Shown: positions 1 to 64,000 of the stretch, piece after piece
Position numbering within the stretch: the stretch's first letter is position 1
How the letters are laid out: each line of letters opens with the position of its first letter
Origin: Ostreococcus lucimarinus
Taxonomy: Eukaryota
Reading direction: 5' to 3' (one strand)
DNA: 64,000 nucleotides
Assembly: GCA_000092065.1 (NCBI GenBank)
Contig: CP000592.1
Made by a program: the position numbers and the translations under genes
Notes under the pieces: model-generated
What the model was told of the DNA's origin: nothing
The model's database searches: none
What the model saw: only the letters and a program-made list of their open reading frames with translations

Positions 1-206
1 AACCGCCGGCGGTGGCGCGCGACGCGAAAGACGCGTTGGAAAGTCTTGAACCGGCGTCGAACGAGGACGTCGAAGCGATCACCGAGAATATCGCTGCGAC
101 GAAAATTGCAGACGATTCCGCGACGATTCCGAAGCCGCATACCGTCGCCGGCGGACGCGGCGGCGGCAAGAAGAAGAATAAGAAAAAAAGTGGAGGTCGC
201 AAGTGA
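1..206 (+). CDS. 3' end of a gene that begins upstream of the window; the reading frame is open from base 3 and the C-terminus is a Lys-rich tail (...GGRGGGKKKNKKKSGGRK*)
   Basis: The frame is open from the window edge to a stop at 204-206 and the first ATG-like codon is GTG. Composition is coding-like. No domain was recognised. Confidence 0.25.
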   Translation, partial: PPAVARDAKDALESLEPASNEDVEAITENIAATKIADDSATIPKPHTVAGGRGGGKKKNKKKSGGRK

Positions 207-369
207 CTCGTGCGCTAATCTTGCTCCGTTGGAATACTACAAACCGTGTCGATGTAAGGCGGCCGTTTGCGCGTCAGAGGGCGTGATGGTGCGACGCGCC
301 CTGCGAACTAATCTCTACCCGCTAATTCCATTCGTCTGTGCCTCTCGCGTGCTTCGAGGACTCTCGAAT

Positions 370-1392
370 TTATTTACGTTGTCGCAAAACGTCAAAGTAA
401 GGATGGCTCTGCGCCTCCTTCGCCGTGATGCGCTCTTGGTGATCGTAGCGCAACAGCTTATCGAGGAAATCGATCGCGTCCGTGCTCACCAGGTGTTGGT
501 TTTCCGCCGTGACGTACTTGTTCCACGGCTTGCGCGAGTGTCGCCCGATGAGCGTCTCAAAGTTCGGGTCGAGTTCGATGCGGTACTTGTTCAAGTACGC
601 GTATAACTCGTCCGTTCCGAGCACCTTGGCGATGCGCACCAACTGATCGTAGTTGTCGTGACCGGCGAAGAATGGTTCTTTTCGGAAAATCATCCCCGCG
701 AACATGCACCCGAGACTCCACATGTCCAACGAATAGTCATAGTCTTGCAAGTCGACCAACAACTCTGGACCTTTAAAGTACCTCGACGCCACGCGAACGT
801 TGTACTCCTTCCCGGGATGATAAAACTCCGCCAGCCCCCAATCGATCAAACGCAGCTCTCGCTTAGAGTGATCAATCATCACGTTGTGCGGCTTGACGTC
901 TCGATGCATGATGCCCTGCGAGTGACAAAAATCCAACGCCTTGAGCAATTCGTTGATGTAATACCGAATATCGTAATCCGTCAGCGTCGGATACAACGCT
1001 TTAAAATCTGTATTATTCACGTATTCAAACACCAAACTCGGCGTTTTCGTCGACGGTTCTCGCACGACGTCCAACAGTTTGATCACGTTGACGCCGCCCG
1101 CCAGATTTTGCAAAATTTTAATCTCCCGCTTGATCTTCTTCTTCTTCACCGGTTTCAAAATCTTGATCACGCACTTCTCCCCGCTCTCCGTCCGTCGTCC
1201 CTCGAACACCTCGCTGTATTTCCCGCGCCCCACCTTTCGCACGACCTCGTACTCGTCCTGTTCGCCCCACTGCACGCTCAGCGCCTCGTAGTCCCAGTAC
1301 TCGCGCGCCTTTTCATCATTCGCCTCGGCGTACACGCGCGCCCGCGACGCCACCGCGTCGCGCCGGATCGCCTTACCGATCCTCGACGACAT
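370..1392 (-). CDS. Casein kinase II catalytic subunit alpha (CK2 alpha)
   Basis: The 340-aa ORF carries CK2-alpha hallmarks: [11 protein letters not shown] glycine loop, the basic cluster [24 protein letters not shown] catalytic loop, [10 protein letters not shown], and [23 protein letters not shown]. Confidence 0.92.
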
Positions 1393-1625
1393 CGTCCGTC
1401 GCCTCGCGCGCGCCTCGCCGCGCCGCGCGTCTTCTGCGCGCGCGACGCGTCAGAGATCGTCGATCGCCGCGTAGGTTTGGAATCGGCGTCTGGAGCGCGA
1501 TTCGCGCCGCGCTCGACCTCGCGCGTCGCGCGCGACCGCCGCGGCGTCGCGACGCGATATCGACGCGCCTCCGCGACGCCTCCGCGACGCGCTGTCGACG
1601 CGCGCGACGGACGACGCGTCGATGA

Positions 1626-3242
1626 GTGCGGCGATCGACGCGCGCGGCGTCGACAGACGACGACGCGCGAGGCGCGTCTCGCGGCGCGGCGCGCATGGCG
1701 GACGCGGCGACGCGCGCGGGCGCGTCGGCGAGCGCGTCGGCGAGCGCGAGCGCGCGCGACGCGCGAGCGCGCGACGGCGGCGCGCTGCGATGCGAGTTTC
1801 GAGTGATGCGACTGCGCGCGCCGGCGTACGAACACGCGGGCGCGCGCGAGGGACGCGCGATCGACGACGGAGACGACGGTGACGACGCGCGCGCGACGCG
1901 CGGCGCGCGAGCGAGCGGCGCGGACGCGGACGCGGACGCGGGACGGAACGACGACGACGACGCGCGGCGACGACGCGAACGCGAGACGACGAGCGGCGAG
2001 CTGACGCTGCCGCAATCGTTCGGCGCCGTCGCGCTGGGCGAACGGTTTAGCTCGTTCGTGACGTTTGGGAATTTTTCAGAGCCGACGAGCGGGGCGAGCG
2101 GGACGGCGCGGGAGATCGGGATCAAGGTGGAGCTGCAGACGGAGACGCGGCGAACGACGCTGCGAGACGGGACGAAGACGCCGATTGAGACGCTGCGACC
2201 GGGGGAGAAGGTGGATTTGATCGTCACGAAGGATTTGAAAGAGCTCGGCGCGCACACGCTGGTGTGCTCGGCGACGTATTACGACGCCGCGGGGGAGCGG
2301 AAGTATTCGCCGCAGTATTTCAAGTTCAACGTGGCGAATCCGCTGAGCGTGCGAACGAAGGTTCGCGCGGCGCCGCGCGGGCGCGCGTTTCTCGAGGTGT
2401 GCATCGAAAATACGACGAGGTATGCGTTGTTGCTCGATAGCGCGCGCTTCGATACGGTGGATGGGATCTTGGCGAAGGACATGACGCCAGAATTCGGCGG
2501 CGCCGCGGCGACGCTCCACGGCGTCGACGACTCCCCGGACGCCGGTTTACCTTCGCTCGGTAAGCGCGCGGTGTATCGCCTCGATCCATCGACCGGGGCT
2601 GCGCACTATCTTTTCGAAATCACGCGCGCGAACGCGAGCGAGGAACCGCTGACGCCGCAGACACAGCTCGGAAAACTCGAGCTCCGCTGGCGCGGCGCCA
2701 TGGGCGATCCCGGCCGGTTGCAGACGCAAGTCATCACCGCCGGCAGCGCGGGATCGACCGCTCCCTCCCCGGTCGCGGCGAAGATGCGTCAGTCGATCAT
2801 CGTCCACCCACGACCGCCCGACGCCGAGGACGTGAGCACGGTGTACGCGGAAACGCCGTTCATCCTGCGCGCCGCCGTCGAGGCCCTCGCGCCCATCAAA
2901 GCCGACGCCTGCGTCGTCCGCGTCAAAGATGTCGTCTCCGGCGTCTACATCGACGGTCCGCGCGCGGTGCGCGTCGGCGCTTTATCCCCTGGACAAACCG
3001 TCAACGTCGACATTCCGTGCGTCGCGCTCGGCTTGGGCGTCCAAACGTGCCCGTCCCTCGTCCTCTGCGACGCCGTCGACGACGCCGCGCGCGCGGCGCC
3101 CGCGCCGTTGGAAGTCTTCTCCGTCATCCCGCCCCCGTCCGTCGTCCTCGACGCGCTCAAACGCGTCGAAACCATCGACGTCGCGTCGCCGCCCGTCGAC
3201 GTCGCGCCGTCGCTCGACGCACCGATCGACTCGCTTTTGTAA
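1626..3242 (+). CDS. TRAPPC13: TRAPPC13-like protein (DUF974 family), carrying an Asp/Gly/Arg-rich low-complexity insertion
   Basis: GELTLPQSFGAVALGERFSSF, HTLVCSATYYDAAGERKYSPQYFKFNVANPLSVRTK and GRLQTQ align with conserved blocks of metazoan TRAPPC13. The exact start is uncertain; other in-frame Met codons sit near 1695. Confidence 0.6.
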   Translation: MRRSTRAASTDDDARGASRGAARMADAATRAGASASASASASARDARARDGGALRCEFRVMRLRAPAYEHAGAREGRAIDDGDDGDDARATRGARASGADADADAGRNDDDDARRRRERETTSGELTLPQSFGAVALGERFSSFVTFGNFSEPTSGASGTAREIGIKVELQTETRRTTLRDGTKTPIETLRPGEKVDLIVTKDLKELGAHTLVCSATYYDAAGERKYSPQYFKFNVANPLSVRTKVRAAPRGRAFLEVCIENTTRYALLLDSARFDTVDGILAKDMTPEFGGAAATLHGVDDSPDAGLPSLGKRAVYRLDPSTGAAHYLFEITRANASEEPLTPQTQLGKLELRWRGAMGDPGRLQTQVITAGSAGSTAPSPVAAKMRQSIIVHPRPPDAEDVSTVYAETPFILRAAVEALAPIKADACVVRVKDVVSGVYIDGPRAVRVGALSPGQTVNVDIPCVALGLGVQTCPSLVLCDAVDDAARAAPAPLEVFSVIPPPSVVLDALKRVETIDVASPPVDVAPSLDAPIDSLL

Positions 3243-3288
3243 AATACGCCGCCGCCTCGCCGCCGCCGCACACATCGTCGCGCCGCGC

Positions 3289-4197
3289 ATGCTCTGCGCG
3301 CGTTCGCCCGCGAGCGTCCCCCGCGTCGTCTCCCGCGCCTTCTCCGCGCCCCGTCGCGCGTCGACGCGCGACGCGCGACGCTCCAGCGCGCGTTTCCTCG
3401 CGCGCGCGTCCGCCGTTCCCCCGGCGCGCGAACGCGTCGCGTCGCTCGAATCTCGCGCGACGACGCGCGCGATGGCGCCGCGCGCGCCCGCGAGATCGCG
3501 ATCGCGATCGTCCGCGCGCGCGAGGGCGTCGAGCGGCGGCGCGGACGACGCGGCGGCGCGGTACGGGTTGGCGAACGCGGAGCGCGGCGTCGCGCTGCGG
3601 TGGCTCCCGACGTTTTTGACGCTCCTGCGCGTCGCCGCGGTGCCGCTGCTCGCGGCGGTGTATTACAGCGATCTGGCGAACGCGGCGCCGATCGCGGGGA
3701 CGATGTTCATCGGCGCCGCGATCACGGATTGGTTGGACGGATACCTGGCGAGACGGTTGAAGGCGAGCAGCGCGTTCGGCGCGTTTTTGGATCCGGTGGC
3801 CGATAAGCTCATGGTCGCCGCGTCCCTGTGCCTGCTGTGCACGCACGCGCCGCGAGGCGTCGCGGCGTGGGCGGTGGCGGTGCCGTCGATCGTCATCATC
3901 GGACGCGAGATCACCATGAGCGCGCTGCGAGAGTGGTGCGCGGCGAAGGGCGGCGAGGCGCACGCCGCCGTCAAGGTGAATAATCTCGGTAAATACAAGA
4001 CGGCGACGCAAATGGTGGCGCTGAGCGTGTTATTACTCGTCAGAGACGGGTCGGACTTCTTCGCGAACGGGGCGCACGATGCTTTGTTGGTGCGAGGGGG
4101 CGTGTGGTGCCTCTGGATCTCCGCCGCGTTGGCTTTGATTTCGTTGTGGGTCTACATGAGCGGCGTCATCGGAATCATGCTCAAATCCGATGATTAA
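3289..4197 (+). CDS. CDP-diacylglycerol--glycerol-3-phosphate 3-phosphatidyltransferase (PGP synthase, CDP-alcohol phosphatidyltransferase family), with an Arg/Ser/Ala-rich N-terminal presequence suggesting organelle targeting
   Basis: The CDP-OH phosphatidyltransferase motif D-G-x2-A-R-x8-G-x3-D-x3-D is present in ITDWLDGYLARRLKASSAFGAFLDPVADK, with multiple TM helices. The ORF extends upstream in-frame to 2929 and overlaps the TRAPPC13 3' end, so the start was placed at the first ATG after that gene (3289). Confidence 0.7.
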   Translation: MLCARSPASVPRVVSRAFSAPRRASTRDARRSSARFLARASAVPPARERVASLESRATTRAMAPRAPARSRSRSSARARASSGGADDAAARYGLANAERGVALRWLPTFLTLLRVAAVPLLAAVYYSDLANAAPIAGTMFIGAAITDWLDGYLARRLKASSAFGAFLDPVADKLMVAASLCLLCTHAPRGVAAWAVAVPSIVIIGREITMSALREWCAAKGGEAHAAVKVNNLGKYKTATQMVALSVLLLVRDGSDFFANGAHDALLVRGGVWCLWISAALALISLWVYMSGVIGIMLKSDD

Positions 4198-4313
4198 TCG
4201 TTCGTCGGTCTGTGTGTTATGTATGCTCTATGCTATGGTAGCGCGTGTGAATATGTTTTGCTCTTGTGATGATGCATGTTGTCTTGCGTTACGCGCTCTC
4301 GACGCGTCGCGCA

Positions 4314-6329
4314 TCACCCTTGTTCCATTTTCTGCGAGAGAATCTTGAAGCGTTCTTCGGCGGCGACTCTTTCGCGCAACTCTTTCGCGCCTTGACGATC
4401 GGGGTGGAAGCGCAACAACGCTTTCCTGTACGCGCTACGTAGTTGCTTCGCGTTCGCGTGCGCGCCACCTTCGACCGCGACGCCGAAACACTCGAGAGTC
4501 TCCGCCAAATTTAACGAAGCCACCTTCGTCTCCCATTCTCGTCTAAATTCTTCCCTAATTGAGTCGGTGCTTTGCTCTTCTTCGTGTCGACTCTCCCGCG
4601 CTTCCCGAAACGTCGCGACTCTACTTTCAGCGGCTTTGATCAAATCTTCAGCCGCCTTTGCTTTTTGCTCTTCTCGCCGCCGGCGTTGCGCTTGCGATTG
4701 CTCCTCTTGCTCCGCAGCCTTGATAAGCGCTTGTGCGTCGATTTCCTCCCGCCGCCGCGCAAGAATCGCGCCAACGGCATCGCTGACGATCCATTTCTTA
4801 CTCACGAGCATGTTGAACACTTCTTGTAGCAAAACAGGCTCCCCCAAGCCGCGCGAGTGCGCCGCGTCGTCTTCCAACACCGCCCCGAGAGCGTTGCAGA
4901 GCAGATTGGCGCGCTCGGAACCGTTTTCAGCCAGCTTGAACGCGGTTTGCGCGCTCTTTAACGCTACTCCATGCGCAATCGCAATGGCCGATATCAATTC
5001 CGCGTTTGAATCGTCCAAGAACTCTGTTTCCTCTTCTCTCGCAGACGTCGGCGCCGCCGCCGCCTGCGACTGCGTGCCCCGGGCGAACGACACTAAATCG
5101 TCGATGGATGAGTTCGACCCCGTTGCGAGCGGCGATTTCGGAAGCTTTTCTAGCGGCGACTTGCCCTTGTCTGCGCGCATACTCGACATGGTCGGCTCTT
5201 TTCGCGAGTGCGTGTACGTGTACGGAGGCGGTGTCGGCGGCGCACCGTCGAAGTCTGGTTCGGAGCACGGTTTCAGCGTTCCCGGACACAGCATCAAATC
5301 TACCCACATGTCAGATCCTTCCTCGGCGAAAATAACGCGAGCCGAATTTCTCCCACAGTAGTACTCCCCACGAACTAATCGACACGGCACGCCCGCGCTC
5401 GCCGCTAAAGTTTTGAACAAAATCGCTCGATGGCGTTCGACTCCCTTGGATAAATGCCCGACATGCAGACAACATCCCGACTGACTGCTCGCGTTCAACA
5501 GCTGCTCGCGATCCTCCGCCGTCGCGAGCACAAGGGTTGGATCGTCGATGGTCTTCACGGACCCGCCCAAACGATCGCTCACCAATCTGGCCAGCGCAGC
5601 GCACCGGGCCCGTACGTTCGGCACCTGCGAGCACGTCTCCCGCGCCAACTCGTCGAGCGCGTTCAAAAACATATCCGTGCGCCTGTCCACGACGAAAACT
5701 TCCTCCGTCGCCGTGACCGGTGGCCTCTTGAGCAGATCTCCGAGCGCGGGCAATTGTCCATCCACTGAACTCTCGAACGCGTCGCCCCAGACGTCGTAAA
5801 ACCCGTCGCACGTCTCATCCAAGACTTCGTCCGCGTCGAGCGCTTGCGAGATCCAAAACTTTGACGCCAAGCTTTGCCCCTTACCCCGTCCTTTTCCCGC
5901 GGCATCCGCGGCATCAAATTCCAGCTCCACCGCCAGCACATCCGCGCTCGTCTCTTTCGTGCTCGCCTCGAGCGCGAACTGCATTTCGCGCGCGTCGAAG
6001 CCATCCGTTCGCGCGCGCGCCGAAGCCGTCGCGCGCGCAGCCGTCCCGCCCGCGTCCAGCGCGTCCACTTGGTACATCGCCGACGCCGCCTCGTCCGTCG
6101 ACATCGGCGGCGCCGCGCGCATCGCGTTGACGGTAAACGGCGCGCCCGCGCCATCGCCGCGCTCTTTTCGTCGTTTCAGTCGCGCTGCGTCGCGACGTTT
6201 GCGATTGATTACGTCAGTCCTCTGGTGGTTAAAAGTTGACCGAACGCGCGTCGTCGCGTCGTCGCGCGCGTCGAGCGCGCGTCGAGCGCGTCGAGCGCTC
6301 CGAGACGTACACTTTATCGATTTGAGCAT
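4314..6329 (-). CDS. Protein with an EDR1/CTR1 N-terminal-type domain and a C-terminal DnaJ (J) domain; no kinase domain
   Basis: The central block FWISQALDADEVLDETCDGFYDVWG ... GHLSKGVERHRAILFKTLAASAGVPCRLVRGEYYCGRNSARVIFAEEGSDMWVDLMLCPGTLKP matches the EDR1 domain found N-terminal to plant CTR1/EDR1 kinases. The C-terminus LRSAYRKALLRFHPDRQGAKELRERVAAEERFKIL is a J-domain with the HPD motif. Confidence 0.6.
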   Translation of the reverse strand: MLKSIKCTSRSARRARRALDARDDATTRVRSTFNHQRTDVINRKRRDAARLKRRKERGDGAGAPFTVNAMRAAPPMSTDEAASAMYQVDALDAGGTAARATASARARTDGFDAREMQFALEASTKETSADVLAVELEFDAADAAGKGRGKGQSLASKFWISQALDADEVLDETCDGFYDVWGDAFESSVDGQLPALGDLLKRPPVTATEEVFVVDRRTDMFLNALDELARETCSQVPNVRARCAALARLVSDRLGGSVKTIDDPTLVLATAEDREQLLNASSQSGCCLHVGHLSKGVERHRAILFKTLAASAGVPCRLVRGEYYCGRNSARVIFAEEGSDMWVDLMLCPGTLKPCSEPDFDGAPPTPPPYTYTHSRKEPTMSSMRADKGKSPLEKLPKSPLATGSNSSIDDLVSFARGTQSQAAAAPTSAREEETEFLDDSNAELISAIAIAHGVALKSAQTAFKLAENGSERANLLCNALGAVLEDDAAHSRGLGEPVLLQEVFNMLVSKKWIVSDAVGAILARRREEIDAQALIKAAEQEEQSQAQRRRREEQKAKAAEDLIKAAESRVATFREARESRHEEEQSTDSIREEFRREWETKVASLNLAETLECFGVAVEGGAHANAKQLRSAYRKALLRFHPDRQGAKELRERVAAEERFKILSQKMEQG

Positions 6330-6464
6330 GCCGCGCGACGCGCGAGACGCGCGCGCGTGTGCGGGAGTCGGGAGAACGCGTCGGGACCGGAGCGGGACGC
6401 GCGAGCGCGTTTTACGCGTTACATGCGTCGCGCGCGCGACGTCGAAATTTGCGGGCGCTAGTTG

Positions 6465-6479
6465 CTAGATTAAAGACGA

Positions 6480-6518
<39 letters not shown>

Positions 6519-7184
6519 GGGCGCCGGCGTCGGCGCGCCGCCCGCGCTCGCCGACGACTTGGCCACGCACAACCACCCCAGAAACACGTACATCAACATC
6601 ACCGGATACACCGCCAGCGCCCTTCTCGACGCCGGCATCGCCGCGCTCACGAACGGCACGCTCGCTTTACTGCTCCACGTCACCGCCGCCGCGACGACGA
6701 TGAATCTGTACACCTTATTCTCGCTCGCCAGGCACAGCGCGCTCGCCAGGCACAGCGGCACCACGCAGTACCCCAACAGCGCCACGCTCTGCAAGAATAT
6801 GATCTTCCCGCCCAGCAACAGCACGTTCGCCGTCAGCGCCACCGCGCCGAGCCCGACCGTCGCGAAGACGACGCTGAACGTCTCGCTCGCGTTCGCCGCG
6901 CCGCCGCTCAGCGTCGCGCTCAGCGTCAGCACGAACGCCAGCGGTCCCCACAGGTCCCACTCTCGCAGCCGCGTCGCGCCGTTCGCCCCCCAGTTCATCG
7001 GCAGCAGCACCGCCGCGCAGTTTCGCCGCACCACGGCGCAATCGCGCCTGACGGTGGCCCAAATCGTTTCATCCAGCGTCCCGAACGCGAGATCGCTCGT
7101 CTCGCTCGCGCCCACGCGCGCGCGCTCGATCTCGTGCTCGCGCGACGCGAACAGCGGCACCGCGTCGCCGAGCGCGCCGTTCAT
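6465..7184 (-). CDS. YIPF6: Yip1-domain protein (YIPF6-like), ending in a (Thr-Pro)n tail
   Basis: LREWDLWGPL..., LLGGKIIFLQSVALLGYCVVPL and RRALAVYPVMLMYVFLGWL match YIPF6 conserved blocks, with 5 TM segments. The C-terminal PTPTPTPTPTP is encoded by a hexanucleotide repeat. Confidence 0.7.
6483..6540. repeat. (GGCGTC)n hexanucleotide microsatellite lying inside the 3' coding end of the Yip1 gene, where it encodes (TP)n
   Basis: Direct tandem repeat gcgtcggcgtcggcgtcggcgtcggcgtcggcg visible in the sequence. Confidence 0.7.
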
Positions 7185-7327
7185 CGCGCGGCGCGAGTCC
7201 GCGCGCGCGCGATGCGCGGTCGCGATGTGACGCGACGGCCGATGATGCCCTAACGCGCGTCACATCGCGACCGCGCCTCGCGCGCGCGTCCGCGGCGCGT
7301 CGCGGCGACGCGATTCGACGCGCGCGA

Positions 7328-9028
7328 ATGTTCGCGACCGCGCGCGCGCCCGGCGCGGCGGCCGGCGCGGCGACGCGCGCGACGCGACGGGGAAATCAAC
7401 GCGAGGGCGCGACGACGCGCGCGGCGACGACGACGACGCGACGCGCGATGCGCGTGCGCGCGCGCGCGGCGTGCAAACTGACCACGTCCGTCATCGCGCC
7501 GAACCTGGAGCTCGCGCTGCGGGACGTGGACGACGCCGTGAGGAAGGGCGCGGACGTCGTGGAGCTCAGGGTGGATTTCTTGCGCGACGACGCGGCGCGC
7601 GGGACGCTGGGCGACGCGATCGAAGCGCTGATTAAAGCGTCGCCGGTGCCGGTGATCGTGACGAATCGACCGACTTGGGAGGGAGGGCAAGATGATGGGG
7701 ACGAGAGCGCGCGGTTGGAGGCGCTTTGGAGGGCGCACGAGTGCGGGGCGGCGTACGTGGATTGCGAGGCGCTCGCGGCGGAGCGATTCTTCGCGGCGAA
7801 ACCGGCGACGGCGACGCTGAGGAATGGGAAGACTAAGATCATTTTGAGCTCGCATAATTACGATGAGACGCCGAACGATGAGATTTTGGCGGAGATTCAC
7901 GCGAAGTGCGTGCGCTTGGGGGCGGATATCGTCAAGATGGCGTCGGTGTGTAACGCGGTGGAGGACGTGGCGCGATTGGAGAAGCTCTTGCGCACGAAGG
8001 GAAGGGAGATCGAGACGATCGTTTTGGGCATGAGCGAGCACGGACAAGTGTCTCGATTGCTCGCGGCGAAGTTTGGAAGCTTTTTGACGTTCGGGGCGAT
8101 TCGAAGAGGGGAAGAGAGCGCACCGGGGCAGCCGTTGCTCGAAGAGCTGCGAGATTTGTATCGCGTGCCGACGCAGACGGCGGCGACAAAGGTGATGGGC
8201 GTGATCGGGAACCCGATCGGACACAGTAAGTCACCGGCGTTACACAATCCTTGTCTCGCCGCCGCGGGCGTGGATGCGTGCTACGTCCCGTTACTCGTCA
8301 AGGATATCAAAACCTTTCTCGCGTCGCCGCTCTTCGGGTCGAAGGACTTTGTGGGGTTTAGCGTGACGATTCCGCATAAGGAAGACGCCTTGGAGTGCTG
8401 CGCCGAGGTCGACCCCGTGGCGAAGCAAATCGGCGCGGTGAACACGTTGGTTCGTCAACCGGATGGATCGTTAAAGGGTTACAACACCGATTATGTCGCC
8501 GCGATCGAGGCTATCGAAAACGCGATGGAGAAGAAAACGGGCGTCGCCGCCGCGAAGTCCTTGGCTGGGAAAACAGTCGTCGTCATCGGCGCCGGCGGTG
8601 CGGGCAAGGCTTTGGCGTTCGGCGCTAAGTTTAAGGGCGCCAACGTCGTCATCGCCAATCGCAGCGTCGAGCGCGCACAGGCGCTCGCTGACGCGTGCGG
8701 CGGCGTCGCGGTGTCGCTCGAAGATTTAGCGAGCGGTAGCGTCGTCGGCGACGTCTTGGCCAATAGCACCTCGGTCGGGATGCAACCGAACGTTGAAGAC
8801 ACGCCGACGCCAGCGTCTGTACTCGGAGGGTTTTCCGTCGTCTTCGACGCGGTGTACACCCCGCTCGAGACGCGGCTCTTGCGCGAAGCCAAGGCGAGTG
8901 GGTGCGAAATCGCGAGCGGGCTGGACATGTTCGTCGGGCAAGCGGCGAGGCAGTTCGAGCTCTTCACCGGGAAAGAGGCCGAGGTTGAGCTCATGCGCGA
9001 CGCCGTGTTGTCGAGCATAAAAAGGTAA
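7328..9028 (+). CDS. Bifunctional 3-dehydroquinate dehydratase / shikimate dehydrogenase (plant-type DHQ-SDH) with a plastid-like transit peptide
   Basis: The N-terminal half is a type I DHQase (VVELRVDFL, AAYVDCE, KIILSSHNYDETP, KMASV). The C-terminal half is a shikimate dehydrogenase (GVIGNPIGHSKSPALHN, GAVNTL, NTDYVAAIEA, VVVIGAGGAGKALAFGA, ANRSVERAQALA). The N-terminus is Ala/Arg/Thr-rich. Confidence 0.88.
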   Translation: MFATARAPGAAAGAATRATRRGNQREGATTRAATTTTRRAMRVRARAACKLTTSVIAPNLELALRDVDDAVRKGADVVELRVDFLRDDAARGTLGDAIEALIKASPVPVIVTNRPTWEGGQDDGDESARLEALWRAHECGAAYVDCEALAAERFFAAKPATATLRNGKTKIILSSHNYDETPNDEILAEIHAKCVRLGADIVKMASVCNAVEDVARLEKLLRTKGREIETIVLGMSEHGQVSRLLAAKFGSFLTFGAIRRGEESAPGQPLLEELRDLYRVPTQTAATKVMGVIGNPIGHSKSPALHNPCLAAAGVDACYVPLLVKDIKTFLASPLFGSKDFVGFSVTIPHKEDALECCAEVDPVAKQIGAVNTLVRQPDGSLKGYNTDYVAAIEAIENAMEKKTGVAAAKSLAGKTVVVIGAGGAGKALAFGAKFKGANVVIANRSVERAQALADACGGVAVSLEDLASGSVVGDVLANSTSVGMQPNVEDTPTPASVLGGFSVVFDAVYTPLETRLLREAKASGCEIASGLDMFVGQAARQFELFTGKEAEVELMRDAVLSSIKR

Positions 9029-9107
9029 GCGTGTAGCGGCGTTGTTGGATACAAAATGCGATAATAATATTCTTACAACGAGACATTGTACAGCGCGCTC
9101 GTTCGTC

Positions 9108-9929
9108 TTACGCCGCGAGTTCGAGCGCTTCGAGCGCCTTGGCCGCGAGCGCAGCCTTTTGCGCCTCTTTCGCCGCGTGCTCCTCTTCGCGTCGACGCAA
9201 GCGCGCCGCCGCCTTCGCCGCTTCCTTCTCCTGTTTTTTCTGCTTGCTCTCCGCCCGCTTCGCGCTCTTCGGACCGAGCTTGCCCGGCGACGTCGACCGC
9301 GCCGAGACGCGTCGTCCATCGTCCCCGACCGCCCTCGGCGCCGACGCCGGCGACGCCGACGCCTCCCCGTCGTGTTTCGGCGGTTTCTTCTTCGCCGCCG
9401 CCGTCGCCGCCGGCTCTTTCCCTCGCCCGCTCGCCGTCGGTCGCGCGTAGCTCCTCGAGCCTCCGTTCGACACGAACCCCCCTCGACCAAACTTTCGATT
9501 CCCCAGCACCAGCCTTCGCGCGCGCCCCCGCATCAGCGCCTCCTCCAGCGCATCGCTCCCATCGCTCCCGTCGCTCCCGTCTCGCCCGTCCTCGTCGCCG
9601 TCGTCCCATCCCTCGCCCTCGCGTCCCCTCGTCGCCCACCGCGCGCGCCGCAGCAGGCACAGCGACTCCTCCTGCATCCCCCCGTCCTCGAGCGCGCGTC
9701 CGTCCAGCGCGCGTCGCACCAGCACGCGCTCGCACGACGCCTGGCACAGCGGGCACCGCGTCCGCGCCCCCGCGCGCGTGAACTCGGCCCACTTGGTCAC
9801 GCAGGACGCGCAGAACGCGTGCAGGCACGCCACGACGAGCGCGACGTCGCGCGCGTCCGGGCGCGCGAGGCAGACGGCGCACGTCGGCGACGCGCGCGCG
9901 TCGTCGTCGTCCGGCGCGACGCGCGACAT
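9108..9929 (-). CDS. RING-finger (C3HC4) protein with Lys/Glu-rich C-terminal coiled-coil
   Basis: CAVCLARPDARDVALVVACLHAFCASCVTKWAEFTRAGARTRCPLCQ is a RING signature. The ORF extends upstream to 10664 as antisense of the EamA gene, so the start was set at the Met immediately before the RING (ATG 9929-9927). Confidence 0.5.
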   Translation of the reverse strand: MSRVAPDDDDARASPTCAVCLARPDARDVALVVACLHAFCASCVTKWAEFTRAGARTRCPLCQASCERVLVRRALDGRALEDGGMQEESLCLLRRARWATRGREGEGWDDGDEDGRDGSDGSDGSDALEEALMRGRARRLVLGNRKFGRGGFVSNGGSRSYARPTASGRGKEPAATAAAKKKPPKHDGEASASPASAPRAVGDDGRRVSARSTSPGKLGPKSAKRAESKQKKQEKEAAKAAARLRRREEEHAAKEAQKAALAAKALEALELAA

Positions 9930-10151
9930 GGCGCGCGCGACGTCGCGCGGCGCGACGGCGAGTGCGGCGCGCGTCAACGGATAAGCCGCGCGACGCGACG
10001 CGACAGCGCGACGCGCGACGCGCGCGAACGGCGCGACGACATGCGAGCGACGCGCGCGGGGATTTATCTCTAGCTCTTCGCGGCGCGCGCGCGGCGCGAG
10101 GGCGCGCGCGAGGGCGCGCGCGGGACGGCGGCGGCGGCGGGACGGGACGGG
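9930..10151. promoter_or_regulatory. Putative bidirectional promoter region between the divergent RING (-) and EamA (+) genes
   Basis: A 222-bp head-to-head intergenic gap. Similar short divergent gaps occur at 1393-1625, 7185-7327, 55104-55201 and 58982-59433. Confidence 0.3.
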
Positions 10152-11165
10152 ATGGCGACGGAAAAAGACGCCGAACGCGGCGACGGGACGCTCGCGAGGC
10201 GGTCGAGCCTGAGCGAGAGCTTCAGCGAGCACGATCGAGGGCAGATCGTGAATCACGCGGCGCTGTGGACGGCGCAGTTGATTTGGGCGCTCATGCACGT
10301 GCTGAGCCACGACGCGCTCGAGCACGTCGAGCCGACGGCGTTCTGCGCGCTCAGGCTCGCGCTGGCGCTGCCGTTTCTGGCGATATCGGCGAGGAAGGAG
10401 GGCGGGAGTCTGCCGTGGCGCGCGGTCGCGACGTGGGTGGTGCCGATGGGGGCGATGATCGGCGCGGCGTATCTGTTGGTCTTCGTGGCGAACGCGCGCT
10501 CGGGACCGACGCTCGTGGCGTGCGTGCAGCCGATCATGCCGGTGTCGGTGGCGGTGATGAGTTATGTGATAGGATTGGAGCGCATGACGCGCGTGAAGGC
10601 GCTGGGCGTGATCGTCGTTTTCGCGGGAACGGTCACCGCGCTGCGCGCGTACGAAATTTTTCAAACGGGCGGGATGAATTTTTTGGACATCTTTCTCTTG
10701 CTGTCGCAGACGAATTCGTACGCCGTCTACGTCGTGATGCTCGGCGTGGCGACGAAAACGTACCCGTATCCATTGCTGTTCTTATTCCTCGCCACCGCCG
10801 TGGCCGAGTTCGTCGTCTTGCTCATCGCGATTCCGGCGTTCGCCCGACTCGACGTCTCCCGCGTTCCCGCGTCCGCCTGGGGCGCCGTCGTCTTCGCGGG
10901 ATGGGGCTCGTCCGTCTTCGCCCACTCCCTGAATTCTTGGGCCGTCGCTCGCGTCAAGGGCGTCTTGCCCACCGTCTACTCCGGCGTCCAAGTCATCTTC
11001 ACCATCGTTCTCAGTCGCGTGTTCCTTCGCGAGCGTCTGCCGTGGGATCGAGGCGTCGGCATCGCCGTCACCATCCTCGGCGTCTGTTTAGTCGCGCGCG
11101 CCAAGTACGCCGAGACGCCCGACGCGACGCGTCGCGACGCGCCCTCGCGCTCGTGCGGCGCATAG
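10152..11165 (+). CDS. EamA/DMT-superfamily membrane transporter
   Basis: About 10 predicted TM helices arranged as a duplicated EamA-like unit. It sits head-to-head with the RING gene across a gap of about 220 bp. Confidence 0.55.
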   Translation: MATEKDAERGDGTLARRSSLSESFSEHDRGQIVNHAALWTAQLIWALMHVLSHDALEHVEPTAFCALRLALALPFLAISARKEGGSLPWRAVATWVVPMGAMIGAAYLLVFVANARSGPTLVACVQPIMPVSVAVMSYVIGLERMTRVKALGVIVVFAGTVTALRAYEIFQTGGMNFLDIFLLLSQTNSYAVYVVMLGVATKTYPYPLLFLFLATAVAEFVVLLIAIPAFARLDVSRVPASAWGAVVFAGWGSSVFAHSLNSWAVARVKGVLPTVYSGVQVIFTIVLSRVFLRERLPWDRGVGIAVTILGVCLVARAKYAETPDATRRDAPSRSCGA

Positions 11166-11364
11166 TTTTCGTAGCGCCTAGCCTTCATTTAATTCGCGCC
11201 TAGCCTTCATTTAATTCGCGTCTCGTCGGCCAGTCGGCGCTCGCGCTCGAACCAAACCCTCACAACTCCCCTCAGGGTTTTAGTTTTAGCCGCACGTCTC
11301 GTCCGCACATCGCGACGCGTCGGCCTCGCCGCGAACGGTTCCCTCGCGCGGACCTCGACTCGTC

Positions 11365-13026
11365 ATGTCGCACGCCGCGCACCTCCGCCGCGCGCTCTCG
11401 CGCGCGCTCTCGCGCGCGAGCGCCGCGCGCGCGCCGCTCGGCCCGGTCGCGAACCCTGGAGCGACACCCGATCGCGCCGCCGCGCTGAAGCGCGACGCGC
11501 TCCGCGCCTACGCCACGGGCCCGGCGCGACACGAGAAACAAATCTCCGACGATCTGCTCGCGAAGCTCGGCGGGCTGTCCACGCAGGCGCTGATCGATGG
11601 ATTGTGGGTCATGGGATGGCCGACGAGCCACGTGATGGGCGCGCGACCGCTCACGGAGGGACAAAAGAAACTGGTCGGACGCGCGGTGACGCTTCGATTC
11701 GTGCCGCAGCGACCGGATATCGCGGCGAGTAAACCGGCGGGGATGGAATCGCCGGAATACGAGGCGTTTGAACAGACCGGGCCGAACGAGTGCGTGGTCA
11801 TGGAGAGCGTCGGGCCGTGGGAGAGCGTCGGCGGCGATATCAAGTTTTTACGATTGGCGCAGCTTAAATGCGCGGGATTAGTGACCGATGGAAGCGTGAG
11901 AGACACCGCGGTGTTGCGGGAGTACGGATTTCCGGTGTTTTCGATTTCGACGACGCCGAGACAAGGACCGCACGTGCACCAGCCGTGGGAGGCGAACGGC
12001 GTCATCACGTGCGGCGGCATCGTCGTGCGACCGGGCGACGCGATCATCGGCGATCAAGACGGCGTTGTCGTTATTCCAGCGTCTCACGCGCAGGAAGTGT
12101 ACGATATCGCGCACTCTCGAGAGATTGTCGAGGATATCGTGAAGACGGAGCTCGCGACAAATCCGGGTCCGCCGGGCAAATTTTATCCGTTTGTGAGCGG
12201 CAAGATCAAGAAGGACTCGCCGTTGTGCAAGTTGCTCGCGAGCAAGGGCTACGACTCGAGCAAGTTTGCGCACACCGCCGCGAACCCGGGCGCTCGCGCC
12301 GGTCTCGGTGGTATTCCGAAGAGCCGCAATACGCTCGGCGCGCGCAGATCGATGAGCCAACAAGTTCGTCACAAGTCGTACATGCGAACCGACGCCGAGT
12401 TCAACGAAGTGCTCGATCAGTTTGCCAAGCACAAGGCGTGTGCTGTCCTCCGCACGGGAGTCGAAGGTGCGGCGTACAACGCCATGGACGCCGCCGTCCA
12501 AGGCGGCTTCAAGCTCGTTGAATTCACCCTCACCACCCCAGGCTGCCTCGACGCGGTTTCCCGATTTGCCTCCCGCACCGACGTCTTGACCGGCTGCGGT
12601 ACTATTCTCAACATCGACGACGCCAAGAGAGCTTTGGACGCTGGGTCGAAATTTATCGTTGCTCCGATTTTGATTCCGGAAGTTGTCGAGTGGTGCGCGG
12701 CGAACAAAATCGTCTGCATCCCGGGCTGCCAAACCCCGAGCGAGTTGTACCGCGCGTACAGCCTCGGCGCCCCCGTGCAAAAGCTCTTCCCGGGTGTCGC
12801 CGGTGGCCCTAACTGGGTTCGCGCCGTCGCCTCGGCGCTTCCGATGCTTCGAATCAACCCGACGTCGGGCGTCGAAATCGACACCGCCGCCGACTACTTG
12901 CGTGCGGGCGCCGCCTCTCTCGGTTTCGTCGCCCCGGCGTTCGATCAAAACGCCATCAAGGCGGGTGATTGGGACGCCATCTCCAAGCGTGCGACTGAAA
13001 TTATTGCCGCCGTGAAGGCCGCGTAA
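11365..13026 (+). CDS. Two-domain fusion: an N-terminal RraA-like (4-hydroxy-4-methyl-2-oxoglutarate aldolase / oxaloacetate decarboxylase fold) domain and a C-terminal KDPG/KHG aldolase (Eda-like) domain
   Basis: The N-terminal half (GRAVTLRF..., LVTDGSVRDTAVLREYGFPVFSISTTP, IIGDQDGVVVIPA) matches the RraA/MenG fold. The C-terminal half (VLRTGVEGA..., LVEFTLTTPGCLDAVSRF, GCGTILN, IVAPILIPEVVEWC, IPGCQTPSE, KLFP) matches the Eda TIM-barrel aldolase. The product is 553 aa with an Ala/Arg-rich N-terminus. Confidence 0.7.
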   Translation: MSHAAHLRRALSRALSRASAARAPLGPVANPGATPDRAAALKRDALRAYATGPARHEKQISDDLLAKLGGLSTQALIDGLWVMGWPTSHVMGARPLTEGQKKLVGRAVTLRFVPQRPDIAASKPAGMESPEYEAFEQTGPNECVVMESVGPWESVGGDIKFLRLAQLKCAGLVTDGSVRDTAVLREYGFPVFSISTTPRQGPHVHQPWEANGVITCGGIVVRPGDAIIGDQDGVVVIPASHAQEVYDIAHSREIVEDIVKTELATNPGPPGKFYPFVSGKIKKDSPLCKLLASKGYDSSKFAHTAANPGARAGLGGIPKSRNTLGARRSMSQQVRHKSYMRTDAEFNEVLDQFAKHKACAVLRTGVEGAAYNAMDAAVQGGFKLVEFTLTTPGCLDAVSRFASRTDVLTGCGTILNIDDAKRALDAGSKFIVAPILIPEVVEWCAANKIVCIPGCQTPSELYRAYSLGAPVQKLFPGVAGGPNWVRAVASALPMLRINPTSGVEIDTAADYLRAGAASLGFVAPAFDQNAIKAGDWDAISKRATEIIAAVKAA

Positions 13027-13115
13027 ACGATTTTATTCGTACAAATCCGTCCACGTTGAAATATAAAAACATCTCAAGAATGACAACGCTTCTAAATAAT
13101 GGAATCGCGCGACTT

Positions 13116-15023
13116 TTACTTCCTACTCGAACACGAAAAAACCGTCGGTCGATAGTTCGGGACATACATGGTTGAATACACGTACTCGCTCATCGCTTCC
13201 TCGCCCTGCGCGACGATGTGACGAATGTCTTCCGGCACTCGACCCTCGCGCGCGGCGGCTTCGATGACCTTGATCGCAACGTACGCCGAGATATCGCGGA
13301 TGCGATCGATACGCGGAAAGATAGTGCCTTCTGTGTATTGTTCGGGCGTGAGCATAGCTGGGATAGCCATCGCGGCGGCTTGAAGCATCGCGTCGGAGAT
13401 GACAGACGATTTCGACAGCAACGCACCGAGACCAAGTCCGGGAAAGACGTAAAAGTTATTGCCCTGATTCGCCTTCATCACTCTGCCATTAATCTCGACA
13501 TCGCTGAACGGCGAACCAGATGAAAAGATAGCCCTTCCGTCAGTCGCGTTCGCGGCGTCCTCCGCCGTACATTCGGCACGAGACGTCGGATTTGAGAGCG
13601 GCATGATAATCGGGCGCTCGTTTATTTTACCCATTTCCTCAAGCACCTCCTTCGAAAATAGCCCCTTCACCGTGGAAACGCCGAGTAAAACCGTGGGTTT
13701 CGCCTTTTTAATCACGTCCATGAGCGACGCGCCCTCGGGCATGTCGTTTCGGTTGCGTGCGAAACCTTTCAGCGGCTCCTGTCCGGGATCGTCCAACGCG
13801 CGTTCGGCGGTGACCAGCCCGTTGGCGTCGATGATGTAAAATCTCTTGTATGCTTCCTCGGCCGTCAATCCATTCGCAACCATAGCTTGGTGTAGGAATG
13901 ATGCTATACCACATCCCGCGCTTCCAGCGCCGCACATGACGAAGGTTTGTTTGACAATATCCTTGCGATGACCATGAAGACACTTCATCGCTCCGTACAC
14001 GCCGGCTAGGACGACGGCCGCGGTGCCTTGGATATCATCGTTGAAGCACAGAACTTCATCGCGATAGTGCTGCAAAATTTTGTTCGCGTGCTTCGTTTGA
14101 AAGTCTTCGAACTGAATCAACGCGTTTGGCCACCGGTTTCGCACGCCGCGAATAAACTCCTCCACAAACGCGTAATACTCCTCACCTTCCAGTCGCTTGT
14201 GCGGCGACCCGAGATAATAGGGATCGTTCAAAAGATCTGGATTGTTCGTGCCAACGTCGAGGACGACTGGCAAAACATGCTGCGGATCAAAACCACCCCC
14301 GGCGACGTACAGGTCCAATTTCCCTTGCGAAATTCCCATACCATTCATGCCGAGATCGCCCAAACCCAAAATCCTCGACCCGTCGGTGACCACTATGACG
14401 GAGACGTTCCGTTTCCAGTTGAACATCATCGAGTTAAAATCGCCCCTATCCTCGCGCGAAAAGTACATCCCTCTCGCCCGGCGCAATAACTTTGAATATT
14501 CAAGGCACGCGTCTCCGACCGTCGGCGTGTAAATCACCGGCGCTAATTCCTCGATGTGATCGTGCACCAGGCGATAAAACAACGTCTCGTTACGATCCTT
14601 CAAATCTTGAAGGTGACTCCACCGATCCAGCGGACGCTTCAGCGCTTTATTTTGCGCCCATATCTTCACCGCTTGCTGTCCGATCGTGAAGAACCGCGGC
14701 GGCACGAGCCCGCGAATGCCCAATCGTTCGCGTTCGCTCGCGCTGAACCCGGTGCCTTTATTGTATATGGGATTGTGGAGCACCTCGATGCCGCGCGACG
14801 TGTCGGGATGCATCACCACCACGTCGTCCACCGCGCGCCTGTGACTGTTCGTCCCGATGGGTTCGATCATGCTCGACGCTCGCGAGCGCTCGTCGTCGTC
14901 GAGCAGCGCGCCGACGGCGTTCGACGACGCGGTGGTCGTTGCCGCGTCGCGCGCGAAAATCGACGCGGTGCCGCGCGCGGTGGACGCGAGCGCGCGCGAG
15001 CGCGCGACGGACGCGGAGAGCAT
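13116..15023 (-). CDS. NAD(P)-dependent malic enzyme, preceded by a transit-peptide-like N-terminus
   Basis: Strong matches along the whole length: VVTDGSRILGLGDLG, FEDF, FNDDIQGTAAVVLAG, VMCGAGSAGCGIA, PIIMPLSNPTSRAEC, NNFYVFPGLGLG. The ORF continues upstream to 15326; the start was set at Met 102 (ATG 15023-15021), where the transit-peptide-like sequence begins. Confidence 0.9.
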   Translation of the reverse strand: MLSASVARSRALASTARGTASIFARDAATTTASSNAVGALLDDDERSRASSMIEPIGTNSHRRAVDDVVVMHPDTSRGIEVLHNPIYNKGTGFSASERERLGIRGLVPPRFFTIGQQAVKIWAQNKALKRPLDRWSHLQDLKDRNETLFYRLVHDHIEELAPVIYTPTVGDACLEYSKLLRRARGMYFSREDRGDFNSMMFNWKRNVSVIVVTDGSRILGLGDLGMNGMGISQGKLDLYVAGGGFDPQHVLPVVLDVGTNNPDLLNDPYYLGSPHKRLEGEEYYAFVEEFIRGVRNRWPNALIQFEDFQTKHANKILQHYRDEVLCFNDDIQGTAAVVLAGVYGAMKCLHGHRKDIVKQTFVMCGAGSAGCGIASFLHQAMVANGLTAEEAYKRFYIIDANGLVTAERALDDPGQEPLKGFARNRNDMPEGASLMDVIKKAKPTVLLGVSTVKGLFSKEVLEEMGKINERPIIMPLSNPTSRAECTAEDAANATDGRAIFSSGSPFSDVEINGRVMKANQGNNFYVFPGLGLGALLSKSSVISDAMLQAAAMAIPAMLTPEQYTEGTIFPRIDRIRDISAYVAIKVIEAAAREGRVPEDIRHIVAQGEEAMSEYVYSTMYVPNYRPTVFSCSSRK

Positions 15024-15190
15024 CGCACGTCGCGTCGGTCGCGTCGACTGGATCCGCGCGGGAGCGCGGCGTCGACGTGTGGCGTCGCGATTTGGGTTTA
15101 TCTGCTTTCCCGGCGACGGGGACGGGACGGGACGGGACGCGACGAACGCGACGGAATGTAGACTATCGATTGAAACGATTATGGCTAAGG

Positions 15191-17674
15191 CTATTGCTTC
15201 AATCGAGCCTTGATTTCGTCGGTGTCGCCGTACCAGTGCTCGAAGACGCCGATGGCGTGATGGATGACGTCGAGACGGCGGCGAAGGTCGGCGGCGCGCG
15301 CGGCGGCGCGATCGAGCGGGGGACATCGGGCGTCGGCTCGCGCCTCAGCGCGGCCGCGCCTACGGAAGACGAAGGCGACGCTCATGCGTGGTGGATCTGG
15401 GCTGTCGATTTCACACGCGCTGCCCCAGTGGATGATGTTTCCTGACCATGCGAGGAGGGCGCCGGCGTCGACGGGGGCGAGGGGCTTGGCGGCGCCGCGA
15501 GGCACCTCGGGGGCGGATTTTGAAACGTCACTTCGCCCACCATCTTCGTCGTCTTTCTTCGACACGACGTACATGCACCCACTTGTTTCCGTGACGCGGT
15601 TCAACGGGAGCCAAAGGCTGAGGACTTGCGTTTTACCATCTTCGTCGACGGCGTCCGAGAGGGAGTAGTCGCGATGCGGAACGCCAAAGTTGTTACCGAT
15701 GTAACGCTTCCCAGATGCGTCTTTTTCGAGCTTGAACGCGGCAACGGATGGTTCTAACACGCACTCACCGCCAAGTAGGACCTCCGCGTGCGCGAATAGC
15801 AAGTCGATGACACGCCAGGCAACGTCGGAAACGAATATGCACGCCGGCGGCCACTTGGCGTCGACGAGCGCCTCGATGCCGCTGCGGAGCGCGTTGGTAT
15901 CCTTAATCGGCACGATAACATCGCCCCACACGTAGCCGTTCTCTTGTAGCGACGCCACGTGCTCTTGCGTTGCGCTAGCGTCGATTTCACTCACGGTCGC
16001 ATCGCTGTTGCTTGACACCGCGCAGCCGTGCGTGCTTAAAATGGCGTTCCAGTAGGTTGCGTCGAAAACGTTCGTCGAAATTGCCTTTCCCGGAGCTGCA
16101 TCTTCGCCCTCGTCTCCGAACGCGTCCCATGCCGAGTTCTTGTCATCGATCGCTGGTAAATTTCGTACGTCCTCGTCCTCGTCGTTGGCGGCGTAATCGA
16201 GCACAGTAAAGTGCCCGTGTGTATCGACATCAGCGATGCGATAAGGAAATCGAGCGGCGTCGGCGCCAAGCTTTTCTCGCAGTCGCGCGTGCCAGTGCTC
16301 GGGATGAAAACTTTCAACATTCTTCGACGGGTCGAACCAAGTGCATACGATATCGCGTTCTCTCACATCGCTCGTTGCGCTCGTCCTCGTACGCTTTTCT
16401 GGCCGACTTTCCACGTCCTCAAAAGTGACGTCGGCGGGATCTCGCAGCAAGTGCGCATTGTCGCCCAGCGCCTCCAAAGCGGATCCATTCATGCCCGATA
16501 ACGCCAAAACACCGGTATCGGCGTTGATAAGCGTTCGTACACGCAGTACGATCGTCTCATCGTCGCCTTGTGGCCAAGATCCTACGATGGCGTCGTACTT
16601 GGCGCCGCTCGCGCGTTCGAGAAAATCTAAAAAGTCTTCGCTCCAAACTCTAATCTCCCCGCGAGCGCCTGCATCGCTCGCGTGCACCTTTTTATCACAT
16701 CGCGTGCACTCCAAACCAAAATATTTCACCATCAAGTCCACGACCGTGCCATCTTGTTCGACGACGTCGACGCGCGTCTCCGGTGAGTACGTGCGCATGA
16801 ACGACGCCACGGCGGCGCCTCCGGCGCATCCCAGCGCCAACACCCTTCGCACTGGACCGTCCCCCGGCGATGCCATCGCCACCGCGACGTACGTCGCATC
16901 TCTCCACGAATCTAACGCCAATCCGAGCGGTTCGTTCGGGTCCTTTTCCGCCTCGACTGCACCGTCGCTCCCTCTCCACGGGCCGCGCACGAGCGCTCTC
17001 GTGCATTCGCCCCCGGACCCATCCTCCACCGCCATATCGATCACACTCAGCGCCTCAAGCCCACTGTCTTCCGCTCTTTCCACGTGCTCAATGACTTCTA
17101 CGCTCCACGTCAACTTCCCAGTGCGCGCGTCGACCCCCAACGGCGTCACCAACGTCAACGTCTCGATCAACAACGCAAACGTCCAACGCTCCTCCGCGTC
17201 CAATTCATCCTGTGCTCTCAACGTCGGCGTCGTCGCGCTCGCCATCCCGCTCGACGAATCCACGAAAATCGGTTGTCCGGTGCTCTCGTCGAGCTCCACC
17301 TGATACCCCTCGTTCTCGAGCAATCCATTCGCGACGCCGCCGAGTTCGCTCAAAACCAACAGCGCGCCGTCGCTCGCCGCGAGCGCGTCCGCGTCCGCGC
17401 TCTCCACCGGTGCCCCCGTCGCGCTGTCGCGCTCGACCGCTTGCACGGACCTCAACAAAGGCACGACGCACCCCGACGCGCACAGCGCGAGCGCCCAAGC
17501 GGCGCCGTGACCCTCGTCGCCGATGCGCAGCTCGAGCAGTGATTCCGCGGCGGCGGCGCGTTCGCGCGACGATGGCGACGACAAACGGGCGACAAACGAG
17601 CGCAGACTCGCGGTAGAGTCGACCGACGGCGATGCGCGCGCGGTGTCGCGCGCGTCGTCGCGCGGGCGAGGCAT
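15191..17674 (-). CDS. Large multidomain protein with a central class-I methyltransferase / spermine-synthase-like segment and a C-terminal PhyH-like 2OG-Fe(II) dioxygenase-like segment
   Basis: VLALGCAGGAAVASFMRTYSPETRVDVVEQDGTVVDLMVKYFG resembles a SAM-binding/spermidine-synthase fold. The C-terminal FGVPHRDYS...IIHWGS resembles PhyH. Overall the homology is weak. Confidence 0.4.
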   Translation of the reverse strand: MPRPRDDARDTARASPSVDSTASLRSFVARLSSPSSRERAAAAESLLELRIGDEGHGAAWALALCASGCVVPLLRSVQAVERDSATGAPVESADADALAASDGALLVLSELGGVANGLLENEGYQVELDESTGQPIFVDSSSGMASATTPTLRAQDELDAEERWTFALLIETLTLVTPLGVDARTGKLTWSVEVIEHVERAEDSGLEALSVIDMAVEDGSGGECTRALVRGPWRGSDGAVEAEKDPNEPLGLALDSWRDATYVAVAMASPGDGPVRRVLALGCAGGAAVASFMRTYSPETRVDVVEQDGTVVDLMVKYFGLECTRCDKKVHASDAGARGEIRVWSEDFLDFLERASGAKYDAIVGSWPQGDDETIVLRVRTLINADTGVLALSGMNGSALEALGDNAHLLRDPADVTFEDVESRPEKRTRTSATSDVRERDIVCTWFDPSKNVESFHPEHWHARLREKLGADAARFPYRIADVDTHGHFTVLDYAANDEDEDVRNLPAIDDKNSAWDAFGDEGEDAAPGKAISTNVFDATYWNAILSTHGCAVSSNSDATVSEIDASATQEHVASLQENGYVWGDVIVPIKDTNALRSGIEALVDAKWPPACIFVSDVAWRVIDLLFAHAEVLLGGECVLEPSVAAFKLEKDASGKRYIGNNFGVPHRDYSLSDAVDEDGKTQVLSLWLPLNRVTETSGCMYVVSKKDDEDGGRSDVSKSAPEVPRGAAKPLAPVDAGALLAWSGNIIHWGSACEIDSPDPPRMSVAFVFRRRGRAEARADARCPPLDRAAARAADLRRRLDVIHHAIGVFEHWYGDTDEIKARLKQ

Positions 17675-17722
17675 GGCGCGGGCGGCACGCGGCGGATAAT
17701 GACGGTTTGTGTTCCAGCGGCG

Positions 17723-19120
17723 CTACTGCGAGCGGTCGAGGACGAGCGCGAGAGATGAATCGTCGGGAACGAGCGCTTCGAAGTGGCCGGGAAAGTGCTT
17801 GACGCACAGCGCAGGGATGGTATCACCGCCGTGGCGGCAGCGGCGGCGCGCGATGGCGGCGGTAACGAGGGAGAGGGTGAAAGTTTCGCGCGCGCGGCGG
17901 CAACGCCACTCGACGGTTTTACCGTCGCGACGAAATCGACCGTCCGCGAGGTATCTCGCGGGTGCGAAAGCGCGGTGTCTTTCGTCGCGACGCGGTGCGG
18001 CGAGGAAGAAAGGTGACTTGGCCGTCGCTGGGACGCGTTCGTCCGTCGTCTCCACGCACACGATGGCTACGTCGTTGAGACTCGCGATGGCGCATAGCTC
18101 GGCGTCGGTGCCCCAAAAGCGAGTCCAGATTTTCGTCGCCGTGTACGGTGCGGCGTCCTTACGCATCGTGCGAATGTACTCTTTGAAGCGCTCGTCGTCG
18201 CTCGCTCGCTTAAATTTGCCAACGCGCAGGTAGCGTCGCCCCTCGTCGCCGTTCATCAGTAGGTTGTATAGCGCACGTATTTCTGTCCTCCCGCGCATCT
18301 CGTTCCGCCGTTTCTCTAATTCGTCGCACATTCGCGCTCGAATGTCGCGCCAATCCGATCCAGCGCGTTTAACATCCCAAAGTTTATGCCTCGCGAGCGC
18401 CTTGACGCCGTGAGCGATGGACCGAAAACAACAATTTCCGTCCTCGACAACGCCTTGCACGCGCAAGCCCAACGCGCGCGTCTGCGAACTCCAATGACTG
18501 TTCTCTTTGCGTGCTTTTCCCACCGCACGCGCCTCGCCGACGAAGATGACATCGCTCGCGCTCGCGCTTGCGCTCACGCTCGAGCTCGAGCTCGAGCTCG
18601 ACGTCCGCCGCGTCGTTTCGCTCTCGACGTCCTCCACGCGCACTCGCCAACCGCGCGGTCGCAACTGCGCTGGCATCGTCTCCGCCGTCGCGACGCGTTC
18701 TAGGACCGCCCCCGCGAGCGCTGATCCACGCTCTAAAAGCTTTCGAGCGTACTTTGTTCCCATGGAACGACCCTCGCGCGCCGCGGACGTCTCGCGCCGC
18801 CGCGCCGCGGACGCGCGTCGATACGCCGCGAGCAATGTCATCGACGCCAGCGCGAACGCGCGCGTCGAACGAAACCCTAAACGGCCGTACGAAACACATA
18901 AAGCGATGAACTCGGCGTAGACGCGCGAGTTCTGCGAAATCGACAGCTCGAGCGCGCGAAAGAGCGCGCGAGAAGCGCGAGTGATGTCGGCGGCGGACGC
19001 GCGTTTGCCGTCGATTTTTCGCGCCGCGCGCGCCGCGGCGACGGCGAAACGCCTGGACGCGGCGTCGCGTAGCTTTCGTTTGGCACCGCGCGTCGCGAGC
19101 GCGACGCGCATGGCGCGCAC
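17723..19120 (-). CDS. OTU-domain cysteine protease (putative deubiquitinase)
   Basis: The OTU catalytic Cys motif VVEDGNCCFRSIAHGV and the downstream motif HFEALVP are present. A poly-Ser linker precedes the OTU domain. Confidence 0.6.
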   Translation of the reverse strand: MRAMRVALATRGAKRKLRDAASRRFAVAAARAARKIDGKRASAADITRASRALFRALELSISQNSRVYAEFIALCVSYGRLGFRSTRAFALASMTLLAAYRRASAARRRETSAAREGRSMGTKYARKLLERGSALAGAVLERVATAETMPAQLRPRGWRVRVEDVESETTRRTSSSSSSSSVSASASASDVIFVGEARAVGKARKENSHWSSQTRALGLRVQGVVEDGNCCFRSIAHGVKALARHKLWDVKRAGSDWRDIRARMCDELEKRRNEMRGRTEIRALYNLLMNGDEGRRYLRVGKFKRASDDERFKEYIRTMRKDAAPYTATKIWTRFWGTDAELCAIASLNDVAIVCVETTDERVPATAKSPFFLAAPRRDERHRAFAPARYLADGRFRRDGKTVEWRCRRARETFTLSLVTAAIARRRCRHGGDTIPALCVKHFPGHFEALVPDDSSLALVLDRSQ

Positions 19121-19215
19121 GCGCGGATATGGCGCGCGGCTCGGCGACGGTTAGCTGAAGATTTCTAGCGCCGGGACGCGCGCGCGAGCTCTAATGTTCT
19201 ATTACGATCGCTAAG

Positions 19216-21309
19216 TCACGGCTTACAGGCGGTGATTTGCGCGTATAAGTCGTGTGATTTCGTGTCACACGCGCACGTCATGTCGGTCGCGAACAAAAGA
19301 CGCAGAGCGACGAGGTTCTTGGTGGAGATGACGCGCGAAGCGACGACGTCGGCGACGAGCGAGGCGACGACGGCGTCGCTCGCTGCGTGAGGTTCAAATT
19401 TTTCCGTCACGAAGTCAGCCGCGGTACGGGCTTCTTGGAAAAATCGATCGGCGATTCCGGCGAAGACTGTGACGTCGGAGACAGCCTCGTCGGCGTCGGT
19501 GAGCTCACCTCGAAAGTGACTCAGATTGGCCTCGATGGACGCTTTGTAGTCGTCGTAGTGCGCGGGCGGCGGAAGTTCGACGGTTTGAAACGTGCTGAAT
19601 CGCTGCCAAAAGCGCAGATCTTCGCCACTAAACGCAGTAACACACGGTCGTAGCTTGCCACTGTCGAGGAGTGCGGCGAAGGTGAACCGAAGCGCCGAAT
19701 ACATCGAGAGCTTTTGTTGCTCGGCCAAGAAGCAAAGTTGCGTCTGGATCGTCTGCGTTGACGGTGTCATCGCCTTGCGCCTCAGCGTGACGACACGAAG
19801 CCGCTGCAAATAGTGCATGTAGTAGTACACCATCGCGAGCTCGTGGGGCAAGTACAAGTCGAGCGAAAACCCGAGCTCGAGATGCCTGAGTTCGACGTAG
19901 CACGTCAAGTGTTCCGCCCAGGCAATGCAAGGCGCCTGAAGCGATCGCAAAGTCTCGACTTTAGCCCGATCCTCGTCGCTCGTCGCTAACGCGTCGTCTT
20001 GTGCCGCGTCCAGGGCGTCCGCAGCGATTTGCAGATGACTGAACTCACCGAGCGACCGCCTGAGTACGCGCCTGAAGCGCGCCCGGTTGACGCAAAACGA
20101 TCGAACCACAACCGTCAACGGCTGCACGCACTCGTCGATGAAAGCGTCAACCGCGTCCTTGGGGTGCGCGAACGACGTTTCGAGCGTCTTCGTCGTTACA
20201 CCAGCGAACGTCCAAACGGAATGAAGTCCAACGTGACCGAAGTGCCATCCGCACAGCTCTTTCTCGTGCATCAACTCGGCGGCTGCGAGTCCGAGCGCGA
20301 TGGCTCCCGGTCGACGAGTCTGGAGTCGTTCTAAACACTCCAGGACCTCTTCAATCGTCGGCGCTTCCTTACGAGCACGAAATTTGAACACCTCGGCGGC
20401 GACGAGCACGTCGTCGATCTCTCTTTCGAAATATTCAAACGCTCGTCGAGTGCTCAAAAAGTGCACCTCCCTCGGCGGCGCGCCACCCAACATGTGCAAA
20501 CTCAACCCTTTCGAAAAGCTTCCCGCGTTGGGATCCCAATCCAGCGCGTCTTCATCGTCGACGACGTCTTCGCTATAATAATTTCGCATCTCTTTCAAAC
20601 GCGCCTTGGCCGCGTTCGCGTGTTGTCGCGCCTCGTTTCTCGCATCCGTCCCCGCCCCGATGGCTCCCGTCAACGTCTTCATCATCAAGTGATGTGCCCT
20701 CCTAAATTCTAACCGCGCGACGACGGCTTCGACGTCGCGATCACCCCCACTATCCTCCATCTTCATCAGCGCGCTCGCGAGCTCGATCAAAACCTCGTCG
20801 TCCGCCTCCGCCGTCGCCCACGCTTCGCGCCCGGCGACTTCTCCAAAGTCCCCGAGCACCGCGAAATCCTCTTCCTCGTACACGTCTCCCGTTTTCACCG
20901 CGTGCTGCGCCATCGACGCGCTCGCCAGCGTCGCGCGCGTGAACGCTCGCAGCGCCGGCGTGGCGTCGTCCAAGTGTCCCGTTCGATGTCCCGCGCAGTG
21001 CGCGTTCGTCCACACCGTCGTCGCCGCCGCGTAGCCCTTTCGAAACGTCCCTTCCGCGCACAGCATCGCGTCCAGCTCGCGCACCAGATCGCGGCCGGTG
21101 ATGTCTTTCGGTGCGCGTCCGCTGGCGAGGAGCTGGGCGAGCGTGAGGCGAGAACCGTCCCGCACGGCGCCGGCATCCATCTTCAGGTCGCCGATGTCGA
21201 GCGCGCTCATGGCGTCGAATAGGGAGAAATTGGCGTCGTGCACGAGCTCTCCCGAGGTGAGAACGTTCGATAGCTCATTTATGATGGGATCGAGCGGGAT
21301 CCAGGACAT
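19216..21309 (-). CDS. NAA35: N-alpha-acetyltransferase 35, NatC auxiliary subunit (Mak10 family)
   Basis: The N-terminus MSWIPLDPIINELSNVLTSGELVHDANFSLFDAMSALDIGDLKMDAG matches the Mak10 signature (GELLHD..F.LF.AMSAIE.MDPKMD). The start was set at Met 41 of the ORF (ATG 21309-21307). Confidence 0.75.
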   Translation of the reverse strand: MSWIPLDPIINELSNVLTSGELVHDANFSLFDAMSALDIGDLKMDAGAVRDGSRLTLAQLLASGRAPKDITGRDLVRELDAMLCAEGTFRKGYAAATTVWTNAHCAGHRTGHLDDATPALRAFTRATLASASMAQHAVKTGDVYEEEDFAVLGDFGEVAGREAWATAEADDEVLIELASALMKMEDSGGDRDVEAVVARLEFRRAHHLMMKTLTGAIGAGTDARNEARQHANAAKARLKEMRNYYSEDVVDDEDALDWDPNAGSFSKGLSLHMLGGAPPREVHFLSTRRAFEYFEREIDDVLVAAEVFKFRARKEAPTIEEVLECLERLQTRRPGAIALGLAAAELMHEKELCGWHFGHVGLHSVWTFAGVTTKTLETSFAHPKDAVDAFIDECVQPLTVVVRSFCVNRARFRRVLRRSLGEFSHLQIAADALDAAQDDALATSDEDRAKVETLRSLQAPCIAWAEHLTCYVELRHLELGFSLDLYLPHELAMVYYYMHYLQRLRVVTLRRKAMTPSTQTIQTQLCFLAEQQKLSMYSALRFTFAALLDSGKLRPCVTAFSGEDLRFWQRFSTFQTVELPPPAHYDDYKASIEANLSHFRGELTDADEAVSDVTVFAGIADRFFQEARTAADFVTEKFEPHAASDAVVASLVADVVASRVISTKNLVALRLLFATDMTCACDTKSHDLYAQITACKP

Positions 21310-21594
21310 CGCTTCGCGCGGATGGCGCCGAGAGGCGCGAGGTGAGGTCGACGCGAATCGCGGCGAAGACGGCGAGCGCGCGAGAGAGAGAGCGATGGGC
21401 GAGCGACGCGTGAGACGAATGCGCGTCAATGATAACTACAACATACGTGTTCTCTCTACCGGCCGCGGACGCGATCGACGACGAACGGGATGGGGTTCGA
21501 AACAGACAAACTCCCTTCTCGTTCGCGCGCGTCGCGCCTCGCGGCGCTTCTCTTCTCCTTCGCGACCAGACTAACAAACCAACTCAGTAATCGC

Positions 21595-22047
21595 TTACTT
21601 GAGCGGGATGAACTTGGAACCGGCGGCGAGACCAGCGCGACCGTGCGACACCGGTCTGTACGTGATCGCGTACTCACCGAGGTACGTCCCAATCATCTCC
21701 GGCTTGATTTCAACCGTGTTGAACACCTTGCCGTTGTACACGCCGACGACGGAGCCAACCATCTCCGGGATGATGGGCATGTTTCTCAAGTGCGTGCGCA
21801 CGGTTTCCGGCTTCTCCATACCCGTCACCGCCGCCTTCGCCTTACGAAGCTTCGCGACGAGCGTCTTGTGCTTGCGCACCAAACCGTTACGCTTGAATCG
21901 ACGACGAATGCGCGCGTTGAAGAGCGTCACGAGCTTGTCGTTTTTCAATTCAAGCAACCCCTCGAGATCGATCCCGCGGTACGAAAACTTCTTGTACGGG
22001 TTCTTCTTACGCGGAACCCCGACGAGGGCGTCTTCTTCAGCCGTGGA
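21595..22047 (-). CDS. RPS15: 40S ribosomal protein S15 (uS19), main coding exon; the initiator ATG is not in this exon
   Basis: [97 protein letters not shown] is near-identical to eukaryotic S15. The 5'-most in-frame codon is GTG, and an acceptor cgcgcag| at 22048 lies 28 nt after CTGACG, so a 5' exon is expected upstream (see findings). Confidence 0.85.
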
Positions 22048-22718
22048 CTGCGCGCGTCGCACACGTTCGCGCTCTCGTCAGTCTCTCTCGTCGCGTCGTC
22101 GTTAGGGCTTTGGCCCATCGCCCCCCCCTCGCGCGTCCCTCGCGCGCCCCCCCCCCACGCCGCCGCCGCCCGCGCCGTCGCTCGAGCGCGCCGTCTCAAA
22201 ACATCCCCCACGTCCTCGCGCGCGCGTCCGCGCCCCTCTCCGCGCGCGCGCGTCGTCCCGTCGCGATCGCGCGTCGCCCCGCGATCGGCGAAACCCCACG
22301 ACGGGCGTCACCGTCGTCGCCGTCGGCTCGCGCGTTCGCGCGCGCGCGCGCCCCGTCGTCCCGCGTCCCGCGCGCGTCGAAATCGTTCGCGTCGTCCGCG
22401 CCGTCGAGCGTCGCGACGCACCATGTTCGCGTCCGCGTCGCGTCGTGGAAAGACGGCGCGGCGCTCGCGGCGCGCGCGCGCGCGCGCGTTGGTTTTACGA
22501 TCGACCCACGCGTTCGCGATGATGGGCTTCGATCGCGCTTCAACGCGCATCCGGCGCGTCGTGCGTGCGCGCGAAGGTCTGGTGGCGTGCGTCGCGGGTC
22601 GATCGATCGCGCGCGTCGCGATCGAACCTCGCCGCGAGGTTCGATCGAGTCGCGCGACCGGCGCGTCGTCGATCGAGCGGTGCGAACCGACCGGACGACG
22701 TCACACCGACGCGCGACG

Positions 22719-24032
22719 ATGGCGACGACGGCGCGCGCGGCGACGACGCGCGCGGCGACGACGCGCGCGACGACGAAGACGACGACGCGCGCGACGACGA
22801 CGACGCGACGCGCGCGCGCGACGAACGAGGGCGAGACGCGCGCGGCGACGGGCGACGACGAAGACGACGCTCGAGCGCGAGAGCGCGAGAGCGCGAGGCG
22901 ACGGGACGACGCGTTCTCGTCGTTCGAGCGCGCGCTGGCGGACGCGGCGTCGTTCGGGTCGTCGAGCTCGTCGGGACGGGGGTGGACGCGCGTGGACGAC
23001 GCGTGGGCGCTGGCGCCGCGCGCGGGCGTCGAGGCCAAGGCGGTGGTGCACTTTTGCGGCGGCGCGTTCGTGGGAGCGTCGCCGCAGGTGACGTACGGGG
23101 AGTTTTGCGAGCGATTGGTGGAGCGGGGAGAGGTGGTGGTGATCGCGACGCCCGTGCAGCTGGGGTTGGATCACCTGCGCGTCGCGGACGAGGCGTGGCA
23201 AAAGTACGAGCGCGCGTCGAGGGCGCTGAGGAAGACGATGGACGGGTTCGACGATCTGCCGGTGTACGGCGTCGGACACTCGTTGGGGGCGTTGGTGACC
23301 GTGCTCATCGGGTCGAGATACGAAACGAAGCGACGGGGGAACGTGTTGATGTCGTTTAATAACAAGCCGGCGACGGATGCGATTCCGCTCTTCGCCGAGC
23401 TCTTCGCCCCGGGATTGCAAGGACTTTCGCCCATTCTCGACGCCGCGCAAAAGTCGCCGCTGCGCGCGTTGCAGCGAAACGCCGACGCGCAGCTTCGTGA
23501 GCTCGCGCCGCCTTTGGTCAAGGAGCTTTTACCCATCCTGGACACTCTCGAGCCGGTGATTTTGGAAGTCGCCGACGGGCGCGCCGAGTTCACGCCGACG
23601 CCCGAGGAATCGGCGAAATTGGTGAGGAAGTACTACGCCGTGCGCAAGAATTTGTTGATCAAGTTTACCGACGACACCATCGACGAGACCAGCGCGCTCG
23701 CCGCCACGCTCGCGGGCGCGGTGGCGGCGGAGGATATCGATCTCACCGTGCGCACGCGAAAAGGCGACCACGTCTTCCCGCTCTGGCGCGACACCGGCAT
23801 CGACGTTCCGGACGAAGTCTACGAGGCCGCGGAGCAAGGCGGCGAAATTCTCGCCGCGTTCGGGGACGCGTTCGGGATCAAAGCCGATAGCTCGCCGCTC
23901 GGTGTACTCCGAGAGGGCTTCGACCGCGCGCGCACGCAAGCCAAGGAGGCGCGCTCGGCGCCGGGCGTCGACGAAAACCGCATCCTCATGAACGCCCTCG
24001 TCGACGACGTCGTGAATTGGATGGCGATTTAG
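22719..24032 (+). CDS. DUF1350-family protein (alpha/beta-hydrolase-like; a plant/cyanobacterial plastid-type family) with a Thr/Ala/Arg-rich N-terminus
   Basis: VVHFCGGAFVGASPQVTYGEFCERLVERGEVVVIATPVQLGLDHLRVADE and PVYGVGHSLGA resemble DUF1350 conserved blocks. The start is uncertain because the ORF is open back to 22110. Confidence 0.5.
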   Translation: MATTARAATTRAATTRATTKTTTRATTTTRRARATNEGETRAATGDDEDDARARERESARRRDDAFSSFERALADAASFGSSSSSGRGWTRVDDAWALAPRAGVEAKAVVHFCGGAFVGASPQVTYGEFCERLVERGEVVVIATPVQLGLDHLRVADEAWQKYERASRALRKTMDGFDDLPVYGVGHSLGALVTVLIGSRYETKRRGNVLMSFNNKPATDAIPLFAELFAPGLQGLSPILDAAQKSPLRALQRNADAQLRELAPPLVKELLPILDTLEPVILEVADGRAEFTPTPEESAKLVRKYYAVRKNLLIKFTDDTIDETSALAATLAGAVAAEDIDLTVRTRKGDHVFPLWRDTGIDVPDEVYEAAEQGGEILAAFGDAFGIKADSSPLGVLREGFDRARTQAKEARSAPGVDENRILMNALVDDVVNWMAI

Positions 24033-24123
24033 TATTCCACGTGCTTTTTAACACCTCTGAGGCGATAGCTTTGCATGATTTCTTCCTCCGGCCCGCGTCT
24101 CGCCGTCACTTTGCGCCTCTCGC

Positions 24124-25092
24124 ATGCCGCCGACGCTTCGCGCGCCGCTACCCACCTCAACGCGCGCGCCCGTCGCCTCGACCTCCGCTCGAGCGCGCTC
24201 GCGCGCGCGCGTCAACGCGCTCGACGTCGGTGCGTTCGCGTTGAGCGGTGGCATCGCCGCGTGCGCGAGCCACTCGCTTTCGGTGCCCTTGGATGTCATC
24301 AAAACCAGACTGCAGTGCGAAAAATTCGACGACGCCACCGTTCTGGGCGTCGGCGCGGCGATCGTGCGGCGCGAGGGCGTCGGTGCGCTCACCGCGGGGT
24401 GGGAGAGCACGTTCTTCGGGTACGGCGCGCAGGGAGCGCTGAAATACGGTGGATTTGAGTTTCTCAAGCGGTGCGCGAGCGCGAGCGCCGGCGGCGACCA
24501 GAGCGCGCTGGGATTGCTCGCGCTCGTCGCGTGCGCCGCGAGCGCCGAAGTCGTTGGAAGCGCCGTGTTGACGCCGTTGGAACAAATCAGGATCAAGACG
24601 GTGAGCGATTCGCGGTACGCGGGGGATTCGTTCGCGGCGGCGGCGAGGCGGTTCGCGAGCGAGCCAAACGGCGGGCTCTCGTCGGTGGCGTCAAATTTAC
24701 CCGTCGTGTACGCCAAGATGCTTCCGTACACCGCGGTGCAGTTGGTATCGTACGACGTGTTCAATCGAACGTTGGCGTCGATGTCGCTCGATTCGGCGAC
24801 GACGCGACCGGCGGCGGCGTTGGCCGCGGGCGTCTTGGCGTCGTTGGCGTCGCAACCGGGCGACACGTTACTCTCAGCGACGAACGCCGGTCGGTGCGTC
24901 ATCGTCGGCGACGACGAAGACACCACCGCGTCTCCGCGCCCGCGTCGCTCGCCGCTCGACGTCGCGATCGAGCTCGGGCCGGTCGGTCTGATGACGGGTT
25001 GGCGCGCGAGAATAGCGCACGTGACTCTCATCGTCTTCGCCCAGCTCCTCGTCTACGACGCCGTGAAAGACGTCTTAGCCTCGCCGCGATAG
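24124..25092 (+). CDS. Mitochondrial carrier family (SLC25) protein
   Basis: Three tandem carrier repeats with PLDVIKTRLQ / PLEQIRIKTV-type signatures and six TM helices. Confidence 0.75.
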   Translation: MPPTLRAPLPTSTRAPVASTSARARSRARVNALDVGAFALSGGIAACASHSLSVPLDVIKTRLQCEKFDDATVLGVGAAIVRREGVGALTAGWESTFFGYGAQGALKYGGFEFLKRCASASAGGDQSALGLLALVACAASAEVVGSAVLTPLEQIRIKTVSDSRYAGDSFAAAARRFASEPNGGLSSVASNLPVVYAKMLPYTAVQLVSYDVFNRTLASMSLDSATTRPAAALAAGVLASLASQPGDTLLSATNAGRCVIVGDDEDTTASPRPRRSPLDVAIELGPVGLMTGWRARIAHVTLIVFAQLLVYDAVKDVLASPR

Positions 25093-25192
25093 CGATAGCG
25101 TCGTTCATAGAATCTAGAATCCCATCGCATCGTCTCGCGCGACGCGCGTTCGCGAGTCTTCGTCGTTTCCTTCACAACGCGCCGCGCGCTCG

Positions 25193-26293
25193 ATGTCGTC
25201 GAGGCTCCTTCTCTGCGCCGTCTTATTCGCCTTCGTCCCTCGATCGCGCGCCGTCGACGTCGTTCGCGCGAACGATCGCGCGCCGTCGAATCCGATATTC
25301 CCCAACGGCCTGGACGTCTTCGGCAGGGACGCGCGGTGCCGCGCGTGTCACGCCCTGGTGAACGCGCTCAATGAAAATCTCATCCCATCCATCGCCGCCG
25401 AGCGCGCGAAACCGGCGTCTCGAGCGACGTACGGCGCGCTGGACGCCCTCATCGAGGCCGCGCTGGCGCCGGCGTGCCGATTGAGCGCGACCTGGCGCGA
25501 CGCGACGACGAGGAAGGCGTGCGAGAGGCTGATGGAGACGCGAGAGGACGACGTCGCGGCGGCGTATCATCGATGGATCAAACGCGGCGGCGGATCGGCG
25601 CGGGACGGCGGTGGGACGCGCGGAGACGGGTCGAGGGTGACGGTGGCGGAGGCGAGATCGGGGGCGTACGATCCGGTGGGATGGAATTGGAATTACGAGG
25701 TGTGCGGACGCGCGACGGGCGCGTGCAGGGAACAGTTGGCGATGCACGAACTCGCGGAGTTTGACGACGACGGCGCGGGCGACGGAGAGGCGAGGAAGTA
25801 TCGATCGGAGCAGAGACCGGCGGACGGGGAGACGGTGGATGGGATGCTGAAGGTGACGGCGGGAACGTTTCACGAGGCGGTGGTGCGCCGAGACGCGGAC
25901 GTCGTGGCGTACGTGGGATTTCCAAAGTTGGACAAGTGGGGGCACTTTTACGCGGCGGCCGCGTTGGGGAGCGTGCGCGAGATGTTCGCGTCGAACGAGA
26001 CCGCGCGCGAGGGGTTTGAGATCGCGTTCGTGGATGGCACGCACAACGACGTGCCGCCGCCGTACGGGAGCGACGCGCAGGCGCCGACGGTGGCGATGTT
26101 CGCGGCGGGGAATAAAAATTGGCCTCGGTACATGACGGACATGAACGACGGGAAGTTGACCGCGTTTGAAGTCTTACAATTCATCATGCGCACGTCGGCG
26201 AAGCCGTCGACGGTGCAACACGCGCATTGGCTCACGCAGTCGCTTTCGCAAAACGCGCTTCATCGTAGAATTTGGGACGACGACGAGTTGTGA
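25193..26293 (+). CDS. Secreted/ER-type protein with a signal peptide and Cys-rich N-domain; the C-terminal part looks thioredoxin-like. Function unknown
   Basis: The N-terminal MSSRLLLCAVLFAFVPRSRA is a signal peptide, followed by paired Cys residues (CRAC, C...C). No confident family assignment. Confidence 0.4.
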   Translation: MSSRLLLCAVLFAFVPRSRAVDVVRANDRAPSNPIFPNGLDVFGRDARCRACHALVNALNENLIPSIAAERAKPASRATYGALDALIEAALAPACRLSATWRDATTRKACERLMETREDDVAAAYHRWIKRGGGSARDGGGTRGDGSRVTVAEARSGAYDPVGWNWNYEVCGRATGACREQLAMHELAEFDDDGAGDGEARKYRSEQRPADGETVDGMLKVTAGTFHEAVVRRDADVVAYVGFPKLDKWGHFYAAAALGSVREMFASNETAREGFEIAFVDGTHNDVPPPYGSDAQAPTVAMFAAGNKNWPRYMTDMNDGKLTAFEVLQFIMRTSAKPSTVQHAHWLTQSLSQNALHRRIWDDDEL

Positions 26294-26390
26294 TGAAACC
26301 GGTGAAGTAAAATAACAAGACGCGCGCGCGCGATCGACGAGCGCCGTCGCAACGAAGATGACGTATGAAACAGCTCGCGCGTTCGACGCG

Positions 26391-27119
26391 CTAAATCACA
26401 ACCTGCAGCCCTGACTTTTTATCCGTTCGCAGCGACCGCGCGCTCTCGCTATCGATGGACCTCCGTTCCCAACTCTCGTGCACTTCCTCGAAATACTGCA
26501 GCCACTCCTTCCCCGTGAGCACCGTCTCCGGGTGCGGTTCGTCTCGTCCCATCAGCGCGTGCGTCACCGGCCTCGAGTTCAGGCTTCCCGTGTGCACCAA
26601 ATCCGTCATCAATCCCAACTGAATCATCGCGCTCATCGCGTCCGTGTTCACCCACGACTTCACGATGGCTCCGTTCTCAAACTCCATCACGCACGTCCCC
26701 GTCCATCGCGCCGTGCGTTCATTCAGGCTCGCCGTGAAACTCAGCTGCGCGACGCACTTATCGCCCTCCTCGATCACGTTATCCACCGCTATGACGTAAT
26801 CCGGCAGCGCCTCGCGATTCCCTCGCACGTGCTGCATGTACGCCTCGACCCCTGGCTCGGGCGTCGGGTTCGACGGATCGATCAGCACGTGGTCGTCGCT
26901 GACGTACCGCTCGGCGCTCGCGTTCGCGGACGCCAGGTCGGCGTTGTTCCACACCTCGCGGTAGAGACGGCGGACGATCGATTTGTTGGAGCGCGGCGGC
27001 GCGCGCGGCGACGACGACGGCGCGGGCGGGCGCGGCGCGACGCGCGCGCGCGGCGCGCGAAGCGCCAGGGCGGTCGCGACGCTCGCGAGGACGGCGACGA
27101 GGGGGGGCGGGACGGGCAT
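26391..27119 (-). CDS. SnoaL-like (NTF2-fold, ester-cyclase-like) domain protein with an N-terminal presequence
   Basis: RRLYREVWNNADLASANASAERYVSDDHV...VDNVIEEGDKCVAQLSFTASL...GTCVMEFENGAIVKSW follows the SnoaL_2/NTF2-like pattern. Similarity is weak. Confidence 0.4.
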   Translation of the reverse strand: MPVPPPLVAVLASVATALALRAPRARVAPRPPAPSSSPRAPPRSNKSIVRRLYREVWNNADLASANASAERYVSDDHVLIDPSNPTPEPGVEAYMQHVRGNREALPDYVIAVDNVIEEGDKCVAQLSFTASLNERTARWTGTCVMEFENGAIVKSWVNTDAMSAMIQLGLMTDLVHTGSLNSRPVTHALMGRDEPHPETVLTGKEWLQYFEEVHESWERRSIDSESARSLRTDKKSGLQVVI

Positions 27120-27312
27120 CGCGCGCGCGACGGCGCGCGGCGGAGTGGGGAGGAAGCCCGGGCGAGGCGAGGCGAGCGCGAGCGCGAGGCGAAGGCGCGA
27201 GGGATGGACGGAAGACGTGGAGATTAAAATAAATGCGATGGGAGCGCCGGCGAGCGATCGACGCGTCGGGGTGAGGTAAAGGTATGAATAAATGGCCGCG
27301 CGCGAGGCGCGC

Positions 27313-28788
27313 TCACCCGACGGTTCGGAGGGAAGGCACGTACGCCTCGTGGCCGACGCGGGCGAGGTGGGAGAAGTGCGCGCGCAGCGCGGACCAAAAC
27401 GTGGGGTAGATTTGATAGTGTAATCCGTGCTTATCCGCGGCAGCCTTGATGATCGGCGCGAGCGCGGGGTAGTGCACGTGACACACGCCCGGGAAGAGGT
27501 GGTGGACGACTTGATAGTTTAAGCCGCCGGAGAAGTGGGTCCAAAACTTGCTGCCGTGCGCGAAATCAGCCGAAGTCATGAGTTGCGCCTCGCCCCAGCC
27601 CTTGTTGAGCTGGTTCTTTTCGTTGAGGCGGAAGAAGTGGACGTCGCCGACGACGTGGGCGACTTGGAACATGAACGCCAGCAACCAACCGGTGACGAAC
27701 TCGGTGACGGTCCAGAGCGCCAAGAGCTGACCGATCGAGCGATGGGAGTACTTGGCGGGCAAGTAGAGGTAGTAAAACGCCCACGCGAGCTTGCTTCCCC
27801 AAAACGCCACGGCTTCACCGCGAGTAAACTTCATCACCTTCACCCAACCGATTCGGCCGGAGAAGAAGGCGTTGAAGTCGTCCACGAAGCACGATTTGAA
27901 CGACAACAAGCCGTACATCAACGCCAAGTAGACGTGTTGAACTCTGTGGTACGGCTCGTGAGGCTGATGCTCGTTCACCCGTCGCACGTCCTTTTCCGAG
28001 CATCGAATGTCGGGATCGATGCCTTCGACGTTGGTGTACGCGTGATGTCCGGCGACGTGCTGCTGCTTCCACATGAAGCTCGACGCGCCGACGGCGTCCA
28101 AGGTCAACTGCATCGCGTGCAACCAAGTGCGATTGTTTCCGTACGCCCCGTGATTGGCGTCGTGCTGGATCGACACTCCTACTTCCGCCTTGCACGTGCC
28201 GTGCAGCACCGCGAGCGCCAACGCCGCGGCGAAGGACGCCGACGGCGCGAAAAACGACCCGTAGTGTCCGACGACGACGCCCGTCAAAATCACCAACGTC
28301 TTCGCGTACATCTCCCAGTGCACGCGCGGATCGAGCTTATTATCCTTAAAATACTTCGCCGCCCCCGCCTTACAATCCGCGTAAAACTCTCCCTCCCTCA
28401 GATCGTCCTTCAAGTACTCCACCACGTCCTCGTCCTCGCGTTCCCCCGCGTCCCTCCGCAGCGCGCCGATCCTATACTTCTCCAGCGTCGCCCTCGCGCG
28501 CTCGGGATGATACGAGTCGAACAGCGCCGTGCACTCGCCCCCCGCCTTGACGTATATCATGTTCCCTCCCGGGTGTCTCGGCACGAACCTCGTCACGTCG
28601 TACACGCCGCCTCGCACGATCACCCAGCAGTCGTCCGCGCGCGCGTGCCTCGCCACCTCCGCCGCCGTGTACGTCGCCTCGCGCGCGTCATCGCGCGCGA
28701 CGCGCGTCGTCGCGCGTCGTCGTCGCGTCGTCGCGCCCTTTCCCGCGCGCCGCGCGTCGTCGTCGACGATCTCCGCGACCGTCGTCAT
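27313..28788 (-). CDS. Front-end fatty-acid desaturase with a fused N-terminal cytochrome b5 domain (Delta4/Delta5-type His boxes)
   Basis: The cyt-b5 HPGG motif is present (RHPGGNMIY). The three His boxes are HDANHGA, QHVAGHHAYTN and QVVHHLFP, the third being the Q-x2-HH box typical of front-end desaturases. Multiple TM segments. Confidence 0.8.
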   Translation of the reverse strand: MTTVAEIVDDDARRAGKGATTRRRRATTRVARDDAREATYTAAEVARHARADDCWVIVRGGVYDVTRFVPRHPGGNMIYVKAGGECTALFDSYHPERARATLEKYRIGALRRDAGEREDEDVVEYLKDDLREGEFYADCKAGAAKYFKDNKLDPRVHWEMYAKTLVILTGVVVGHYGSFFAPSASFAAALALAVLHGTCKAEVGVSIQHDANHGAYGNNRTWLHAMQLTLDAVGASSFMWKQQHVAGHHAYTNVEGIDPDIRCSEKDVRRVNEHQPHEPYHRVQHVYLALMYGLLSFKSCFVDDFNAFFSGRIGWVKVMKFTRGEAVAFWGSKLAWAFYYLYLPAKYSHRSIGQLLALWTVTEFVTGWLLAFMFQVAHVVGDVHFFRLNEKNQLNKGWGEAQLMTSADFAHGSKFWTHFSGGLNYQVVHHLFPGVCHVHYPALAPIIKAAADKHGLHYQIYPTFWSALRAHFSHLARVGHEAYVPSLRTVG

Positions 28789-29416
28789 CGCGTCGCGTCG
28801 CGCCCTCGTTCGCCGCGCGGCGTCGTCGACGCGCGACGCCGGCGGTCGCGGGCGCGCGGTGAGCGCGACGGCGCGCGACGCGGCGCGCGAGTCGAGCGCG
28901 CGCGGCGAGCGCGCGGCGTCGTGTGGCGACGCGCGCGCGCGCCGACGTCACCGGGCGGGGCGGTCGGTCGCGTATGGGGATCAGTGACGGGGTCTGTATA
29001 CATCGAGTGACCATCATTTCTTCTACAGTACGGTAATGTTGGTCGTACACTGTGTGGTATTTGTGGTATGTAAACGCGCGTGTCGCACGCGTGTCGGACG
29101 CGTGTCGGACGAATCGCGCGGGAAACGGCGACGGCGCCGCAGACGACGGCGCGCGCTCGACGCGCGCGCGAGGGAGGCGCGAACCGCGAGGAACCGCGAG
29201 AGAGACCGCGATCGACGCGACGCGATCGACGCGCGCGCGCGAGCGCCGCGGAGGAGGACGCGCGCGCGCGAATCGTGGACGCCGGAAGACGCCGATCGCG
29301 ACGACGCGCGAAGACGCATCGCGACGCGACGCGCGCGCGAGACGGCGAGAGCGCGACGCGAGCGACGCGGGCGAACGGTACGCGACTTCGAGGGGGGTCG
29401 CGGCGACGCGCGCGCG

Positions 29417-30253
29417 ATGGGAGGGTCGGGGAGGACGCGACGACCGTCGACGCGGGTGTTGGAGGCGACGGCGGCGCGAGACGACGACGCGGCGAGTCGG
29501 AGTCGACGCGCGATCGCGTCGACGTCGGCGGGGAAGAGGGTGAAGTCGCCGGGAAGCGCGGGAAGGGGGACGGCGGCGCGTCGGGAGAGCGAGGCGCACG
29601 CCAAGGCGGCATTGGCGGCGGTGATGGGCGCGCCGCGAGACGTTTACGTGAACCTGCCGACGTACAGTGAGAGCGCGAGCGCGCATCACGACGATGAGAT
29701 GGCGTTACCGGTGTCGATTTTCGACGATCCGTTGCTGGAGGAGATGCCGTTTTACGTCGAAACGTCGAAGCGGAAGTTGGAGATTGGGTCCATGTCTCCG
29801 GTGGCGGCGAATCGCAAACGATTGAGCATTGACGTTCCTGAACCGTTTGACGACGTGTGCGAGAGCTCTCCGCTCGGTATTCCTCGCCAACGCCGTCGTT
29901 TGAGCGCTAACGGCCGTCGAACGACGCTTCACGAGTTGTTATCGCCCAGACGCACGCTCAACATGGGCGTGAGCGAGGAGTCCAAGCGCGTGCACGATCT
30001 CAAGCCCACAGATTTGGACAGCGCGCGCGAAACCCCGCAAGTCGTCGCTCAGAAAGCGGTTTCACGCTCGCAGTCCCTGAGCTCGATGGCGCGCGACGCC
30101 GACGGAAGAGTATCGCCCACCGGCGCCTTCAAAGCGGCGCTTCGATCGCCCGAAATCGTCGGCCCGCGCGACACGCTCTCGAGACAACTCAGTCGAGGCC
30201 TGTCGTGCGAAAAGTTATTTAACACCTCCGCGTCGCCCGCTCGCGTCGCGTGA
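29417..30253 (+). CDS. Hypothetical Ser/Arg/Pro-rich protein, probably disordered
   Basis: Long ORF with coding-like composition and S/T-P motifs but no recognisable domain. The ORF is open back to 29036 and the start was chosen arbitrarily at an internal Met. Confidence 0.3.
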   Translation: MGGSGRTRRPSTRVLEATAARDDDAASRSRRAIASTSAGKRVKSPGSAGRGTAARRESEAHAKAALAAVMGAPRDVYVNLPTYSESASAHHDDEMALPVSIFDDPLLEEMPFYVETSKRKLEIGSMSPVAANRKRLSIDVPEPFDDVCESSPLGIPRQRRRLSANGRRTTLHELLSPRRTLNMGVSEESKRVHDLKPTDLDSARETPQVVAQKAVSRSQSLSSMARDADGRVSPTGAFKAALRSPEIVGPRDTLSRQLSRGLSCEKLFNTSASPARVA

Positions 30254-30405
30254 GATCCCATCCCGTTGTAAAGTATCATCTTAAACCCGATTGGTGTCGC
30301 CCGAAGTCTCGCGCTCGTCCCGCCGGCGCGTCCCGCCGCCGTCCGCACACGCCGCCTCGGTCCCCGACCGAGTCGTTCAACGCGTCCGCGTCGCCCGCGC
30401 TCGAC

Positions 30406-31320
30406 ATGTCGCTTCGCCGCGCGAGCGCGCACGCCGCGCGCGCGCTCGCGCGGCGCGCGCGCGCCGTCGCGCCGCTCGCGCGCGACGCCAGCTCGACGTC
30501 AAAACCTCTCGAATTCGATCGCCTTCGCGCGGCGTTCGCGACGACGGCGGACGCCGCGCCGCGCGTCAGCGCGACGGTGGACATCGAATCCGCCAACGCG
30601 CCCGAGGCGCCGACGCGCGCGGAGCTCGAGCGAAGGCCGAGGTTGAGCCTGGTCGACGCCGCGCGCTGGGTCAAGGCGAACGCGAAGGCCAAGTTCGCGG
30701 AGAGCGTGGAATTCGCGGTGCACCTCGGCGTGGACCCGAAACGGAGCGATATGATCGTCAGAGGCGCGGTGCGATTGCCGCACGGGACGGGAAAGACGGT
30801 GCGCGTGGCGGTGTTCGCGGAGGGGGAGGACGCGGAGGCGGCGCGAGACGCGGGGGCGACGACGATTGGCGGCGCGGCGTTGGTGGATGAAATTAAAGAG
30901 GGCGGATCGGGGACGATTCAGTTCGATAAGGCGATCGCGACGCCGGGGATGATGTCGAAGTTGAAGGAGATCGCGCGGATCTTAGGCCCGCGAGGGTTGA
31001 TGCCGAATCCGAAATTGGGGACGGTGACGACGGACGTCGCCGAGGCGGTGCGCGAACACCTCGGCGGGCGCGTGGAGTTTAGAGCGGAGAAAAACGCCAT
31101 CGTGCACGTCATGGTTGGAAAAGTGAACTTCGAGGAGGAACATTTGGTGGAAAACGTTGCCACCGTGTTTCGTGAGCTCTTGGCGCTGAGACCTAAAGGG
31201 AAAGGTGCGCCGAACGCGAGCAAGTACGTGCGAAAGGCGTACCTGAGCAGCACCATGGGCAAAGGATCGGCGCGTTTGGAAGTGAGCGATCTCGTGGACG
31301 CCGCGAGCGCGCTGAAGTAG
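30406..31320 (+). CDS. Organellar (bacterial-type) ribosomal protein L1 / uL1 with an N-terminal transit peptide
   Basis: AKFAESVEFAVHLGVDPKRSDMIVRGAVRLPHGTGKTVRVAVFAEGE...IATPGMMSKLKEIARILGPRGLMPNPKLGTVT closely matches bacterial/plastid L1. Confidence 0.8.
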   Translation: MSLRRASAHAARALARRARAVAPLARDASSTSKPLEFDRLRAAFATTADAAPRVSATVDIESANAPEAPTRAELERRPRLSLVDAARWVKANAKAKFAESVEFAVHLGVDPKRSDMIVRGAVRLPHGTGKTVRVAVFAEGEDAEAARDAGATTIGGAALVDEIKEGGSGTIQFDKAIATPGMMSKLKEIARILGPRGLMPNPKLGTVTTDVAEAVREHLGGRVEFRAEKNAIVHVMVGKVNFEEEHLVENVATVFRELLALRPKGKGAPNASKYVRKAYLSSTMGKGSARLEVSDLVDAASALK

Positions 31321-31586
31321 TCACGATACAATCCAAGTAGACGAGACGTAGCACGTTTAACATTAGAAAGGAATTGCATCATCTGGTTTGAATTTTCATC
31401 ACAACGCCGCGCTCGCGCGCTCCTGTTTCTCTTCGTTGTCACTACACGTTCCTTTCCCAGGTCTTCGTTTAACTGTTACTTCGCCTATACGCGCGCACGC
31501 TCGACGGCACTCACCGCCGCTCTACCACTCTATTTTGTTTAAATCGTCTCACTCGCCGAACATCCAAGCCTCGTCGCGCCCGCCGC

Positions 31587-32102
<516 letters not shown>

Positions 32103-32431
32103 TCACGTCGTTCTTTCGTCGAACGCGCGCGCGTCTTCGCGTTCCGCGTCTCTTTTCCCGCGTCTCGTCTGCGCGCGCGCCCCGCTCCTGGATCTTCACC
32201 ATCGCCCGCGCGTGATCTTCCACCGCCCACGTCCCGCGCGCGCCTGTCCCGCGCCGTCCGACGCGCGCGACCGATGTGACGGATATCCACGCATCATCCG
32301 AGCGCCCGCGCGACGCCCGCGCGACGTCGCGCGCGCGCGCGGCGTCCCGATTCCGTCTGAACATCCATCTTGTCGCGAACGATCTCACGTCGCGTGCGTC
32401 CGCGTCGTGCGTCGCGCGCGACTCGACGTAC

Positions 32432-32497
32432 CATCAGAATCCGCATCTCCTTCTTGGAGAACAGGCGCTGGAAGAGTTTGGCGAACGTGATGCCCAT
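32432..32497 (-). CDS. ARF1: ADP-ribosylation factor 1, exon 1 (MGITFAKLFQRLFSKKEMRILM), followed by a GTACGT donor
   Basis: ATG at 32497-32495. The exon ends ...CTGATG|GTACGT, giving a 365-nt intron (32067-32431). Joined to exon 2 it yields a 181-aa ARF with the myristoylation site Gly2. Confidence 0.85.
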
Positions 32498-32718
32498 GTT
32501 TGCTCTGCGTGCGCGCCGTCGCGGTGTGCGGCGTCGCGCGCGGAATGCGTCGATGTGGCGCGTTGTTTTCACACGCCACCAGCATCGGGACATCGAGACG
32601 ACGCCGGCGCGCGTTCGCGAATCCGCGAATCCGCGGGAGGCGCGCGCGAGTTCTACGATGGCGCTAAGATGTGTTGACAACTTAAGGCTCCTAATACGAA
32701 AGGGCACGTCGACGGCGC

Positions 32719-33720
32719 TCACGCGCCGTCGACGGCGTCGTCGCCGAGGGCGGCCTCGGGCGGCTTGGTCTTGCCGGAGACTTCCTGCGCTAAAATCGAA
32801 GCCAAGTACTTGCCGTGCTCTTCGATGGCGGTTTGTAAGCGACGCTGCGCGATGAGCTGGTCGTGGAGCTGCTTTTGCATCTCGAGCTGTTTCAGCAAAG
32901 CGTGGCCGACGTGAGGCATGTCTTCGATGAGTTCCGCGCTGACGACGGCGGCGGCGGCCTCGTCCGACAACGTCGCGGCGGGCTTGAGCGCTTGGGCTAA
33001 AATTGCGTCCAAGGCATGGATTTTACCCTCCGATCCCAGCGTTTTGGCCTTCATCGCGGAGGTGCTATTCAAGAGCTCGGACAACTGCGCCGTCGTCACC
33101 GGCGTCGACGGCGGATCGCTCGATAAACCACTACCCATCGGCGCCGCGCTCGCGACGTCCAAACCCATCAAATCTGCCTCGCTCGCCCGCTGTTTCATCT
33201 CCGCCTGCTGTTGCACGCGCGCGCGTTTTATCATCGCGCGTCTCTCGCGATCAGCCTCGGCGTCGAGCTCGGCGCCTCGCGACCCGCCGGCGCCCTCCTG
33301 TAACCTATACTTTTGCAAGTGCGACTTGATGTGTTGAATAGTCATCCCGCTCATGGCCATGATATGCATGATGCCTTTCGGCGTCGCCAGCTCCAACCCC
33401 CCCAACTGATTCACGGCGTTGATAAACTCTCTGTGCAACTCCGGCGTCCATCGCAAGCGCGCGCCGCCTCGACCGTTCCTCCCCCGCGTCGCGTTTCCCT
33501 CCTTCCCTCGTCCCGCGTTCGCCTTCGCGCGCTTCTCCTGCCCCGACGTCGACGCCCGCGCGTCCCCGCTCGCCCTCGCTCGCTTCCTCCCCCCCCCCCG
33601 GCCGTCGTTCGCCCGCGTCCCGTCCCTCGCGTCGTCGTCGTCCTCCGCCGCGTCCTCGCCGAGCGCGTCCTCGTCCTCGACCCTCCCGCTCGTCGCGCCG
33701 CGCACGATGACGTCGTCCAA
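32719..33720 (-). CDS. MYB-CC (GARP/G2-like, PHR1-like) transcription factor
   Basis: The GARP DNA-binding domain [21 protein letters not shown]...[29 protein letters not shown] (SHLQKYR motif) is present, together with a downstream LHEQL-type coiled coil ([29 protein letters not shown]). This family is restricted to Viridiplantae. Confidence 0.75.
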
Positions 33721-33786
33721 CCAATCCTACGATCGCGATTCGCGTCTCGCGCGTCAGTCGTTCGTCGCCCGCTCTCGATCGCGCGC

Positions 33787-33811
33787 CGTCGTCGTCGTCG
33801 TCGTCGTCGTC
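33787..33811. repeat. (GTC)n trinucleotide repeat in the Myb/BRCT intergenic or 5' region
   Basis: A run of about 8 GTC units (tcgtcgtcgtcgtcgtcgtcgtc) visible in the sequence. Confidence 0.6.
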
Positions 33812-34234
33812 GCCTCGACCTCGGTCGCGTCGTCGGTCCATCGCGTCGCGTCGCGCTTTCGTCGTCGCGCGCGCGCGTCGTCGGGCGCGTCGTCGCGCGC
33901 ACCAGCGTGTCGTCGACCGCGCCGTCGAGCGCGCCGTCGCCGGCGCCGGCGAGGCCCTCGAACAGGGGCCAGAACCGTTCGTCCGCCATGTGCGGAATAT
34001 TCGTCGCCGGGCGCGCGCCGCGATCGATCGCGATTCGCGTTCGCGAACCTCGAGTCGAGGGTCGCGAACGACGCGCGACCCTCGTCGCGAGCGTCGATCG
34101 CGATCGATCGCGATCGATCGCGCGGCGCGCGATCGGGGCGACGTGATCTATGTGTGACTGTTTGTGCGTATGCGGTCGGTCGGACCCGGCGACGGCGAAC
34201 GCCGGCGCGCGTCCTCGCGCCATCGCGCGACGCG

Positions 34235-37200
34235 ATGGAGCGCGCGATCGCGGCGTCGCGCGAGGACGCGCGCGCGCACGCGCTGGCGGCGTCCAGGGGC
34301 GACGCGCGCGCGGCCGTGCGCGCGTGCGTGAGCGCGACGGAGCGATTGGCGATCGGCGCGCGCGCGGGACGCGCGGCGCGAGGGCGACGGCGACGGCGCG
34401 ACGGCGACGGGGGAGGGCGCGCGCGCGGCGACCGGGATGGGGCGCGCGAGGGCGCGGACGCGAGGGGCGACGCGTCGGCGTCGGCGTCGAGGTCGAGCGA
34501 CGAAGATGACGACGACGACGACGACGACGAAGACGACGACGACGACGACGAGCGCGAACGAATCCTCGCGGACGTGTGCGCGTGGGTGAAGCGCGCGCGC
34601 GCGGAGATCGGGTTGGACGCGTTTCGGTTCGAAAGCGCGGCGGGCGCGCGCGAGGCGGCGGCGGAGGCGCTTTCGGAGGATGATTTGGACGACGCGTTGG
34701 CGCAGGTGGAGTACGCGTCCGACGGGTGGGAGACGGCGCCGGACGATCGAAGTCAACGCGCGTCCGCGGGCGGGTCGCGCGCGAAACAGTCGTGCGCGGT
34801 GGTGAGTGATGTGTTCAGTCAACTCGCGGGCGGCAGAGGCGGCGGAGGCGACGAGGATGAGGAAGTCGACGCGGGCGCGAGGGCGGACGAAGACGGCCGA
34901 GTCACGGATGGGGAGGAAGATTTCGCGGGCGGGACGCAAGCGTTTGAAGATTTCGACGACGACGACGAACCGGTCGTTGGAACGCAAGCGCTGGAAGATA
35001 TCGAGGCCGATTTCATCGGTGGCACGCAAGTCGTGGAATCACCGATGAAGCGCGCGTCGCCGACTGGGCTGAAACTCTCGGCGTCGCCGCTGACGCTTCC
35101 AAGGACGAAGAAGTCGAGCGAGCGAGCGAGCGAGGCACCGTCGATCCCGGCGGCACCGACGTCGCTGTGGGCGGTGGCGTCGAACACGCCGCCCGAAGAG
35201 CGGGCGCGCCGCGAGAGGGTAGGACACACGCGCGGATTAGTGGACAGAGCCTCGGTGCCGCGCGCGAACGCCGACACGCAACCGACGATGGGCGTCGAGG
35301 ACGCAGACGAGGGCGACGACGACGACGCGCGCGAAAACGATGGAACCACCCTGCTTTCGACTTTCAACGATTCAAAGCGCGTCGATTGCACGCCCATCGA
35401 TGCGATGACTGAGCAGCCGAGTAAGCCCCCGACGCTGAAGCGACCCGGGGCGATGCGGGCGCCGACGCACGAGCACTCGTCCATGGTGACGGCGTCGGCG
35501 CGACCACTGGGCTCGATCGGCTCCGAACACGGCGAAGTCATGGGCGTCGCGCGCACGGCGATCGAGGCCGTCAAGCGCGCGCGTGCGAAAATGAATGAAC
35601 CTCTCGGGTTGGATATGTCGATGCCGCAGTGCGACGACGATTCGCAGCTCGTCGACGACGACGCGGACGACGTCGTCGAGGCGACACCAATGGCGGCCGA
35701 GGGAGAGGACGACGCTTTGGTCGGAGACGGGCCGGAATCGGCACCGAGCTCACCAGACATCGGCATGCTCTATTCACAGCGACCGATGAACGACGACGAC
35801 GAGGACGTCGCCGACGTCGCGTCGCCGCAGCGACCGCACACCCAACACTCGCAGTCGCCGTTCAAGAGACAGTTGATCCATTCGCTCGCCCCGCCCATGT
35901 CACAGCCCGAGGTGGAGTCGCCTCGCAGTAGAATCATGCTTTCGCAGCACCAATGGCGTCAGCCGAGGCGTCGAGCCCCACCGCCACCTAGATTTGACGA
36001 AGAAACTCCGTCAAAGCGGTATAAAATCATCGACGACGACTTGTCGCAGTCGATGACGCAAGGGACGCAAGACGAACCCGCGAGTCAGGGTGAATTCGTG
36101 GATTGCAGTCAGCGAGAAAACGAAGGTGGTCTGATTCGACCGAGGATATCGAGTTTACCCGCGCCGACGGTTGTCAACCGAACCACCGCGGCGAGCGGCT
36201 GTCGCATCGTCGCGCCTTCTCCTTCCGAGAAGACGCCGTCCAAGGACGAAATAGAACGGCCATTGCCGCCGCTCGGGTGTCCAAAGTGTCGTCACGCCGT
36301 GAAAGGGTGCGGGCGATGCCGGACGATACGCGAAAACGCAAAGAATGGTATTTGGCCGAGCGGGCGCGGAAGATCAAAAAAGTCTTCGGTGGATTCCGCG
36401 AGCGCGGCGTCAGCGTCGAAATCAAGCGCTCGACGCGCGACGCACTCGGCGTCAAAAACACCTGCGTCCAAAACGCCGATGTCCAAAACGCCGATGTCCA
36501 AGCGTACGAAGACCGCGGCTGGGAAGGAAAACAAGCCAAACAAGCGCTCGTCGGCGAAGATGTTCGCGTCGCTTCATTTCCTCTTGTCCGGCCTCGGCAA
36601 AGTTGGCACCGCGACGAAGGATATCATCAAAGCGCACGGAGGCACGGTATTGAGCGAACCTTCTTCGGACATATCGGTGAACTCGGTCATCGTCGTCACA
36701 CCTACGATGGGACGAACGATGAAATGCCTCTACGGCATCGCCGCGGGCGCGCGATTCGCCACGCCGGCTTGGGTCGAGGCGTGCGCGGACGAAGGTCGAA
36801 TGATTCAAATCGACGAGCCCCTCGATGCCGAAGGAAATCCTAGAGAACATCATCGCGCGTGCTTGGGTAAGCTCTTCCGCGACGTGAAGGCCGCCATCAC
36901 GGGCAACGAAGGGTTCGTTAAAGACTTCACCTCGCTCCTGTCGCACGCCGGCGCGACGCTCGAGCGCAACCCGCAAACAGACGATCGATTCGATTACCTC
37001 ATAACTCAGAGCGGTGAAAACCCCCACTCGGCTTGGATTCGAGCGTCGAAGCGACTGGGCGTACCGTGCGTGCGTCACGAGTGGCTCGTTGACTCTATTC
37101 TAGCCGGCGAGTTGCTGGACGTCGCGGCGTACGCCACGCTCGCCTCGCCGCCGAACGCGCGCGCGTCGATTCCCCCCCACTCTTCCTTATCCGACGCCTC

Positions 37201-37243
37201 GCGAGAGCGCGCGAATCTTCGAAGAAAATCAACCAGATACTAG
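34235..37243 (+). CDS. MDC1/PTIP-like DNA-damage mediator candidate: acidic N-terminal region, a cluster of TQ(xF) motifs, a Lys/Ser/Thr-rich linker and C-terminal tandem BRCT domains
   Basis: Three TQ motifs occur within 60 aa (GGTQAFEDF, VGTQALEDI, GGTQVVESP). The poly-Asp/Glu tract (34501-34556) is encoded by (GAC)n. The C-terminus has two BRCT folds (FASLHFLLSGL...WVEACADEGRMIQI and KAAITGNEGF...VRHEWLVDSILAGELLD). The start was set at MERAIAAS because the ORF is open back to 33419 across the divergent Myb gene. Confidence 0.6.
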   Translation: MERAIAASREDARAHALAASRGDARAAVRACVSATERLAIGARAGRAARGRRRRRDGDGGGRARGDRDGAREGADARGDASASASRSSDEDDDDDDDDEDDDDDDERERILADVCAWVKRARAEIGLDAFRFESAAGAREAAAEALSEDDLDDALAQVEYASDGWETAPDDRSQRASAGGSRAKQSCAVVSDVFSQLAGGRGGGGDEDEEVDAGARADEDGRVTDGEEDFAGGTQAFEDFDDDDEPVVGTQALEDIEADFIGGTQVVESPMKRASPTGLKLSASPLTLPRTKKSSERASEAPSIPAAPTSLWAVASNTPPEERARRERVGHTRGLVDRASVPRANADTQPTMGVEDADEGDDDDARENDGTTLLSTFNDSKRVDCTPIDAMTEQPSKPPTLKRPGAMRAPTHEHSSMVTASARPLGSIGSEHGEVMGVARTAIEAVKRARAKMNEPLGLDMSMPQCDDDSQLVDDDADDVVEATPMAAEGEDDALVGDGPESAPSSPDIGMLYSQRPMNDDDEDVADVASPQRPHTQHSQSPFKRQLIHSLAPPMSQPEVESPRSRIMLSQHQWRQPRRRAPPPPRFDEETPSKRYKIIDDDLSQSMTQGTQDEPASQGEFVDCSQRENEGGLIRPRISSLPAPTVVNRTTAASGCRIVAPSPSEKTPSKDEIERPLPPLGCPKCRHAVKGCGRCRTIRENAKNGIWPSGRGRSKKSSVDSASAASASKSSARRATHSASKTPASKTPMSKTPMSKRTKTAAGKENKPNKRSSAKMFASLHFLLSGLGKVGTATKDIIKAHGGTVLSEPSSDISVNSVIVVTPTMGRTMKCLYGIAAGARFATPAWVEACADEGRMIQIDEPLDAEGNPREHHRACLGKLFRDVKAAITGNEGFVKDFTSLLSHAGATLERNPQTDDRFDYLITQSGENPHSAWIRASKRLGVPCVRHEWLVDSILAGELLDVAAYATLASPPNARASIPPHSSLSDASRERANLRRKSTRY

Positions 37244-37496
37244 CATTGTAGCACCGCGCACCGTCGCCATTCACCGTCGTCTCGACCGCCGCGCGTCCCG
37301 GTCGGCTCGCGCGTCCCCGCGTCCCAATCGCCGCGCCGCGCCGCACACCCCGCCGCGTTCTGGACGCGCCGACGCCCGTCGCCGGTCGCGGCGTGCGCTG
37401 TAGACACTCCCACACGCGCGCTCGCGCGATCCGGGCCGCGGCGCGCGCCAACGCGCGTCGATACCGCGCGCAGACGAAAACCAACCGCTTCGGGAC

Positions 37497-38420
37497 ATGT
37501 TTCAAAATTCGAAACTTCCCGCGTACGCGCACGTCTACACGCGCTTCAGCATGAACTTAAACCAGCCCCTGGACTTCGCCGCGAAACTGGCGACGTGCGT
37601 CGTGCTGTGGGAGATCCCGCGCGCGCTGTCGAGCGCGATGGTGCGTAAGACGTACGGCGCGACGACGAGGGAAGAGGAGAAACGCTTCGTCGCGGCGGCG
37701 CCGGCGTACGTAATGTCGACGCTGCACGCGCTCGTCGTCGCCACCGCGGGGCTGAAAATCGGGTACATCACGGTGATGTTGCCGAACGCGAACGATCGGT
37801 ACTACTTGCACGCGAAAACCGCGTTCAAGCTGGCGGATTTGAAATTTATCGAGCGGTGGAATTGGGCATTCTGCGGGTACATGTTCGGCGACTTGTTGCA
37901 CGTCTTAAAGGAGTACCCGCGGCTCGGCAAGATGGACATGGTGGTGCATCACGCGTGTTTCATCGCGTGTTCGCTGCTCGCCGGCCACTCGCAGACGATG
38001 ATGCTACCGTTTTCGTGGTTGCTGTTGGGCGAGTACTCCACGCCGATTTTGTGCGCGCGTTGGTTGATTCAACAGTTGACGTACGAGTTGAAGAGCGACG
38101 TCGTCGTGCGATGGGCGCGCGCGTGTGGATACACGGGCGACGCCGTGAGCTCAGTGACGAATGCTGGGAAACAACTGGAATTTGGCTGCAGCGTCGGGTT
38201 CATGATCGTCTTCTTTCTCGTTCGCATCGTGGCGTACACCGGAGGATTCGCGAGCATGCTCGCGGCGTGGCGAGGCGGCGTCCTCGACCCGATCCCGAAA
38301 TCCGTCACCAACACCCTATTCGTCCTCGTCGCGTGCGGGGCGGGATTAAATTATTACTGGTTTTCGATCATGGTTCGCAAAGCCCTGCGCGGGCCGCCGA
38401 AACCGAAGAAAGATGAATAG
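37497..38420 (+). CDS. TLC-domain (TRAM/LAG1/CLN8-like, TLCD/TMEM56-type) membrane protein, paralog 1
   Basis: HHACFIACSLLAG and LLLGEYSTPILCARW match the TLC His-His and E-x-STP-x5-RW motifs, with 6 TM segments. The C-terminus is KALRGPPKPKKDE. Confidence 0.6.
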   Translation: MFQNSKLPAYAHVYTRFSMNLNQPLDFAAKLATCVVLWEIPRALSSAMVRKTYGATTREEEKRFVAAAPAYVMSTLHALVVATAGLKIGYITVMLPNANDRYYLHAKTAFKLADLKFIERWNWAFCGYMFGDLLHVLKEYPRLGKMDMVVHHACFIACSLLAGHSQTMMLPFSWLLLGEYSTPILCARWLIQQLTYELKSDVVVRWARACGYTGDAVSSVTNAGKQLEFGCSVGFMIVFFLVRIVAYTGGFASMLAAWRGGVLDPIPKSVTNTLFVLVACGAGLNYYWFSIMVRKALRGPPKPKKDE

Positions 38421-38916
38421 CGGACAAGTGGCGCAAACCATCCGCCGCGTCGACGCGCGCCCGTCTCGGTCGCATCACTCTTAGCACGATTTCATAGTAC
38501 ATACATCATCACAACAAAACAAGTAACATTCACGACGAATCCACGACGACACGCACCACATCGCGCGACCGTCTCGCGGTCACATCACCGAAAGCGCGAC
38601 GGCGCCCCCCGCGCCCGGCCGATTGAAGCCACTGTCCCCTTCCACGTAAATCCATCCTCGCTTCCATCCGACGCAGCACAAAACGATGAGCGCGAACCCG
38701 ACGCAGCCGAACACCGCGCCGAGGGTCTCGCTCGTCGTCGTCGCCGTCGTCGCCATGTCCGTCGCCGTGTGCCGAGTCAACTCGACTTTAAATTTCAAAT
38801 ATCTTCGACGCTTCATAATCCCGCGCGCGCGCGCGCGCCGCGCGAGCGCGCGCCGCGCGAGCATGTTCCGACGATCGCCCGCGCCGCGTCGCGCGCGCTA
38901 CGCCGGGCCACGCGCG

Positions 38917-39795
38917 ATGAATCCCGCGGAGAATCCGATGGATTTTTTGAAAAAGTTGCTCGTCGCGGTGCTCGTGTGGGAACTCGTGCGGTTCGTCATC
39001 GCGCGCATCGCGCTCGTCGTGCTGCCGAAGCGCGATGATGAAGACGAAGAGACCGCGCGGGTGCGGTTCGAAGCGCCGAAGCAGTACACGGGCGCGGTGC
39101 ACGCGCTGGTGGTGAGCGCGCTGGCGGCGAAGCTGTTGCGCGCAGTCGTCGCGCTGGACGAAGCGGCGGATATGTATTACATTCGCGGTGCGGGGATCGG
39201 GATGGATGATGGGACGAGAGACTTGTTGGAACTCACGAATTGGTTGTTCTTGGGGTACTTGGTGCAAGACACGACGCACATCGTGCGGAATTTTCCGAGG
39301 ATGGGCAAAGCGGACATGTTGGCGCACCACTGCGTGTTCATGGTGGCGTCTATTTTGTCCGGTGCATCGCAGACTATGATGCTGCCGTTCTGCTGGTTGT
39401 TGCTCGGTGAAGCGTCGACACCGCTGCTGACGCTTCGCTGGACGATTCAAAGCGCGGCGTATTCGCTCGAGAGCGAAAAGGTGGTCAAGGTGGCCAAGGC
39501 GTTTGGATTCAAGGGCGAACGCGTGAGCTCGCCTAAAAACGCTGGAAAGCAGTTGGAGTTTTTCGCCGGTCTCATGCTCGTTTTCACGTTTTTCCTCGCG
39601 CGAGTGGTGACGTATAGCTTAGGTTACACCCACATGCTTTGGGTGCGACACAAGGGCATCATCGACGCGGTGCCAGCGAGCGTCGCGCTGCCGCTCAACG
39701 TCCTCGTCGGCGCCGGCGCCGGTTTAAACGCGCATTGGTTCGGCATCATGATCCGCAAGGCTATCAAAGGGCCGCCCAAGCCGAAAGAGGCGTAG
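38917..39795 (+). CDS. TLC-domain membrane protein, paralog 2 (tandem duplicate of 37497-38420)
   Basis: Collinear with paralog 1 (HHCVFMVASILSG, LLLGEASTPLLTLRW) and with the same C-terminal motif KAIKGPPKPKEA. The start was set at MNPAENPMDF by analogy with paralog 1; the ORF is open from 38686. Confidence 0.6.
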   Translation: MNPAENPMDFLKKLLVAVLVWELVRFVIARIALVVLPKRDDEDEETARVRFEAPKQYTGAVHALVVSALAAKLLRAVVALDEAADMYYIRGAGIGMDDGTRDLLELTNWLFLGYLVQDTTHIVRNFPRMGKADMLAHHCVFMVASILSGASQTMMLPFCWLLLGEASTPLLTLRWTIQSAAYSLESEKVVKVAKAFGFKGERVSSPKNAGKQLEFFAGLMLVFTFFLARVVTYSLGYTHMLWVRHKGIIDAVPASVALPLNVLVGAGAGLNAHWFGIMIRKAIKGPPKPKEA

Positions 39796-40051
39796 CATTC
39801 AAGATATACGAGATACACGAAGCGTAACGCTCGCGCGCGCGACTCAAACTTTTGCGGTAATGTACACTCTAACCGCGCCCCAACGCCGAACGTCACATCC
39901 CGTCGCATGTCAACCGCGTTCCCACCGCGCACGCCCGGTGGTGCGCTGACGTATTGTCTCGCCCTAGGACTCGGTTACGCCGCGTTCACGTCCACGCGCG
40001 AGCGCATGCGGCGCGAATAACGTAAAAAGTGTCCCCAAGTGTCAGCACGCG

Positions 40052-40939
40052 ATGGGCGGCGCGAAATCCGCCACGGTGACGATTTCGCCGGGCGTTGAGA
40101 TGCCGACGGTGGCGTTTGGGACGTTTAAGCTTCGCGGCGACGCGTGCCGCGACGCCGTGCGGGAGGCGCTGATGGTGGGCTTTCGCGCCGTCGACACGGC
40201 GAGTTGTTACCGCAACGAAGACGCCGTCGCGGACGCGTTGAAGAGCGCGCCGAGAAACGTTTGTGACGAAACGTGGATTACGACGAAATTAGCGCCGGAT
40301 GAGATGACGAGCGAAGAGGCGACAAATCGCGCGATCGATGGGATGGTGGCGCGGTTGGGACGGGCGCCGGATTTGTTGCTCGTCCACTGGCCTGGACGAT
40401 CGAAGGCGGCGCCCGAGAGCGACGCGCACGGTGAAGCGCGCAAAAGGACGTGGCGATGCATGGAAAACGCGTTAAGAAATCACAAGTGCCGCGCGATCGG
40501 GACTTCAAACTACGAGATCGCGCACATGCGCGAATTGCTGTCGTATTGCGACGTTCCGCCGGCGGTGAATCAAATCGAGATCCATCCGGCGTACCCGAAC
40601 ACCGAAGTCCGCGCGTACTGCGCGTCTCTCGTGCCTCGCGTGCACACGGTTGGATACTCACCGCTCGGTGTCGGTGAGTTGCTCGATCATCCAAGCGTGC
40701 GGGCGTTTGCCGACGCCATCGGTCTCGCCCCGGCGCCTGCGCTGATTCGATGGACGCTCTCAAACGATTGCTCCGTCGTCGTCAAATCCAGCTCGCGCGC
40801 GCACACCGAGGAAAACCTCACCGCCCTCTCCTCCACGCACACCGACGACGATACCATCGCACATCACGCCGCCATCCTCGAGCGCGCGTTCTCGAGTCAT
40901 CACAAAAAGTTTTGTTGGGATCCGCGCGTCGTGCGCTGA
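40052..40939 (+). CDS. Aldo-keto reductase family oxidoreductase
   Basis: MPTVAFGTFKLRGDACRDAVREALMVGFRAVDTASCYRNEDAVADAL..., LLLVHWP and IGTSNYEI fit the AKR TIM-barrel pattern with its catalytic Asp/Tyr/Lys/His context. Confidence 0.75.
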   Translation: MGGAKSATVTISPGVEMPTVAFGTFKLRGDACRDAVREALMVGFRAVDTASCYRNEDAVADALKSAPRNVCDETWITTKLAPDEMTSEEATNRAIDGMVARLGRAPDLLLVHWPGRSKAAPESDAHGEARKRTWRCMENALRNHKCRAIGTSNYEIAHMRELLSYCDVPPAVNQIEIHPAYPNTEVRAYCASLVPRVHTVGYSPLGVGELLDHPSVRAFADAIGLAPAPALIRWTLSNDCSVVVKSSSRAHTEENLTALSSTHTDDDTIAHHAAILERAFSSHHKKFCWDPRVVR

Positions 40940-41012
40940 TCGACGACGGCGTCGTCGTTCGCCTCGGCGCGAGACGACGCGCCCGCACTCTCCGACGCGC
41001 GCGCGCTCGAAC

Positions 41013-41735
41013 ATGCCTCCCAAAGATCCAAGCAAAAACAATTACGCCATTCTCTACGGCAAGTCCGCCGCTGGCGCGCAGTGCAAAGCGGGATCGAAGT
41101 GCTCAAACGAGACGTCGCCCGGGAAAATCATCCTCGGGCAACTGCGCTGGGACTCGAAGAGCGACAGATTCTCCGCGTCGTATCATCTCGGGTGCGTGAG
41201 CGAACAATCCGCCTTAAACTACCTCGAAAAATGGCGTCTGGAGCACCCGGGAGAAGAAGACGCGGGCGCGGTGGATGACTTTCCGGGTTTGAAAGAGTTG
41301 AAGGACGAGCACGTCGACGACGTCAAGGCGTGTCTGGAAAATTTGCTTCTCGGCGACGGCGTCGACGCGGAACAACGCGAGTGGTTGGAGACGGTGAGCG
41401 GCGGCGACGTCGCCGCGGCGAAGAAAAAGGCACCGGCCAAGAAAAAACCGGCGCCGAAGAAGAAACCGGCGCCGAAGAAGAAAACTACCAAGGCGAAAGA
41501 GCCCGCGAAGAAGCGCAAGGCGCCGGCCAAGAAATCGGCGCCGGCCAAGAAGAAACCCGCGGCCAAGAAGAAGAAGAAAGTCGAGGAAGAAGAAGCTGAA
41601 GACGACGAAGCCGAGGAAGAAGAAGAGATCGAGGAAGAAGAAGCCGAAGCCGAGGACGCCGAGGACGCCGAGGAAGAAGAAGATGAAGACGAAGAAGACG
41701 AAGAAGAGGCTGAAATCGCCTCGCCGCCGGCGTAA
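41013..41735 (+). CDS. DNA-binding protein with an N-terminal PARP-type zinc-finger-like domain, a linker-histone-like (AKKKP)n basic region and an acidic Glu/Asp tail
   Basis: NYAILYGKSAAGAQCKAGSKCSNETSPGKIILGQLRWDSKSDRFSASYHLGCV resembles zf-PARP (Y.I.YAKS..A.C..C...I..G.LR.......W.H..C). It is followed by KKAPAKKKPAPKKKPAPKKK... and then EEEAEDDEAEEEEE.... Confidence 0.5.
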   Translation: MPPKDPSKNNYAILYGKSAAGAQCKAGSKCSNETSPGKIILGQLRWDSKSDRFSASYHLGCVSEQSALNYLEKWRLEHPGEEDAGAVDDFPGLKELKDEHVDDVKACLENLLLGDGVDAEQREWLETVSGGDVAAAKKKAPAKKKPAPKKKPAPKKKTTKAKEPAKKRKAPAKKSAPAKKKPAAKKKKKVEEEEAEDDEAEEEEEIEEEEAEAEDAEDAEEEEDEDEEDEEEAEIASPPA

Positions 41736-42031
41736 TTCGCCTCGTTAGCTCCGCGCTCGCGCGCCGCGCGACTCCCCGCCGCTCTCGCCATCTTTACGCC
41801 GGCGATTCACTTCATCGGGCACCACGTTTGATTTCATTTTTGTGAGATGCGCACGCGCGCGCGCGAGCGCTTCGCCGACCGAAGCGACGTAGGGTTCACG
41901 CGCGCTGTTCAAACCCTCGCTCTTCGATCGGATCGCGCGCGTCACACCGCGCCGCGCGCCCGTCTCGCGCGTGAACCGCCCGCACGCTCGAGAGCGCGCA
42001 CGCACGAACGCGCCGCGCGAACGCACGCGCG

Positions 42032-42904
42032 ATGTCCGCCGACGCCGACGCCGAACAGTCGCTCGATGACTTTGACCCCACGCTGAAGAAGAAGAAGACG
42101 AAGAAGAAGGTCGCGCTCGATCTCGATCTCGACGGCGACGGCGACGGCGACGCGGGCGACGTCGCGGACGGCGTCGATAAATTGACCCTGGACGCGGACG
42201 ATGGAGAGTTCGGGAAGAAGAAGAAGAAGAAGAAGGACAAGACGGCGGACGAGGGCGAGGACTTGGACGCGGAGTTCGGGACGAAGAAGAAGAAGAAGAG
42301 CTCGAAAAAGAAGACGGTGGAGCTGGAGGACGGAGAAGAGGCAGACGTGTACGCTGGTGAGGGACGAGATGGGACGAACACGGGGAGCGGAACGTCGTGG
42401 GATGGTACGACGCGGGATTACCATTACGACGAAATGTTGGGACGCGTGTTTGGCATTTTGAGGGAAAAGAATCCGCAGTTGAGCGAAAAATCGAAGACGA
42501 TCATCAAGCCGCCGCAGGTGCTGAGAGAAGGGACAAAAAAGACGGTATTTGCGAACTTGATGGAGATTTGTAACGCGATGCATCGACCGAGTGAACACGT
42601 GACGCAGTACTTGTTGGCCGAGCTGGGGACGAGCGGAACGTTGGACGGACAACAGCGTTTGGTGCTCAAGGGAAGGTTTTTGCCCAAGGTTTTCGAGGGC
42701 GTGTTGCGGCATTACTTCATCGATTACGTCATTTGCAATATGTGCAAATCTTCGGATACGCAGTTGGTGAAGGAGCAGTCGTCCCGTTTGTCGTATTGCC
42801 GATGCCAAGCGTGCGGTGCGTCGCGTTCAGTAGGATCGATCGCCAGCGGCTTCCGCGCCGTCGGAAAGGGCGAACGACGCAAAGCGAGAAACGCCACGGG
42901 CTAG
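42032..42904 (+). CDS. EIF2S2: Translation initiation factor eIF2 beta subunit
   Basis: Three N-terminal lysine boxes (KKKKTKKK, GKKKKKKKDK, TKKKKKSSKKK) are present, with the conserved core YDEMLGRVFGILREKNPQL...KKTVFANLMEICNAMHRPSEHVTQYLLAELGTSG and a C4 zinc finger CNMC...CRCQAC. Confidence 0.88.
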   Translation: MSADADAEQSLDDFDPTLKKKKTKKKVALDLDLDGDGDGDAGDVADGVDKLTLDADDGEFGKKKKKKKDKTADEGEDLDAEFGTKKKKKSSKKKTVELEDGEEADVYAGEGRDGTNTGSGTSWDGTTRDYHYDEMLGRVFGILREKNPQLSEKSKTIIKPPQVLREGTKKTVFANLMEICNAMHRPSEHVTQYLLAELGTSGTLDGQQRLVLKGRFLPKVFEGVLRHYFIDYVICNMCKSSDTQLVKEQSSRLSYCRCQACGASRSVGSIASGFRAVGKGERRKARNATG

Positions 42905-42970
42905 TGATGATGTTGAACATTGTTTCCTTTTTCTCAATACAAATCTAACGAACAGAATCTAAAACGTTTT

Positions 42971-45900
42971 CTATTCGACGTCCTCCTTTAAGTCGCACCC
43001 AGCTTGGCTCTTCTCCGAGTCCGGGTTCATCGCGCACTTCCACTGAGCGTCGTCGCTGAGCGTGTCCATGTAAGTTTGCGGTACAATGCGCCACTTTTGG
43101 CACGAGTCGCATTGAATCCAAGACGTCTTTGGTTTTGGCTTCGGCGGCGATTTGGCATTTTGCGATCGTGGCGCCGAGGACCCTTTGCGTACGATCGGCG
43201 CCGCACCCCAGCGGACTGTTTGCATCGCGACTTGTAAAATTTCCTTGTTGCCGTCGTCGTAAACGACCTCGTGCTCGCCAGATTCTGGTCTGAAACCCTC
43301 GACGGTGCCGTAATAGAAGCACTCGTCGCCGGGCCAGAAGACTTCGATTTCACGCTTGACACACTTTGTGCCCAAGACTTCTCCGATGGATTTGAGAAGC
43401 TTGCTCACTGAGTCGCCGAATTTGAAGTCGGCGTCGAGAGCGCGGACGGATTGACGCCACTTCTTCGCCGTACCCTTGCCGCTGAGACGCTCGAACTCTG
43501 TGGCGGGAATTGTGAGCTCGTCGACGATGCACCGCTCTCGCTCACGACGCATGACGCAGTATCGCACCATTTCTTCGCCGCGCTTGCCTCCCGGAAGTAA
43601 AACGCCTCGCATACCGCCGCAGCCGATGGGAATCGGCTTCAGAGCAAATATGAGGCCGCCTTCGGCATCCGGCACCTTGACCGATTCGGGGCCGCCGAAT
43701 GGTTCCCACATCTTCGGTAACCATCTTATGGTGGCCAAGGGAAGATGAATCTTCTCTAATTCCTCCTTGCCAAAGTACTGAATTTCGTGCGAACCAGAGA
43801 CGTCGTCAAAGCTCACAATCTTCGCGGGGAAAAATTGCATGGCGGTCCCGTGCGGGAGAATGTCCACATTGTTACCGATCGCGCCGCGACCAATAGCAAG
43901 TCCGCGCTCTGCAAGATAATGAATGATGGGATTACCCTTCATCTCGCCGGCACCGTTGTATTTCACCTCTTCTTGCCAGTGACCCTTGCGCTTGGCGAGT
44001 TTCATGAATTCTTCCATCGTCATCTCGCTCGTCGATTTCTTCTTGGCATCTGTGTGCAGCACGACAAGATGACCACCAGTCAAGACACCTTCGAGTCCAC
44101 CACACACGATGGGCACAGCGCTTCCTCGAACGACGCACGGCGCCTCGAGTTCGAGCTTGAACTCAGCCGCCGCCATCTCTGCCATCTTTGCCGCGCTGTG
44201 CTTGGACCGCGGCTTCTTCTTTGATACTGTAAACTCTTCATCTTCGTCATCTTCGTCACCTTCGGAGTCATATTCGGATTCGGATTCTATTTCGTCTTCG
44301 GAATCAAAGTCATCGTCATCGTCATCATCATCCTCGTCCACCTCGGCGAACTTTTTCTTCGCCTTGTTCGCGGCAGCACGTTTGACGATCTTACCTCCCT
44401 TCTTCGGGGTCTCATCCTTGCCTTTCTTTCCCTTGGCTTTAGTCTTCGCCTTGGCCTTCGCCTTGGCCTTCGCCTTGGCCTTTGCGGCATCTTCCTTCGC
44501 TTTGGCTTCCTTTTCCGCGGCGTCCTTTTCGGCTTGCTTCGCTTGTTCGAGCCTCGCTTCGACCAATTCCATCGCCGCGAGCTCGTCAGGATCCGGACCA
44601 GCTTGCAAGTAAAGTTTACTATCCTCGGGTAATTTCGTCGTGATCGACAACTTGGGGATGTAAGGCTCGTTGAATTTGAGTAACTCGTCGCATGCTATTC
44701 CGACTTGCGCCGAAATCTGCTCGAGCGTCATCTTTTCGCTGAGAACGAAGACACGATAGCCGTTGGACACCATTTCGGACGATACGACGGCCGCCGCACG
44801 ACCGCGTTTGCCACTCTCCTTCTCCGACTTTTCGCTCGGCTTTCGACCGGCTTTTTCCTTGGAGGGCTCAAGGCGAGTAGGAAGACCGTCGGGCCATCGA
44901 GTTTGTTGCAGGCAGAAGTACACCCACTCGCGGTTACCGTCGTTGTACAGGATTTCGTGCTCGCCCGAATCAGACTTGTAATCGATAACTTCGCCGGGGT
45001 AGTACTGCTCAATTTCTGGGAACCACATCTCGAGGCAACGGCCGATGACACTTTCGCGGTACACCATGCCTTCATCGCGCAAGAACTTTCCAATTGGCGG
45101 ACCTCGCTTGCTGTCGTCCGTGATCTCGCGAGCTGGAATGTCGACGCCGAGTCGAATGGATTGACGCCATTTGCGAGTGGAACCGCGACCTCCCAATCTC
45201 TCGAATTCAACCGCCGGTACGACGTGCTTCTTGCCTTCAGAATCCATAAACTCGACGCTTTCATCGCCGCGTTTAACACCCGGGCGCAAGAAACCATCAA
45301 GATCACCGCATTGAACTTTAACCTCTTGCTCGTTGAGGACAAACTGCGAAGACGTGGCCCGAGATTGTTTCGGGGCTTCTTGCGACAGCTCGCCCTTTGG
45401 CTTCGGTGGCACCTTGGCCTTGGCGGATAATCGAAGCGACGCAAGCTCAACGTTTTCGGGAAATTTGTGATGAAGTTCAAGATCCAAAGCACCGTCGCGT
45501 TCAAGTGAAATAACGCCGAGCGTGAAACCTAAATCCTCACCCAAATCCGACGTCCAGCGCGTCCGCATATCCGTCAATAACTGCGACCCGGCGTGGCCGC
45601 GCGCGATTCTCACCTTGAGCATCATCGCAGGACAATGTTCACCGGTCTTTGTCGCGCCGACCAAGTCCAAACCGCGGAGAATAGCGTTCTTAATGGCATC
45701 AAGCGAACTCTTGGAGATTTTGCCGCCATGCACTGCAGGGATGGGCGGGGGTGCGCCTCGACGTGCCGGAGCGCGATCGCCCGTCGTAAGATCGGCGGCG
45801 AGGAACGAGTCGGAGGGCATACCGTCGCCACGACGCGCAGTTCGTGCGTTACGTTCAGCCGCACGAATGCGTTCTTCTTCGTCAACTTTTGCCGCCTTCT

Positions 45901-48900
45901 TGGCTTGGTCTTCTGCTTGCTTACGCGAAGCCGCGATCTTCTTTTCCAAAAGCGGGCGGACGCGTTTGAACATCTCCGTGACAATTTCGTCGCGTTCAGA
46001 CGGCAAGAGATCCTTTTGACGCAATCCTTTGAGACCGCGGCCGAGAACACTGACCTCGCCTTCGTTGAGCATCTGAGAGGCACCGGGTAAGCCCATCGCA
46101 ACCGCAGCTAAGGCTGCTTCGCGATCTTCTTGAACGCGCTTGATTCGCTCGTCTTCCGTCATCTCATCGAGAGTCTTGCGCGGCGGCGGCGCGAGCCAAA
46201 GTCGCGTACCCTCGAGTAAGTACGTACCCTTACCGTAGAACGCACCCGGCACCCAACCCGTGTTCCAGTCGATGATATCTTTCCAGTCGACGTTGTGCAT
46301 TTCAGACACGGCCGCGACGTTTTCTCCATTTCTGGTGTAGTAACACAACACGCCGCGCATCTCCAACAACTCACCCGGTTGCGGTTCGATCAATTCATCG
46401 GATGCCTTCGATTTCTTCTTTTTCTTACCACCCTTCTTCGGTCCTTCGTTGCGAAGCAAGAACTGAACGAGATCGGTGAACGTTGCGTGCGCCAACGGTT
46501 TGGTGCGCGTGCCGTTCTCCACCGGAAGCTCGAGCTCGGCATCGCGGTCCTCAATCCAGTGATCGGTAATGGCGACTTTCTTGCCGATTGACCAGCCCTC
46601 AGCAGTTTTACCGTACTCTTCTGCGATATGCGTCGAAGCCCACTTGGAGCACTCCTTGTCGCAGTGAATGAAGCACGCTTGCGCCGGGTGGTTTTGGCCC
46701 AAGTCTTGAAATCGCTTGCACTTGCCGATGATTTCTGCGGTGTTCGGCAAGTGATCTTCGCAGAAAGCTCTCGGACATGCTTCGCAACGGAAAAGGATAC
46801 CACCTACTGCCGCCGCCTTGCGGCCGCATTCGTGGCACGAGTGATGCGGGCAAGACCACCGATGGTATCGCGTGATATCCTTGATTGTGATCCCTATGCA
46901 GTCTGGGTGCACCGAGACCGGACACAAGTCGCAACACACGATTTCACCTCCATCCCAGCACGACTGACACACTGAACTATGACCGTAATCTCTCCCCGCG
47001 ATTTGAGATCGCGGCTTCTTCGACTCCGGGCCAGTTTTTACCTTGGTTCGAGCTTCGCGCGCGTGCACAGACGGTTCGCCATCCTCCATGTTGTAATTGT
47101 TCGCCTTGAGCACAGTGTGCCCGTCGATTTCAATCGTCGTCTTCGTTCGAGAACGCTTACCCATCATAACGTTGGCGTTGAACTCTGCAGCGATGTCTTT
47201 GACTGATTTGTACTTGTTAGCCTTGGCTTCGCTCACAGCGTCGGCGCTCACGCCCATGTCGTTGGCGATCGCCTCGGGAAGCATGAAGGTGGAGATGGGC
47301 GCCGCTTCAGCCTTGCCTTCGATGTAGTCTTCGGCGGTCGTCACATCGGTTTGGAGGTCACCGAGCTTTTTACGTCGCTTTTCGCCCGCGGGTGTGCGGT
47401 CCATGAGAATGTCCAATTCCTCATCGGTTGGAGGATCGCCGCTCGCTTTACTGAAGACGGCGTCAACTCCAAATCGTAACATGGCGTACAAATCGTTCCT
47501 ATCGAGGTTATCCGATTGTTCTGCAGCCTTCGTGGAACCTCGTGAAACCATTTGATCCAAGAAAAGCTTCTTCTCCGCGCGCTGCGTCATGCGCTCTTCG
47601 ACAGTACCCGCAGTGACAAGTCGGTAAATGTGCACCATCTTCTTCTGACCGATGCGGTGCACGCGAGCCATCGCTTGAAGATCCACTTGAGGGTTCCAAT
47701 CGCTATCGAACAAGATGCACGTGTCCGCAGTCTGAAGGTTTACACCTAAACCACCGGCACGGGTGGAGAGCAAGAACGCAAACATGGGTGAATCTGGACG
47801 GTTGAAGGCGGCGATGTCGATGGAACGCTGCACGCGATTCGTCGACCCGTCCAAACGAGCGTAGGTGTACCCTCTCAAAGTCAAGAAATCTTGTAAGATG
47901 TCGAGCATGGAAGTAAACTGTGAGAACAACACCACTCTATGTCCGCCTTCTTTTAACTTTTGCAACATTCTGTCGAGCACGGCGAGTTTACCAGACGCCG
48001 AGATGAGATCCTCGATCGGCACGCCATCTTCGGGCACGTCAGTACCGGTGAACAAAAACGGATGATTGCAGCACTTTCGCAATTGCATCAACAACGAATT
48101 GAGCTTTTGGAAGTTATCCGCACCACCTTCGCCTTTGGTCGCCTTTTCGAGCGACTGCAAAGCCGTCGCTTCCCGAAGCAAGAGTCGTCGATACCAAAAC
48201 GTCTGTGCCTCGGACAACGGGCACATAATCTTCGTCTCTGTCTTTGGTGGAAGCGACACTTCAACCTCACCCTTGACGCGGCGTAAAATGAATGGACGCA
48301 TCAGAAAGTGTGCTTTTTCCAGTAAGTTTGAGTCAACCTTGTGTTCTGAGGTGTTCAAATTGAACGCCTTATCGAATGGTTCGCTTGACGTGAAGACGTC
48401 GGGATGCAAAAAGGAAAGAATGGCGTACAGCTCGTGCAAGTTGTTTTGGATAGGCGTACCAGTCAACAGAAGCGTGTGTTGACGTTTGATGCGCTTTAGC
48501 ACTTGATGCGCCGCCGTTTCTTCGTTCTTCACGCGATGACCTTCGTCAAGAATCAAGCAACGCCACATGACCTTTTGTGTCAACGTCACGTTGAACGCCG
48601 GGTTACACGCCATCTCGTACGTCGTCACGGCGACGTCGTAGGATTCGGTGTTCGGCACCACTTCTTTTCGCAAACGAACACGTTCATTTTCGTCGCCGGA
48701 ATGCAAGCGCACGACGCGGAACGACGGCGCCCATTTTTGCAACTCGTCCATCCATGACGAGAGCACGGAGAGCGGGCACACGACCAAGTGCGGTCCGTTG
48801 GCGTGACGCATCTCCTTTATGCACGCCAAGAACGAAATCGACTGTAACGTTTTACCTAAACCCATCTCATCCGCCAAGATGCACGAGCATCCTTGATCGT

Positions 48901-49606
48901 ACATTCCGACGTTCCATCGCAAACCTTCCAATTGATACTCGCGCAACACCGCCTTGATCATCGCGGGTTGGTTCTCCACGGGCATGAGCACTTTTTGCGG
49001 ACCTTTCTGCGACGCCTCGTACGCTTCGGCGCGATCGAGGATGGCGTTTTTCACCTGTGGCGTGATGAACGGGTCCAAGGCCTTCATCTGCGCCTGTAAG
49101 TACTTGGACCGACGCATGTGCGCGTCCTCAATCGCTTTGGAAATTTCTCGATTATTCTTCGCGCACTTGACCTCCTCATCCGTCGCCACCTTCGGCACTC
49201 TGGGCTTCTTTCGCACGTACTGTCTGCGGACCTTGGTCGGTTCAAACACGTACTGCGTTCGCCCCGCCTCTTCCTCTGTCCCATCCTCTCCCGCCCCGAG
49301 CTCCTTGTCGAACACGCTCGGCTCGCCCTCGGTCAACGAGTAATTATTCGACCTCAACACCGGCTCCCCATCGATCATGATCACCCGCGCTTTCGTCTTC
49401 CGTCCGCTCCTTCGCGCCCCCAACGCCTCCGCGAGCACATCCGGCGGTATCTCGTTCGCCCAATCCGCTTCCCGCTCTCGTTTCGTCGTCGTCTCGCCGC
49501 CTCGCGCCCCGACCGCCGTCCCCGGAAGTCCATCGCTCGTCCCCCCTCCCTCCGTCTTCACCGCCGCGTTCGCCCCCCCCCCGCGATCACTCTCCGCGCG
49601 CATCAT
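42971..49606 (-). CDS. Intronless 2211-aa SNF2-family chromatin remodeler (CHD/ISWI-like ATPase core) carrying a PHD-type finger, a Lys/Ala H1-like segment, an acidic tract, three Tudor/Agenet-like repeats and a C-terminal zf-CW domain
   Basis: The ATPase core shows LREYQLEGLRWNV...ILADEMGLGKTLQSISFL, DEGHRVKNE, CCNHPFLF and DSDWNPQVDLQAMARVHRIGQKK. A Cys/His finger follows (CQSCWDGGEIVCCDLCPVSVHPDC...W.CP.H.C..C). Three repeats fit the pattern W/FP..........Y.G.V....SGEHE..Y.DGN.E.... The C-terminus WIQCDSCQKWRIVP...WKC is a zf-CW. Confidence 0.8.
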   Translation of the reverse strand: MMRAESDRGGGANAAVKTEGGGTSDGLPGTAVGARGGETTTKREREADWANEIPPDVLAEALGARRSGRKTKARVIMIDGEPVLRSNNYSLTEGEPSVFDKELGAGEDGTEEEAGRTQYVFEPTKVRRQYVRKKPRVPKVATDEEVKCAKNNREISKAIEDAHMRRSKYLQAQMKALDPFITPQVKNAILDRAEAYEASQKGPQKVLMPVENQPAMIKAVLREYQLEGLRWNVGMYDQGCSCILADEMGLGKTLQSISFLACIKEMRHANGPHLVVCPLSVLSSWMDELQKWAPSFRVVRLHSGDENERVRLRKEVVPNTESYDVAVTTYEMACNPAFNVTLTQKVMWRCLILDEGHRVKNEETAAHQVLKRIKRQHTLLLTGTPIQNNLHELYAILSFLHPDVFTSSEPFDKAFNLNTSEHKVDSNLLEKAHFLMRPFILRRVKGEVEVSLPPKTETKIMCPLSEAQTFWYRRLLLREATALQSLEKATKGEGGADNFQKLNSLLMQLRKCCNHPFLFTGTDVPEDGVPIEDLISASGKLAVLDRMLQKLKEGGHRVVLFSQFTSMLDILQDFLTLRGYTYARLDGSTNRVQRSIDIAAFNRPDSPMFAFLLSTRAGGLGVNLQTADTCILFDSDWNPQVDLQAMARVHRIGQKKMVHIYRLVTAGTVEERMTQRAEKKLFLDQMVSRGSTKAAEQSDNLDRNDLYAMLRFGVDAVFSKASGDPPTDEELDILMDRTPAGEKRRKKLGDLQTDVTTAEDYIEGKAEAAPISTFMLPEAIANDMGVSADAVSEAKANKYKSVKDIAAEFNANVMMGKRSRTKTTIEIDGHTVLKANNYNMEDGEPSVHAREARTKVKTGPESKKPRSQIAGRDYGHSSVCQSCWDGGEIVCCDLCPVSVHPDCIGITIKDITRYHRWSCPHHSCHECGRKAAAVGGILFRCEACPRAFCEDHLPNTAEIIGKCKRFQDLGQNHPAQACFIHCDKECSKWASTHIAEEYGKTAEGWSIGKKVAITDHWIEDRDAELELPVENGTRTKPLAHATFTDLVQFLLRNEGPKKGGKKKKKSKASDELIEPQPGELLEMRGVLCYYTRNGENVAAVSEMHNVDWKDIIDWNTGWVPGAFYGKGTYLLEGTRLWLAPPPRKTLDEMTEDERIKRVQEDREAALAAVAMGLPGASQMLNEGEVSVLGRGLKGLRQKDLLPSERDEIVTEMFKRVRPLLEKKIAASRKQAEDQAKKAAKVDEEERIRAAERNARTARRGDGMPSDSFLAADLTTGDRAPARRGAPPPIPAVHGGKISKSSLDAIKNAILRGLDLVGATKTGEHCPAMMLKVRIARGHAGSQLLTDMRTRWTSDLGEDLGFTLGVISLERDGALDLELHHKFPENVELASLRLSAKAKVPPKPKGELSQEAPKQSRATSSQFVLNEQEVKVQCGDLDGFLRPGVKRGDESVEFMDSEGKKHVVPAVEFERLGGRGSTRKWRQSIRLGVDIPAREITDDSKRGPPIGKFLRDEGMVYRESVIGRCLEMWFPEIEQYYPGEVIDYKSDSGEHEILYNDGNREWVYFCLQQTRWPDGLPTRLEPSKEKAGRKPSEKSEKESGKRGRAAAVVSSEMVSNGYRVFVLSEKMTLEQISAQVGIACDELLKFNEPYIPKLSITTKLPEDSKLYLQAGPDPDELAAMELVEARLEQAKQAEKDAAEKEAKAKEDAAKAKAKAKAKAKAKTKAKGKKGKDETPKKGGKIVKRAAANKAKKKFAEVDEDDDDDDDDFDSEDEIESESEYDSEGDEDDEDEEFTVSKKKPRSKHSAAKMAEMAAAEFKLELEAPCVVRGSAVPIVCGGLEGVLTGGHLVVLHTDAKKKSTSEMTMEEFMKLAKRKGHWQEEVKYNGAGEMKGNPIIHYLAERGLAIGRGAIGNNVDILPHGTAMQFFPAKIVSFDDVSGSHEIQYFGKEELEKIHLPLATIRWLPKMWEPFGGPESVKVPDAEGGLIFALKPIPIGCGGMRGVLLPGGKRGEEMVRYCVMRRERERCIVDELTIPATEFERLSGKGTAKKWRQSVRALDADFKFGDSVSKLLKSIGEVLGTKCVKREIEVFWPGDECFYYGTVEGFRPESGEHEVVYDDGNKEILQVAMQTVRWGAAPIVRKGSSAPRSQNAKSPPKPKPKTSWIQCDSCQKWRIVPQTYMDTLSDDAQWKCAMNPDSEKSQAGCDLKEDVE

Positions 49607-50110
49607 CCTCCCGCGCTTCCGAGACGTCCCGATTCGCGCTCACGCGCGAATTCGCGCGCAAGATGCGTCGAACGCGCGCGTCGCGAGATCAACCCTCGCG
49701 CGCGGTCGCGGCGTCGGACCGGTCGGTCGTCGCGTCGCGTCGACGCGTCGCGGCGGCGCGTCGCGTCGAGGCGCGCGCGCGTCGAGGCGCGCGCGCGCGC
49801 GGATTCCGAGCCGTTCGTCGAGCGTCGGCGCGGCGGCGCGGCGTCGTCGACGTGTGCCGCGACGATCGCGCGGCGACGGGGCGCGCGCCGCGCGCGCGAT
49901 GCCGCGGTGATTTTGATCGAATTCGTATGTGGTTTTATACGACTTTGTGGAAACGTTGTCTCTGAGTTATACATGACTGAATGTGCATACACGTATGTCC
50001 GAAATACGACGGCACGATAAAACCAACCTTCGCAACACCCTTCACTCGACGGCTTCACTCGACGACGCCGAGCGACGCCGAGGGACGCGCGAACGCGGAC
50101 GAACGCGGAC

Positions 50111-52255
50111 ATGACGACCGACGCGCGCGGTGAACGCGCGGCGCTGCTCGGACGCGACGTCTCGTCGACGCCGCGCGCGAACGCGGACGCGGCGGTGTTG
50201 GACGTCGAGCGCGGCGACGACGGCGCGGGACGCCGCGACGGACGCGCGCGCGGCGGGCGACGGGTGGCGGTCGTCGTCGCGGCGGCGCTCGCGGCGACGG
50301 CGGTGACGATCGGGGCGGTGCGAGGGACGGCGGGCGCGGGAGGGGCGGCGGCGCTCGGATCGAAGCCGACGGCGTCGGCGAAGGCTCTGAGAAACGCGCG
50401 GATCGCCGCGGCGGCGAAGGCGGCGGAGGAAGCGGAGGCGGAGAGACAAAGACTGCTGAATGAGGCGCATCCGGGACGGGAGCAGCGCATGGAACACCGG
50501 GCGGCGCGACGCGCGGCGGTGGAGAAGGCGGCGAAGCGGAACGAAGTCGTCGACGTCGAACGCTCGGCGGTCGCGGAGGAAGAAGGCGGCGACGCGGACA
50601 ACGCCACGCTCGTCGTCGACGGTACGTTCGTTGATGCGGACAACGCCACGCTCGTCGTCGGTGATGCGATCGCGGATAACTCCACGATCGCCGCCGGCGA
50701 AGAGACGAGCGAAGTCGCGGCTTTGGGTGCGCAGCACCACGCGCGCCCGGCGCATCACGTGAACTCTGCCAAGGCGCGGAACGAGAGAATAGCAGCCGCG
50801 GCCAAGCGAGCGCAGGAAGCGCTCGCTGCCAAGGAAGCGGAACTCAACAAGGAGCATCCGAAACGCGAGCAACGTGTGGCGCATAGAAAGCAGCAACGCG
50901 CGAAAGCGGCGATTTCAGCTGTTACCGATGTGGGAGGAACGGCGGCGACGGGCAGTACCGAATCCGCACTCCCGACGAACACTCCAAAGATTTACATCAT
51001 CTCCGACACCCAGCCGGGCGAAGAACTTGAAAACGCCAAGAGTGCGCAAGCGTACGTGGCCAACCTGTTCGAGACATACGCTGGTATGGACTCGAGTGAG
51101 GCCGCTAAGGTCGCTAGTATCGAAGAAGAGACGTTTCCGGCGCGCTGGCCGGATACGCTCGAGACAGCCAAGGTGGCGATGATGGGGATGACTGAAGGCG
51201 ACGACGTGCGCTTTCCCGTTAAGGACGTGCAAGCCACGCTGGCTGACAAAGATCAACACTGCGTCGGGGAAGCGTGTAAGCTGGGTCTGCAGAAGCACCT
51301 CGGCTCCATGTTATCGCACATGGCTGTCTGGAAAAAGGCGCTCGACTCTGGCGCCGACTCGTTTGTCGTTTGGGAGTCCACAGCCTTGGCGAAGCACGCC
51401 GTTAGCCCGCTCGATTACGCCGAGCTCGAGAGTGAGCTTCCGGAAAACACCGACATGGTGTTTCTCGAGCCTGATTACCTGAGCCCGGGGCAGTTCGTGA
51501 AGAAGATCAAGTCGAGCGCGACCGGCACGTGGGGAGAGCACACGCACGGCGCCGAGGAGTGCGTGAACCAATCTTCGTCGGTGTACTTGTACAAGCACAA
51601 CCATATGTGCGGCGGCGTCGGCACTAGCGCTCTGATGTTCACGAAACGGGGCGCGCAGAGACTTCGAGATTACGTCGCGACGAATGGAGCCGGGATGATC
51701 AGCACCTGGTTAAATTCCAAGTGCATCGCAAAGCACGCCGACGGTTTGAATTTCAACTGCTACATCGCGCAAACGAAGAAGCTCGATAAATCAATGCTCG
51801 GTGGTGTCGTCCCGACTTGGTATGACGATGAACGCGTCGTCAGCGAGTCCGTACCGCAACCCGACATCGATGAAATGGACTTCAACCCCAAAAAGTTCAA
51901 CCAGTTGGGTTGCGCGCGCGGCGGCCGCGCCTTTGCCGAAACCGCCGCCTGGTTGCCCATCAGCGCTGACCACACCGTTGATTCCGAGCGCGTCGTCAGC
52001 AACTGTATGATGGCGTCTATAGCCACGAGTATGGGTTACACCATCGATCCGTGCGCCGTGGACTTGCCCTTGCGCCAATCCGATTTAAACGCGCAGTCGG
52101 ACGCCCTCCAGCGGCGCGCGCGGGCTGCGAAAGCCGACGGCGCCTCCGTCGCCAGCCTCTCCTTGGCGCTCAGCGACGACGCCAAGGCGTACTTATTCGA
52201 AAGCGACAACGACGTTCCGTACGGTAACCTCGAAGACGTCGCTTCTTCCTTTTAA
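50111..52255 (+). CDS. Hypothetical type-II membrane (signal-anchor) protein with an internally duplicated coiled-coil stem and a large C-terminal globular domain; function unknown
   Basis: An N-terminal cytosolic tail precedes one TM segment (RRVAVVVAAALAATAVTIGAV). The stem contains two copies of a ~45-aa unit (ARIAAAAKAAEEAEAERQRLLNEAHPGREQR / ERIAAAAKRAQEALAAKEAELNKEHPKREQR) and a 39-nt tandem repeat encoding DADNATLVV. No domain was recognised. Confidence 0.4.
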   Translation: MTTDARGERAALLGRDVSSTPRANADAAVLDVERGDDGAGRRDGRARGGRRVAVVVAAALAATAVTIGAVRGTAGAGGAAALGSKPTASAKALRNARIAAAAKAAEEAEAERQRLLNEAHPGREQRMEHRAARRAAVEKAAKRNEVVDVERSAVAEEEGGDADNATLVVDGTFVDADNATLVVGDAIADNSTIAAGEETSEVAALGAQHHARPAHHVNSAKARNERIAAAAKRAQEALAAKEAELNKEHPKREQRVAHRKQQRAKAAISAVTDVGGTAATGSTESALPTNTPKIYIISDTQPGEELENAKSAQAYVANLFETYAGMDSSEAAKVASIEEETFPARWPDTLETAKVAMMGMTEGDDVRFPVKDVQATLADKDQHCVGEACKLGLQKHLGSMLSHMAVWKKALDSGADSFVVWESTALAKHAVSPLDYAELESELPENTDMVFLEPDYLSPGQFVKKIKSSATGTWGEHTHGAEECVNQSSSVYLYKHNHMCGGVGTSALMFTKRGAQRLRDYVATNGAGMISTWLNSKCIAKHADGLNFNCYIAQTKKLDKSMLGGVVPTWYDDERVVSESVPQPDIDEMDFNPKKFNQLGCARGGRAFAETAAWLPISADHTVDSERVVSNCMMASIATSMGYTIDPCAVDLPLRQSDLNAQSDALQRRARAAKADGASVASLSLALSDDAKAYLFESDNDVPYGNLEDVASSF

Positions 52256-52693
52256 CGCGTCCTTTTAACGCCATCCTTGTAACGCGCATGTTTGCACATT
52301 TTGCGAGTCTCGAAATTTCTCGATCTCTTCGTCCCCGAAGGCGCCACCCACGGCTCGGTAACTGTCGGCACCGTTCCGCACACGCTCGCGCTCGCGCTCG
52401 CGCGCACGGTGCGTCACTCGTCGCGCGCGCGCGCTCGACGATGAAACGCACATCGCTCGATCGATCGACCGCGTGCCGACGCGCGAAACCGCTCGACGAC
52501 GCGATCTCGAGCGCGCGAACGACGACGACGACGATCGCGAGAATTCTCGAGAATCGACGCGCGCGACGCGATGTCGCGCGCGGTGCGACCGCGCTCGAGA
52601 GGCGACGAAGGAGACTGACGAAAGCGCTCGATCGGCGGCGGTGCGTAGGATCTGAAGATCGACGCACGCGCGCGCGCGCGAGCACCCGAACGA

Positions 52694-53569
52694 TTGTTTG
52701 ATTTTCGCGCGACTCAGCGCATGGGCGGTTGGCACGGCGCGGAGACGCACGGCGGCGGCGGGTTTCGAGAGACGCGAGGGGAGACGCATCAACCCACGGC
52801 GATGCAAGTGGAGTATCGCGAACATCGAGAGACGCATCACCGCGAAGAAGGCTCGCGGGAACGGACGGCGCCGCGAGAACGAGAGCCGGCGGCTTTTCCC
52901 ACAAAGCCGCCGTACGTCGCGTTCGTCGGAAACTTTCCGTTTGAGGCGACGCAGGATGAGGTGTTGAAGGCGTGCGGGGCGACGCCAGAGGCAGTAAACG
53001 TCCGCGCGATGACGGATAGGAGTCAGACGAAAGTTCGAGGGTACTTTGTGGAGTTTCCAGACGCGGACAGTCTTCGCGAAGCGTTGAAGGCAGACGGCTT
53101 CGTCATGGGCGAACGCCCGTTGCGCGTCAACGTCGCGGATGAGCGGAAGTCGATGGACAGAGGACGAAGAAGTTCTACCGATCGCGGGCAACGTCGAAAC
53201 TCGCATCGCGAGGATCAGTGGACGTCTGTGGGCAACGCCGCGCCGGTGCCGAAAATCGTCGAGCCGGCCGCGGAGCGTCCCAAATTGGTGCTCAAACCGC
53301 GAAGCATCGAGAGGGACTCCGGAGAGCCTCCGATCGCCGTCGGTTCTGCGTCTATATTCGGTGGCGCTAAACCAGTGGACACGAGCAAAATTCTCGCCGA
53401 GGTTGAGAAGAAGATTGACGCCGAGTTGCACCGCGAACCGGCAAAGCTTCCGACGCCGAAGCACGAGAAAAAAGTGCACACTCCCGTGCTCAAGATTCAA
53501 GAAGAAGTCGTGACGCGCGTGGAGAACACTAACGTCTTCTCTCTTTTGTCCATCGAGGATGACGAATGA
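52694..53569 (+). CDS. eIF4H/eIF4B-like RRM-containing translation initiation factor
   Basis: MFDF..., KPPYVAFVGNFPFEATQDEV...VRGYFVEFPDADSLREALKADGFVMGERPLRVNVAD (an RRM), RPKLVLKPRSI and IFGGAKP align with eIF4H (EPPYTAYVGNLPF..., RPRLQLKPRTV, IFGGARP). Confidence 0.65.
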   Translation: MFDFRATQRMGGWHGAETHGGGGFRETRGETHQPTAMQVEYREHRETHHREEGSRERTAPREREPAAFPTKPPYVAFVGNFPFEATQDEVLKACGATPEAVNVRAMTDRSQTKVRGYFVEFPDADSLREALKADGFVMGERPLRVNVADERKSMDRGRRSSTDRGQRRNSHREDQWTSVGNAAPVPKIVEPAAERPKLVLKPRSIERDSGEPPIAVGSASIFGGAKPVDTSKILAEVEKKIDAELHREPAKLPTPKHEKKVHTPVLKIQEEVVTRVENTNVFSLLSIEDDE

Positions 53570-53642
53570 TGTAACGTATGTCGATTTTCCACGGATTTGT
53601 AACATTTCAACAAGGCAAACAACGCAGCTTCTGTCTATGGCA

Positions 53643-55103
53643 CTATGGCACAATGGCGTTACCAACTCGATCGTACGCCGGCTCTTCGATTTCTTTGCGC
53701 GAAAAGTACGATTGACGTGGCATACACCCTCGCGACTTCTTCAAAAATTCGACAACGTCTTTAGTTCTCGCTAGCTCTCGCAAATATGGTATCGCGTTGA
53801 GCAACTCGTTGTCGTTGGGGTTGTCAATGAAACTCGAAATAGGGAACGCGTTCTGCGGATGAAACGCGTATGAATAAGGTGAGTTATCCACGATGACCGT
53901 TTGCGATAGATCTCGGCCTAAAGACGTCAAATCTTTGACGTAGTTGCCCTGAAACGCGTAACAGTGTCGACGGAACAACCGCCAACGAACCGTCTTCTCG
54001 ACGTCCAGTAAATCCATCACTGGATTCGCGTACTTCGGTAAACTGGCCGTGAACACGACAATTTCCCAGTCTTTCGAAACTTCGCGCATGAACAAATCCA
54101 CCCACGGGCGCTTCAACACGTACACGTCGGTCATCTTGCCGTCGATTTCAACCGGCACGATGAAATCGCTTCTCATCACGGGCTTAAAGCTCGAATGCAC
54201 CAGCGTTTCGTCCAAGTCGAGCACTAAACACGGTTTATACTTGGTTGCCCCATCACGCAGATTGTAAATCTCCTTCGTCGCGTACTTGCCCCAGCGCGAC
54301 GCGTCGCACGCGCAGTCCGGCTCGCCGATGAACGGGTCGCCTTCGTGCAACACGAACCCATCTTCCAAGCACGCCCTCGGCTGCGCCACGCACGGCACGC
54401 ACGACACTGTCGTCGTCTGATGCACCACACTCGCCGCGCTCTCAGCGCACTCGAGCTCGCTCTCCGTCGTCGACTTTGGCGCGACGCAGCATCGCAGATA
54501 CGCCACGAGCGCCCCCCACGTCGTCGTCCGTCGACTCCCTCCCCCATCTCCCTCCATCTCCGCCGCATCGAGCGCCGATTTCACTTCCACCGCATCACCG
54601 CTCGCATCGTCGACGTCGTCCCTCATACCTCCCGTCCCTTTCTCGCTCGACGTCGCCTCGCCGTCCAGCATTCGCGCGATCTGCTCCGCGTCGCTCGCCC
54701 GCCCGCTCCGCCTCCCTCCCCGCCGCCCGAACGCCCCGCCCGCGCGATTTCCCGACGATTCCGAGCTCGACCGTCCGCCTCGTCGCGGGCTGAACGGCTC
54801 CCCTCGCCCCGGCGTCGCGTCATCCGACGACGAAGACGTTTCCGACTCATCATCGGGTGTTCGCGGAGACTTTCTCCCATCGCGCGTCTTCACCGCGTTC
54901 AGCGGCGTTCGCGGCGACGGCGCGGAGTCGTCGTCGTCGACCGCATCGCGCGCCTCCTCCGCGCCGTCCCGCGCGCGCAGGATCGGCTCGCGCGCGTCGT
55001 AACTCGAGTTGGACGCGTGTCTCCGATGGTGATGCGGCCGATGATCTTTCCGACGCCGCCGCTCGCGCGCGCCGGTCTCGCGCGTCGCGTCCGCGCCCGG
55101 CAT
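53643..55103 (-). CDS. CTD small phosphatase-like protein (FCP1-homology/NIF domain, SCP1 family), with a long disordered Ser/Arg/Asp-rich N-terminus
   Basis: The C-terminal domain CLVLDLDETLVHSSF (DxDx[TV] motif) ...WEIVVFTASLPKYANPVMDLLD...YVKDLTSLGRDLSQTVIVDNSPYSY matches the NIF/CTDSP fold. Confidence 0.7.
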   Translation of the reverse strand: MPGADATRETGARERRRRKDHRPHHHRRHASNSSYDAREPILRARDGAEEARDAVDDDDSAPSPRTPLNAVKTRDGRKSPRTPDDESETSSSSDDATPGRGEPFSPRRGGRSSSESSGNRAGGAFGRRGGRRSGRASDAEQIARMLDGEATSSEKGTGGMRDDVDDASGDAVEVKSALDAAEMEGDGGGSRRTTTWGALVAYLRCCVAPKSTTESELECAESAASVVHQTTTVSCVPCVAQPRACLEDGFVLHEGDPFIGEPDCACDASRWGKYATKEIYNLRDGATKYKPCLVLDLDETLVHSSFKPVMRSDFIVPVEIDGKMTDVYVLKRPWVDLFMREVSKDWEIVVFTASLPKYANPVMDLLDVEKTVRWRLFRRHCYAFQGNYVKDLTSLGRDLSQTVIVDNSPYSYAFHPQNAFPISSFIDNPNDNELLNAIPYLRELARTKDVVEFLKKSRGCMPRQSYFSRKEIEEPAYDRVGNAIVP

Positions 55104-55201
55104 CGCGCGACGCGGCGTCTCGCGCGTCGCGCGCGCGGCGTCGCGCCTCGAGCGCGCGCGCGGGTGATGTCGCGGCGCGATGTGCGACGTCGGGCGTCAT
55201 C

Positions 55202-56554
55202 ATGCGGCGCGTCGGCGCGATCGCGCCGGCGACGACGCGCGTCGCGCTGCGCGCGCTCAAGCGTCGGCGGTGTCTCGCGCCGCGTCGCGCGTCGACGCGC
55301 GCGCGCGGAGACGCGGTCTCGGACGCGCGCGAGGGCGACGATGATTCGGACGCGCGACGGTTACGAAACGGCGGCGGCGACGAAACGTTCCGCGAGCGCG
55401 TCGCGCGCGGACAGCTGTGGCTGGCGCCGCTGACGAAGGGAGGAAACGCGCCGTTCCGACGGTTGTGCGCGAGCGAATTCGGGGCGGAGGTCGTGGTGAG
55501 CGAGATGGCGTTCGCGCGATTTCTCGCGAAGGGGGCGAGGGTGGAACGCGCGCGGGTGCGGCGACACGAGGGCGACGCTGGCGATTGTTTCGGGGCGCAG
55601 ATCGCGACGAACGCCATTGAGGAGGGCGTGAACGCGGCGTTGATCGCGTCGGGGGAGTTTGGCGCGGATTTCGTGGACTTGAATTGCGGATGTCCGATTC
55701 ACGAGACGTGGAAGCGCGGGCTCGGCGCGGCGCTGTTGAAAAAGCCGGCGAAATTGGAGCGGTTGGTGGAGGGGATCGCGAGTCGGATCGACGTGCCGTT
55801 GACGGTGAAGATTCGACTTGGGATCGATTCGTCGTCGCAGGCGCGGAGAATCGCGGAGGGGTTGGAAAATGCGGGGGCGAGCGCCGTCGTCGTGCACGGT
55901 CGGACGAAGGAGCAGCGGTACACCAAGGCGGCGGATTACGACGTGATTCGAGACATCGTTCGGGAACGAAACATTCCAATCATAGGCAACGGCGACGTGT
56001 TGACGTGGTACGATGCGCGCGATCGAATGGAGCACTCTGGAGTGGCTGCGATGATGGTCGGTCGAGGGGCGTTGATCAAGCCGTGGATATTCAAAGAGTA
56101 TCGCGAGCGCAAGTGCTGGAATCCAACCGTGGAACAGCGCGTGGGGGTGTATTACACGCTGCGTAATTACATGCGGGAAGGCTTCGGGGACGACGAACTG
56201 GGTAAGCGACGGTTTGATGAGTTTTTTCCGTGGCATCTAGGCTTTTTTTGTCGATACCGCCCGCTGCCCGAAGACGTCTTCGGCGGCAGGCCGCTCGACG
56301 ATCCGCTCCTCCAATCGCGTCTCGGGTTCGCGGTCGACGGTGAGGTCGAAGACAACTTACCCATTATTGAGCGTCTGTTGCGATGCGAGAGCGAAGACGC
56401 GCATCTCGCCATTTCAGAAGTTTTGTGGAGCGCCGACTCAGTCGGAGACGCCATGGATAAATTGGAAACCATCGCAAAGGCGTCGCTCGAAGGTTGGCGC
56501 GCGCAAGTCGCCGCCGGCGATCGCGGTGCGCACACGGACACGATTCGCGGCTAG
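55202..56554 (+). CDS. tRNA-dihydrouridine synthase (Dus3-like catalytic domain), with an N-terminal presequence-like region
   Basis: LWLAPLTKGGNAPFRRLCASEFGAEVVVSEMAFA, VDLNCGCP (catalytic Cys) and IPIIGNGDV match the Dus TIM barrel and resemble the Dus3 core. No CCCH zinc fingers were seen. The ORF is open upstream to 54857, antisense to the phosphatase gene. Confidence 0.62.
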   Translation: MRRVGAIAPATTRVALRALKRRRCLAPRRASTRARGDAVSDAREGDDDSDARRLRNGGGDETFRERVARGQLWLAPLTKGGNAPFRRLCASEFGAEVVVSEMAFARFLAKGARVERARVRRHEGDAGDCFGAQIATNAIEEGVNAALIASGEFGADFVDLNCGCPIHETWKRGLGAALLKKPAKLERLVEGIASRIDVPLTVKIRLGIDSSSQARRIAEGLENAGASAVVVHGRTKEQRYTKAADYDVIRDIVRERNIPIIGNGDVLTWYDARDRMEHSGVAAMMVGRGALIKPWIFKEYRERKCWNPTVEQRVGVYYTLRNYMREGFGDDELGKRRFDEFFPWHLGFFCRYRPLPEDVFGGRPLDDPLLQSRLGFAVDGEVEDNLPIIERLLRCESEDAHLAISEVLWSADSVGDAMDKLETIAKASLEGWRAQVAAGDRGAHTDTIRG

Positions 56555-56614
56555 TCGGTTTCCTTTTTGTACTATTAAAACTATAAAGCTATATTCTGCT
56601 AATTCTGTGCTCAT

Positions 56615-58981
56615 CTAAGAAAGGTGCATCGTGATCTCGGGCGCCAACTTTCGAGAAAGCGCCGGCAACGCCTCCCGCCAACCCCCTTCGACGGCGAGTC
56701 GATCGACCATCGCTTGATCGAGCAGGGACTGCGTGTTCTCATCATGGCTGAACGGTTGGGACATAGAGCGCATGAACGTCCGCGCGACTTGCATGGCCAT
56801 GTCCGTGGACAAGTTCAGTACCTCTTCGCGCAAGTGCGTGGTGATCCATCCCGGCAGCTTTCCGCGCTTGTCCTGCGAGTTGTATCGTTTGTCCGCAAAA
56901 ACCATGAGACCGTAATCTTTTTTCGAGCGGATGACTCGCCCGACGCACTGCGCCGCTTGCCTCACCGCATCAAACGCTAAAAAGTCGCTCTCTTTGATTT
57001 GGAACGTCTCTCGCAAATACTCGAGTCGCGCGCGCAAGATGCGCGAGAGCGTGTACTGATACGGTACGCCGTACATGACGACGGCGCGGCCGTAGTGCCG
57101 ATCGAAATCGATCCCTTCCGCAACTTTTCCGCGCGCGACAGAGAGGAAAATCGCGCCCCGGCCGCAGTTACACGCGCGTCGGTAATTGTCGAGCGCCAAA
57201 GACGTCTCAACCACGTCGGTGGTTTCGATGAAGACGAGTTTGTGTTGCATGATTTCTCGCAAAATTCCCGTCTCGTGCCACTTGCTCACGATGTTTTCCA
57301 TGTAAGAATACGATACGAAAAAAGCGACAATGCCGTCGGGAACGGTTTGCGCGAGACCAATCAAGATTCGCCCGTAATTTTGAATCACGTTCGGATCGTC
57401 GCGCATGTCAAACTTCGTCGACACGGCTTGCTGATCCGCCCCACGAGTGATCACCATCGGACACAAGCAATCGCGCGTAAGCGTCATTGCTAAACTCCGT
57501 ACGCTCACAGGATTGAACCCAAGAAGTTTTGGGTACAAATCAATCGGACTCAACGTTCCAGACGTGATGAACACGGACTGGAAACGCTCAAACACGGGCT
57601 TGATGGCGAGCGACGCGTCCAAGCACGCGAGTTGCAACACTGGATCCGGAATGTTTGGATAACGCTCATCGTAAGGCTCGAGAATCAGCGCAAAGCCGTT
57701 TGAGTACGTCCCAACCAACGCGGCAAAGTTTGCCACCAAAGATAGCGCGTTGAATTCGTCCATGTCCACGACTTCGAGCGTCTTCAACAGGCTCGTCAAG
57801 CGGTCGTAGCAAAACTTCAACGTCTTCCCGTCTATTCCCGCGTTCGCGGCGCAGTGCTGCAAAAACGCCGTCGGTGTTTCTTGTTCCACCTGCGTCGATC
57901 GTAATCGCATATTGAGGTACTCAACGAATCGTTTCAACACCGCGACGAAGTGCTCGGCCCGTCGAATGTTCCCCGGCACGGCTTCGCGCAAAATATCATC
58001 CGGAATAATCGGGTTCATCAACACGTCTTCGCCACCGCCTCGCGCTAACACGCCTTGCTGCGCCAGCCCGTTCACCAAGCGCTCGTACTCTTGACGAAGC
58101 CGCCGCTCGTCGGTTTGTTTCGCCCTGTCTATGCGCGTGTTCAACGACGTAATCGACCGCCCCGCGTTTTCCAACGTCTGCTGGCGAAGATTCACACTCA
58201 ACGCCTCGATGCACACGTTATCGATGTTGTGCGCTTCGTCGAACACTACGATACACTCCTTTTCCAACGAACTCGACACCAAGCTTGCCACCTTCGGGTC
58301 GAGCATATACTGATAGTTGTACACCACGACGTTGGCGAACGAAATCATATTCCTCGCCAAAAAATACGGACACCACTTCTTCGTTCGCCCGAACGCGCGC
58401 AAATCGTGCAAGGTGTACACCCCCGGAGGCAACACCGCCTTCTCTCCCGCGCTCTCAAAATCCTCAAAAAATTCGCAACAGTTCCCTTCGCCCCCGTCCT
58501 CCACGTTTTCGTTTTCGCTCGCCCCTCGCGCCTCCCGTTCCAACCGTTTCTCTCGCACCCAGCTCGCCGTCAACCGTCGGCACTTCCCATCCACGCTCTC
58601 CCTCGACCCCTCGTCCACGACTCGCGGATTCACGCACATGTTCTTCCTCGACGACAGCCCGAGCGCCAGCATCGCCGCGACGTCCTCGCCCGCTCGCGCC
58701 GCTATGAATCGTTCCAACGTCCGGCACTCCGCCAGCACCTTCTCCATCTCCGGCACCGTGCGCGTGCAGTATATCAGTTTCCCACACTCCGGGTGCGCGA
58801 TCTGATAGCTCACGCACAGCGACAGCACGGTGATCGTCTTCCCCGTCCCCGTGGGCATCTCGATCGCGCCGTGCCCGCGCGCGTCGAGCGAGCGCTTGAA
58901 CTCGGTCATCATCGCCAGCTGCTCGGGGTATATCTGGGGATACGGGAAGAACACGCGCAGGCCCTCGAGGTTGAAGTCCAT
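56615..58981 (-). CDS. ERCC2: TFIIH/NER helicase XPD (ERCC2/RAD3)
   Basis: MDFNLEGLRVFFPYPQIYPEQLAMMTEFKRSLDARGHGAIEMPTGTGKTITVLSL is collinear with human XPD. The DEAH box (VVFDEAHNIDN), the Fe-S Cys cluster and the C-terminal helicase motifs are present. The 788-aa ORF is a single exon. Confidence 0.92.
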   Translation of the reverse strand: MDFNLEGLRVFFPYPQIYPEQLAMMTEFKRSLDARGHGAIEMPTGTGKTITVLSLCVSYQIAHPECGKLIYCTRTVPEMEKVLAECRTLERFIAARAGEDVAAMLALGLSSRKNMCVNPRVVDEGSRESVDGKCRRLTASWVREKRLEREARGASENENVEDGGEGNCCEFFEDFESAGEKAVLPPGVYTLHDLRAFGRTKKWCPYFLARNMISFANVVVYNYQYMLDPKVASLVSSSLEKECIVVFDEAHNIDNVCIEALSVNLRQQTLENAGRSITSLNTRIDRAKQTDERRLRQEYERLVNGLAQQGVLARGGGEDVLMNPIIPDDILREAVPGNIRRAEHFVAVLKRFVEYLNMRLRSTQVEQETPTAFLQHCAANAGIDGKTLKFCYDRLTSLLKTLEVVDMDEFNALSLVANFAALVGTYSNGFALILEPYDERYPNIPDPVLQLACLDASLAIKPVFERFQSVFITSGTLSPIDLYPKLLGFNPVSVRSLAMTLTRDCLCPMVITRGADQQAVSTKFDMRDDPNVIQNYGRILIGLAQTVPDGIVAFFVSYSYMENIVSKWHETGILREIMQHKLVFIETTDVVETSLALDNYRRACNCGRGAIFLSVARGKVAEGIDFDRHYGRAVVMYGVPYQYTLSRILRARLEYLRETFQIKESDFLAFDAVRQAAQCVGRVIRSKKDYGLMVFADKRYNSQDKRGKLPGWITTHLREEVLNLSTDMAMQVARTFMRSMSQPFSHDENTQSLLDQAMVDRLAVEGGWREALPALSRKLAPEITMHLS

Positions 58982-59433
58982 GACGGCGCGAGCGCGCGCG
59001 CGGGCGTCGAGGAATGACGCGGAATTCGCCCAGAAGCGAGAAGCGCCGGCGACACTTCGACACGCGCGACGCGCGCGATCGTCGACGCGCGGTCGCGTCG
59101 ACGCGCGACGACGCGCTCGGGACGCGCGACGATCGCGCGCGCGCGCGAACGCGCGACGCGAGCGAACGACGCGGCGGCGTGCGCGTTTGAGAGATGCGTT
59201 TGACTGCGCAACTGTCGGGACATTCGGTGTCGCGCGCGCGCGCGAAATGCGGCGCGCGTGATGCGCGCGAGCGCGCGAGCGCGCGGTGCGTCGGCGCGGG
59301 AAGCGGGAGCGCGCGTCTTGGACGCGGGCGAGGCGCTCGATCGACGTCGATGGTCGTCGAGGCGCGAGGGAAGGCGACGGGGCGCGAGGGCGACGCGCCT
59401 CGGACGCGCGAACGAGCGCGGAAGGGCTCGCGG

Positions 59434-60693
59434 ATGGTCATCGCGCGCGCCGCGGGCGAAGGCGTGAAGGTGGAGTCGGTGAAAAAACCGCGATTGCCCG
59501 CGCTGGACAGCGTGCGGTTCTTTTTGATCACGTACATCTCGGTCGGGCACTTTATCGCGTGCGCGACGAAGAACGCGCTCGCGCTCGCGGCGTTTTCGCA
59601 AGTCAACGTCGTCGTCGGAGCGTTTTTCGTGCTCAGTGGGTACGTCGCGGCGTACACGACGACGGAGCTGGGCAAGTACGAAGCGCAGACGGGGCGATTA
59701 CGCCCGACTCCAAAGTATTTCGTCAGTCGCGTGATGGGGTTTTATCCGCTGTACTTTGTCGTCAACTGCGTCTTCGCGCCGATGTTTTTTTATGCGGATT
59801 CGTTTTACAACGGGCCGTTGACGGCCGCTGTGCACGGTTTCATGACGTTTACTCTCACCCAAGCGTGGTTCCCCATGCACGCCGAGCTTTGGAACGCGCC
59901 GACGTGGTTTTTGAGCGCGTTCACGTTTGCCTTGGCGGCGATGCCGTTCGCGTTGCCGAGCGTGGCGCGCTTCAAGCGCGAGCACTTGCATTCGGTGTTC
60001 AAGGTGCTGATAATCGTGTCTCTCTTGGCGAAGATCGCGTACTCCTACGATCTCAACGCATGGGGCTTCATGGAAGGCATGATGTCCGCGAAGACGCACC
60101 CAAACTGGCTGTACTTTAACTCGGTGCGATTTTCACCCTTCAACGCTTTGATCGACGTCTTACTCGGCGCCGTCGCCGCGCGAACCGTCATGGTGGACAG
60201 CGCCGAGGGCGAGTCCGTGCCGAAGCAAAACAAACTTTTGGCGTGCTCGGCGACGCCGTTGGTGGCCATGGTGGCGTTTCTAGCCGCTCGCGCGCTCGGC
60301 GTCGTCGCAGTCAACGACGCGTTATCGAGGACAATTTTCACCGTTTTGTTCTCCGCGTTCGCCGTCAACGTACACCGAGAGACGGTGCGCGAGGGCGGTG
60401 AGGGGTCTTTGGTCTCGAAGATTCTTTCGCTAAAACCTTTGGTGTACCTCGGAACGATTTCGTTCCCGATTTACATCTTACACGGTCCCATCGGTCAGGT
60501 GTTTTACAAGCGCGTCGTGGCGACGAAACTCTTCGGCAAGGTTTTCACCCAGTACCCGCAATTTTTCCCAATCTACCTCCTCATCGTTCTCGTCGCCGCC
60601 ATGCTGACGCACGAGTTTTTCATTAAGAATAAAAAAGTGCAAGAGCTCAGTAAAGCGGTGAGCGACAAAGCCACGGCGGCGTTGACGGATTAA
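59434..60693 (+). CDS. Acyltransferase-3 family (OpgC/OatA-like) integral membrane protein
   Basis: About 10 TM helices beginning LDSVRFFLITYISVGHF, the typical acyl_transf_3 start. The ORF is open from 59194. Confidence 0.5.
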   Translation: MVIARAAGEGVKVESVKKPRLPALDSVRFFLITYISVGHFIACATKNALALAAFSQVNVVVGAFFVLSGYVAAYTTTELGKYEAQTGRLRPTPKYFVSRVMGFYPLYFVVNCVFAPMFFYADSFYNGPLTAAVHGFMTFTLTQAWFPMHAELWNAPTWFLSAFTFALAAMPFALPSVARFKREHLHSVFKVLIIVSLLAKIAYSYDLNAWGFMEGMMSAKTHPNWLYFNSVRFSPFNALIDVLLGAVAARTVMVDSAEGESVPKQNKLLACSATPLVAMVAFLAARALGVVAVNDALSRTIFTVLFSAFAVNVHRETVREGGEGSLVSKILSLKPLVYLGTISFPIYILHGPIGQVFYKRVVATKLFGKVFTQYPQFFPIYLLIVLVAAMLTHEFFIKNKKVQELSKAVSDKATAALTD

Positions 60694-60894
60694 CGGCGAA
60701 AATCGTGTAAAACAATTTATCGAGACGACTTTTGTCTTTCATAAAAACGCTATCACCTCTTTTTTATATGCCTAGAGTGTTTCTTATCGGTTTCAAGCGA
60801 ACGCGATCTAACGCGAACGCTCCCCCGGGTCTCACGACGCCCTCAAAGAGCGCGCTGACCAGCACCCACGTCAACTTCGTCGCGAGGACGAAAT

Positions 60895-61188
60895 TTATTC
60901 TTCCTCGTTGTCGTCCGCGATGTTGAAGTATCTCAACTCGTACACGTTGCGTTCCTTGTTGGACGCAATCACGCGCAACCAATCACGAACGTTGTGCTTC
61001 TTGAGGTACTTCTTCGTGAGGTACTTCATGTAGCGCTTGCTCATCGCGACTTCGCTCGTCACCGTCACCTTCGTCTTGTCGCTCGACACGCTCACCGCCT
61101 CGCCGAGCGCGCCCGCCTTACCACCAACCTTGATACGATCGGTGAGGAACGCGGTGAACGAACCAATCTCCATAATCTTGTCCTCGAC
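60895..61188 (-). CDS. RPL22: 60S ribosomal protein L22 (eL22), last exon
   Basis: [97 protein letters not shown] is near-identical to plant eL22. The acceptor aatag| is at 61189-61190. Confidence 0.88.
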
Positions 61189-61290
61189 CTATTCGCATCA
61201 AAGAATATCGCATCGTCAGTCATCGTCCCTCGTCGTCGTCTCGAGTCGCGCGTTCGCCGCTCGCCCTGTATTTTAGGGTTTCACACGCAC

Positions 61291-61337
61291 CGGCTTCGCG
61301 CAGTCGATGACAAAGGTGGAAACCTTCTTCTTCGTGT
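61291..61337 (-). CDS. RPL22: eL22 internal exon (…DTKKKVSTFVIDCAKP), bounded by a TAG acceptor and a GTGCGT donor
   Basis: KKKVSTFVIDCAKP matches the eL22 N-terminal block KKK.VSFTIDCSKP of plants. The donor GTGCGT sits at 61290-61285 and the intron 61189-61290 has a CTGACG branch motif about 27 nt before its acceptor. Confidence 0.7.
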
Positions 61338-61553
61338 CTACGCCCGCGAAAACATCCCACGCATCGTCAGTCGTCTCTCCAACTCGCTTCACTCGCGCGC
61401 ATCCGCGTTCCCACGACGCGCGGCGGCGACGACGATCCATCCCGCCGATCGACCCATCGCGCGTCGGTCGCGCCCGCGCGCCGTTTCTCGACGCCGCGCC
61501 GCGCCGTCGTCGCGTTCGACGCGCCGTCGTCGCGGCGAGAATATCGTTCGCAC

Positions 61554-61566
61554 CTTTCGGGGCCAT
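61554..61566 (-). CDS. RPL22: Putative 13-nt first coding exon of eL22 (ATGGCCCCGAAAG, Met-Ala-Pro-Lys-Asp, phase 1), followed by a GTGCGA donor
   Basis: Splicing 61554 to 61337 gives MAPKDTKKKVSTFVIDCAKPVEDKIM..., a canonical eL22 N-terminus. The proposed 216-nt intron (61338-61553) has a CTGACGATGCG branch motif 31 nt before its TAG acceptor. The same region stays in frame if unspliced, so this is inference. Confidence 0.45.
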
Positions 61567-61771
61567 GATGTCGTCGACGGGCGCTGTCGCGCGCTTCAAA
61601 GAGGCGTCGCGCGACGGCGCGGTCGCCGCGGTCGATGCGTCTGTCGTCCGTGTGTGACTCGAGACCGCACCGGACCAATCAACCACCGCGCGCGCCTCGG
61701 CGCCGCGCGCGTTCCCTCACACGACGACGCCGACGCGCGCGCGATGGACGCGGCGACGGACGCGGACGCGG

Positions 61772-62062
61772 GTGCGATCGATCGACGCGACGCGCGCGCG
61801 CGGGCGAACGCGCGAACGCGCGAACGAACGACTGACGGCTGACACGTCGTCGACGACAGAGCGCCCGCCGCCGAGCCAAGACGCGCAGGACGCGCGCGAT
61901 GAGGCCTCGGCGAAGGTGTACCTCGAAACTCACGTCACGAGCGTCCTGCACGACGCCCTGGTGGCGCTCAACGCCGCGCGCCCGGCGGACCCGCTCGCGT
62001 GGCTCGGCGAGTACCTCTTAAAAGAATCCGCCGCGCGAAAGGCGAAAGCCGACGCCGCGTGA
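61772..62062 (+). CDS. DPY30: DPY30-like small protein (Dpy-30/RIIa-type dimerisation motif; COMPASS subunit-like)
   Basis: C-terminal segment THVTSVLHDALVALNAARPADPLAWLGEYLLKESA matches the Dpy-30 motif (Y....V.P.L..GL..L...RP.DP...LA.YLL). The N-terminal half is disordered and the start is uncertain. Confidence 0.45.
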   Translation: MRSIDATRARGRTRERANERLTADTSSTTERPPPSQDAQDARDEASAKVYLETHVTSVLHDALVALNAARPADPLAWLGEYLLKESAARKAKADAA

Positions 62063-62272
62063 GCGCGCGTAGTGAGTGTAACGCACATCGCATCGAATTG
62101 AATGGCAAAATGGAAAAATGGAAACCTGTCCACGACGGGGCGTCCATACTACCGGGACGGGGCGTCCCGCATGCGCGGCGAAAAAAAGTGCGCTCGGACT
62201 CGCGAGCGCGCGCGAGCGTCGTCAGCGCGCGGACGTACCGCTTCGGCGCGATGTCAACGACAACCGTTCGCC

Positions 62273-62280
62273 CAAAAAAA
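62273..62280 (-). terminator. Oligo-T (T8) tract about 25 nt downstream of the tRNA-Arg 3' end, likely its RNA polymerase III terminator
   Basis: Plus-strand A8 (cccaaaaaaaag) equals T8 on the tRNA strand. A second T7 tract lies at 62181-62187. Confidence 0.45.
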
Positions 62281-62304
62281 AGATGCGTTTAGATGTCCAC
62301 TAGA

Positions 62305-62405
62305 TGTCCACGACGGGGCTCGAACCCGCGGCCTTTTGATGACTCGCGCGTCGCTCGCGCGCTTCGCGTAGAAGTCAAACTATCTTCCAACTGATATACG
62401 TGGAC
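62305..62405 (-). tRNA. tRNA-Arg (anticodon UCU) carrying a 28-nt intron at the canonical 37/38 position
   Basis: Hand-folded cloverleaf. Acceptor GTCCACG/CGTGGAC is a perfect 7 bp. D stem TATC/GATA with loop AGTTGGAA. Anticodon stem TTTGA/TCAAA with loop CT-TCT-A, then intron CGCGAAGCGCGCGAGCGACGCGCGAGTC, then A. Variable loop AGGCC. T stem GCGGG/CCCGT with loop TTCGAGC. Discriminator A. T8 and T7 tracts on the same strand lie at about 62273-62280 and 62181-62187. Confidence 0.6.
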
Positions 62406-62694
62406 CGACCTGGGGATTGAACCCGTATCAAACAGAACGTCGACCTAGGTAATTTTACCCAAAGCCGAGTCGCGATAACCGACGCGGGGCGTTTTCGGTT
62501 TATGTACGACGGCGTCGGCGCGCGTCGCGCGCGCGACGCGCGCGCGCGCTCGACACCCGTCGACGCGCGGTCGACGCGCGCGCGCGCGACCGAAGCGACG
62601 CGTCGCGCGCGAGACAGAAGCGACGACTCGCGCGCGCGGTCGATCTCGAAACCGTCGAAGCGCGTCGAATCGAATCGAATCGAACGAGACAACG

Positions 62695-63987
62695 ATGGGT
62701 GTTGACGCGTCCGACGACGCGACGTCGCGCGCGCGACGCGTCTCGACGACGTCGACGAGCGAGCGACGCGGGACGGTGATGATGTCCATCGCGGTGATGG
62801 CGGTGTCGAGCCTGATGACGCTCGGGATCAAACGAGGGGTCGAGGGACGGGGATCTTCCGCGTTCGCGACGCCGTTCAAAGCCGCGCTCGGGCAGCGGAT
62901 GAAGCACTCGACGTGGGACGAAAGTAATCAGCACGACGGTGGGAACGCCGCGGACGATGGATTTGTGTCGTACGAGCAACAGCGAGATTTCGAAGGACGC
63001 GAGTGGGCGTGGGAAAAGAGGATATCTTGCGATGGTCACGAGGCGTTGGATTTCGACGTCGACGCCGTCGAGGAGGGGCGCAAGGCGCTTTGGCGGAACG
63101 CGTCGTTTTCGTTCCAGTTTTGGCGCACGCCTCGCTCGCGACACTTTCAGCTGTACGAGCAAGAAAACATACGCAATGCATTTTGCAAGGCGGGACAGTA
63201 TCAGGTGAACATCGTGACGATGATGGACCACGCGGATTCGTGCGAGTTCGCGCGCGCGCACTACGACAAGGGCGCCGAACAGTTTCCCAAGGATGCAAGT
63301 CAACATCTCGGGCGGGGCGCGTTTTATTGCGCCACTCGATCGATTTCGAATTTCCCTTACAAACTCATGGCGGTATGCGGCGCTCGATCGATGATAGAGT
63401 TCAATCGCGTGGAGAACCTTGCCGCCGCCGTAAGGGGTGGCCAGTCCAACGCCGATTACAGCTTTCTGAACGCCTACTACGCCGACCCCGAGGATTTCGA
63501 AATCTCTTTGATTAATCATCGCATTTTCGACCCACAATTGAATCGCGCGTATCCTACGCAATTCCGTATGGGTTGTTACAAAGATGGCGCGGTCCGGCGT
63601 GCCAATAATTGTCAAGACGGAACGGCGTTTGAGCCGCGGCGCGTCATCTCAACGCGTCTGATGGGCGGCACGGTGGCTGCCGTTGTGAAGATTGGCTACG
63701 GTTATAGTCATTTGACCCGTCGCTGGGTTCCTCTTCAAGGTCAAGGCGAGCGTTGGTCGCTCGATGACGATGGACTGGTGGTGGAGAGAAGGAGAAAGAG
63801 GGCGAAAGGGTGCGTATGCCCGAGCGACGAGGAAGCCATGACGCAAATGGCGCACCACGATGCTTTCAAGCATTTTCTCGCTTTTGAGGAAAACGCTGAC
63901 CGAACCATAGGCACAACGAAAATGCACGAGTACGGCTCGTGTCATTGGGTAGACTTCGGACGAACGAAGAGGAAACTCGTGGATTGA
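62695..63987 (+). CDS. Hypothetical type-II membrane-anchored protein with a Cys-containing luminal domain, located in a lower-GC segment
   Basis: The 430-aa ORF has an N-terminal cytosolic tail and one TM segment (VMMSIAVMAVSSLMTLGI), then a 380-aa domain with no recognised motif. Local GC is about 53% versus about 70% in flanking sequence. Confidence 0.35.
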   Translation: MGVDASDDATSRARRVSTTSTSERRGTVMMSIAVMAVSSLMTLGIKRGVEGRGSSAFATPFKAALGQRMKHSTWDESNQHDGGNAADDGFVSYEQQRDFEGREWAWEKRISCDGHEALDFDVDAVEEGRKALWRNASFSFQFWRTPRSRHFQLYEQENIRNAFCKAGQYQVNIVTMMDHADSCEFARAHYDKGAEQFPKDASQHLGRGAFYCATRSISNFPYKLMAVCGARSMIEFNRVENLAAAVRGGQSNADYSFLNAYYADPEDFEISLINHRIFDPQLNRAYPTQFRMGCYKDGAVRRANNCQDGTAFEPRRVISTRLMGGTVAAVVKIGYGYSHLTRRWVPLQGQGERWSLDDDGLVVERRRKRAKGCVCPSDEEAMTQMAHHDAFKHFLAFEENADRTIGTTKMHEYGSCHWVDFGRTKRKLVD

Positions 63988-64000
63988 TTTTAGCCGTAGG

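Follow-up and report, generated by a model that had tools for sequence, protein, structure and literature searches.

In a 64,000-nucleotide stretch of Ostreococcus lucimarinus DNA (contig CP000592.1 of assembly GCA_000092065.1; hereafter the window) we identify a gene whose product joins a UIM-type helix, an EDR1 domain, a UBA-like domain, a helix of about 90 residues and a C-terminal J-domain of three helices, and which contains no protein kinase domain. Several early-branching lineages of green algae have kept this EDR1-J architecture, and the family probably steers Hsp70 to particular targets, possibly ones tagged with ubiquitin. An initial annotation, made from the sequence without database searches, had delimited the reading frame and had listed the EDR1 domain and the J-domain; that list was incomplete, lacking the UIM as well as the UBA-like domain and coiled coil (Table 1), and the apparent pseudo-enzyme character of the EDR1 domain had likewise gone unnoticed.

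Table 1. Features of the EDR1-J gene and of its neighbors, with nucleotide positions in the window
Feature	Position (nt)	Residues	Strand	Basis or remark
EDR1-J gene, maximal ORF	4314..6329	671 aa	(-)	coordinates take in the stop codon, 4314-4316
EDR1-J gene, likely CDS start	ATG 6120-6122 or 6075-6077	M70 (602 aa) or M85	(-)	homologue starts
UIM-type motif	5946..6008	108-128 (DGFDAREMQFALEASTKETSA)	(-)	family conservation and pattern enrichment
EDR1/CTR1/ARMC3 peptidase-like domain	5274..5876	152-352	(-)	Pfam PF14381
Predicted disordered Pro/Ser-rich linker	5013..5273	353-439	(-)	pLDDT <50 over aa 357-439
UBA-like helical domain	4752..5012	440-526	(-)	AF2 helices and profile comparison
Long charged helix / coiled coil	4518..4751	527-604	(-)	AF2 and family conservation
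C-terminal J-domain, helices I-III only	4317..4517	605-671	(-)	Pfam, family profile, AF2
HPD	4398-4406	642-644	(-)	invariant in family
CDP-alcohol phosphatidyltransferase gene, convergent neighbor	2929..4197		(+)	stop 117 bp from EDR1-J stop
Casein kinase II alpha gene, complete	370..1392	340 aa	(-)	identical to O. lucimarinus XP_001420845.1

The homologues of the EDR1-J protein start either at M70 or at M85-Y86, a pair that is nearly invariant, and the family alignment shows no conservation upstream of these points; the first 69 codons of the maximal frame are therefore probably 5' UTR. The exact product expected from the M70 start has been called on three metagenome contigs.

The EDR1 domain is matched by PF14381 over almost the entire model (profile positions 3-202 of 203) with E=1.4e-51, scoring 175.7 bits where the cut-off is 27, and all 14 family members match it as well. 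The motifs that had earlier been quoted in support of this assignment (DGFYDVWG, RHRAILFKTLA, GVPCRLVRG and DLM..PG) are all found in the frame. The same annotation regarded the domain as normally the N-terminal regulatory region of Raf-like kinases; it does precede the kinase in CTR1 and EDR1, but the association is not an exclusive one, as the Pfam name itself includes ARMC3. When columns are counted over 158 EDR1 domains, drawn from J-proteins, kinases and other proteins, the Ostreococcus domain displays the complete signature, namely G296, R299-H300-R301, L304-F305-K306, P315-C316-R317, D344-L345 and P349-G350. Within it R299-H300-R301, K306 and D344 are conserved, and this combination is invariant in all contexts.

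About 25 residues N-terminal to the EDR1 domain of the Ostreococcus protein lies a segment (DGFDAREMQFALEASTKETSA) that fits the UIM pattern of an acidic run and a hydrophobic position followed by x-x-Ala-x-x-x-Ser-x-x-acidic. The motif is kept in the family and in its divergent members, with P0023 and P0028 bearing an MIU-like I/M-A-x-x-L-Q instead. Across 98 representatives of the EDR1 domain the pattern occurs upstream of the domain in 49, mostly 17-36 residues ahead of it, as against 2 in the downstream control and 4.1 expected from shuffled sequences; it is present in 26 of the 46 kinase representatives that bear the domain. A profile of these segments retrieves from the PDB the UIMs of Hrs (the best match, 3.4e-5), RAP80, ZFAND2B and ataxin-3, in a comparison that is partly circular because the profile members were themselves picked by the UIM pattern. 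Scanning nine of the segments against Pfam returned nothing at E<=10; a model this short drops below the HMMER filters. Our literature searches combining UIM with Raf-like kinases or EDR1 found no mention of a UIM ahead of about half of the EDR1 domains.

The linker that follows the EDR1 domain carries three conserved short motifs, a PPxY-like P-P-T-P-P-P-Y (aa 364-370), KGKSPL (388-393) and SSIDDLVSFA (407-416), in which P364, T366, P367, K388, G389, K390, P392, S407, S408, D411, L412, F415 and A416 are invariant or nearly so. Beyond it is a three-helix bundle (AIAIAHGV...ERANLLCNALG) with a second helical unit (LLQEVFNMLVSKKWIVSDAV), and AF2 places helices at 440-453, 457-466, 471-490 and 501-510 (pLDDT 81-89). 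Comparison of the family profile of this region with the PDB gives the UBA of TNK1 as the best match (E=0.0072), and a profile restricted to members from outside the Mamiellophyceae recovers the TNK1 UBA at 0.028 and that of p47 at 0.036. The Ostreococcus type and the type seen in other members align with each other in hhalign at 93.7% probability (E=1.9e-7). Pfam UBA_4 is detected at the equivalent place of the homologue P0016 (6.4e-7), and no Pfam UBA model matches the Ostreococcus protein itself; Foldseek also matched the TNK1 UBA, below significance. On these profile matches, which are moderately significant (E about 0.007-0.04), the region is predicted to be a UBA-like domain. Ubiquitin binding is not universal among UBA-like folds. 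The charged segment that comes next is conserved across the family and is modeled by AF2 as a part of one continuous helix spanning residues 515-604 (pLDDT 82-89).

On the whole we consider it fairly likely that the EDR1-J protein is a class-C (type III) cytosolic Hsp70 co-chaperone that is free of any kinase and has a targeting end which may read ubiquitin. The recognition end, comprising the UIM-type helix, the EDR1 domain and the UBA-like domain, would bind a partner or client, and the presence of two ubiquitin-binding-type elements makes a ubiquitin-carrying client plausible. The long helix might space or dimerize the protein, while the J-domain would dock on ATP-bound Hsp70 and trigger ATP hydrolysis, upon which Hsp70 would clamp onto the client held by the EDR1-J protein. 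The identity of the client, the binding of ubiquitin and the stimulation of Hsp70 are what we infer for this protein.

A different possibility, which we regard as somewhat unlikely though deserving of attention, is docking on a specific partner with no part for ubiquitin, wherein the EDR1 domain attaches to a single defined protein or site on a membrane and the J-domain brings Hsp70 there. Under such a scheme the UIM-like helix and the UBA-like bundle would serve as structural elements or as binders of something other than ubiquitin. The N-terminus of CTR1 binds ethylene receptors, and the unit of UIM and EDR1 domain is common to kinases that are known to dock through their N-termini. The invariance of R-H-R, K306 and D344 suggests a common ligand pocket in the EDR1 domain, and the statistics for the UBA are only moderate. 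Against this proposal, two independent elements of ubiquitin-binding type are conserved across very divergent members, the UBA_4 match in P0016 is a clean one, and all PDB matches of the UIM profile are genuine ubiquitin-bound UIMs.

The co-chaperone reading that we prefer also calls for a J-domain able to engage Hsp70. A C-terminal J-domain with HPD had been proposed at the outset, and the Pfam evidence for the two ends of the protein is unequal: the match of PF14381 is strong, whereas PF00226 (aa 624-666, E=4.5e-5, 23.9 bits) stays under its gathering score of 27.8 in the Ostreococcus protein. The DnaJ model does match all 14 family members (best 2.3e-7), and two of eight divergent relatives (P0020 and P0023) pass the gathering score. 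A profile of the C-terminal 72-74 residues matched 65 solved J-domain chains, of which DNAJB8 was the best (8.4e-10), and among the 60 matches listed for it there is no non-J family. The J-domain is thus upheld by its invariant HPD and by these solved structures despite the sub-threshold Pfam score. Besides H642-P643-D644, the residues R631, Y634, R635, E658, E659 and K662 are invariant and F661 is nearly so. Helices are modeled by AF2 at 608-614, 627-641 and 651-670, the latter two with pLDDT 84-89. The protein ends about 5 residues past helix III, with helix IV absent, and every homologue stops at the same place.

These last features bear on the idea that the C-terminus is a degenerate J-like end that does not engage Hsp70, leaving the protein as a ubiquitin-binding scaffold only. 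The Pfam score and the missing helix IV could be read in this way, but HPD and the basic face of helix II do not vary among members with only 31-45% identity in their EDR1 domains, and many genuine J-domains are matched at 1e-6 to 1e-9. Further, the common end point of all homologues indicates that the three-helix form is under selection, and the best structural matches are J-domains of the auxilin type (top in Foldseek at probability 0.84-0.98, but with E>0.4). We accordingly hold degeneration of the J-domain to be improbable.

Still less probable, in our estimate, is an active cysteine peptidase, transglutaminase or deubiquitinase that is tethered to Hsp70 and acts on the clients held by it. 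The EDR1 domain of the family appears from its catalytic columns to be a pseudo-enzyme, a catalytically dead version of a predicted transglutaminase/papain-like fold, because the nucleophile cysteine is absent. In the O. lucimarinus protein this column is occupied by Glu298 (nt 5436-5438), and across the J family it holds E in the Mamiellophyceae and Q, P, A, S or T in the other members, with no Cys in any of them. There is also no conserved His in the EDR1 domains of the J family at the strand position expected from the fold, and the Asp (D344) is retained. Structural comparison, with a model of low confidence (pLDDT 48.5), returned the inactive protein 4.2 as the best match; a search of PDB sequences with the EDR1 profile found no relatives. 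The peptidase idea was dropped on the strength of the catalytic columns.

The absence of a kinase, as originally claimed, is borne out at the level of the gene. Neither a Pfam match to a kinase domain nor the HRDxKxxN motif is present in the frame, and a six-frame scan of the window revealed neither another EDR1 nor another J locus of the EDR1-J type. The stops of the EDR1-J gene and the convergent phosphatidyltransferase gene are so close to each other that there is no room for further EDR1-J exons. This convergent pair recurs in L001, L003, L004 and L005, and the same arrangement is seen in a relative that is 93% identical and in one that is 32-40% identical. In transcriptome-derived homologues, one of which is marked type:complete, the EDR1 domain and the J-domain are on one mRNA. 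A mis-modeled Raf-like kinase gene with a missed kinase exon, a chance frame or an assembly chimera can, on the sequence evidence, be practically discounted: it has in its favor nothing other than a same-strand kinase gene 2.9 kb downstream, but this sole kinase in the vicinity is a complete casein kinase II alpha gene bounded by a start and a stop of its own, two genes on the opposite strand (for TRAPPC13 and the phosphatidyltransferase) intervene, and both the layout in independent assemblies and the architecture in transcriptome frames are the same. The missed exon was rejected on this gene layout, the complete casein kinase gene and the arrangement in relatives.

The combination of EDR1 and J-domains had been described as unusual; the fusion is real, but it is no isolated oddity. 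An exhaustive search over 1.84 billion protein representatives recovered an EDR1 domain with a terminal J-domain in 12 clusters (50% identity), with members from Ostreococcus, Pycnococcus, Pseudoscourfieldia and Pyramimonas; transcriptome ORFs account for two of these members. Word-indexed homologue searches returned 2 matches for the EDR1-domain alignment and 3 for a single EDR1 domain. Database entries for the members bear the title "hypothetical protein" or "chaperone protein dnaJ". Searches of the literature on the EDR1 domain together with J-domain or DnaJ found no description of this architecture, and in the literature searched we found no experiments on any member of the family. In a neighbor-joining tree of 109 EDR1 domains, one split separates all 15 J-family domains, together with only two other sequences (one of them truncated), from the remainder. 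Clean monophyly of the family was recovered in 0 of 60 bootstrap replicates, and the tree hence does not demonstrate a single origin of the fusion.

J-domain proteins confer specificity on Hsp70, and a new targeting module implies a new class of clients. CTR1 and EDR1 are central regulators of ethylene signaling and disease resistance in plants, and the binding partner and the role of their N-terminal unit are poorly understood. The occurrence of a kinase-free EDR1 unit beside elements of ubiquitin-binding type offers a testable hypothesis, in which the EDR1 unit is tied to ubiquitin recognition. This raises the tentative possibility, to which we give appreciably less than even weight, that the UIM and the EDR1 pseudo-transglutaminase constitute an ancient self-contained module for reading ubiquitin or ubiquitylated clients, which evolution in the green lineage has plugged alternately into different partners: a Raf-like kinase in CTR1/EDR1, armadillo repeats in ARMC3, and a UBA-like domain with a J-domain in early-branching green algae. 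If so, the algal protein would be a ubiquitin-directed Hsp70 co-chaperone and a simple kinase-free model for what the N-terminal domain of CTR1/EDR1 binds. Ostreococcus is a tiny, nearly intron-free and genetically tractable alga, and its kinase-free protein makes a simpler setting for examining the ubiquitin hypothesis. EDR1 has been linked to E3 ligases, and the UIM found before roughly one in two EDR1 domains may bear on these links.

Among known systems, the Raf-like MAPKKKs of the CTR1/EDR1 type have the same EDR1 domain, with the signature G-x-x-R-H-R-A-L-L-F-K ... P-C-R ... D-L-M..P-G, and the same UIM-type motif about 17-36 residues upstream of it. In contrast to them, the EDR1-J protein has no kinase and its C-terminal half consists of the UBA-like domain, the coiled coil and the J-domain; moreover, the nucleophile column is C, S or A in the EDR1 domains of the kinases, whereas it is never Cys in the EDR1-J family. 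The EDR1 domain is likewise free of a kinase in the animal protein ARMC3, which combines it with armadillo repeats, as far as can be judged from the Pfam name and the reference list of PMC10318531. By the same sources ARMC3 lacks a J-domain, and Pfam finds no ARM repeats in the EDR1-J protein.

The best match to residues 440-526 in both sequence and structure is the UBA of TNK1/ACK1 (E 0.007-0.03), which shares the three-helix bundle and the ...W-D-L..A unit; the second unit is divergent in Ostreococcus (KKWIVSDAV), and the surrounding protein is entirely different. DNAJB2/HSJ1, with a J-domain and two UIMs, suggests by analogy the same logic of joining ubiquitin-binding motifs to a J-domain, and its J-domain (2lgw) is among the PDB matches of the C-terminal profile (2.4e-6). 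However, its J-domain is N-terminal rather than C-terminal, it has neither an EDR1 nor a UBA-like domain, and homology is confined to the J-domain. In auxilin/GAK and JAC1 the J-domain is likewise at the extreme C-terminus, after a client-binding region, and without helix IV, and the auxilin-type structures 3ag7 and 1nz6 are again among the profile matches. Unlike auxilin, the EDR1-J protein has no clathrin-binding or PTEN-like region detectable by Pfam, and the sequence match extends from helix II to HPD only. Membership of the auxilin group was not adopted, as the J-domain alone resembles auxilin, and weakly so.

The closest J-domains outside the family, which the family J profile matches at 1e-18 to 1e-21, are those of land-plant J proteins of about 450-690 residues (e.g. 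Lonicera macranthoides KAM7468449.1). The N-terminal part of these proteins is long and acidic, without detectable domains, and includes neither an EDR1 nor a UBA-like domain. Their module of coiled coil and terminal J-domain is nevertheless alike: they share with the algal family the motif L..LG[IV].V.GG....+.AY+.ALL.FHPDR...+V.AEE.FK.I, the charged helix that precedes it and the same C-terminal end.

The initial annotation proposed that an EDR1/CTR1 domain lacking any kinase is fused to a C-terminal J-domain linking it to Hsp70, and this reading is essentially right: the observation is real. The 671-aa ORF at 4314..6329 (minus strand), whose numbering we retain, is present in a gene-dense stretch (GC 55-70% in 2-kb windows) and aligns end to end with 13 homologues of ~590-740 aa. 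As these start at M70 or at a nearly invariant M85-Y86, codons 1-69 probably lie outside the translated part. Two neighbouring genes, for CK2 alpha and dehydroquinase/shikimate dehydrogenase (table), assign the window to O. lucimarinus or a nearly identical strain (Mamiellophyceae, Chlorophyta). This Arg/Lys-rich extension (6123..6329, minus strand) has no counterpart in the homologues; JGI gene calls are split between 671 aa with it and 602 or 584 aa without it.

The EDR1 assignment is firm, PF14381 being matched over its full profile (aa 152-352, E=1.4e-51). This family, currently named "EDR1/CTR1/ARMC3, peptidase-like", is grouped with transglutaminase-like papain-fold families, close to MEROPS C71 and C93 (PMC10318531), and a weak Pfam Transglut_core match covers aa 293-344. 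We aligned 158 EDR1 domains to read the catalytic columns. The fold places the nucleophile at the N-terminal end of its core helix; J-family members have E, Q, P, A, S or T in this column and never Cys (E298 in Ostreococcus), whereas kinases and other proteins carry C, S or A. Downstream of this column the alignment shows no conserved His, but D344 and the R299-H300-R301/K306 signature are kept almost without exception in all groups. The missing Cys and His suggest that the J-family domain is best read as a pseudo-enzyme serving for binding.

On the single sequence PF00226 stays under the cut-off (E=4.5e-5; 23.9 bits against 27.8; profile positions 11-48 of 63), so the case for the J-domain rests on family-level evidence, which bears it out. 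All 14 of 14 family members match DnaJ, and HPD (aa 642-644; codons CAC CCC GAT at 4406-4398) is invariant, as are R631, Y634, R635, E658, E659 and K662 around it. A profile built on the C-terminal 72-74 residues of 22 sequences, algal and plant, retrieved 65 J-domain chains among solved structures, with no other family among the 60 matches listed; DNAJB8 came first (8.4e-10), followed by E. coli DnaJ, Sis1, Ydj1, the auxilin-like Arabidopsis 3ag7 and Sec63. AlphaFold2 (AF2) models aa 440-670 with pLDDT 81-89 and places the J helices at 608-614, 627-641 and 651-670. This protein and every homologue stop a few residues past helix III, which marks the missing helix IV as a family character rather than a truncation.

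Several further elements had been overlooked in the initial domain inventory (table). The full order is a UIM-type motif (UIM, ubiquitin-interacting motif), the EDR1 domain as a probable pseudo-transglutaminase, linker, UBA-like domain, long helix and J(HPD), and it is kept among members whose EDR1 domains are only 31-45% identical. The linker bears three conserved motifs, P-P-T-P-P-P-Y, KGKSPL and SSIDDLVSFA; PPxY-like motifs are of the type bound by WW domains of HECT E3 ligases. With the family profile of the UBA region, the top PDB match was the TNK1 UBA (E=0.0072, 57 columns across both helical units). A profile from non-Mamiellophyceae retrieved TNK1 (0.028) and p47 (0.036) UBAs and, more weakly, those of FAM100B, Ede1 and ACK1; Foldseek independently returned the TNK1 UBA, below significance. 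The homologue P0016 (P numbers denote 50%-identity clusters) matches Pfam UBA_4 at the equivalent position (6.4e-7), and hhalign relates the Ostreococcus-type and P0016-type regions with 93.7% probability (E=1.9e-7).

Features of the 64-kb window and of the EDR1-J protein (aa positions in the 671-aa ORF)
Feature	Position	Strand	Remarks
Casein kinase II alpha, complete ORF	370..1392	-	identical to O. lucimarinus CCE9901 XP_001420845.1
SSIDDLVSFA	5082..5111; aa 407-416	-	
P-P-T-P-P-P-Y	5220..5240; aa 364-370	-	PPxY-like
UIM-type motif	aa 108-128		DGFDAREMQFALEASTKETSA; fits UIM consensus
Pro/Ser-rich disordered linker	aa 353-439		three conserved short motifs
UBA-like domain	aa 440-526		confident AF2 three-helix bundle plus extra helical unit
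Long helix	aa 515-604		AF2; ~90 residues, runs into J-domain
Yip1	6465..7184	-	upstream of EDR1-J gene
Dehydroquinase/shikimate dehydrogenase	7328..9028	+	clusters with O. lucimarinus CCE9901 XP_001420686.1
RraA-like + KDPG/KHG aldolase fusion, 553 aa	11365..13026	+	fusion also called at relative's locus L001
Malic enzyme	13116..15326	-	housekeeping
NatC subunit NAA35/Mak10	19216..21429	-	housekeeping
BRCT-repeat protein, 1274 aa	33419..37243	+	housekeeping
SNF2 helicase + SAND + PTM/DIR17-like Tudor + C-terminal CW-type zinc finger, 2211 aa	42971..49606	-	SNF2-rel_dom 5.4e-82, Helicase_C; unusual chromatin-remodeller architecture
XPD-type helicase (DEAD_2/HBB/Helicase_C_2)	56615..58981	-	housekeeping
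tRNA genes			none in window (ARAGORN)

The UIM consensus comprises an acidic run, a hydrophobic residue and x-x-A-x-x-x-S-x-x-acidic. Of 11 divergent family representatives, 10 have such a motif or an MIU-like variant ahead of their EDR1 domain, P0023 and P0028 showing an inverted MIU-like I/M-A-x-x-L-Q instead. The strict pattern occurs upstream of the domain, mostly 17-36 residues away, in 49 of 98 EDR1-domain representatives; a downstream control of equal length gave 2, and shuffling predicts 4.1. Among these representatives, 26 of the 46 kinases carry it (e.g. EEEFQVQLALAISAS). Its presence in kinases too suggests that UIM and EDR1 domain are one ancestral unit that the J family shares with CTR1/EDR1-type kinases. 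The pattern EEE[FY]Q[VIM]QLALA[IL]S[AV]S recurs in EDR1-domain kinases among P0024-P0160 (e.g. P0033 aa 84-107, P0029 aa 91-114). A Pfam scan of the UIM segments gave no match; among PDB sequences their profile retrieved only genuine UIMs (Hrs at 3.4e-5, then RAP80, ZFAND2B, 8amz_W, a VWFA-domain proteasome chain, and ataxin-3), a partly circular search as the segments were selected by the UIM pattern. We found no mention of a UIM ahead of EDR1 domains in the literature searched.

The absence of a kinase also held: a check for missed exons found none encoding a kinase downstream. The stop codon (4314-4316) lies 117 bp from that of a convergent CDP-alcohol phosphatidyltransferase gene. Gene order is identical in a 93%-identical relative (L001, 154-kb contig), and the convergent pair recurs beside P0013, the most divergent full-length homologue (locus L003), and on further contigs. 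The two stops are ~117-129 bp apart (window 4198..4313; L003 2837..2964). The sole nearby kinase, CK2 alpha, is separated by opposite-strand TRAPPC13 and phosphatidyltransferase genes. P0017 (Pyramimonas; cluster record labelled type:complete) and P0020 are transcriptome ORFs with EDR1 and J on one mRNA. A six-frame scan of the 64-kb window revealed no further EDR1 or J module of comparable type.

An exhaustive HMMER search with the family profile against 1.84 billion representatives gave 1372 matches at E<=0.001, the best 150 of which were classed by family-derived HMMs and the kinase motif. Among these 150 are 12 kinase-less clusters with EDR1 and terminal J (P0001, P0010, P0013-18, P0020, P0023, P0028, P0099), about 50 EDR1-kinase proteins, many fragments, and a set of ~450-690 aa with only the charged helix and terminal J. 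Identified EDR1 + J hosts are all early-branching ("prasinophyte") Chlorophyta, the other clusters being metagenome sequences. The combination, initially considered unusual, is thus conserved in several such lineages rather than a single-genome oddity, and no description of it was found in the literature searched. It is already in sequence databases under uninformative names: "hypothetical protein" at NCBI for the present protein, "chaperone protein dnaJ" for Pseudoscourfieldia marina and Pycnococcus provasolii, besides a Pyramimonas transcript. In a crude neighbour-joining tree, the EDR1 domains of the J family come close to forming a clean group; as the tree lacks bootstrap support, it does not demonstrate their single origin. 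The J-only group belongs to land plants (e.g. Lonicera macranthoides KAM7468449.1, KAM7464431.1; members P0121, P0129, P0136, P0143-P0150, P0153, P0156, P0157, P0160). These proteins share with the algal family the charged helix and a three-helix terminal J ending FHPDR...VEAEEKFKLIS, but carry a long acidic N-terminal region in which no domains were detected.

The EDR1-J protein is best read as a J-protein of class C, its targeting module being unstudied. To dock on ATP-bound Hsp70, J-domains use their HPD loop and the basic side of helix II; docking triggers hydrolysis. The same would apply here, and Hsp70 would afterwards capture cargo held by the N-terminal end. The two ubiquitin-binding-type elements, UIM and UBA-like domain, suggest that this cargo may be ubiquitylated proteins. 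That the EDR1 unit instead docks on one specific partner, with ubiquitin playing no role, is a less likely reading; the two readings differ solely in the ligand of the recognition end. If UIM and EDR1 domain form a ubiquitin-related recognition module, this would also matter for the N-termini of CTR1/EDR1 kinases, which are poorly understood. Recognition of ubiquitylated targets would parallel DNAJB2/HSJ1, in which a J-domain is combined with UIMs, as it is with ubiquitin-binding-type elements in the EDR1-J protein.

Follow-up and report, generated by a model that had tools for sequence, protein, structure and literature searches.

An Ostreococcus lucimarinus gene predicted to encode a mitochondrial precursor joining an RraA-like lyase to a KDPG/KHG aldolase, with partners that suggest a three-part module in photosynthetic protists

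Enzymes of the RraA fold include the HMG/CHA aldolase/oxaloacetate decarboxylases (LigK/GalC; PMC5065237) and the 2-keto-3-deoxyglucarate dehydratase/decarboxylase FlDet of the PF03737 family (PMC8563752). In the P. putida HMG/CHA aldolase (3NOJ), Arg-123 is essential and lies beside the metal-binding Asp-124, with a distal metal-binding residue at Glu-199 (PMC5065237). RraA-like domains are also found in prokaryotic fusions, the FAH-RraA-like (NF009399/PRK12764) and hexulose-6-phosphate synthase-RraA-like (NF005442) proteins, where they are joined to a C-C lyase, hydrolase or hydratase acting on 2-oxo/keto acids. A different kind of fusion is known from mitochondria, namely tandem precursors such as yeast Arg5,6, which the processing peptidase cuts where the joined proteins meet in a presequence-like stretch (Friedl et al. 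2020, PMC8734313), further internally cut examples being Atp25, Rsm22-Cox11 and rice RPS14 (PMC8734313).

Here, we describe a fusion gene in a 64,000-nt stretch of O. lucimarinus DNA (contig CP000592.1, assembly GCA_000092065.1), referred to as the window. A complete open reading frame on the plus strand (11365..13026; 553 codons plus stop), free of stops and frame breaks in the ORF listing, encodes in order a presequence, an RraA-like domain (R), a linker and an Eda domain (E). An earlier note on this DNA had proposed a single polypeptide of these two families behind an N-terminal organellar presequence, and all three points stand: PF03737 and PF01081 are both matched within one 553-aa frame, PDB sequence searches and AlphaFold2/Foldseek agree with Pfam on the families, and the predicted presequence (see below) is, more specifically, probably mitochondrial. 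We consider it very likely, judging from the sequence, that this architecture is real and that both halves are catalytically competent. The best explanation of the locus as a whole, to which we assign a probability of roughly 0.6 on sequence evidence, is that the gene encodes a nuclear-encoded mitochondrial precursor joining two different pyruvate-forming 2-oxo-acid lyases. The N half would have the RraA/HMG-CHA-aldolase fold and work as a class II, metal-dependent enzyme with an Arg-Asp...Glu catalytic and metal triad, and the C half would be a KDPG/KHG aldolase of class I that forms a Schiff base and has retained its Lys and Glu. In this reading, photosynthetic protists would share a conserved module of three parts, of which the R-E fusion is one arrangement, the third part (Q) being a zeta-crystallin-type NADPH quinone/enone oxidoreductase, the precursor would be cleaved internally, and the enzymes would serve a 2-oxo-acid pathway.

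The O. lucimarinus reference protein XP_001420689.1 is only 214 aa long and comprises the Eda half alone, being identical to aa 340-553 and starting at the internal M340. This raises the question of whether the mechanical ORF call has read through two genes, an explanation we regard as extremely improbable and reject. No stop codon separates the halves, M340 is unconserved (V or L at that position in other species of the fusion alignment), and the 339 upstream codons show clear conservation at the protein level. More than 40 homologous fusion proteins align gap-free over the full length of the window protein, so no intron need be invoked, and the fusion is kept in more than 40 clusters. Both halves are also carried on complete MMETSP transcripts of other species (P0027, and P0150 of Micromonas pusilla). 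The protein encoded in the window is identical to P0122, which was found on 83 contigs. The O. lucimarinus reference annotation can be flagged for a truncated gene model. The earlier note had supposed that such a fusion was undescribed as a single protein, which is wrong for databases: XP_003055404.1 of M. pusilla CCMP1545 and KAJ1633887.1 of Pavlovales are the same fusion, annotated as ‘demethylmenaquinone methyltransferase/aldolase’. The fusion is therefore already known to databases and is not new there. Literature searches for an RraA and KDPG aldolase fusion, which yielded only the FlDet paper, or for the database name together with Micromonas, which yielded none, returned no paper discussing it, and a broader search for HMG-aldolase in algae gave nothing relevant. 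New here are the R/E gene pair, the R-Q fusion, the Q/R-E pairing, the mitochondrial-type presequences of R, E and Q, the linker peptidase motif, the orthology of E to diatom EDA and the SAR202 bacteria as source of the nearest R relatives.

The RraA-like or HMG/CHA-aldolase-type domain covers aa 58-296 (11536..12252, plus strand), as delimited by Pfam, NCBIfam, PDB searches and Foldseek. Its PF03737 core (aa 90-236; nt 11632-12072) matches with an E-value of 1.8e-28 and 100.1 bits against a gathering cut-off of 24.5, and its length of about 240 aa is like that of the long RraA-like forms. PDB sequence searches matched the N half to S. coelicolor RraAS2 (5X15) at 3e-24 and to the HMG/CHA aldolase 3NOJ at 1e-11; its AlphaFold2 model, of only moderate pLDDT in this domain, has the same fold as both in Foldseek, with target-normalised TM scores of 0.84 and 0.73, respectively. 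R179-D180 (nt 11899-11904) and E256 (nt 12130-12132) align with Arg-123, Asp-124 and Glu-199 of 3NOJ and are invariant in an alignment of 14 fusion proteins, so that the Arg-Asp pair and distal Glu associated with Mg2+ binding and stabilisation of the pyruvate enolate are present. By its residues, the N half would fall among the class II pyruvate aldolases/decarboxylases within the RraA fold. It is nevertheless only 23-30% identical to solved RraA-like members and below every NCBIfam equivalog cut-off for a characterised subfamily, including those of the HMG/CHA aldolases (NF006731, 64.3 versus 179; TIGR02798, 59 versus 304.5), placing it, on these scores, outside the characterised LigK/PcmE group. 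Also distinguishing algal R from the solved members is a conserved C-terminal tail, NPGPPGKYYPF...SPLGKLL, which reads NPGPPGKFYPF...SPLCKLLASKG in the window protein. Compared with HMG/CHA aldolase, algal R is eukaryotic, bears a mitochondrial-type presequence, is fused to Eda or a quinone oxidoreductase and lacks an aromatic-degradation context. The bacterial RraA-like fusions mentioned above differ in being prokaryotic, with other partner domains in another order, and their models score the N half far below cut-off (NF009399, 139 versus 444; NF005442, 76 versus 593).

Since the closest solved structure, RraAS2, is described as an RNase ES inhibitor, the N half could in principle be a non-catalytic regulator in the manner of RraA and RraAS2, modulating an RNase or the attached aldolase. 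We reject this as very unlikely: the triad needed to bind the metal and stabilise the enolate does not vary among the fusion proteins aligned, the RraA equivalog NF006875 gives 32.4 bits against a cut-off of 136, and the partners of R in fusions and neighbourhoods are enzymes. The nearest relatives of R, 65-74% identical proteins of SAR202 bacteria, also argue against a regulator, as their genes often come immediately after a reductase gene of the same orientation. Of 65 loci, 34 have a ketopantoate-reductase-family gene ahead of R and 8 a PEPCK-like gene; a distantly related MDR/QOR-type reductase gene lies near bacterial R in only four loci, directly downstream in two of these. By tblastn, eda adjoins R in none of 80 bacterial loci, and an operon ancestor of the fusion is thus not evident.

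Among algae, the R-E fusion is found in about 50 clusters spanning Mamiellales, a Pycnococcus-like alga, Tetraselmis, Prasinoderma and Pavlovales. In a diatom-like alga (L094-L096), a standalone R gene, its product 66% identical to the N domain of the window protein, lies head-to-head with a standalone E gene at a distance of 520-600 bp. The functional link between the two halves that the earlier note had suspected is thus borne out by fusion in green algae and Pavlovales and by paired genes elsewhere. R also occurs fused to Q in cryptophytes and others (e.g. P0057 and Hemiselmis P0073). In Pavlovales (L087) and the Pycnococcus-like alga (L088/L089), the R-E fusion has a head-to-head Q neighbour, whose product is 64-75% identical to the fused Q domain. 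M. pusilla likewise has a Q ortholog; a Q gene was not found in the 64,000-nt window, nor a third partner near the R-Q locus L092 or the M. pusilla Q locus L097, absences that count against the module, as does that of eda beside R in the 80 bacterial loci. Together, the R-E and R-Q fusions and the head-to-head Q/R-E pairs suggest a conserved module, and R, E and Q probably form a functional unit in photosynthetic protists. When representatives were clustered at 50% identity, no independent R-E fusion, bacterial for example, appeared among the best 150.

The Eda domain occupies aa 340-553 (12382..13023, plus strand; Pfam, NCBIfam, PDB search and Foldseek), with a PF01081 core at aa 354-541 (nt 12424-12987; E 4.9e-33, 114.7 bits against a gathering cut-off of 27.8). 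It matches Thermotoga KDPG aldolase (1WA3/1VLW) at an E-value of about 1e-31 in the PDB sequence search, and its model, with a pLDDT of about 90, is a TIM barrel superposing on 1VLW/1WA3 with a target-normalised TM score of 0.92 and an rmsd of 1.7 Å. R363, E386, T413 and K473 are invariant in the fusion alignment, and R363, E386 and K473 (nt 12781-12783) align with R17, E40 and K129 of the T. maritima enzyme (1WA3 numbering). From the literature on 1WA3 and 1EUA, we take K473 to be the Schiff-base Lys and E386 the general-base Glu. The barrel is accordingly common to the window protein and the Eda of E. coli (1EUA) and T. maritima (1WA3), as are the Lys forming the Schiff base, the Glu acting as base and the pyruvate-site Arg and Thr. 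Two loops set its clade apart from the Thermotoga enzyme, which reads PTGG and GVGS there: the window protein has PTSGV (aa 499-503) and GFVAP (aa 520-524), and of 110 clade members that were scanned, all have PTSG[VT] and 109 have G[LF]VAP. These positions are presumably the phosphate-binding loops of E. coli Eda (Gly-Gly after PT; Ser in G-x-G-S). The half scores 136.1 with TIGR01182, for which the cut-off is 156.05, and is below cut-off for the other Eda models too. Its standalone counterparts include single-copy diatom ‘KHG/KDPG aldolase’ proteins, at about 60% identity and with the same kind of presequence, whereas prokaryote-like Eda relatives reach at most about 44%. On sequence, E is an ortholog of the diatom ‘mitochondrial Entner-Doudoroff’ aldolase; unlike Eda of E. 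coli, T. maritima and diatoms, it forms the C-terminal half of a fusion.

This orthology allows a simpler account, that of ordinary Entner-Doudoroff glycolysis, in which the Eda half is a mitochondrial KDPG aldolase producing pyruvate and glyceraldehyde-3-phosphate from KDPG, as proposed for diatoms, and R either plays an accessory part as an oxaloacetate decarboxylase or is a passenger unrelated to the pathway. The summary of Fabris 2012 in PMC3901268 reports KDPG aldolase activity and bacterial complementation for diatom EDA, with EDD likewise functional by complementation and assay, and EDA was detected in the mitochondrial-fraction proteome of T. pseudonana (PMC6683858); the reported activity fits such glycolysis without R or Q. 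The EDD of most diatoms is, however, predicted to be plastidial rather than mitochondrial, and EDA has been lost specifically in both non-photosynthetic diatoms examined, where glycolysis is still needed (PMC9292941). The conserved ties between E and R and between R and Q, seen in several arrangements, have no place in this account, and the TIGR01182 score given above also speaks against it, as may the loop signatures. We therefore consider plain Entner-Doudoroff glycolysis unlikely. A literature search for 6-phosphogluconate dehydratase in Ostreococcus yielded no usable paper.

The module reading, in which both lyases act in the mitochondrion, draws on the N terminus and the linker. The predicted presequence (aa 1-49; 11365..11511, plus strand) is modelled at a pLDDT below 50, its residues 4-16 forming a helix, is rich in Arg, Ala and Ser (9 K+R versus 2 D+E), and ends in a putative -3R processing motif, R47-A48-Y49 followed by A50 (nt 11503-11514), at which cleavage would occur before A50. 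In the fusion alignment, the N-terminal extension closes with a conserved R-x-[FYL]-A motif, and R-x-[FYLM]-[SAT] is present in the presequence of 50 of 59 R homologs, fused or not, typically just before ‘xGPA’. The motif recurs, again typically at the end, in the N-terminal presequences of standalone Eda orthologs (80 of 97) and of standalone Q (52 of 58). R, E and Q all bear mitochondrial-type presequences, and a mitochondrial location of the fusion protein is likely from these features, together with the detection of T. pseudonana EDA in the mitochondrial fraction noted above.

Between the domains lies a linker of presequence-like composition (aa 297-339; 12253..12381, plus strand), disordered in the AlphaFold2 model (pLDDT about 27-30) and basic (8 K+R versus 1 D+E), with an internal -3R motif at R328-S329-M330 followed by S331 (nt 12343-12357). 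R-x-[FYLM]-[SA] occurs in 39 of 44 unique R-E linkers against 9.6 +/- 2.6 in shuffles (0 of 2000 shuffles reach 39) and in 25 of 25 R-Q linkers against 5.1 +/- 2.1, although the test is built on related sequences and its statistics overstate independence. Apart from this motif, the linker is unconserved and disordered, and the distance from the motif to the mature Eda or Q N-terminus is short and similar to that in standalone orthologs. Because the linker resembles a retained presequence with a processing-peptidase site, and the standalone Eda and Q presequences share the same ending, import may be followed by a cut that splits the precursor in two. The linker would then be what was once the downstream partner's own mitochondrial presequence; the precursor would enter the mitochondrion as a single chain, from which the mitochondrial processing peptidase would release two enzymes, as with yeast Arg5,6, delivering R and E in equimolar amounts. 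In common with the Arg5,6 type are an N-terminal presequence and a second presequence-like segment whose peptidase motif falls exactly at the enzyme junction, and other species have a gene of its own for each of the two enzymes, with separate targeting of the products. Cleavage of the algal fusion is predicted from sequence, and its partners are lyases and a reductase rather than arginine-biosynthesis enzymes.

We regard internal cleavage as having an even chance. Both parent families, RraA-like and Eda, form trimers; a fused trimer is geometrically possible, and the flexible 43-residue linker would equally allow both domains to assemble uncleaved. The mature protein might then be a single bifunctional chain passing an intermediate between active sites, in line with the channelled pathway suggested in the earlier note, its linker motif a relic or phosphorylation site; indeed, a conserved basic R-x-x-S resembles the sites of basophilic kinases and could be one. 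The persistence of the fusion as a single old family, at 50% identity or more, across green algae and Pavlovales fits this alternative too. It has more difficulty with a motif that alone is conserved in an otherwise free-drifting linker, at a distance from the mature N-terminus like that in separately imported orthologs, and with the same partners working as separate proteins in the diatom-like alga. Nor is there an obvious chemistry for two successive aldol cleavages of one substrate, and we find an uncleaved enzyme rather doubtful.

Under the preferred reading, of two lyases delivered to the mitochondrion alongside Q, the substrates of R and E may be 4-hydroxy-2-oxo-(di)carboxylates and/or oxaloacetate, for example 4-hydroxy-2-oxoglutarate, 4-hydroxy-4-methyl-2-oxoglutarate or oxalomalate, a suggestion we make tentatively. 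Pyruvate, oxaloacetate and glyoxylate would be the sources of such compounds, which would then be converted back to pyruvate, and Q would reduce a product that is unsaturated or carries a carbonyl. Hints in this direction come from the known activities of RraA-fold enzymes, the gene neighbours of R in SAR202 bacteria and the loss of EDA in non-photosynthetic diatoms. The observations weigh neither for nor against the hydroxyproline or uronate catabolism that the earlier note gave as examples. A further, distinctly speculative and rather improbable step is that R, E and Q constitute an unrecognised mitochondrial pathway for aldol adducts of glyoxylate, pyruvate and oxaloacetate in photosynthetic protists. 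One possible version is carbon-conserving: E would condense pyruvate and glyoxylate to 4-hydroxy-2-oxoglutarate, R would dehydrate this to 2-oxoglutaconate, and Q would reduce the latter with NADPH to 2-oxoglutarate. In another possible version, the enzymes would clear inhibitory adducts such as oxalomalate, 4-hydroxy-2-oxoglutarate and parapyruvate. If such a pathway exists, the diatom ‘mitochondrial Entner-Doudoroff aldolase’ would belong to it and not to glycolysis, and the processing peptidase would split both the R-E and the R-Q fusions, which would be polyprotein precursors.

Diatoms and haptophytes, like Ostreococcus and Micromonas, are major primary producers in the sea, and the diatom ‘mitochondrial Entner-Doudoroff pathway’ rests on the enzyme that forms the aldolase half of the fusion. 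The ties of this aldolase to an RraA-type lyase and, via R, to a quinone/enone reductase, together with its published loss along with photosynthesis in diatoms, give a testable reason to re-examine its role. Few mitochondrial fusion precursors are listed as possible targets of internal cutting by the processing peptidase, and the fusions described here add candidates.

A malic-enzyme gene lies 89 bp downstream of the fusion gene in convergent orientation, an adjacency conserved in Micromonas and a Bathycoccus-like alga. The wider gene order (Yip1, DHQ-SDH, RING) is also conserved between Ostreococcus and Micromonas, and we therefore take the malic-enzyme neighbour as synteny and reject it as functional evidence.

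At 11365-13026 on the forward strand, the window encodes an uninterrupted reading frame of 553 codons that joins an RraA-like domain (R; PF03737, residues 90-236, E 1.8e-28) to a KDPG/KHG aldolase (Eda) domain (E; PF01081, residues 354-541, E 4.9e-33). The earlier note had proposed this single polypeptide and suggested checking it by Pfam scan, transcript evidence and a search for further fusions; both Pfam matches lie far over their gathering scores, and sequence searches of solved structures agree, pairing the C-terminal half with the KDPG aldolase of Thermotoga (1wa3/1vlw, E about 1e-31) and the N-terminal half with both 5x15 (E 3e-24) and 3noj, an HMG/CHA aldolase from P. putida. Modelled by AlphaFold2 on 14 homologs, the protein comprises a disordered N-terminus (residues 1-57) with a single helix at residues 4-16, an N domain of moderate confidence, a disordered stretch between the domains (residues 300-336, pLDDT about 27-30) and a confident TIM barrel (pLDDT about 90). 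By Foldseek, the C-terminal half superposes on 1vlw with a TM score of 0.92 and an rmsd of 1.7 A, and the N-terminal half matches 5x15, the S. coelicolor RraAS2 protein (TM 0.84), and 3noj (TM 0.73).

The fusion frame is identical to a database protein (P0122) that occurs on 83 public contigs, and its C-terminal 214 residues exactly match XP_001420689.1 of O. lucimarinus CCE9901 ('predicted protein', 214 aa), which covers only the Eda half (window 12382-13026, residues 340-553) and starts at the internal Met340. This methionine is unconserved, being Val or Leu in aligned homologs of other species; no stop codon lies 5' of it, homologs align along the whole of the 339 codons before it, and both halves are present in complete MMETSP transcripts of other species (P0027 and the M. 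pusilla CCMP1545 protein P0150). We therefore prefer the full-length fusion as gene model, and XP_001420689.1 appears from these comparisons to be truncated by 339 codons.

The fusion is real and well conserved. The claim that it had not been described as a single protein does not hold at the level of databases, which already contain it under an uninformative name, 'demethylmenaquinone methyltransferase/aldolase', in M. pusilla (XP_003055404.1) and Pavlovales sp. CCMP2436 (KAJ1633887.1); literature searches found no papers discussing an RraA-like/Eda fusion. Clustered at 90% identity, proteins with both domains make about 50 clusters, of which those that are named or drawn from eukaryotic databases belong to Micromonas, Prasinoderma, Tetraselmis and Pavlovales, while a gene neighbouring one further member (P0023, locus L088) suggests a Pycnococcus-like origin for it. 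With clustering at 50%, every full-length fusion falls in a single family (P0010), and no independent R-E fusion, such as a bacterial one, is found among the best 150 matches. It is not a new kind of system, belonging instead both with the bifunctional lyase fusions and with the tandem precursors of mitochondria. What is added here is the genomic linkage of R and E with a third enzyme, a linker derived from a presequence in which an internal processing site is probable, the connection of the fusion's Eda to the diatom 'ED' aldolase, and the apparent truncation of the reference gene model.

Catalytic residues are kept in both halves. R363, E386, T413 and K473 of the C domain are invariant in the fusion alignment; three of them, R363, E386 and K473, correspond in the Thermotoga enzyme to R17, E40 and K129, the last forming the Schiff base. 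At two loops that bind the KDPG phosphate in the E. coli enzyme, nearly all members of the Eda clade carry PTSG and G[LF]VAP in place of the PTGG and GVGS of Thermotoga. R179, D180 and E256 of the N domain, invariant across 14 fusion proteins, align with Arg-123, Asp-124 and Glu-199 of HMG/CHA aldolase, the first enolate-stabilising and the other two metal ligands (PMC5065237). Their conservation argues for a metal-dependent enzyme rather than an RNase regulator. The N domain scores under the cut-off of every characterised NCBIfam subfamily (HMG/CHA aldolase 64 vs 179; RraA 32 vs 136), and its top match is PRK08245, a model without characterised function.

Outside the fusions, the Eda domain finds its nearest relatives among standalone proteins (about 250 aa, about 60% identity) from the diatoms Seminavis, Cylindrotheca, Odontella and Helicotheca, and from Chrysophaeum. 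One standalone Eda-clade protein (P0114, 317 aa, ENA) carries an internal stretch of about 60 residues in duplicate, with AAPKAM..GGFKIAEFTLTTPGCLD..DGDVMVGCGTIM occurring twice, which could reflect an assembly artefact or a genuine tandem duplication.

In a diatom-like alga, standalone genes for Eda and the RraA-like protein are arranged head-to-head across a gap of 520-600 bp (loci L094 6618-8780, L095 1774-3936 and L096 1584-3744), each product having its own mitochondrial-type presequence; this R protein is 66% identical to the window N domain and 85% to an Amphora protein. Many other algae, including Hemiselmis, fuse R to a zeta-crystallin-type quinone oxidoreductase (Q; PF08240/PF00107/PF13602), as in P0057, P0073 (Hemiselmis andersenii), about 40 other clusters and locus L092 (8001-9989). 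A standalone Q gene, in turn, lies head-to-head with the R-E fusion gene in the unrelated Pavlovales (L087 6509-10187, CCMP2436, MU631394.1) and Pycnococcus-like (L088/L089, about 6071-9785) lineages, with gaps of 251 and 667 bp between the two genes, and these Q proteins share 64-75% identity with the Q domain found in fusions. R-E and R-Q are thus each linked by both fusion and divergent adjacency, in differing lineages, which constitutes unusually strong genomic evidence, for eukaryotes, of a shared function of R, E and Q.

Pycnococcus, M. pusilla, Fistulifera and Ditylum possess Q orthologs of 66-84% identity. The M. pusilla gene (L097 8001-11549, GG663737.1) is convergent with a gene for glucose-6-phosphate dehydrogenase, which supplies NADPH and 6-phosphogluconate precursors; this could be coincidence.

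The closest prokaryotic relatives of R, at 65-74% identity (unusually high for a bacterium-eukaryote pair), come from marine SAR202/Dehalococcoidia, including Candidatus Lucifugimonas marina (7019-8648 of locus L003, NZ_CP046146.1), followed by Rokubacteria/Methylomirabilota at about 60%. In a neighbour-joining tree, 15 eukaryotic R sequences form one clade beside these bacteria; a single transfer, in either direction, or extreme conservation would explain this. Among 80 bacterial loci, 65 with a recognisable R frame were scored. A ketopantoate-reductase-family gene (PF02558+PF08546) lies directly upstream of R on the same strand in 34 of the 65, and a PEPCK-like gene (763 aa), preceded by an OCD/mu-crystallin gene, takes that position in 8/65. 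A distant MDR/QOR-type reductase gene occurs near R at four loci, directly downstream in two. The association of R with NAD(P)H reductases therefore recurs in bacteria; an eda gene was never found beside R among the bacterial loci examined.

R proteins, fused or standalone, begin with extensions of 30-45 aa that are Arg/Ala/Ser-rich and nearly acid-free, in keeping with the organellar presequence claimed earlier, here predicted to be mitochondrial. R-x-[FYLM]-[SAT] occurs in 50 of 59 such extensions, which typically end in R-x-[FYLM]-A directly before 'xGPA' (R47-A48-Y49↓A50 in the window protein), the classic -3R motif of the mitochondrial processing peptidase. Presequences bearing the motif, typically at their end, are likewise found in 80/97 standalone Eda and 52/58 standalone Q orthologs. 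T. pseudonana EDA, the diatom KDPG aldolase, was found in a mitochondrial-fraction proteome (PMC6683858), and we infer a mitochondrial matrix location for the fusion product.

The R-E linker (residues 297-339) resembles these extensions: pooled unique linkers are rich in A, S, G and R, Asp making up 1.3% and Glu 0.4%, and their sole conserved feature is R-x-[FYLM]-[SAT], in most cases 4-16 residues ahead of the first Eda helix (R328-S329-M330↓S331 here). The motif is present in 39 of 44 unique linkers vs 9.6 +/- 2.6 after shuffling, and none of 2000 shuffles reaches 39, although the sequences are related and their independence is overstated. Linkers of R-Q fusions end in 'RRHMSS-VPATMK' in 25/25 cases (5.1 +/- 2.1 shuffled), matching the end of standalone Q presequences, '...R-x-[MLF]-S-x-VP[SA]TM'. 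Because linker ends match the presequence ends of the standalone partners, both linkers are, on sequence grounds, probably retained presequences of the downstream partners, and the persistence of the motif while the rest of the linker drifted suggests selection. Alternatively, the motif could be a kinase site. Processing peptidase cuts the tandem precursors Arg5,6, Atp25, Rsm22-Cox11 and rice RPS14 at presequence-like junctions of exactly this kind (PMC8734313). We give internal cleavage of the fusion at its linker roughly even odds. Such a single precursor would deliver R and E in equal amounts.

Eda cleaves KDPG and 4-hydroxy-2-oxoglutarate, and zeta-crystallin-type reductases reduce quinones and enones. 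Chemistry on the RraA fold includes cleavage of 4-hydroxy-2-oxo-dicarboxylates to pyruvate and oxaloacetate decarboxylation (PMC5065237), as well as 2-keto-3-deoxyglucarate dehydration/decarboxylation (PMC8563752). Our best guess, a speculative one, is that the R/E/Q module would act on the aldol adducts formed from pyruvate, oxaloacetate and glyoxylate, namely 4-hydroxy-2-oxoglutarate, HMG and oxalomalate. A live but rather unlikely rival assigns the Eda half to an ordinary Entner-Doudoroff pathway, as proposed for diatom EDA and the 6-phosphogluconate dehydratase EDD. However, EDA, single-copy and present in all photosynthetic diatoms examined, is lost in both non-photosynthetic Nitzschia, and EDD is predicted to be plastidial in most diatoms (PMC9292941), so that a role linked to photosynthetic or photorespiratory metabolism fits better than mitochondrial glycolysis.

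Downstream of the fusion gene lies a convergent malic-enzyme gene (13116-15326, reverse strand) whose product has a long extension at its N-terminus, 89 bp separating the stop codons. This adjacency is kept in three Mamiellales genera (Ostreococcus, Micromonas and a Bathycoccus-like alga), but was not counted as functional evidence since the wider gene order (Yip1, DHQ-SDH, RING) is likewise common to Ostreococcus and Micromonas at least. Upstream lie genes for a bifunctional dehydroquinase/shikimate dehydrogenase with a transit-peptide-like N-terminus (7328-9028, forward), a RING-finger protein (9108-10664, reverse) and an EamA-family transporter (10152-11165, forward). The Arg/Lys-rich, GC-rich coding region of the RING-finger gene gives rise to many overlapping spurious reading frames.

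Follow-up and report, generated by a model that had tools for sequence, protein, structure and literature searches.

A predicted first exon with the start codon as its only coding part in the ribosomal protein S15 gene of Ostreococcus lucimarinus

Introduction

Introns directly behind the start codon have reportedly been described in human ribosomal protein genes by Yoshihama et al. in 2002. Such start-codon introns form a recognized class, in which ribosomal proteins are over-represented and whose hosts are short, lysine-rich and highly conserved proteins without a signal peptide (Nielsen & Wernersson 2006, PMC1626468). Table S2 of the same work lists chicken rig (ribosomal protein S15) and a rice "putative 40S ribosomal protein S15".

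Among the relatives of the alga treated here, the S15 gene of Ostreococcus tauri (XP_022840131.1 / CEF99958.1, in CAID01000012.2) is annotated with the ATG as the sole coding content of exon 1 and with a 151-aa protein. The model belongs to the V2 annotation, which was guided by RNA-seq, curated by hand and validated for 89% of its introns (Blanc-Mathieu et al. 2014, PMC4378021), a statistic that describes the annotation as a whole and is not specific to this gene. In contrast, the public entry for O. lucimarinus, XP_001420853.1, covers only 137 aa, being a 5'-partial fragment from which the start is absent.

A further point of comparison is the plant module of telo-box (AAACCCTA) and site II (TGGGCY). 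Ribosomal protein genes of Chlamydomonas are without telo-boxes, and the differential telo-box modulation of organellar ribosomal protein genes has been called land-plant specific (Wang et al. 2011, PMC3212954).

Results

The window, that is, the whole 64-kb stretch of DNA analyzed, contains the S15 gene on the minus strand, ending with the stop codon TAA at 21597-21595. The mechanical ORF (21595-22062) begins with GTG and has no in-frame ATG before "..TGMEKPE", which agrees with the original reading that it lacks an in-frame ATG, and leaves it without a usable one. Also correct to the base was the structure proposed to repair it: an ATG at 22424-22422 followed directly by GTGCGT (22421-22416), an intron of 374 nt, and the acceptor ..gcgcgcag (22050-22048) with TCC ACG GCT GAA GAA from 22047 onwards. 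The branch motif predicted 30 nt upstream is present as well, in the form of a CTGAC whose A is separated from the junction by 31 nt (Table 1).

Table 1. Features of the S15 gene in the window, as predicted from the sequence and from its orthologs.
Feature	Position	Strand	Basis
Pyrimidine-rich TCTTTCC, likely transcription start region	22447..22453	-	Putative; its start lies 29 nt before the ATG
Predicted exon 1, about 32 nt, short 5'UTR and start codon	22422..22453	-	3' end by the donor; 5' end approximate, from transcript ends of relatives
Start codon ATG, sole coding bases of exon 1	22422..22424	-	Orthologous to the annotated O. tauri start (L001 3001-3003)
5' splice site GTGCGT	22416..22421	-	GTRCGY donor as in the ARF1 and eL22 introns and in orthologs
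Intron 1, 374 nt, phase 0, between codons 1 and 2	22048..22421	-	Splice signals and ortholog comparison
Conserved block TGGGGTTT, degenerate reverse telo-box	22291..22298	-	Conservation across Ostreococcus lineages
Conserved block AAAGCCCTA, TGGGCC just before	22103..22111	-	Conservation and rarity in the window
Branch-point-like CTGAC, A at 22078, 31 nt from the junction	22077..22081	-	Kept in Ostreococcus orthologs
3' splice site CAG	22048..22050	-	CAG|TCY invariant in 22 Ostreococcus loci
Exon 2 coding, codons 2-151 and stop TAA, ending KFIPLK	21595..22047	-	PF00203; identity to XP_001420853.1

The spliced product has 151 aa, starts with MSTAEED and scores 103.2 bits for the Pfam family Ribosomal_S19 (PF00203; curated cut-off 27, E = 6.7e-30). 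An alignment with uS19 proteins of plants, oomycetes and algae covers it from end to end and has 50 invariant columns; the product is about 60% identical to the land-plant orthologs. Its size lies within the full-length range of eukaryotic uS19 (145-153 aa), and both marks of these proteins are found, the N-terminal extension (..PKK/RKK..KF.YRG.DL) and the C-terminal ..FIPLK. The protein encoded by exon 2 is identical to XP_001420853.1 over the whole length of this partial entry. This identity assigns the DNA to an Ostreococcus alga of the lucimarinus type, in which the gene encodes cytosolic uS19 (S15e).

For a U2-type GT-AG intron we looked for an extended GT donor, a branch motif 20-40 nt before the acceptor and a YAG acceptor, and found all of them in GTGCGT, CTGAC and CAG. 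The intron also behaves as non-coding sequence, since it contains stops, its length is not bound to multiples of 3 (374 mod 3 = 2) and it diverges faster than the exons; its GC content is 78%, against 58% in exon 2, and an unspliced reading from the ATG at 22424 terminates after 38 codons. In the 90 nt upstream of this ATG, TCTTTCC is the only pyrimidine run of at least 6. Rfam matched no family inside 22048-22421, and the possibility of an intronic snoRNA or other known ncRNA was dropped; sub-threshold Rfam matches occurred only upstream of the ATG, the clearest of them on a promoter palindrome at 22600-22663. A repeated introner-type element was also discarded, as blastn of the intron against the 64-kb window returned only the intron itself and one marginal match of 29 nt.

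The donor and branch signals had originally been compared with those of two other genes in the window, ARF1 and eL22, and this likeness holds: both have ACTGAC at a similar distance from the acceptor, the homology-verified ARF1 intron has the donor GTACGT and eL22 intron 2 has GTGCGT. However, the ATG before the ARF1 donor (32434) is the codon of Met22 (..KKEMRILM|VGLDAAGKT) and not a start; the true start is at 32497, which gives the first exon 66 coding bases, while exon 1 of eL22 holds 13. The recurring pattern of very short first exons stands as a tendency to short first exons with a 5' bias, but not as a new pattern, the phenomenon being already known.

Anchored comparison of the 5' regions of 22 loci from five Ostreococcus lineages revealed a single ATGGTRMG upstream of exon 2 in 22 of 22 loci, always at the same relative place. 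ATG|GTRCG, CTGAY and CAG|TCY are kept in the five lineages, with CTGAY 29-33 nt before the CAG|TCY junction in all Ostreococcus orthologs. The length of intron 1 varies across lineages (249, 251, 372, 373, 374, 404 and 417 nt), and the 373/374 variants are a polymorphism of 1 nt inside one population. Between relatives, intron 1 has 65-68% identity (O. tauri 68%) and exon 2 has 85-88% (O. tauri 85%).

The O. tauri gene (MSSQAEED.., 151 aa) occupies 828 nt of genome and reads ATG|GTGCGC..CTGAC..tcgCAG|TCC, with an intron of 372 nt in comparison to 374 nt here and CTGAC 29 nt before the junction. Synteny is common to O. tauri and the window, with DUF1350 upstream and divergent and Mak10 downstream. 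Codons 2-5 differ, encoding SSQA in O. tauri and STA here.

The same intron position was found outside Ostreococcus. In Micromonas commoda RCC299 (XP_002507596.1) and M. pusilla CCMP1545 (MICPUCDRAFT_30685) an intron likewise lies right after the start codon (ATG|GTACGC and ATG|GTGCGC, respectively), and comparison of the genomes with intron-less contigs shows its precise removal directly after the ATG, 316 nt in M. commoda and 467 nt in M. pusilla. The M. commoda S15 protein is also found as an MMETSP transcript ORF. These introns are unlike the Ostreococcus one in length and composition, the second codons of the uS19 genes differ (AGT and GGT), and the neighbors are arranged otherwise, Mak10 and DUF1350 each being on the side opposite to that in Ostreococcus. 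In the Bathycoccus prasinos genome, the locus L034 reads ..ttcatcATG|GTACGT, followed by a 518-nt intron ending in ..aaacag|CCGAAAGAC. Ostreococcus, Micromonas and Bathycoccus all have a start-codon intron at this one position.

Evidence of splicing within Ostreococcus comes from a sister clade. The protein P0006, assembled from reads of the Tara poly(A) metatranscriptome (MERC), reads ..LYSTQRTAR-M-SAEEEALVG, that is, 5'UTR, methionine and exon 2 across a spliced junction, and matches the genomic 5'UTR and ATG of the locus L012 joined to exon 2 over a 404-nt intron. Its start (..LYSTQRTAR, from gTCTCTATTCGACG.. of L012) is at the place homologous to TCTTTCC, and the 5' end of the M. pusilla transcript contig L031 consists of GGGG followed by CTCTTTTACTCG.

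The exact spliced O. lucimarinus protein is absent from a collection of 15 billion proteins, as are all nine conceivable spliced or extended proteins in an exact look-up (0 present). This absence weighs little, because transcript ORFs probably carry in-frame 5'UTR residues. The exact 29-mer of the spliced junction had 0 matches in JGI metagenome contigs, and a degenerate junction pattern covering all four Ostreococcus clades had 5, all of them chance matches on soil bacterial contigs; the scan is uninformative rather than negative, since the junction of the sister clade known from Tara is also absent there. A homology search with the N-terminal 70 aa recovered only intron-retaining ORFs of the O. 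mediterraneus type. The O. mediterraneus MMETSP ORFs P0167, P0170 and P0189 retain intron 1, therefore unspliced or partly spliced S15 RNA exists in a relative. In these O. mediterraneus transcripts intron 1 is retained and intron 2 is spliced.

As no transcript of the exact species was recovered, we infer the O. lucimarinus junction by orthology: the removal of intron 1 in this alga would correspond to that of the orthologous intron, which is seen in transcripts of relatives. Transcription would most likely begin at TCTTTCC, some 30 nt ahead of the start codon at 22424, and the first exon of about 32 nt would terminate exactly with this codon. The 374-nt intron, an ordinary one of the U2-type GT-AG kind, would then be removed via GTGCGT, CTGAC and CAG, and the ATG would be joined in phase 0 to TCC ACG GCT, restoring a normal uS19 of 151 aa.

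Other gene models were considered for this locus. With the same donor and acceptor, the coding part of exon 1 could be longer, starting from the ATG at 22550-22548 and adding 42 residues (MRVEARSKPIIANAWVDRKTNARARARRERRAVFPRRDADAN) before MSTAEED. The frame is indeed open from 22550 to 22424, and an automatic NCBI model of Bathycoccus has an S15 lengthened likewise, to a total of 251 aa. However, such an upstream in-frame ATG is missing in O. tauri, in the clade of L012, in M. commoda (where a stop lies 5 codons upstream of the ATG) and in M. pusilla, and the transcripts of relatives start at a pyrimidine motif that precedes the conserved ATG by only some 30-60 nt. The extended protein would have 193 aa, compared with the 145-153 aa of eukaryotic uS19 that align end to end with the 151-aa product, and it is absent from the protein collection, so we regard this longer exon as very unlikely. 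The chance that ATG|GTGCGT is a fortuitous motif, with the true first exon or acceptor elsewhere, seems negligible. By itself the 9-mer ATGGTRMGY is not enriched, with 3 occurrences in the window and about 2 expected, and the third ATGGTGCGT, at 37638 (+), was rejected as a start-codon exon, being inside a long ORF where it looks like a chance coding occurrence. Yet the probability of finding the 9-mer on the correct strand within about 500 nt upstream of the orphan exon is only about 0.01. In the window, no more than four ATG...GT combinations fit the acceptor in frame, including that of 22424, and the three alternative phase-0 combinations all use the 22550 ATG with poor donors (GTTGAA, GTCGAT and GTCTTT). 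Moreover, the divergent DUF1350 start a few hundred bases upstream leaves no space for another exon, and the position of ATG|GT is kept across three genera.

Translation of an unspliced mRNA from the non-AUG codon GTG at 22062, giving 155 aa, would be in line with the ORF that metagenome gene callers report on hundreds of contigs and with the intron-1-retaining RNAs of O. mediterraneus. Nevertheless, the codons read as "RRAQ" correspond to the acceptor region (..gcgcgcag) and are replaced in other clades by VLASQ, FLAQ or FSRAQ, with TTG or other "starts". A ribosome scanning the unspliced RNA would meet the ATG at 22424 first and run into the 38-codon dead-end ORF, while the orthologous junction is spliced in relatives and annotated as spliced in O. 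tauri; the GTG start is extremely improbable. The originally predicted joining of an ATG-only exon 1 to TCC ACG is thus backed by the O. tauri model, the five Ostreococcus lineages, P0006, Micromonas and Bathycoccus, and we consider it very probable that the coding content of S15 exon 1 is the ATG alone, followed by the 374-nt intron.

Conserved blocks were found within the intron. In four Ostreococcus lineages the TGGGGTTT block is located some 124-139 nt behind the 5' end of the intron, and the exact TAGGGTTT is present in both Micromonas S15 first introns. AAAGCCCTA occurs once in the 64-kb window (0.08 expected) and is kept in intron 1 of O. tauri, L012 and L015, whereas L020, an O. mediterraneus-like locus, has it in intron 2; thus both TGGGGTTT and AAAGCCCTA are shared by intron 1 of O. 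tauri and O. lucimarinus. Two copies of AAACCCTAA are found in the window, with 0.02 expected, one of them in eL22 intron 2. The S15 intron of Ostreococcus contains only degenerate telo-box forms (T[AG]GGGTTT and AAAGCCCTA), and the window contributes two ribosomal protein genes to these observations.

Discussion

The practical value of this structure is that it completes the O. lucimarinus S15 gene model, whose public entry is 5'-partial and has no start codon. Prokaryote-style callers applied to marine metagenomes produce a false GTG-initiated S15 of 155 aa on hundreds of contigs. Gene finders systematically miss ATG-only exons, therefore other highly expressed genes of Mamiellales probably call for the same correction.

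One reason why the intron has been kept throughout Mamiellales might be that it holds promoter-proximal regulatory DNA in the form of the telo-box-like motifs, acting together with a TCT/TOP-like pyrimidine initiator at the transcription start, although we consider this doubtful. As in the plant telo-box and site II module, telo-box-like motifs lie here just downstream of the starts of ribosomal protein genes; in the S15 intron they take the forms TGGGCC-AAAGCCCTA and TGGGGTTT, while the AAACCCTA(A) consensus is of the plant type. If the idea were true, cytosolic ribosomal protein genes would have been under telo-box control before land plants arose. In addition, the retention of intron 1 in O. 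mediterraneus transcripts with a spliced intron 2 might then reflect a regulated removal of this intron. Anything new from this locus might come only from the conserved telo-box-like blocks and the pyrimidine motif at its likely start.

The S15 intron itself is an ordinary, already described gene structure. It shares with the start-codon intron class the phase-0 position exactly between codons 1 and 2, and its host is likewise a short, lysine-rich, highly conserved ribosomal protein. The biological addition is small, as start-codon introns in ribosomal protein genes, including those of chicken and rice S15, had been described before; what the locus does add is the extension of this intron position in S15 to three genera of prasinophyte green algae.

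The predicted start-codon intron of S15

The gene for the cytosolic ribosomal protein S15 (uS19) lies on the minus strand, and sequence comparison supports a first exon whose coding content is the ATG, followed by a 374-nt intron. When this strand is read directly, the start codon, the GTGCGT donor and the CAG/TCC acceptor (slashes mark splice junctions) are found where the original prediction had placed them, and the intron length and spliced N-terminus that it gave are correct. The CTGAC branch motif is also present, at 31 nt from the junction, not 30. The ORF indeed has no usable ATG of its own, since the mechanical ORF (21595-22062) begins with GTG and the first in-frame ATG is deep within the conserved domain. 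The donor-to-acceptor interval is 2 modulo 3, and the spliced product of 151 aa has a clear Ribosomal_S19/uS19 match and aligns end to end with eukaryotic uS19 proteins of 145-153 aa. Splicing of the ATG-only exon to TCC ACG is supported, and we infer the junction in O. lucimarinus by orthology. The intron is long by Ostreococcus standards (the mean O. tauri intron has 140 nt; PMC4378021), with a GC content of 78% vs 58% in exon 2; no repeat copies were found within the 64-kb window, and no Rfam family inside the intron. A near-perfect palindrome (..cgactcgatcgaacctcgcggcgaggttcgatcgcgacg..) is present on both strands at 22600-22663, in the promoter region that separates S15 from a divergent DUF1350 gene, and its miRNA-like Rfam matches are all sub-threshold.

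Features of the S15, ARF1 and eL22 genes and of related loci
Feature	Coordinates	Strand	Remarks
S15 start codon ATG	22424-22422	minus	...cgccgTCTTTCCacgacgcgacgcggacgcgaacATG/GTGCGTcgcg...
S15 intron 1 donor GTGCGT	22421-22416	minus	read directly
S15 intron 1 block TGGGGTTT	22298-22291	minus	
S15 intron 1 block AAAGCCCTA	22111-22103	minus	TGGGCC just ahead in the window
S15 intron 1 branch-like CTGAC	22081-22077	minus	distance counted from its A
S15 intron 1 acceptor CAG	22050-22048	minus	...gagagaCTGACgagagcgcgaacgtgtgcgacgcgcgCAG/TCC ACG GCT GAA GAA GAC...
S15 exon 2	starts 22047	minus	open frame to TAA at 21597-21595
ARF1	31593-32497	minus	ATG 32497; single 365-nt intron 32431-32067 after codon 22
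eL22	60898-61566	minus	ATG 61566; three coding exons
eL22 intron 1	61553-61338	minus	216 nt, GTGCGA...TAG
eL22 exon 2	61337-61291	minus	
eL22 intron 2	61290-61189	minus	102 nt, GTGCGT...ATAG
TCT/TOP-like motif, S15	22447-22453	minus	TCTTTCC
TCT/TOP-like motif, eL22	~61596-61604	minus	gcCTCTTTGaag
TCT/TOP-like motif, Ostreococcus sister clade (L012)	~2581-2590		
TCT/TOP-like motif, Micromonas (L030)	~1439-1447		
TCT/TOP-like motif, Bathycoccus (L034)	~840-860		

The 9-mer ATGGTRMGY occurs 3 times in the window vs about 2 expected, so the motif by itself is no proof, and the weight of the S15 ATG/GTGCGT comes from its position and conservation, not from motif frequency. Another occurrence, at 37638 (+ strand), was considered as a further start-codon exon and rejected as a chance coding occurrence inside a long ORF. 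Only four ATG-initiated, stop-free exon 1 candidates can be joined in phase 0 to the S15 acceptor, three of them with poor donors (GTTGAA, GTCGAT and GTCTTT).

Orthologous introns in Mamiellales

The annotated O. tauri S15 gene has a genomic span of 828 nt for a 456-nt CDS, reading ...gctcgaccATG/GTGCGCgcg...gagaCTGACctcgacgaacgcgttctcgcttcgCAG/TCC TCG CAA GCC GAA GAA..., with a start-codon intron of 372 nt. Its neighborhood is the same as in the window (DUF1350 divergent upstream, Mak10 downstream), and this annotation was hand-curated with RNA-seq as a guide, 89% of introns being validated (PMC4378021). We compared 22 Ostreococcus loci from five lineages (window type, 'GQPRKK' variant, O. 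tauri, two 'SAEEE' clades and an O. mediterraneus-like clade). Upstream of exon 2 there is exactly one ATGGTRMG per locus, and CTGAY stands 29-33 nt ahead of an invariant CAG/TCY at every one. Intron 1 has 249, 251, 372, 373, 374, 404 or 417 nt, and its identity to the window is 65-68% among lineages, with 85-88% for exon 2.

The Micromonas commoda RCC299 genome shows ATG/GTACGC and a 316-nt interval, and that of M. pusilla CCMP1545 shows ATG/GTGCGC and a 467-nt interval; two contigs (L029 and L031) are otherwise identical to these loci, minus exactly the 316 and 467 nt. The M. commoda protein (MSEEDAL..) was also found as an MMETSP transcript ORF. Bathycoccus prasinos has ..aaattcatcATG/GTACGT.., 518 nt including TACTAAC, and then ..ataataaacag/CCG AAA GAC ACG TCC GAA GAA. 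The position of the ATG/GT intron is therefore common to all three Mamiellales genera examined.

Transcripts and the probable mRNA 5' end

No O. lucimarinus S15 transcript was found by protein-collection look-ups, homology search or JGI metagenome-contig junction scans. For the sister clade, we used a protein (P0006) from MERC, in which Tara poly(A)+ metatranscriptomes of eukaryotes were assembled at the protein level with Plass. In the genome, the corresponding locus (L012) has ..cgt ctc tat tcg acg cag cga acg gcg aga ATG/GTGCGT.., 404 nt, cgcgCAG/TCC GCC GAA GAA GAA, and the protein contains nine 5'UTR-encoded residues, Met and then exon 2 residues; matching across the 404-nt gap means that these parts are contiguous in sister-clade RNA.

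Three O. mediterraneus MMETSP ORFs (P0167, P0170 and P0189, compared with L020 2515-3390) retain intron 1. The S15 gene of this type has an extra phase-2 second intron (RIRRR/FKRDG), absent from the window species, which is removed in P0170 and kept in P0189. Partly spliced RNA is thus abundant enough for assembly, which is no contradiction to the splice model, and the retention hints that the removal of intron 1 may be slow or regulated. An intron 1 retained in the window species would contain no in-frame ATG.

The P0006 protein begins 'MG', then LYSTQ, at gTCTCTATTCG of its locus. This place is homologous to TCTTTCC of the window, which lies 29 nt upstream of the ATG; the 90 nt ahead of the start codon contain no other pyrimidine run. 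The ATGGG encoding this start is presumably adapter, the tail of the template-switch oligo used in SMART/Smart-seq (...ACATGGG). According to the Tara data paper, SMARTer adapter sequence is left at the start of such inserts. With 'MG' as adapter, TCTCTATTCG would be the start of the sister-clade mRNA. In M. pusilla, transcript contig L031 opens with GGGG+CTCTTTTACTCG, and the genome reads cCTCTTTTACTCG at this place. Judging from these 5' ends in relatives, the S15 mRNA probably starts near TCTTTCC, which would give an exon 1 of about 32 nt. A pyrimidine-rich TCT/TOP-like motif is found about 30-60 nt upstream of the start codons of these ribosomal protein genes and coincides with both 5' ends, which is suggestive of a TCT-type initiator for ribosomal protein genes of Mamiellales.

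Alternative gene models

The sequence alone would allow exon 1 to be extended from an in-frame ATG at 22550. This ATG is not conserved in relatives, being absent in O. tauri, in the sister clade and in both Micromonas species, and their transcript 5' ends conflict with the extension, since a start near TCTTTCC leaves 22550 outside the mRNA; we consider this model very improbable. Even less credible is an unspliced RNA with non-AUG (GTG) initiation: the 'RRAQ' codons correspond to the acceptor region only and show no conservation as protein, and a ribosome scanning this RNA would reach the 22424 ATG first, from where read-through meets a stop after 38 codons. In the frame of exon 2 itself, stops occur 13 and 21 codons upstream. 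It is just as hard to believe that the true first exon lies elsewhere, as no candidate is present and there is no room for one, because the divergent neighboring gene starts within a few hundred bases.

Annotation of S15 homologs

The proteins closest to the window S15 come from marine metagenomes, where they were called as ORFs in prokaryote style, and a cluster look-up linked them to Ostreococcus. The ORF is identical to XP_001420853.1 (O. lucimarinus CCE9901) across the full length of that entry, which has 137 aa and is labeled 'predicted protein, partial'; it begins at KKNPYKK, which leaves the public model without a start codon. The O. tauri entry (XP_022840131.1) is complete, with 151 aa (MSSQAEEDALIG...). 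In hundreds of public metagenome contigs (e.g. L002-L019) the S15 exon (21595-22062) is called by prokaryote-style gene finders as a complete 'S15e' of 154-155 aa initiated by GTG or TTG, and an NCBI MAG labels a Micromonas-type homolog '30S ribosomal protein S19 [Acidimicrobiaceae bacterium]'. The former are mis-called starts and the latter is a mis-binned picoeukaryote contig. The NCBI model of B. prasinos S15 (L034 601-1874, OZ116814.1; 'unnamed protein product', 251 aa) appears over-extended upstream via an open 5' region. The conserved ATG/GTACGT is at 895-897/898, with a TCT-rich motif ahead of it, and a start at 895 would give a protein of normal length beginning M-PKDTSEEDAL.

ARF1, eL22 and telo-box-like motifs

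The ARF1 intron is borne out by homology on both flanks, with GTACGT, gACTGACg and CAG as signals. The 'ATG/GTACGT' of ARF1 had been cited as a parallel to S15, and its splice signals do match those of S15 in kind, but the ATG at 32434 is codon 22 (MGITFAKLFQRLFSKKEMRILM/VGLDAAGKT..), an internal Met (..EMRILM/VGLDAAGKT). In eL22, exon 1 has 13 coding bases (MAPK+G), ATGGCCCCGAAAG, and the signals are again of this kind. The proposed pattern of very short first exons stands insofar as all three are short, with 3 (S15), 13 (eL22) and 66 (ARF1) coding bases, but a start-codon-only exon is found in S15 alone.

Two short blocks of S15 intron 1, TGGGGTTT and AAAGCCCTA, are conserved in four Ostreococcus lineages. 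At the O. mediterraneus-like locus, TTAGGGTTC occurs in intron 1 and AAAGCCCTA in intron 2, and the first S15 intron of both Micromonas (L028 and L030) contains an exact copy of TAGGGTTT, which is the plant telo-box AAACCCTA in reverse. Intron 2 of eL22 contains an exact AAACCCTAA (61273-61281, minus), a motif with 2 matches in the window vs 0.02 expected. Its other copy, at 18872-18880 (+), is in the 5' part of a mechanical ORF (17723-19120, minus) whose product looks like an OTU-type protease, and may belong to the 5' region of that gene rather than to coding sequence. Coming from two ribosomal protein genes, telo-box-like motifs in Mamiellales ribosomal protein introns would be a lead only. 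Chlamydomonas ribosomal protein genes were described as devoid of telo-boxes (Wang et al. 2011, PMC3212954), and differential telo-box modulation of organellar ribosomal protein genes was called land-plant specific (PMC3212954).

Relation to known start-codon introns

Only two things here are new, namely that the S15 model of the O. lucimarinus type can be completed and that Ostreococcus, Micromonas and Bathycoccus have the intron position in common. In the O. tauri ortholog the start-codon intron structure was already annotated. Phase-0 introns right after the start codon are a described class in which ribosomal proteins are strongly over-represented (Nielsen & Wernersson 2006, PMC1626468), and of 73 human ribosomal protein genes, 20 have an exon 1 that ends exactly with the ATG (Yoshihama et al. 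2002, quoted in PMC1626468). Given this class and the S15-family records in animals and plants, the structure in the window is an ordinary start-codon intron.
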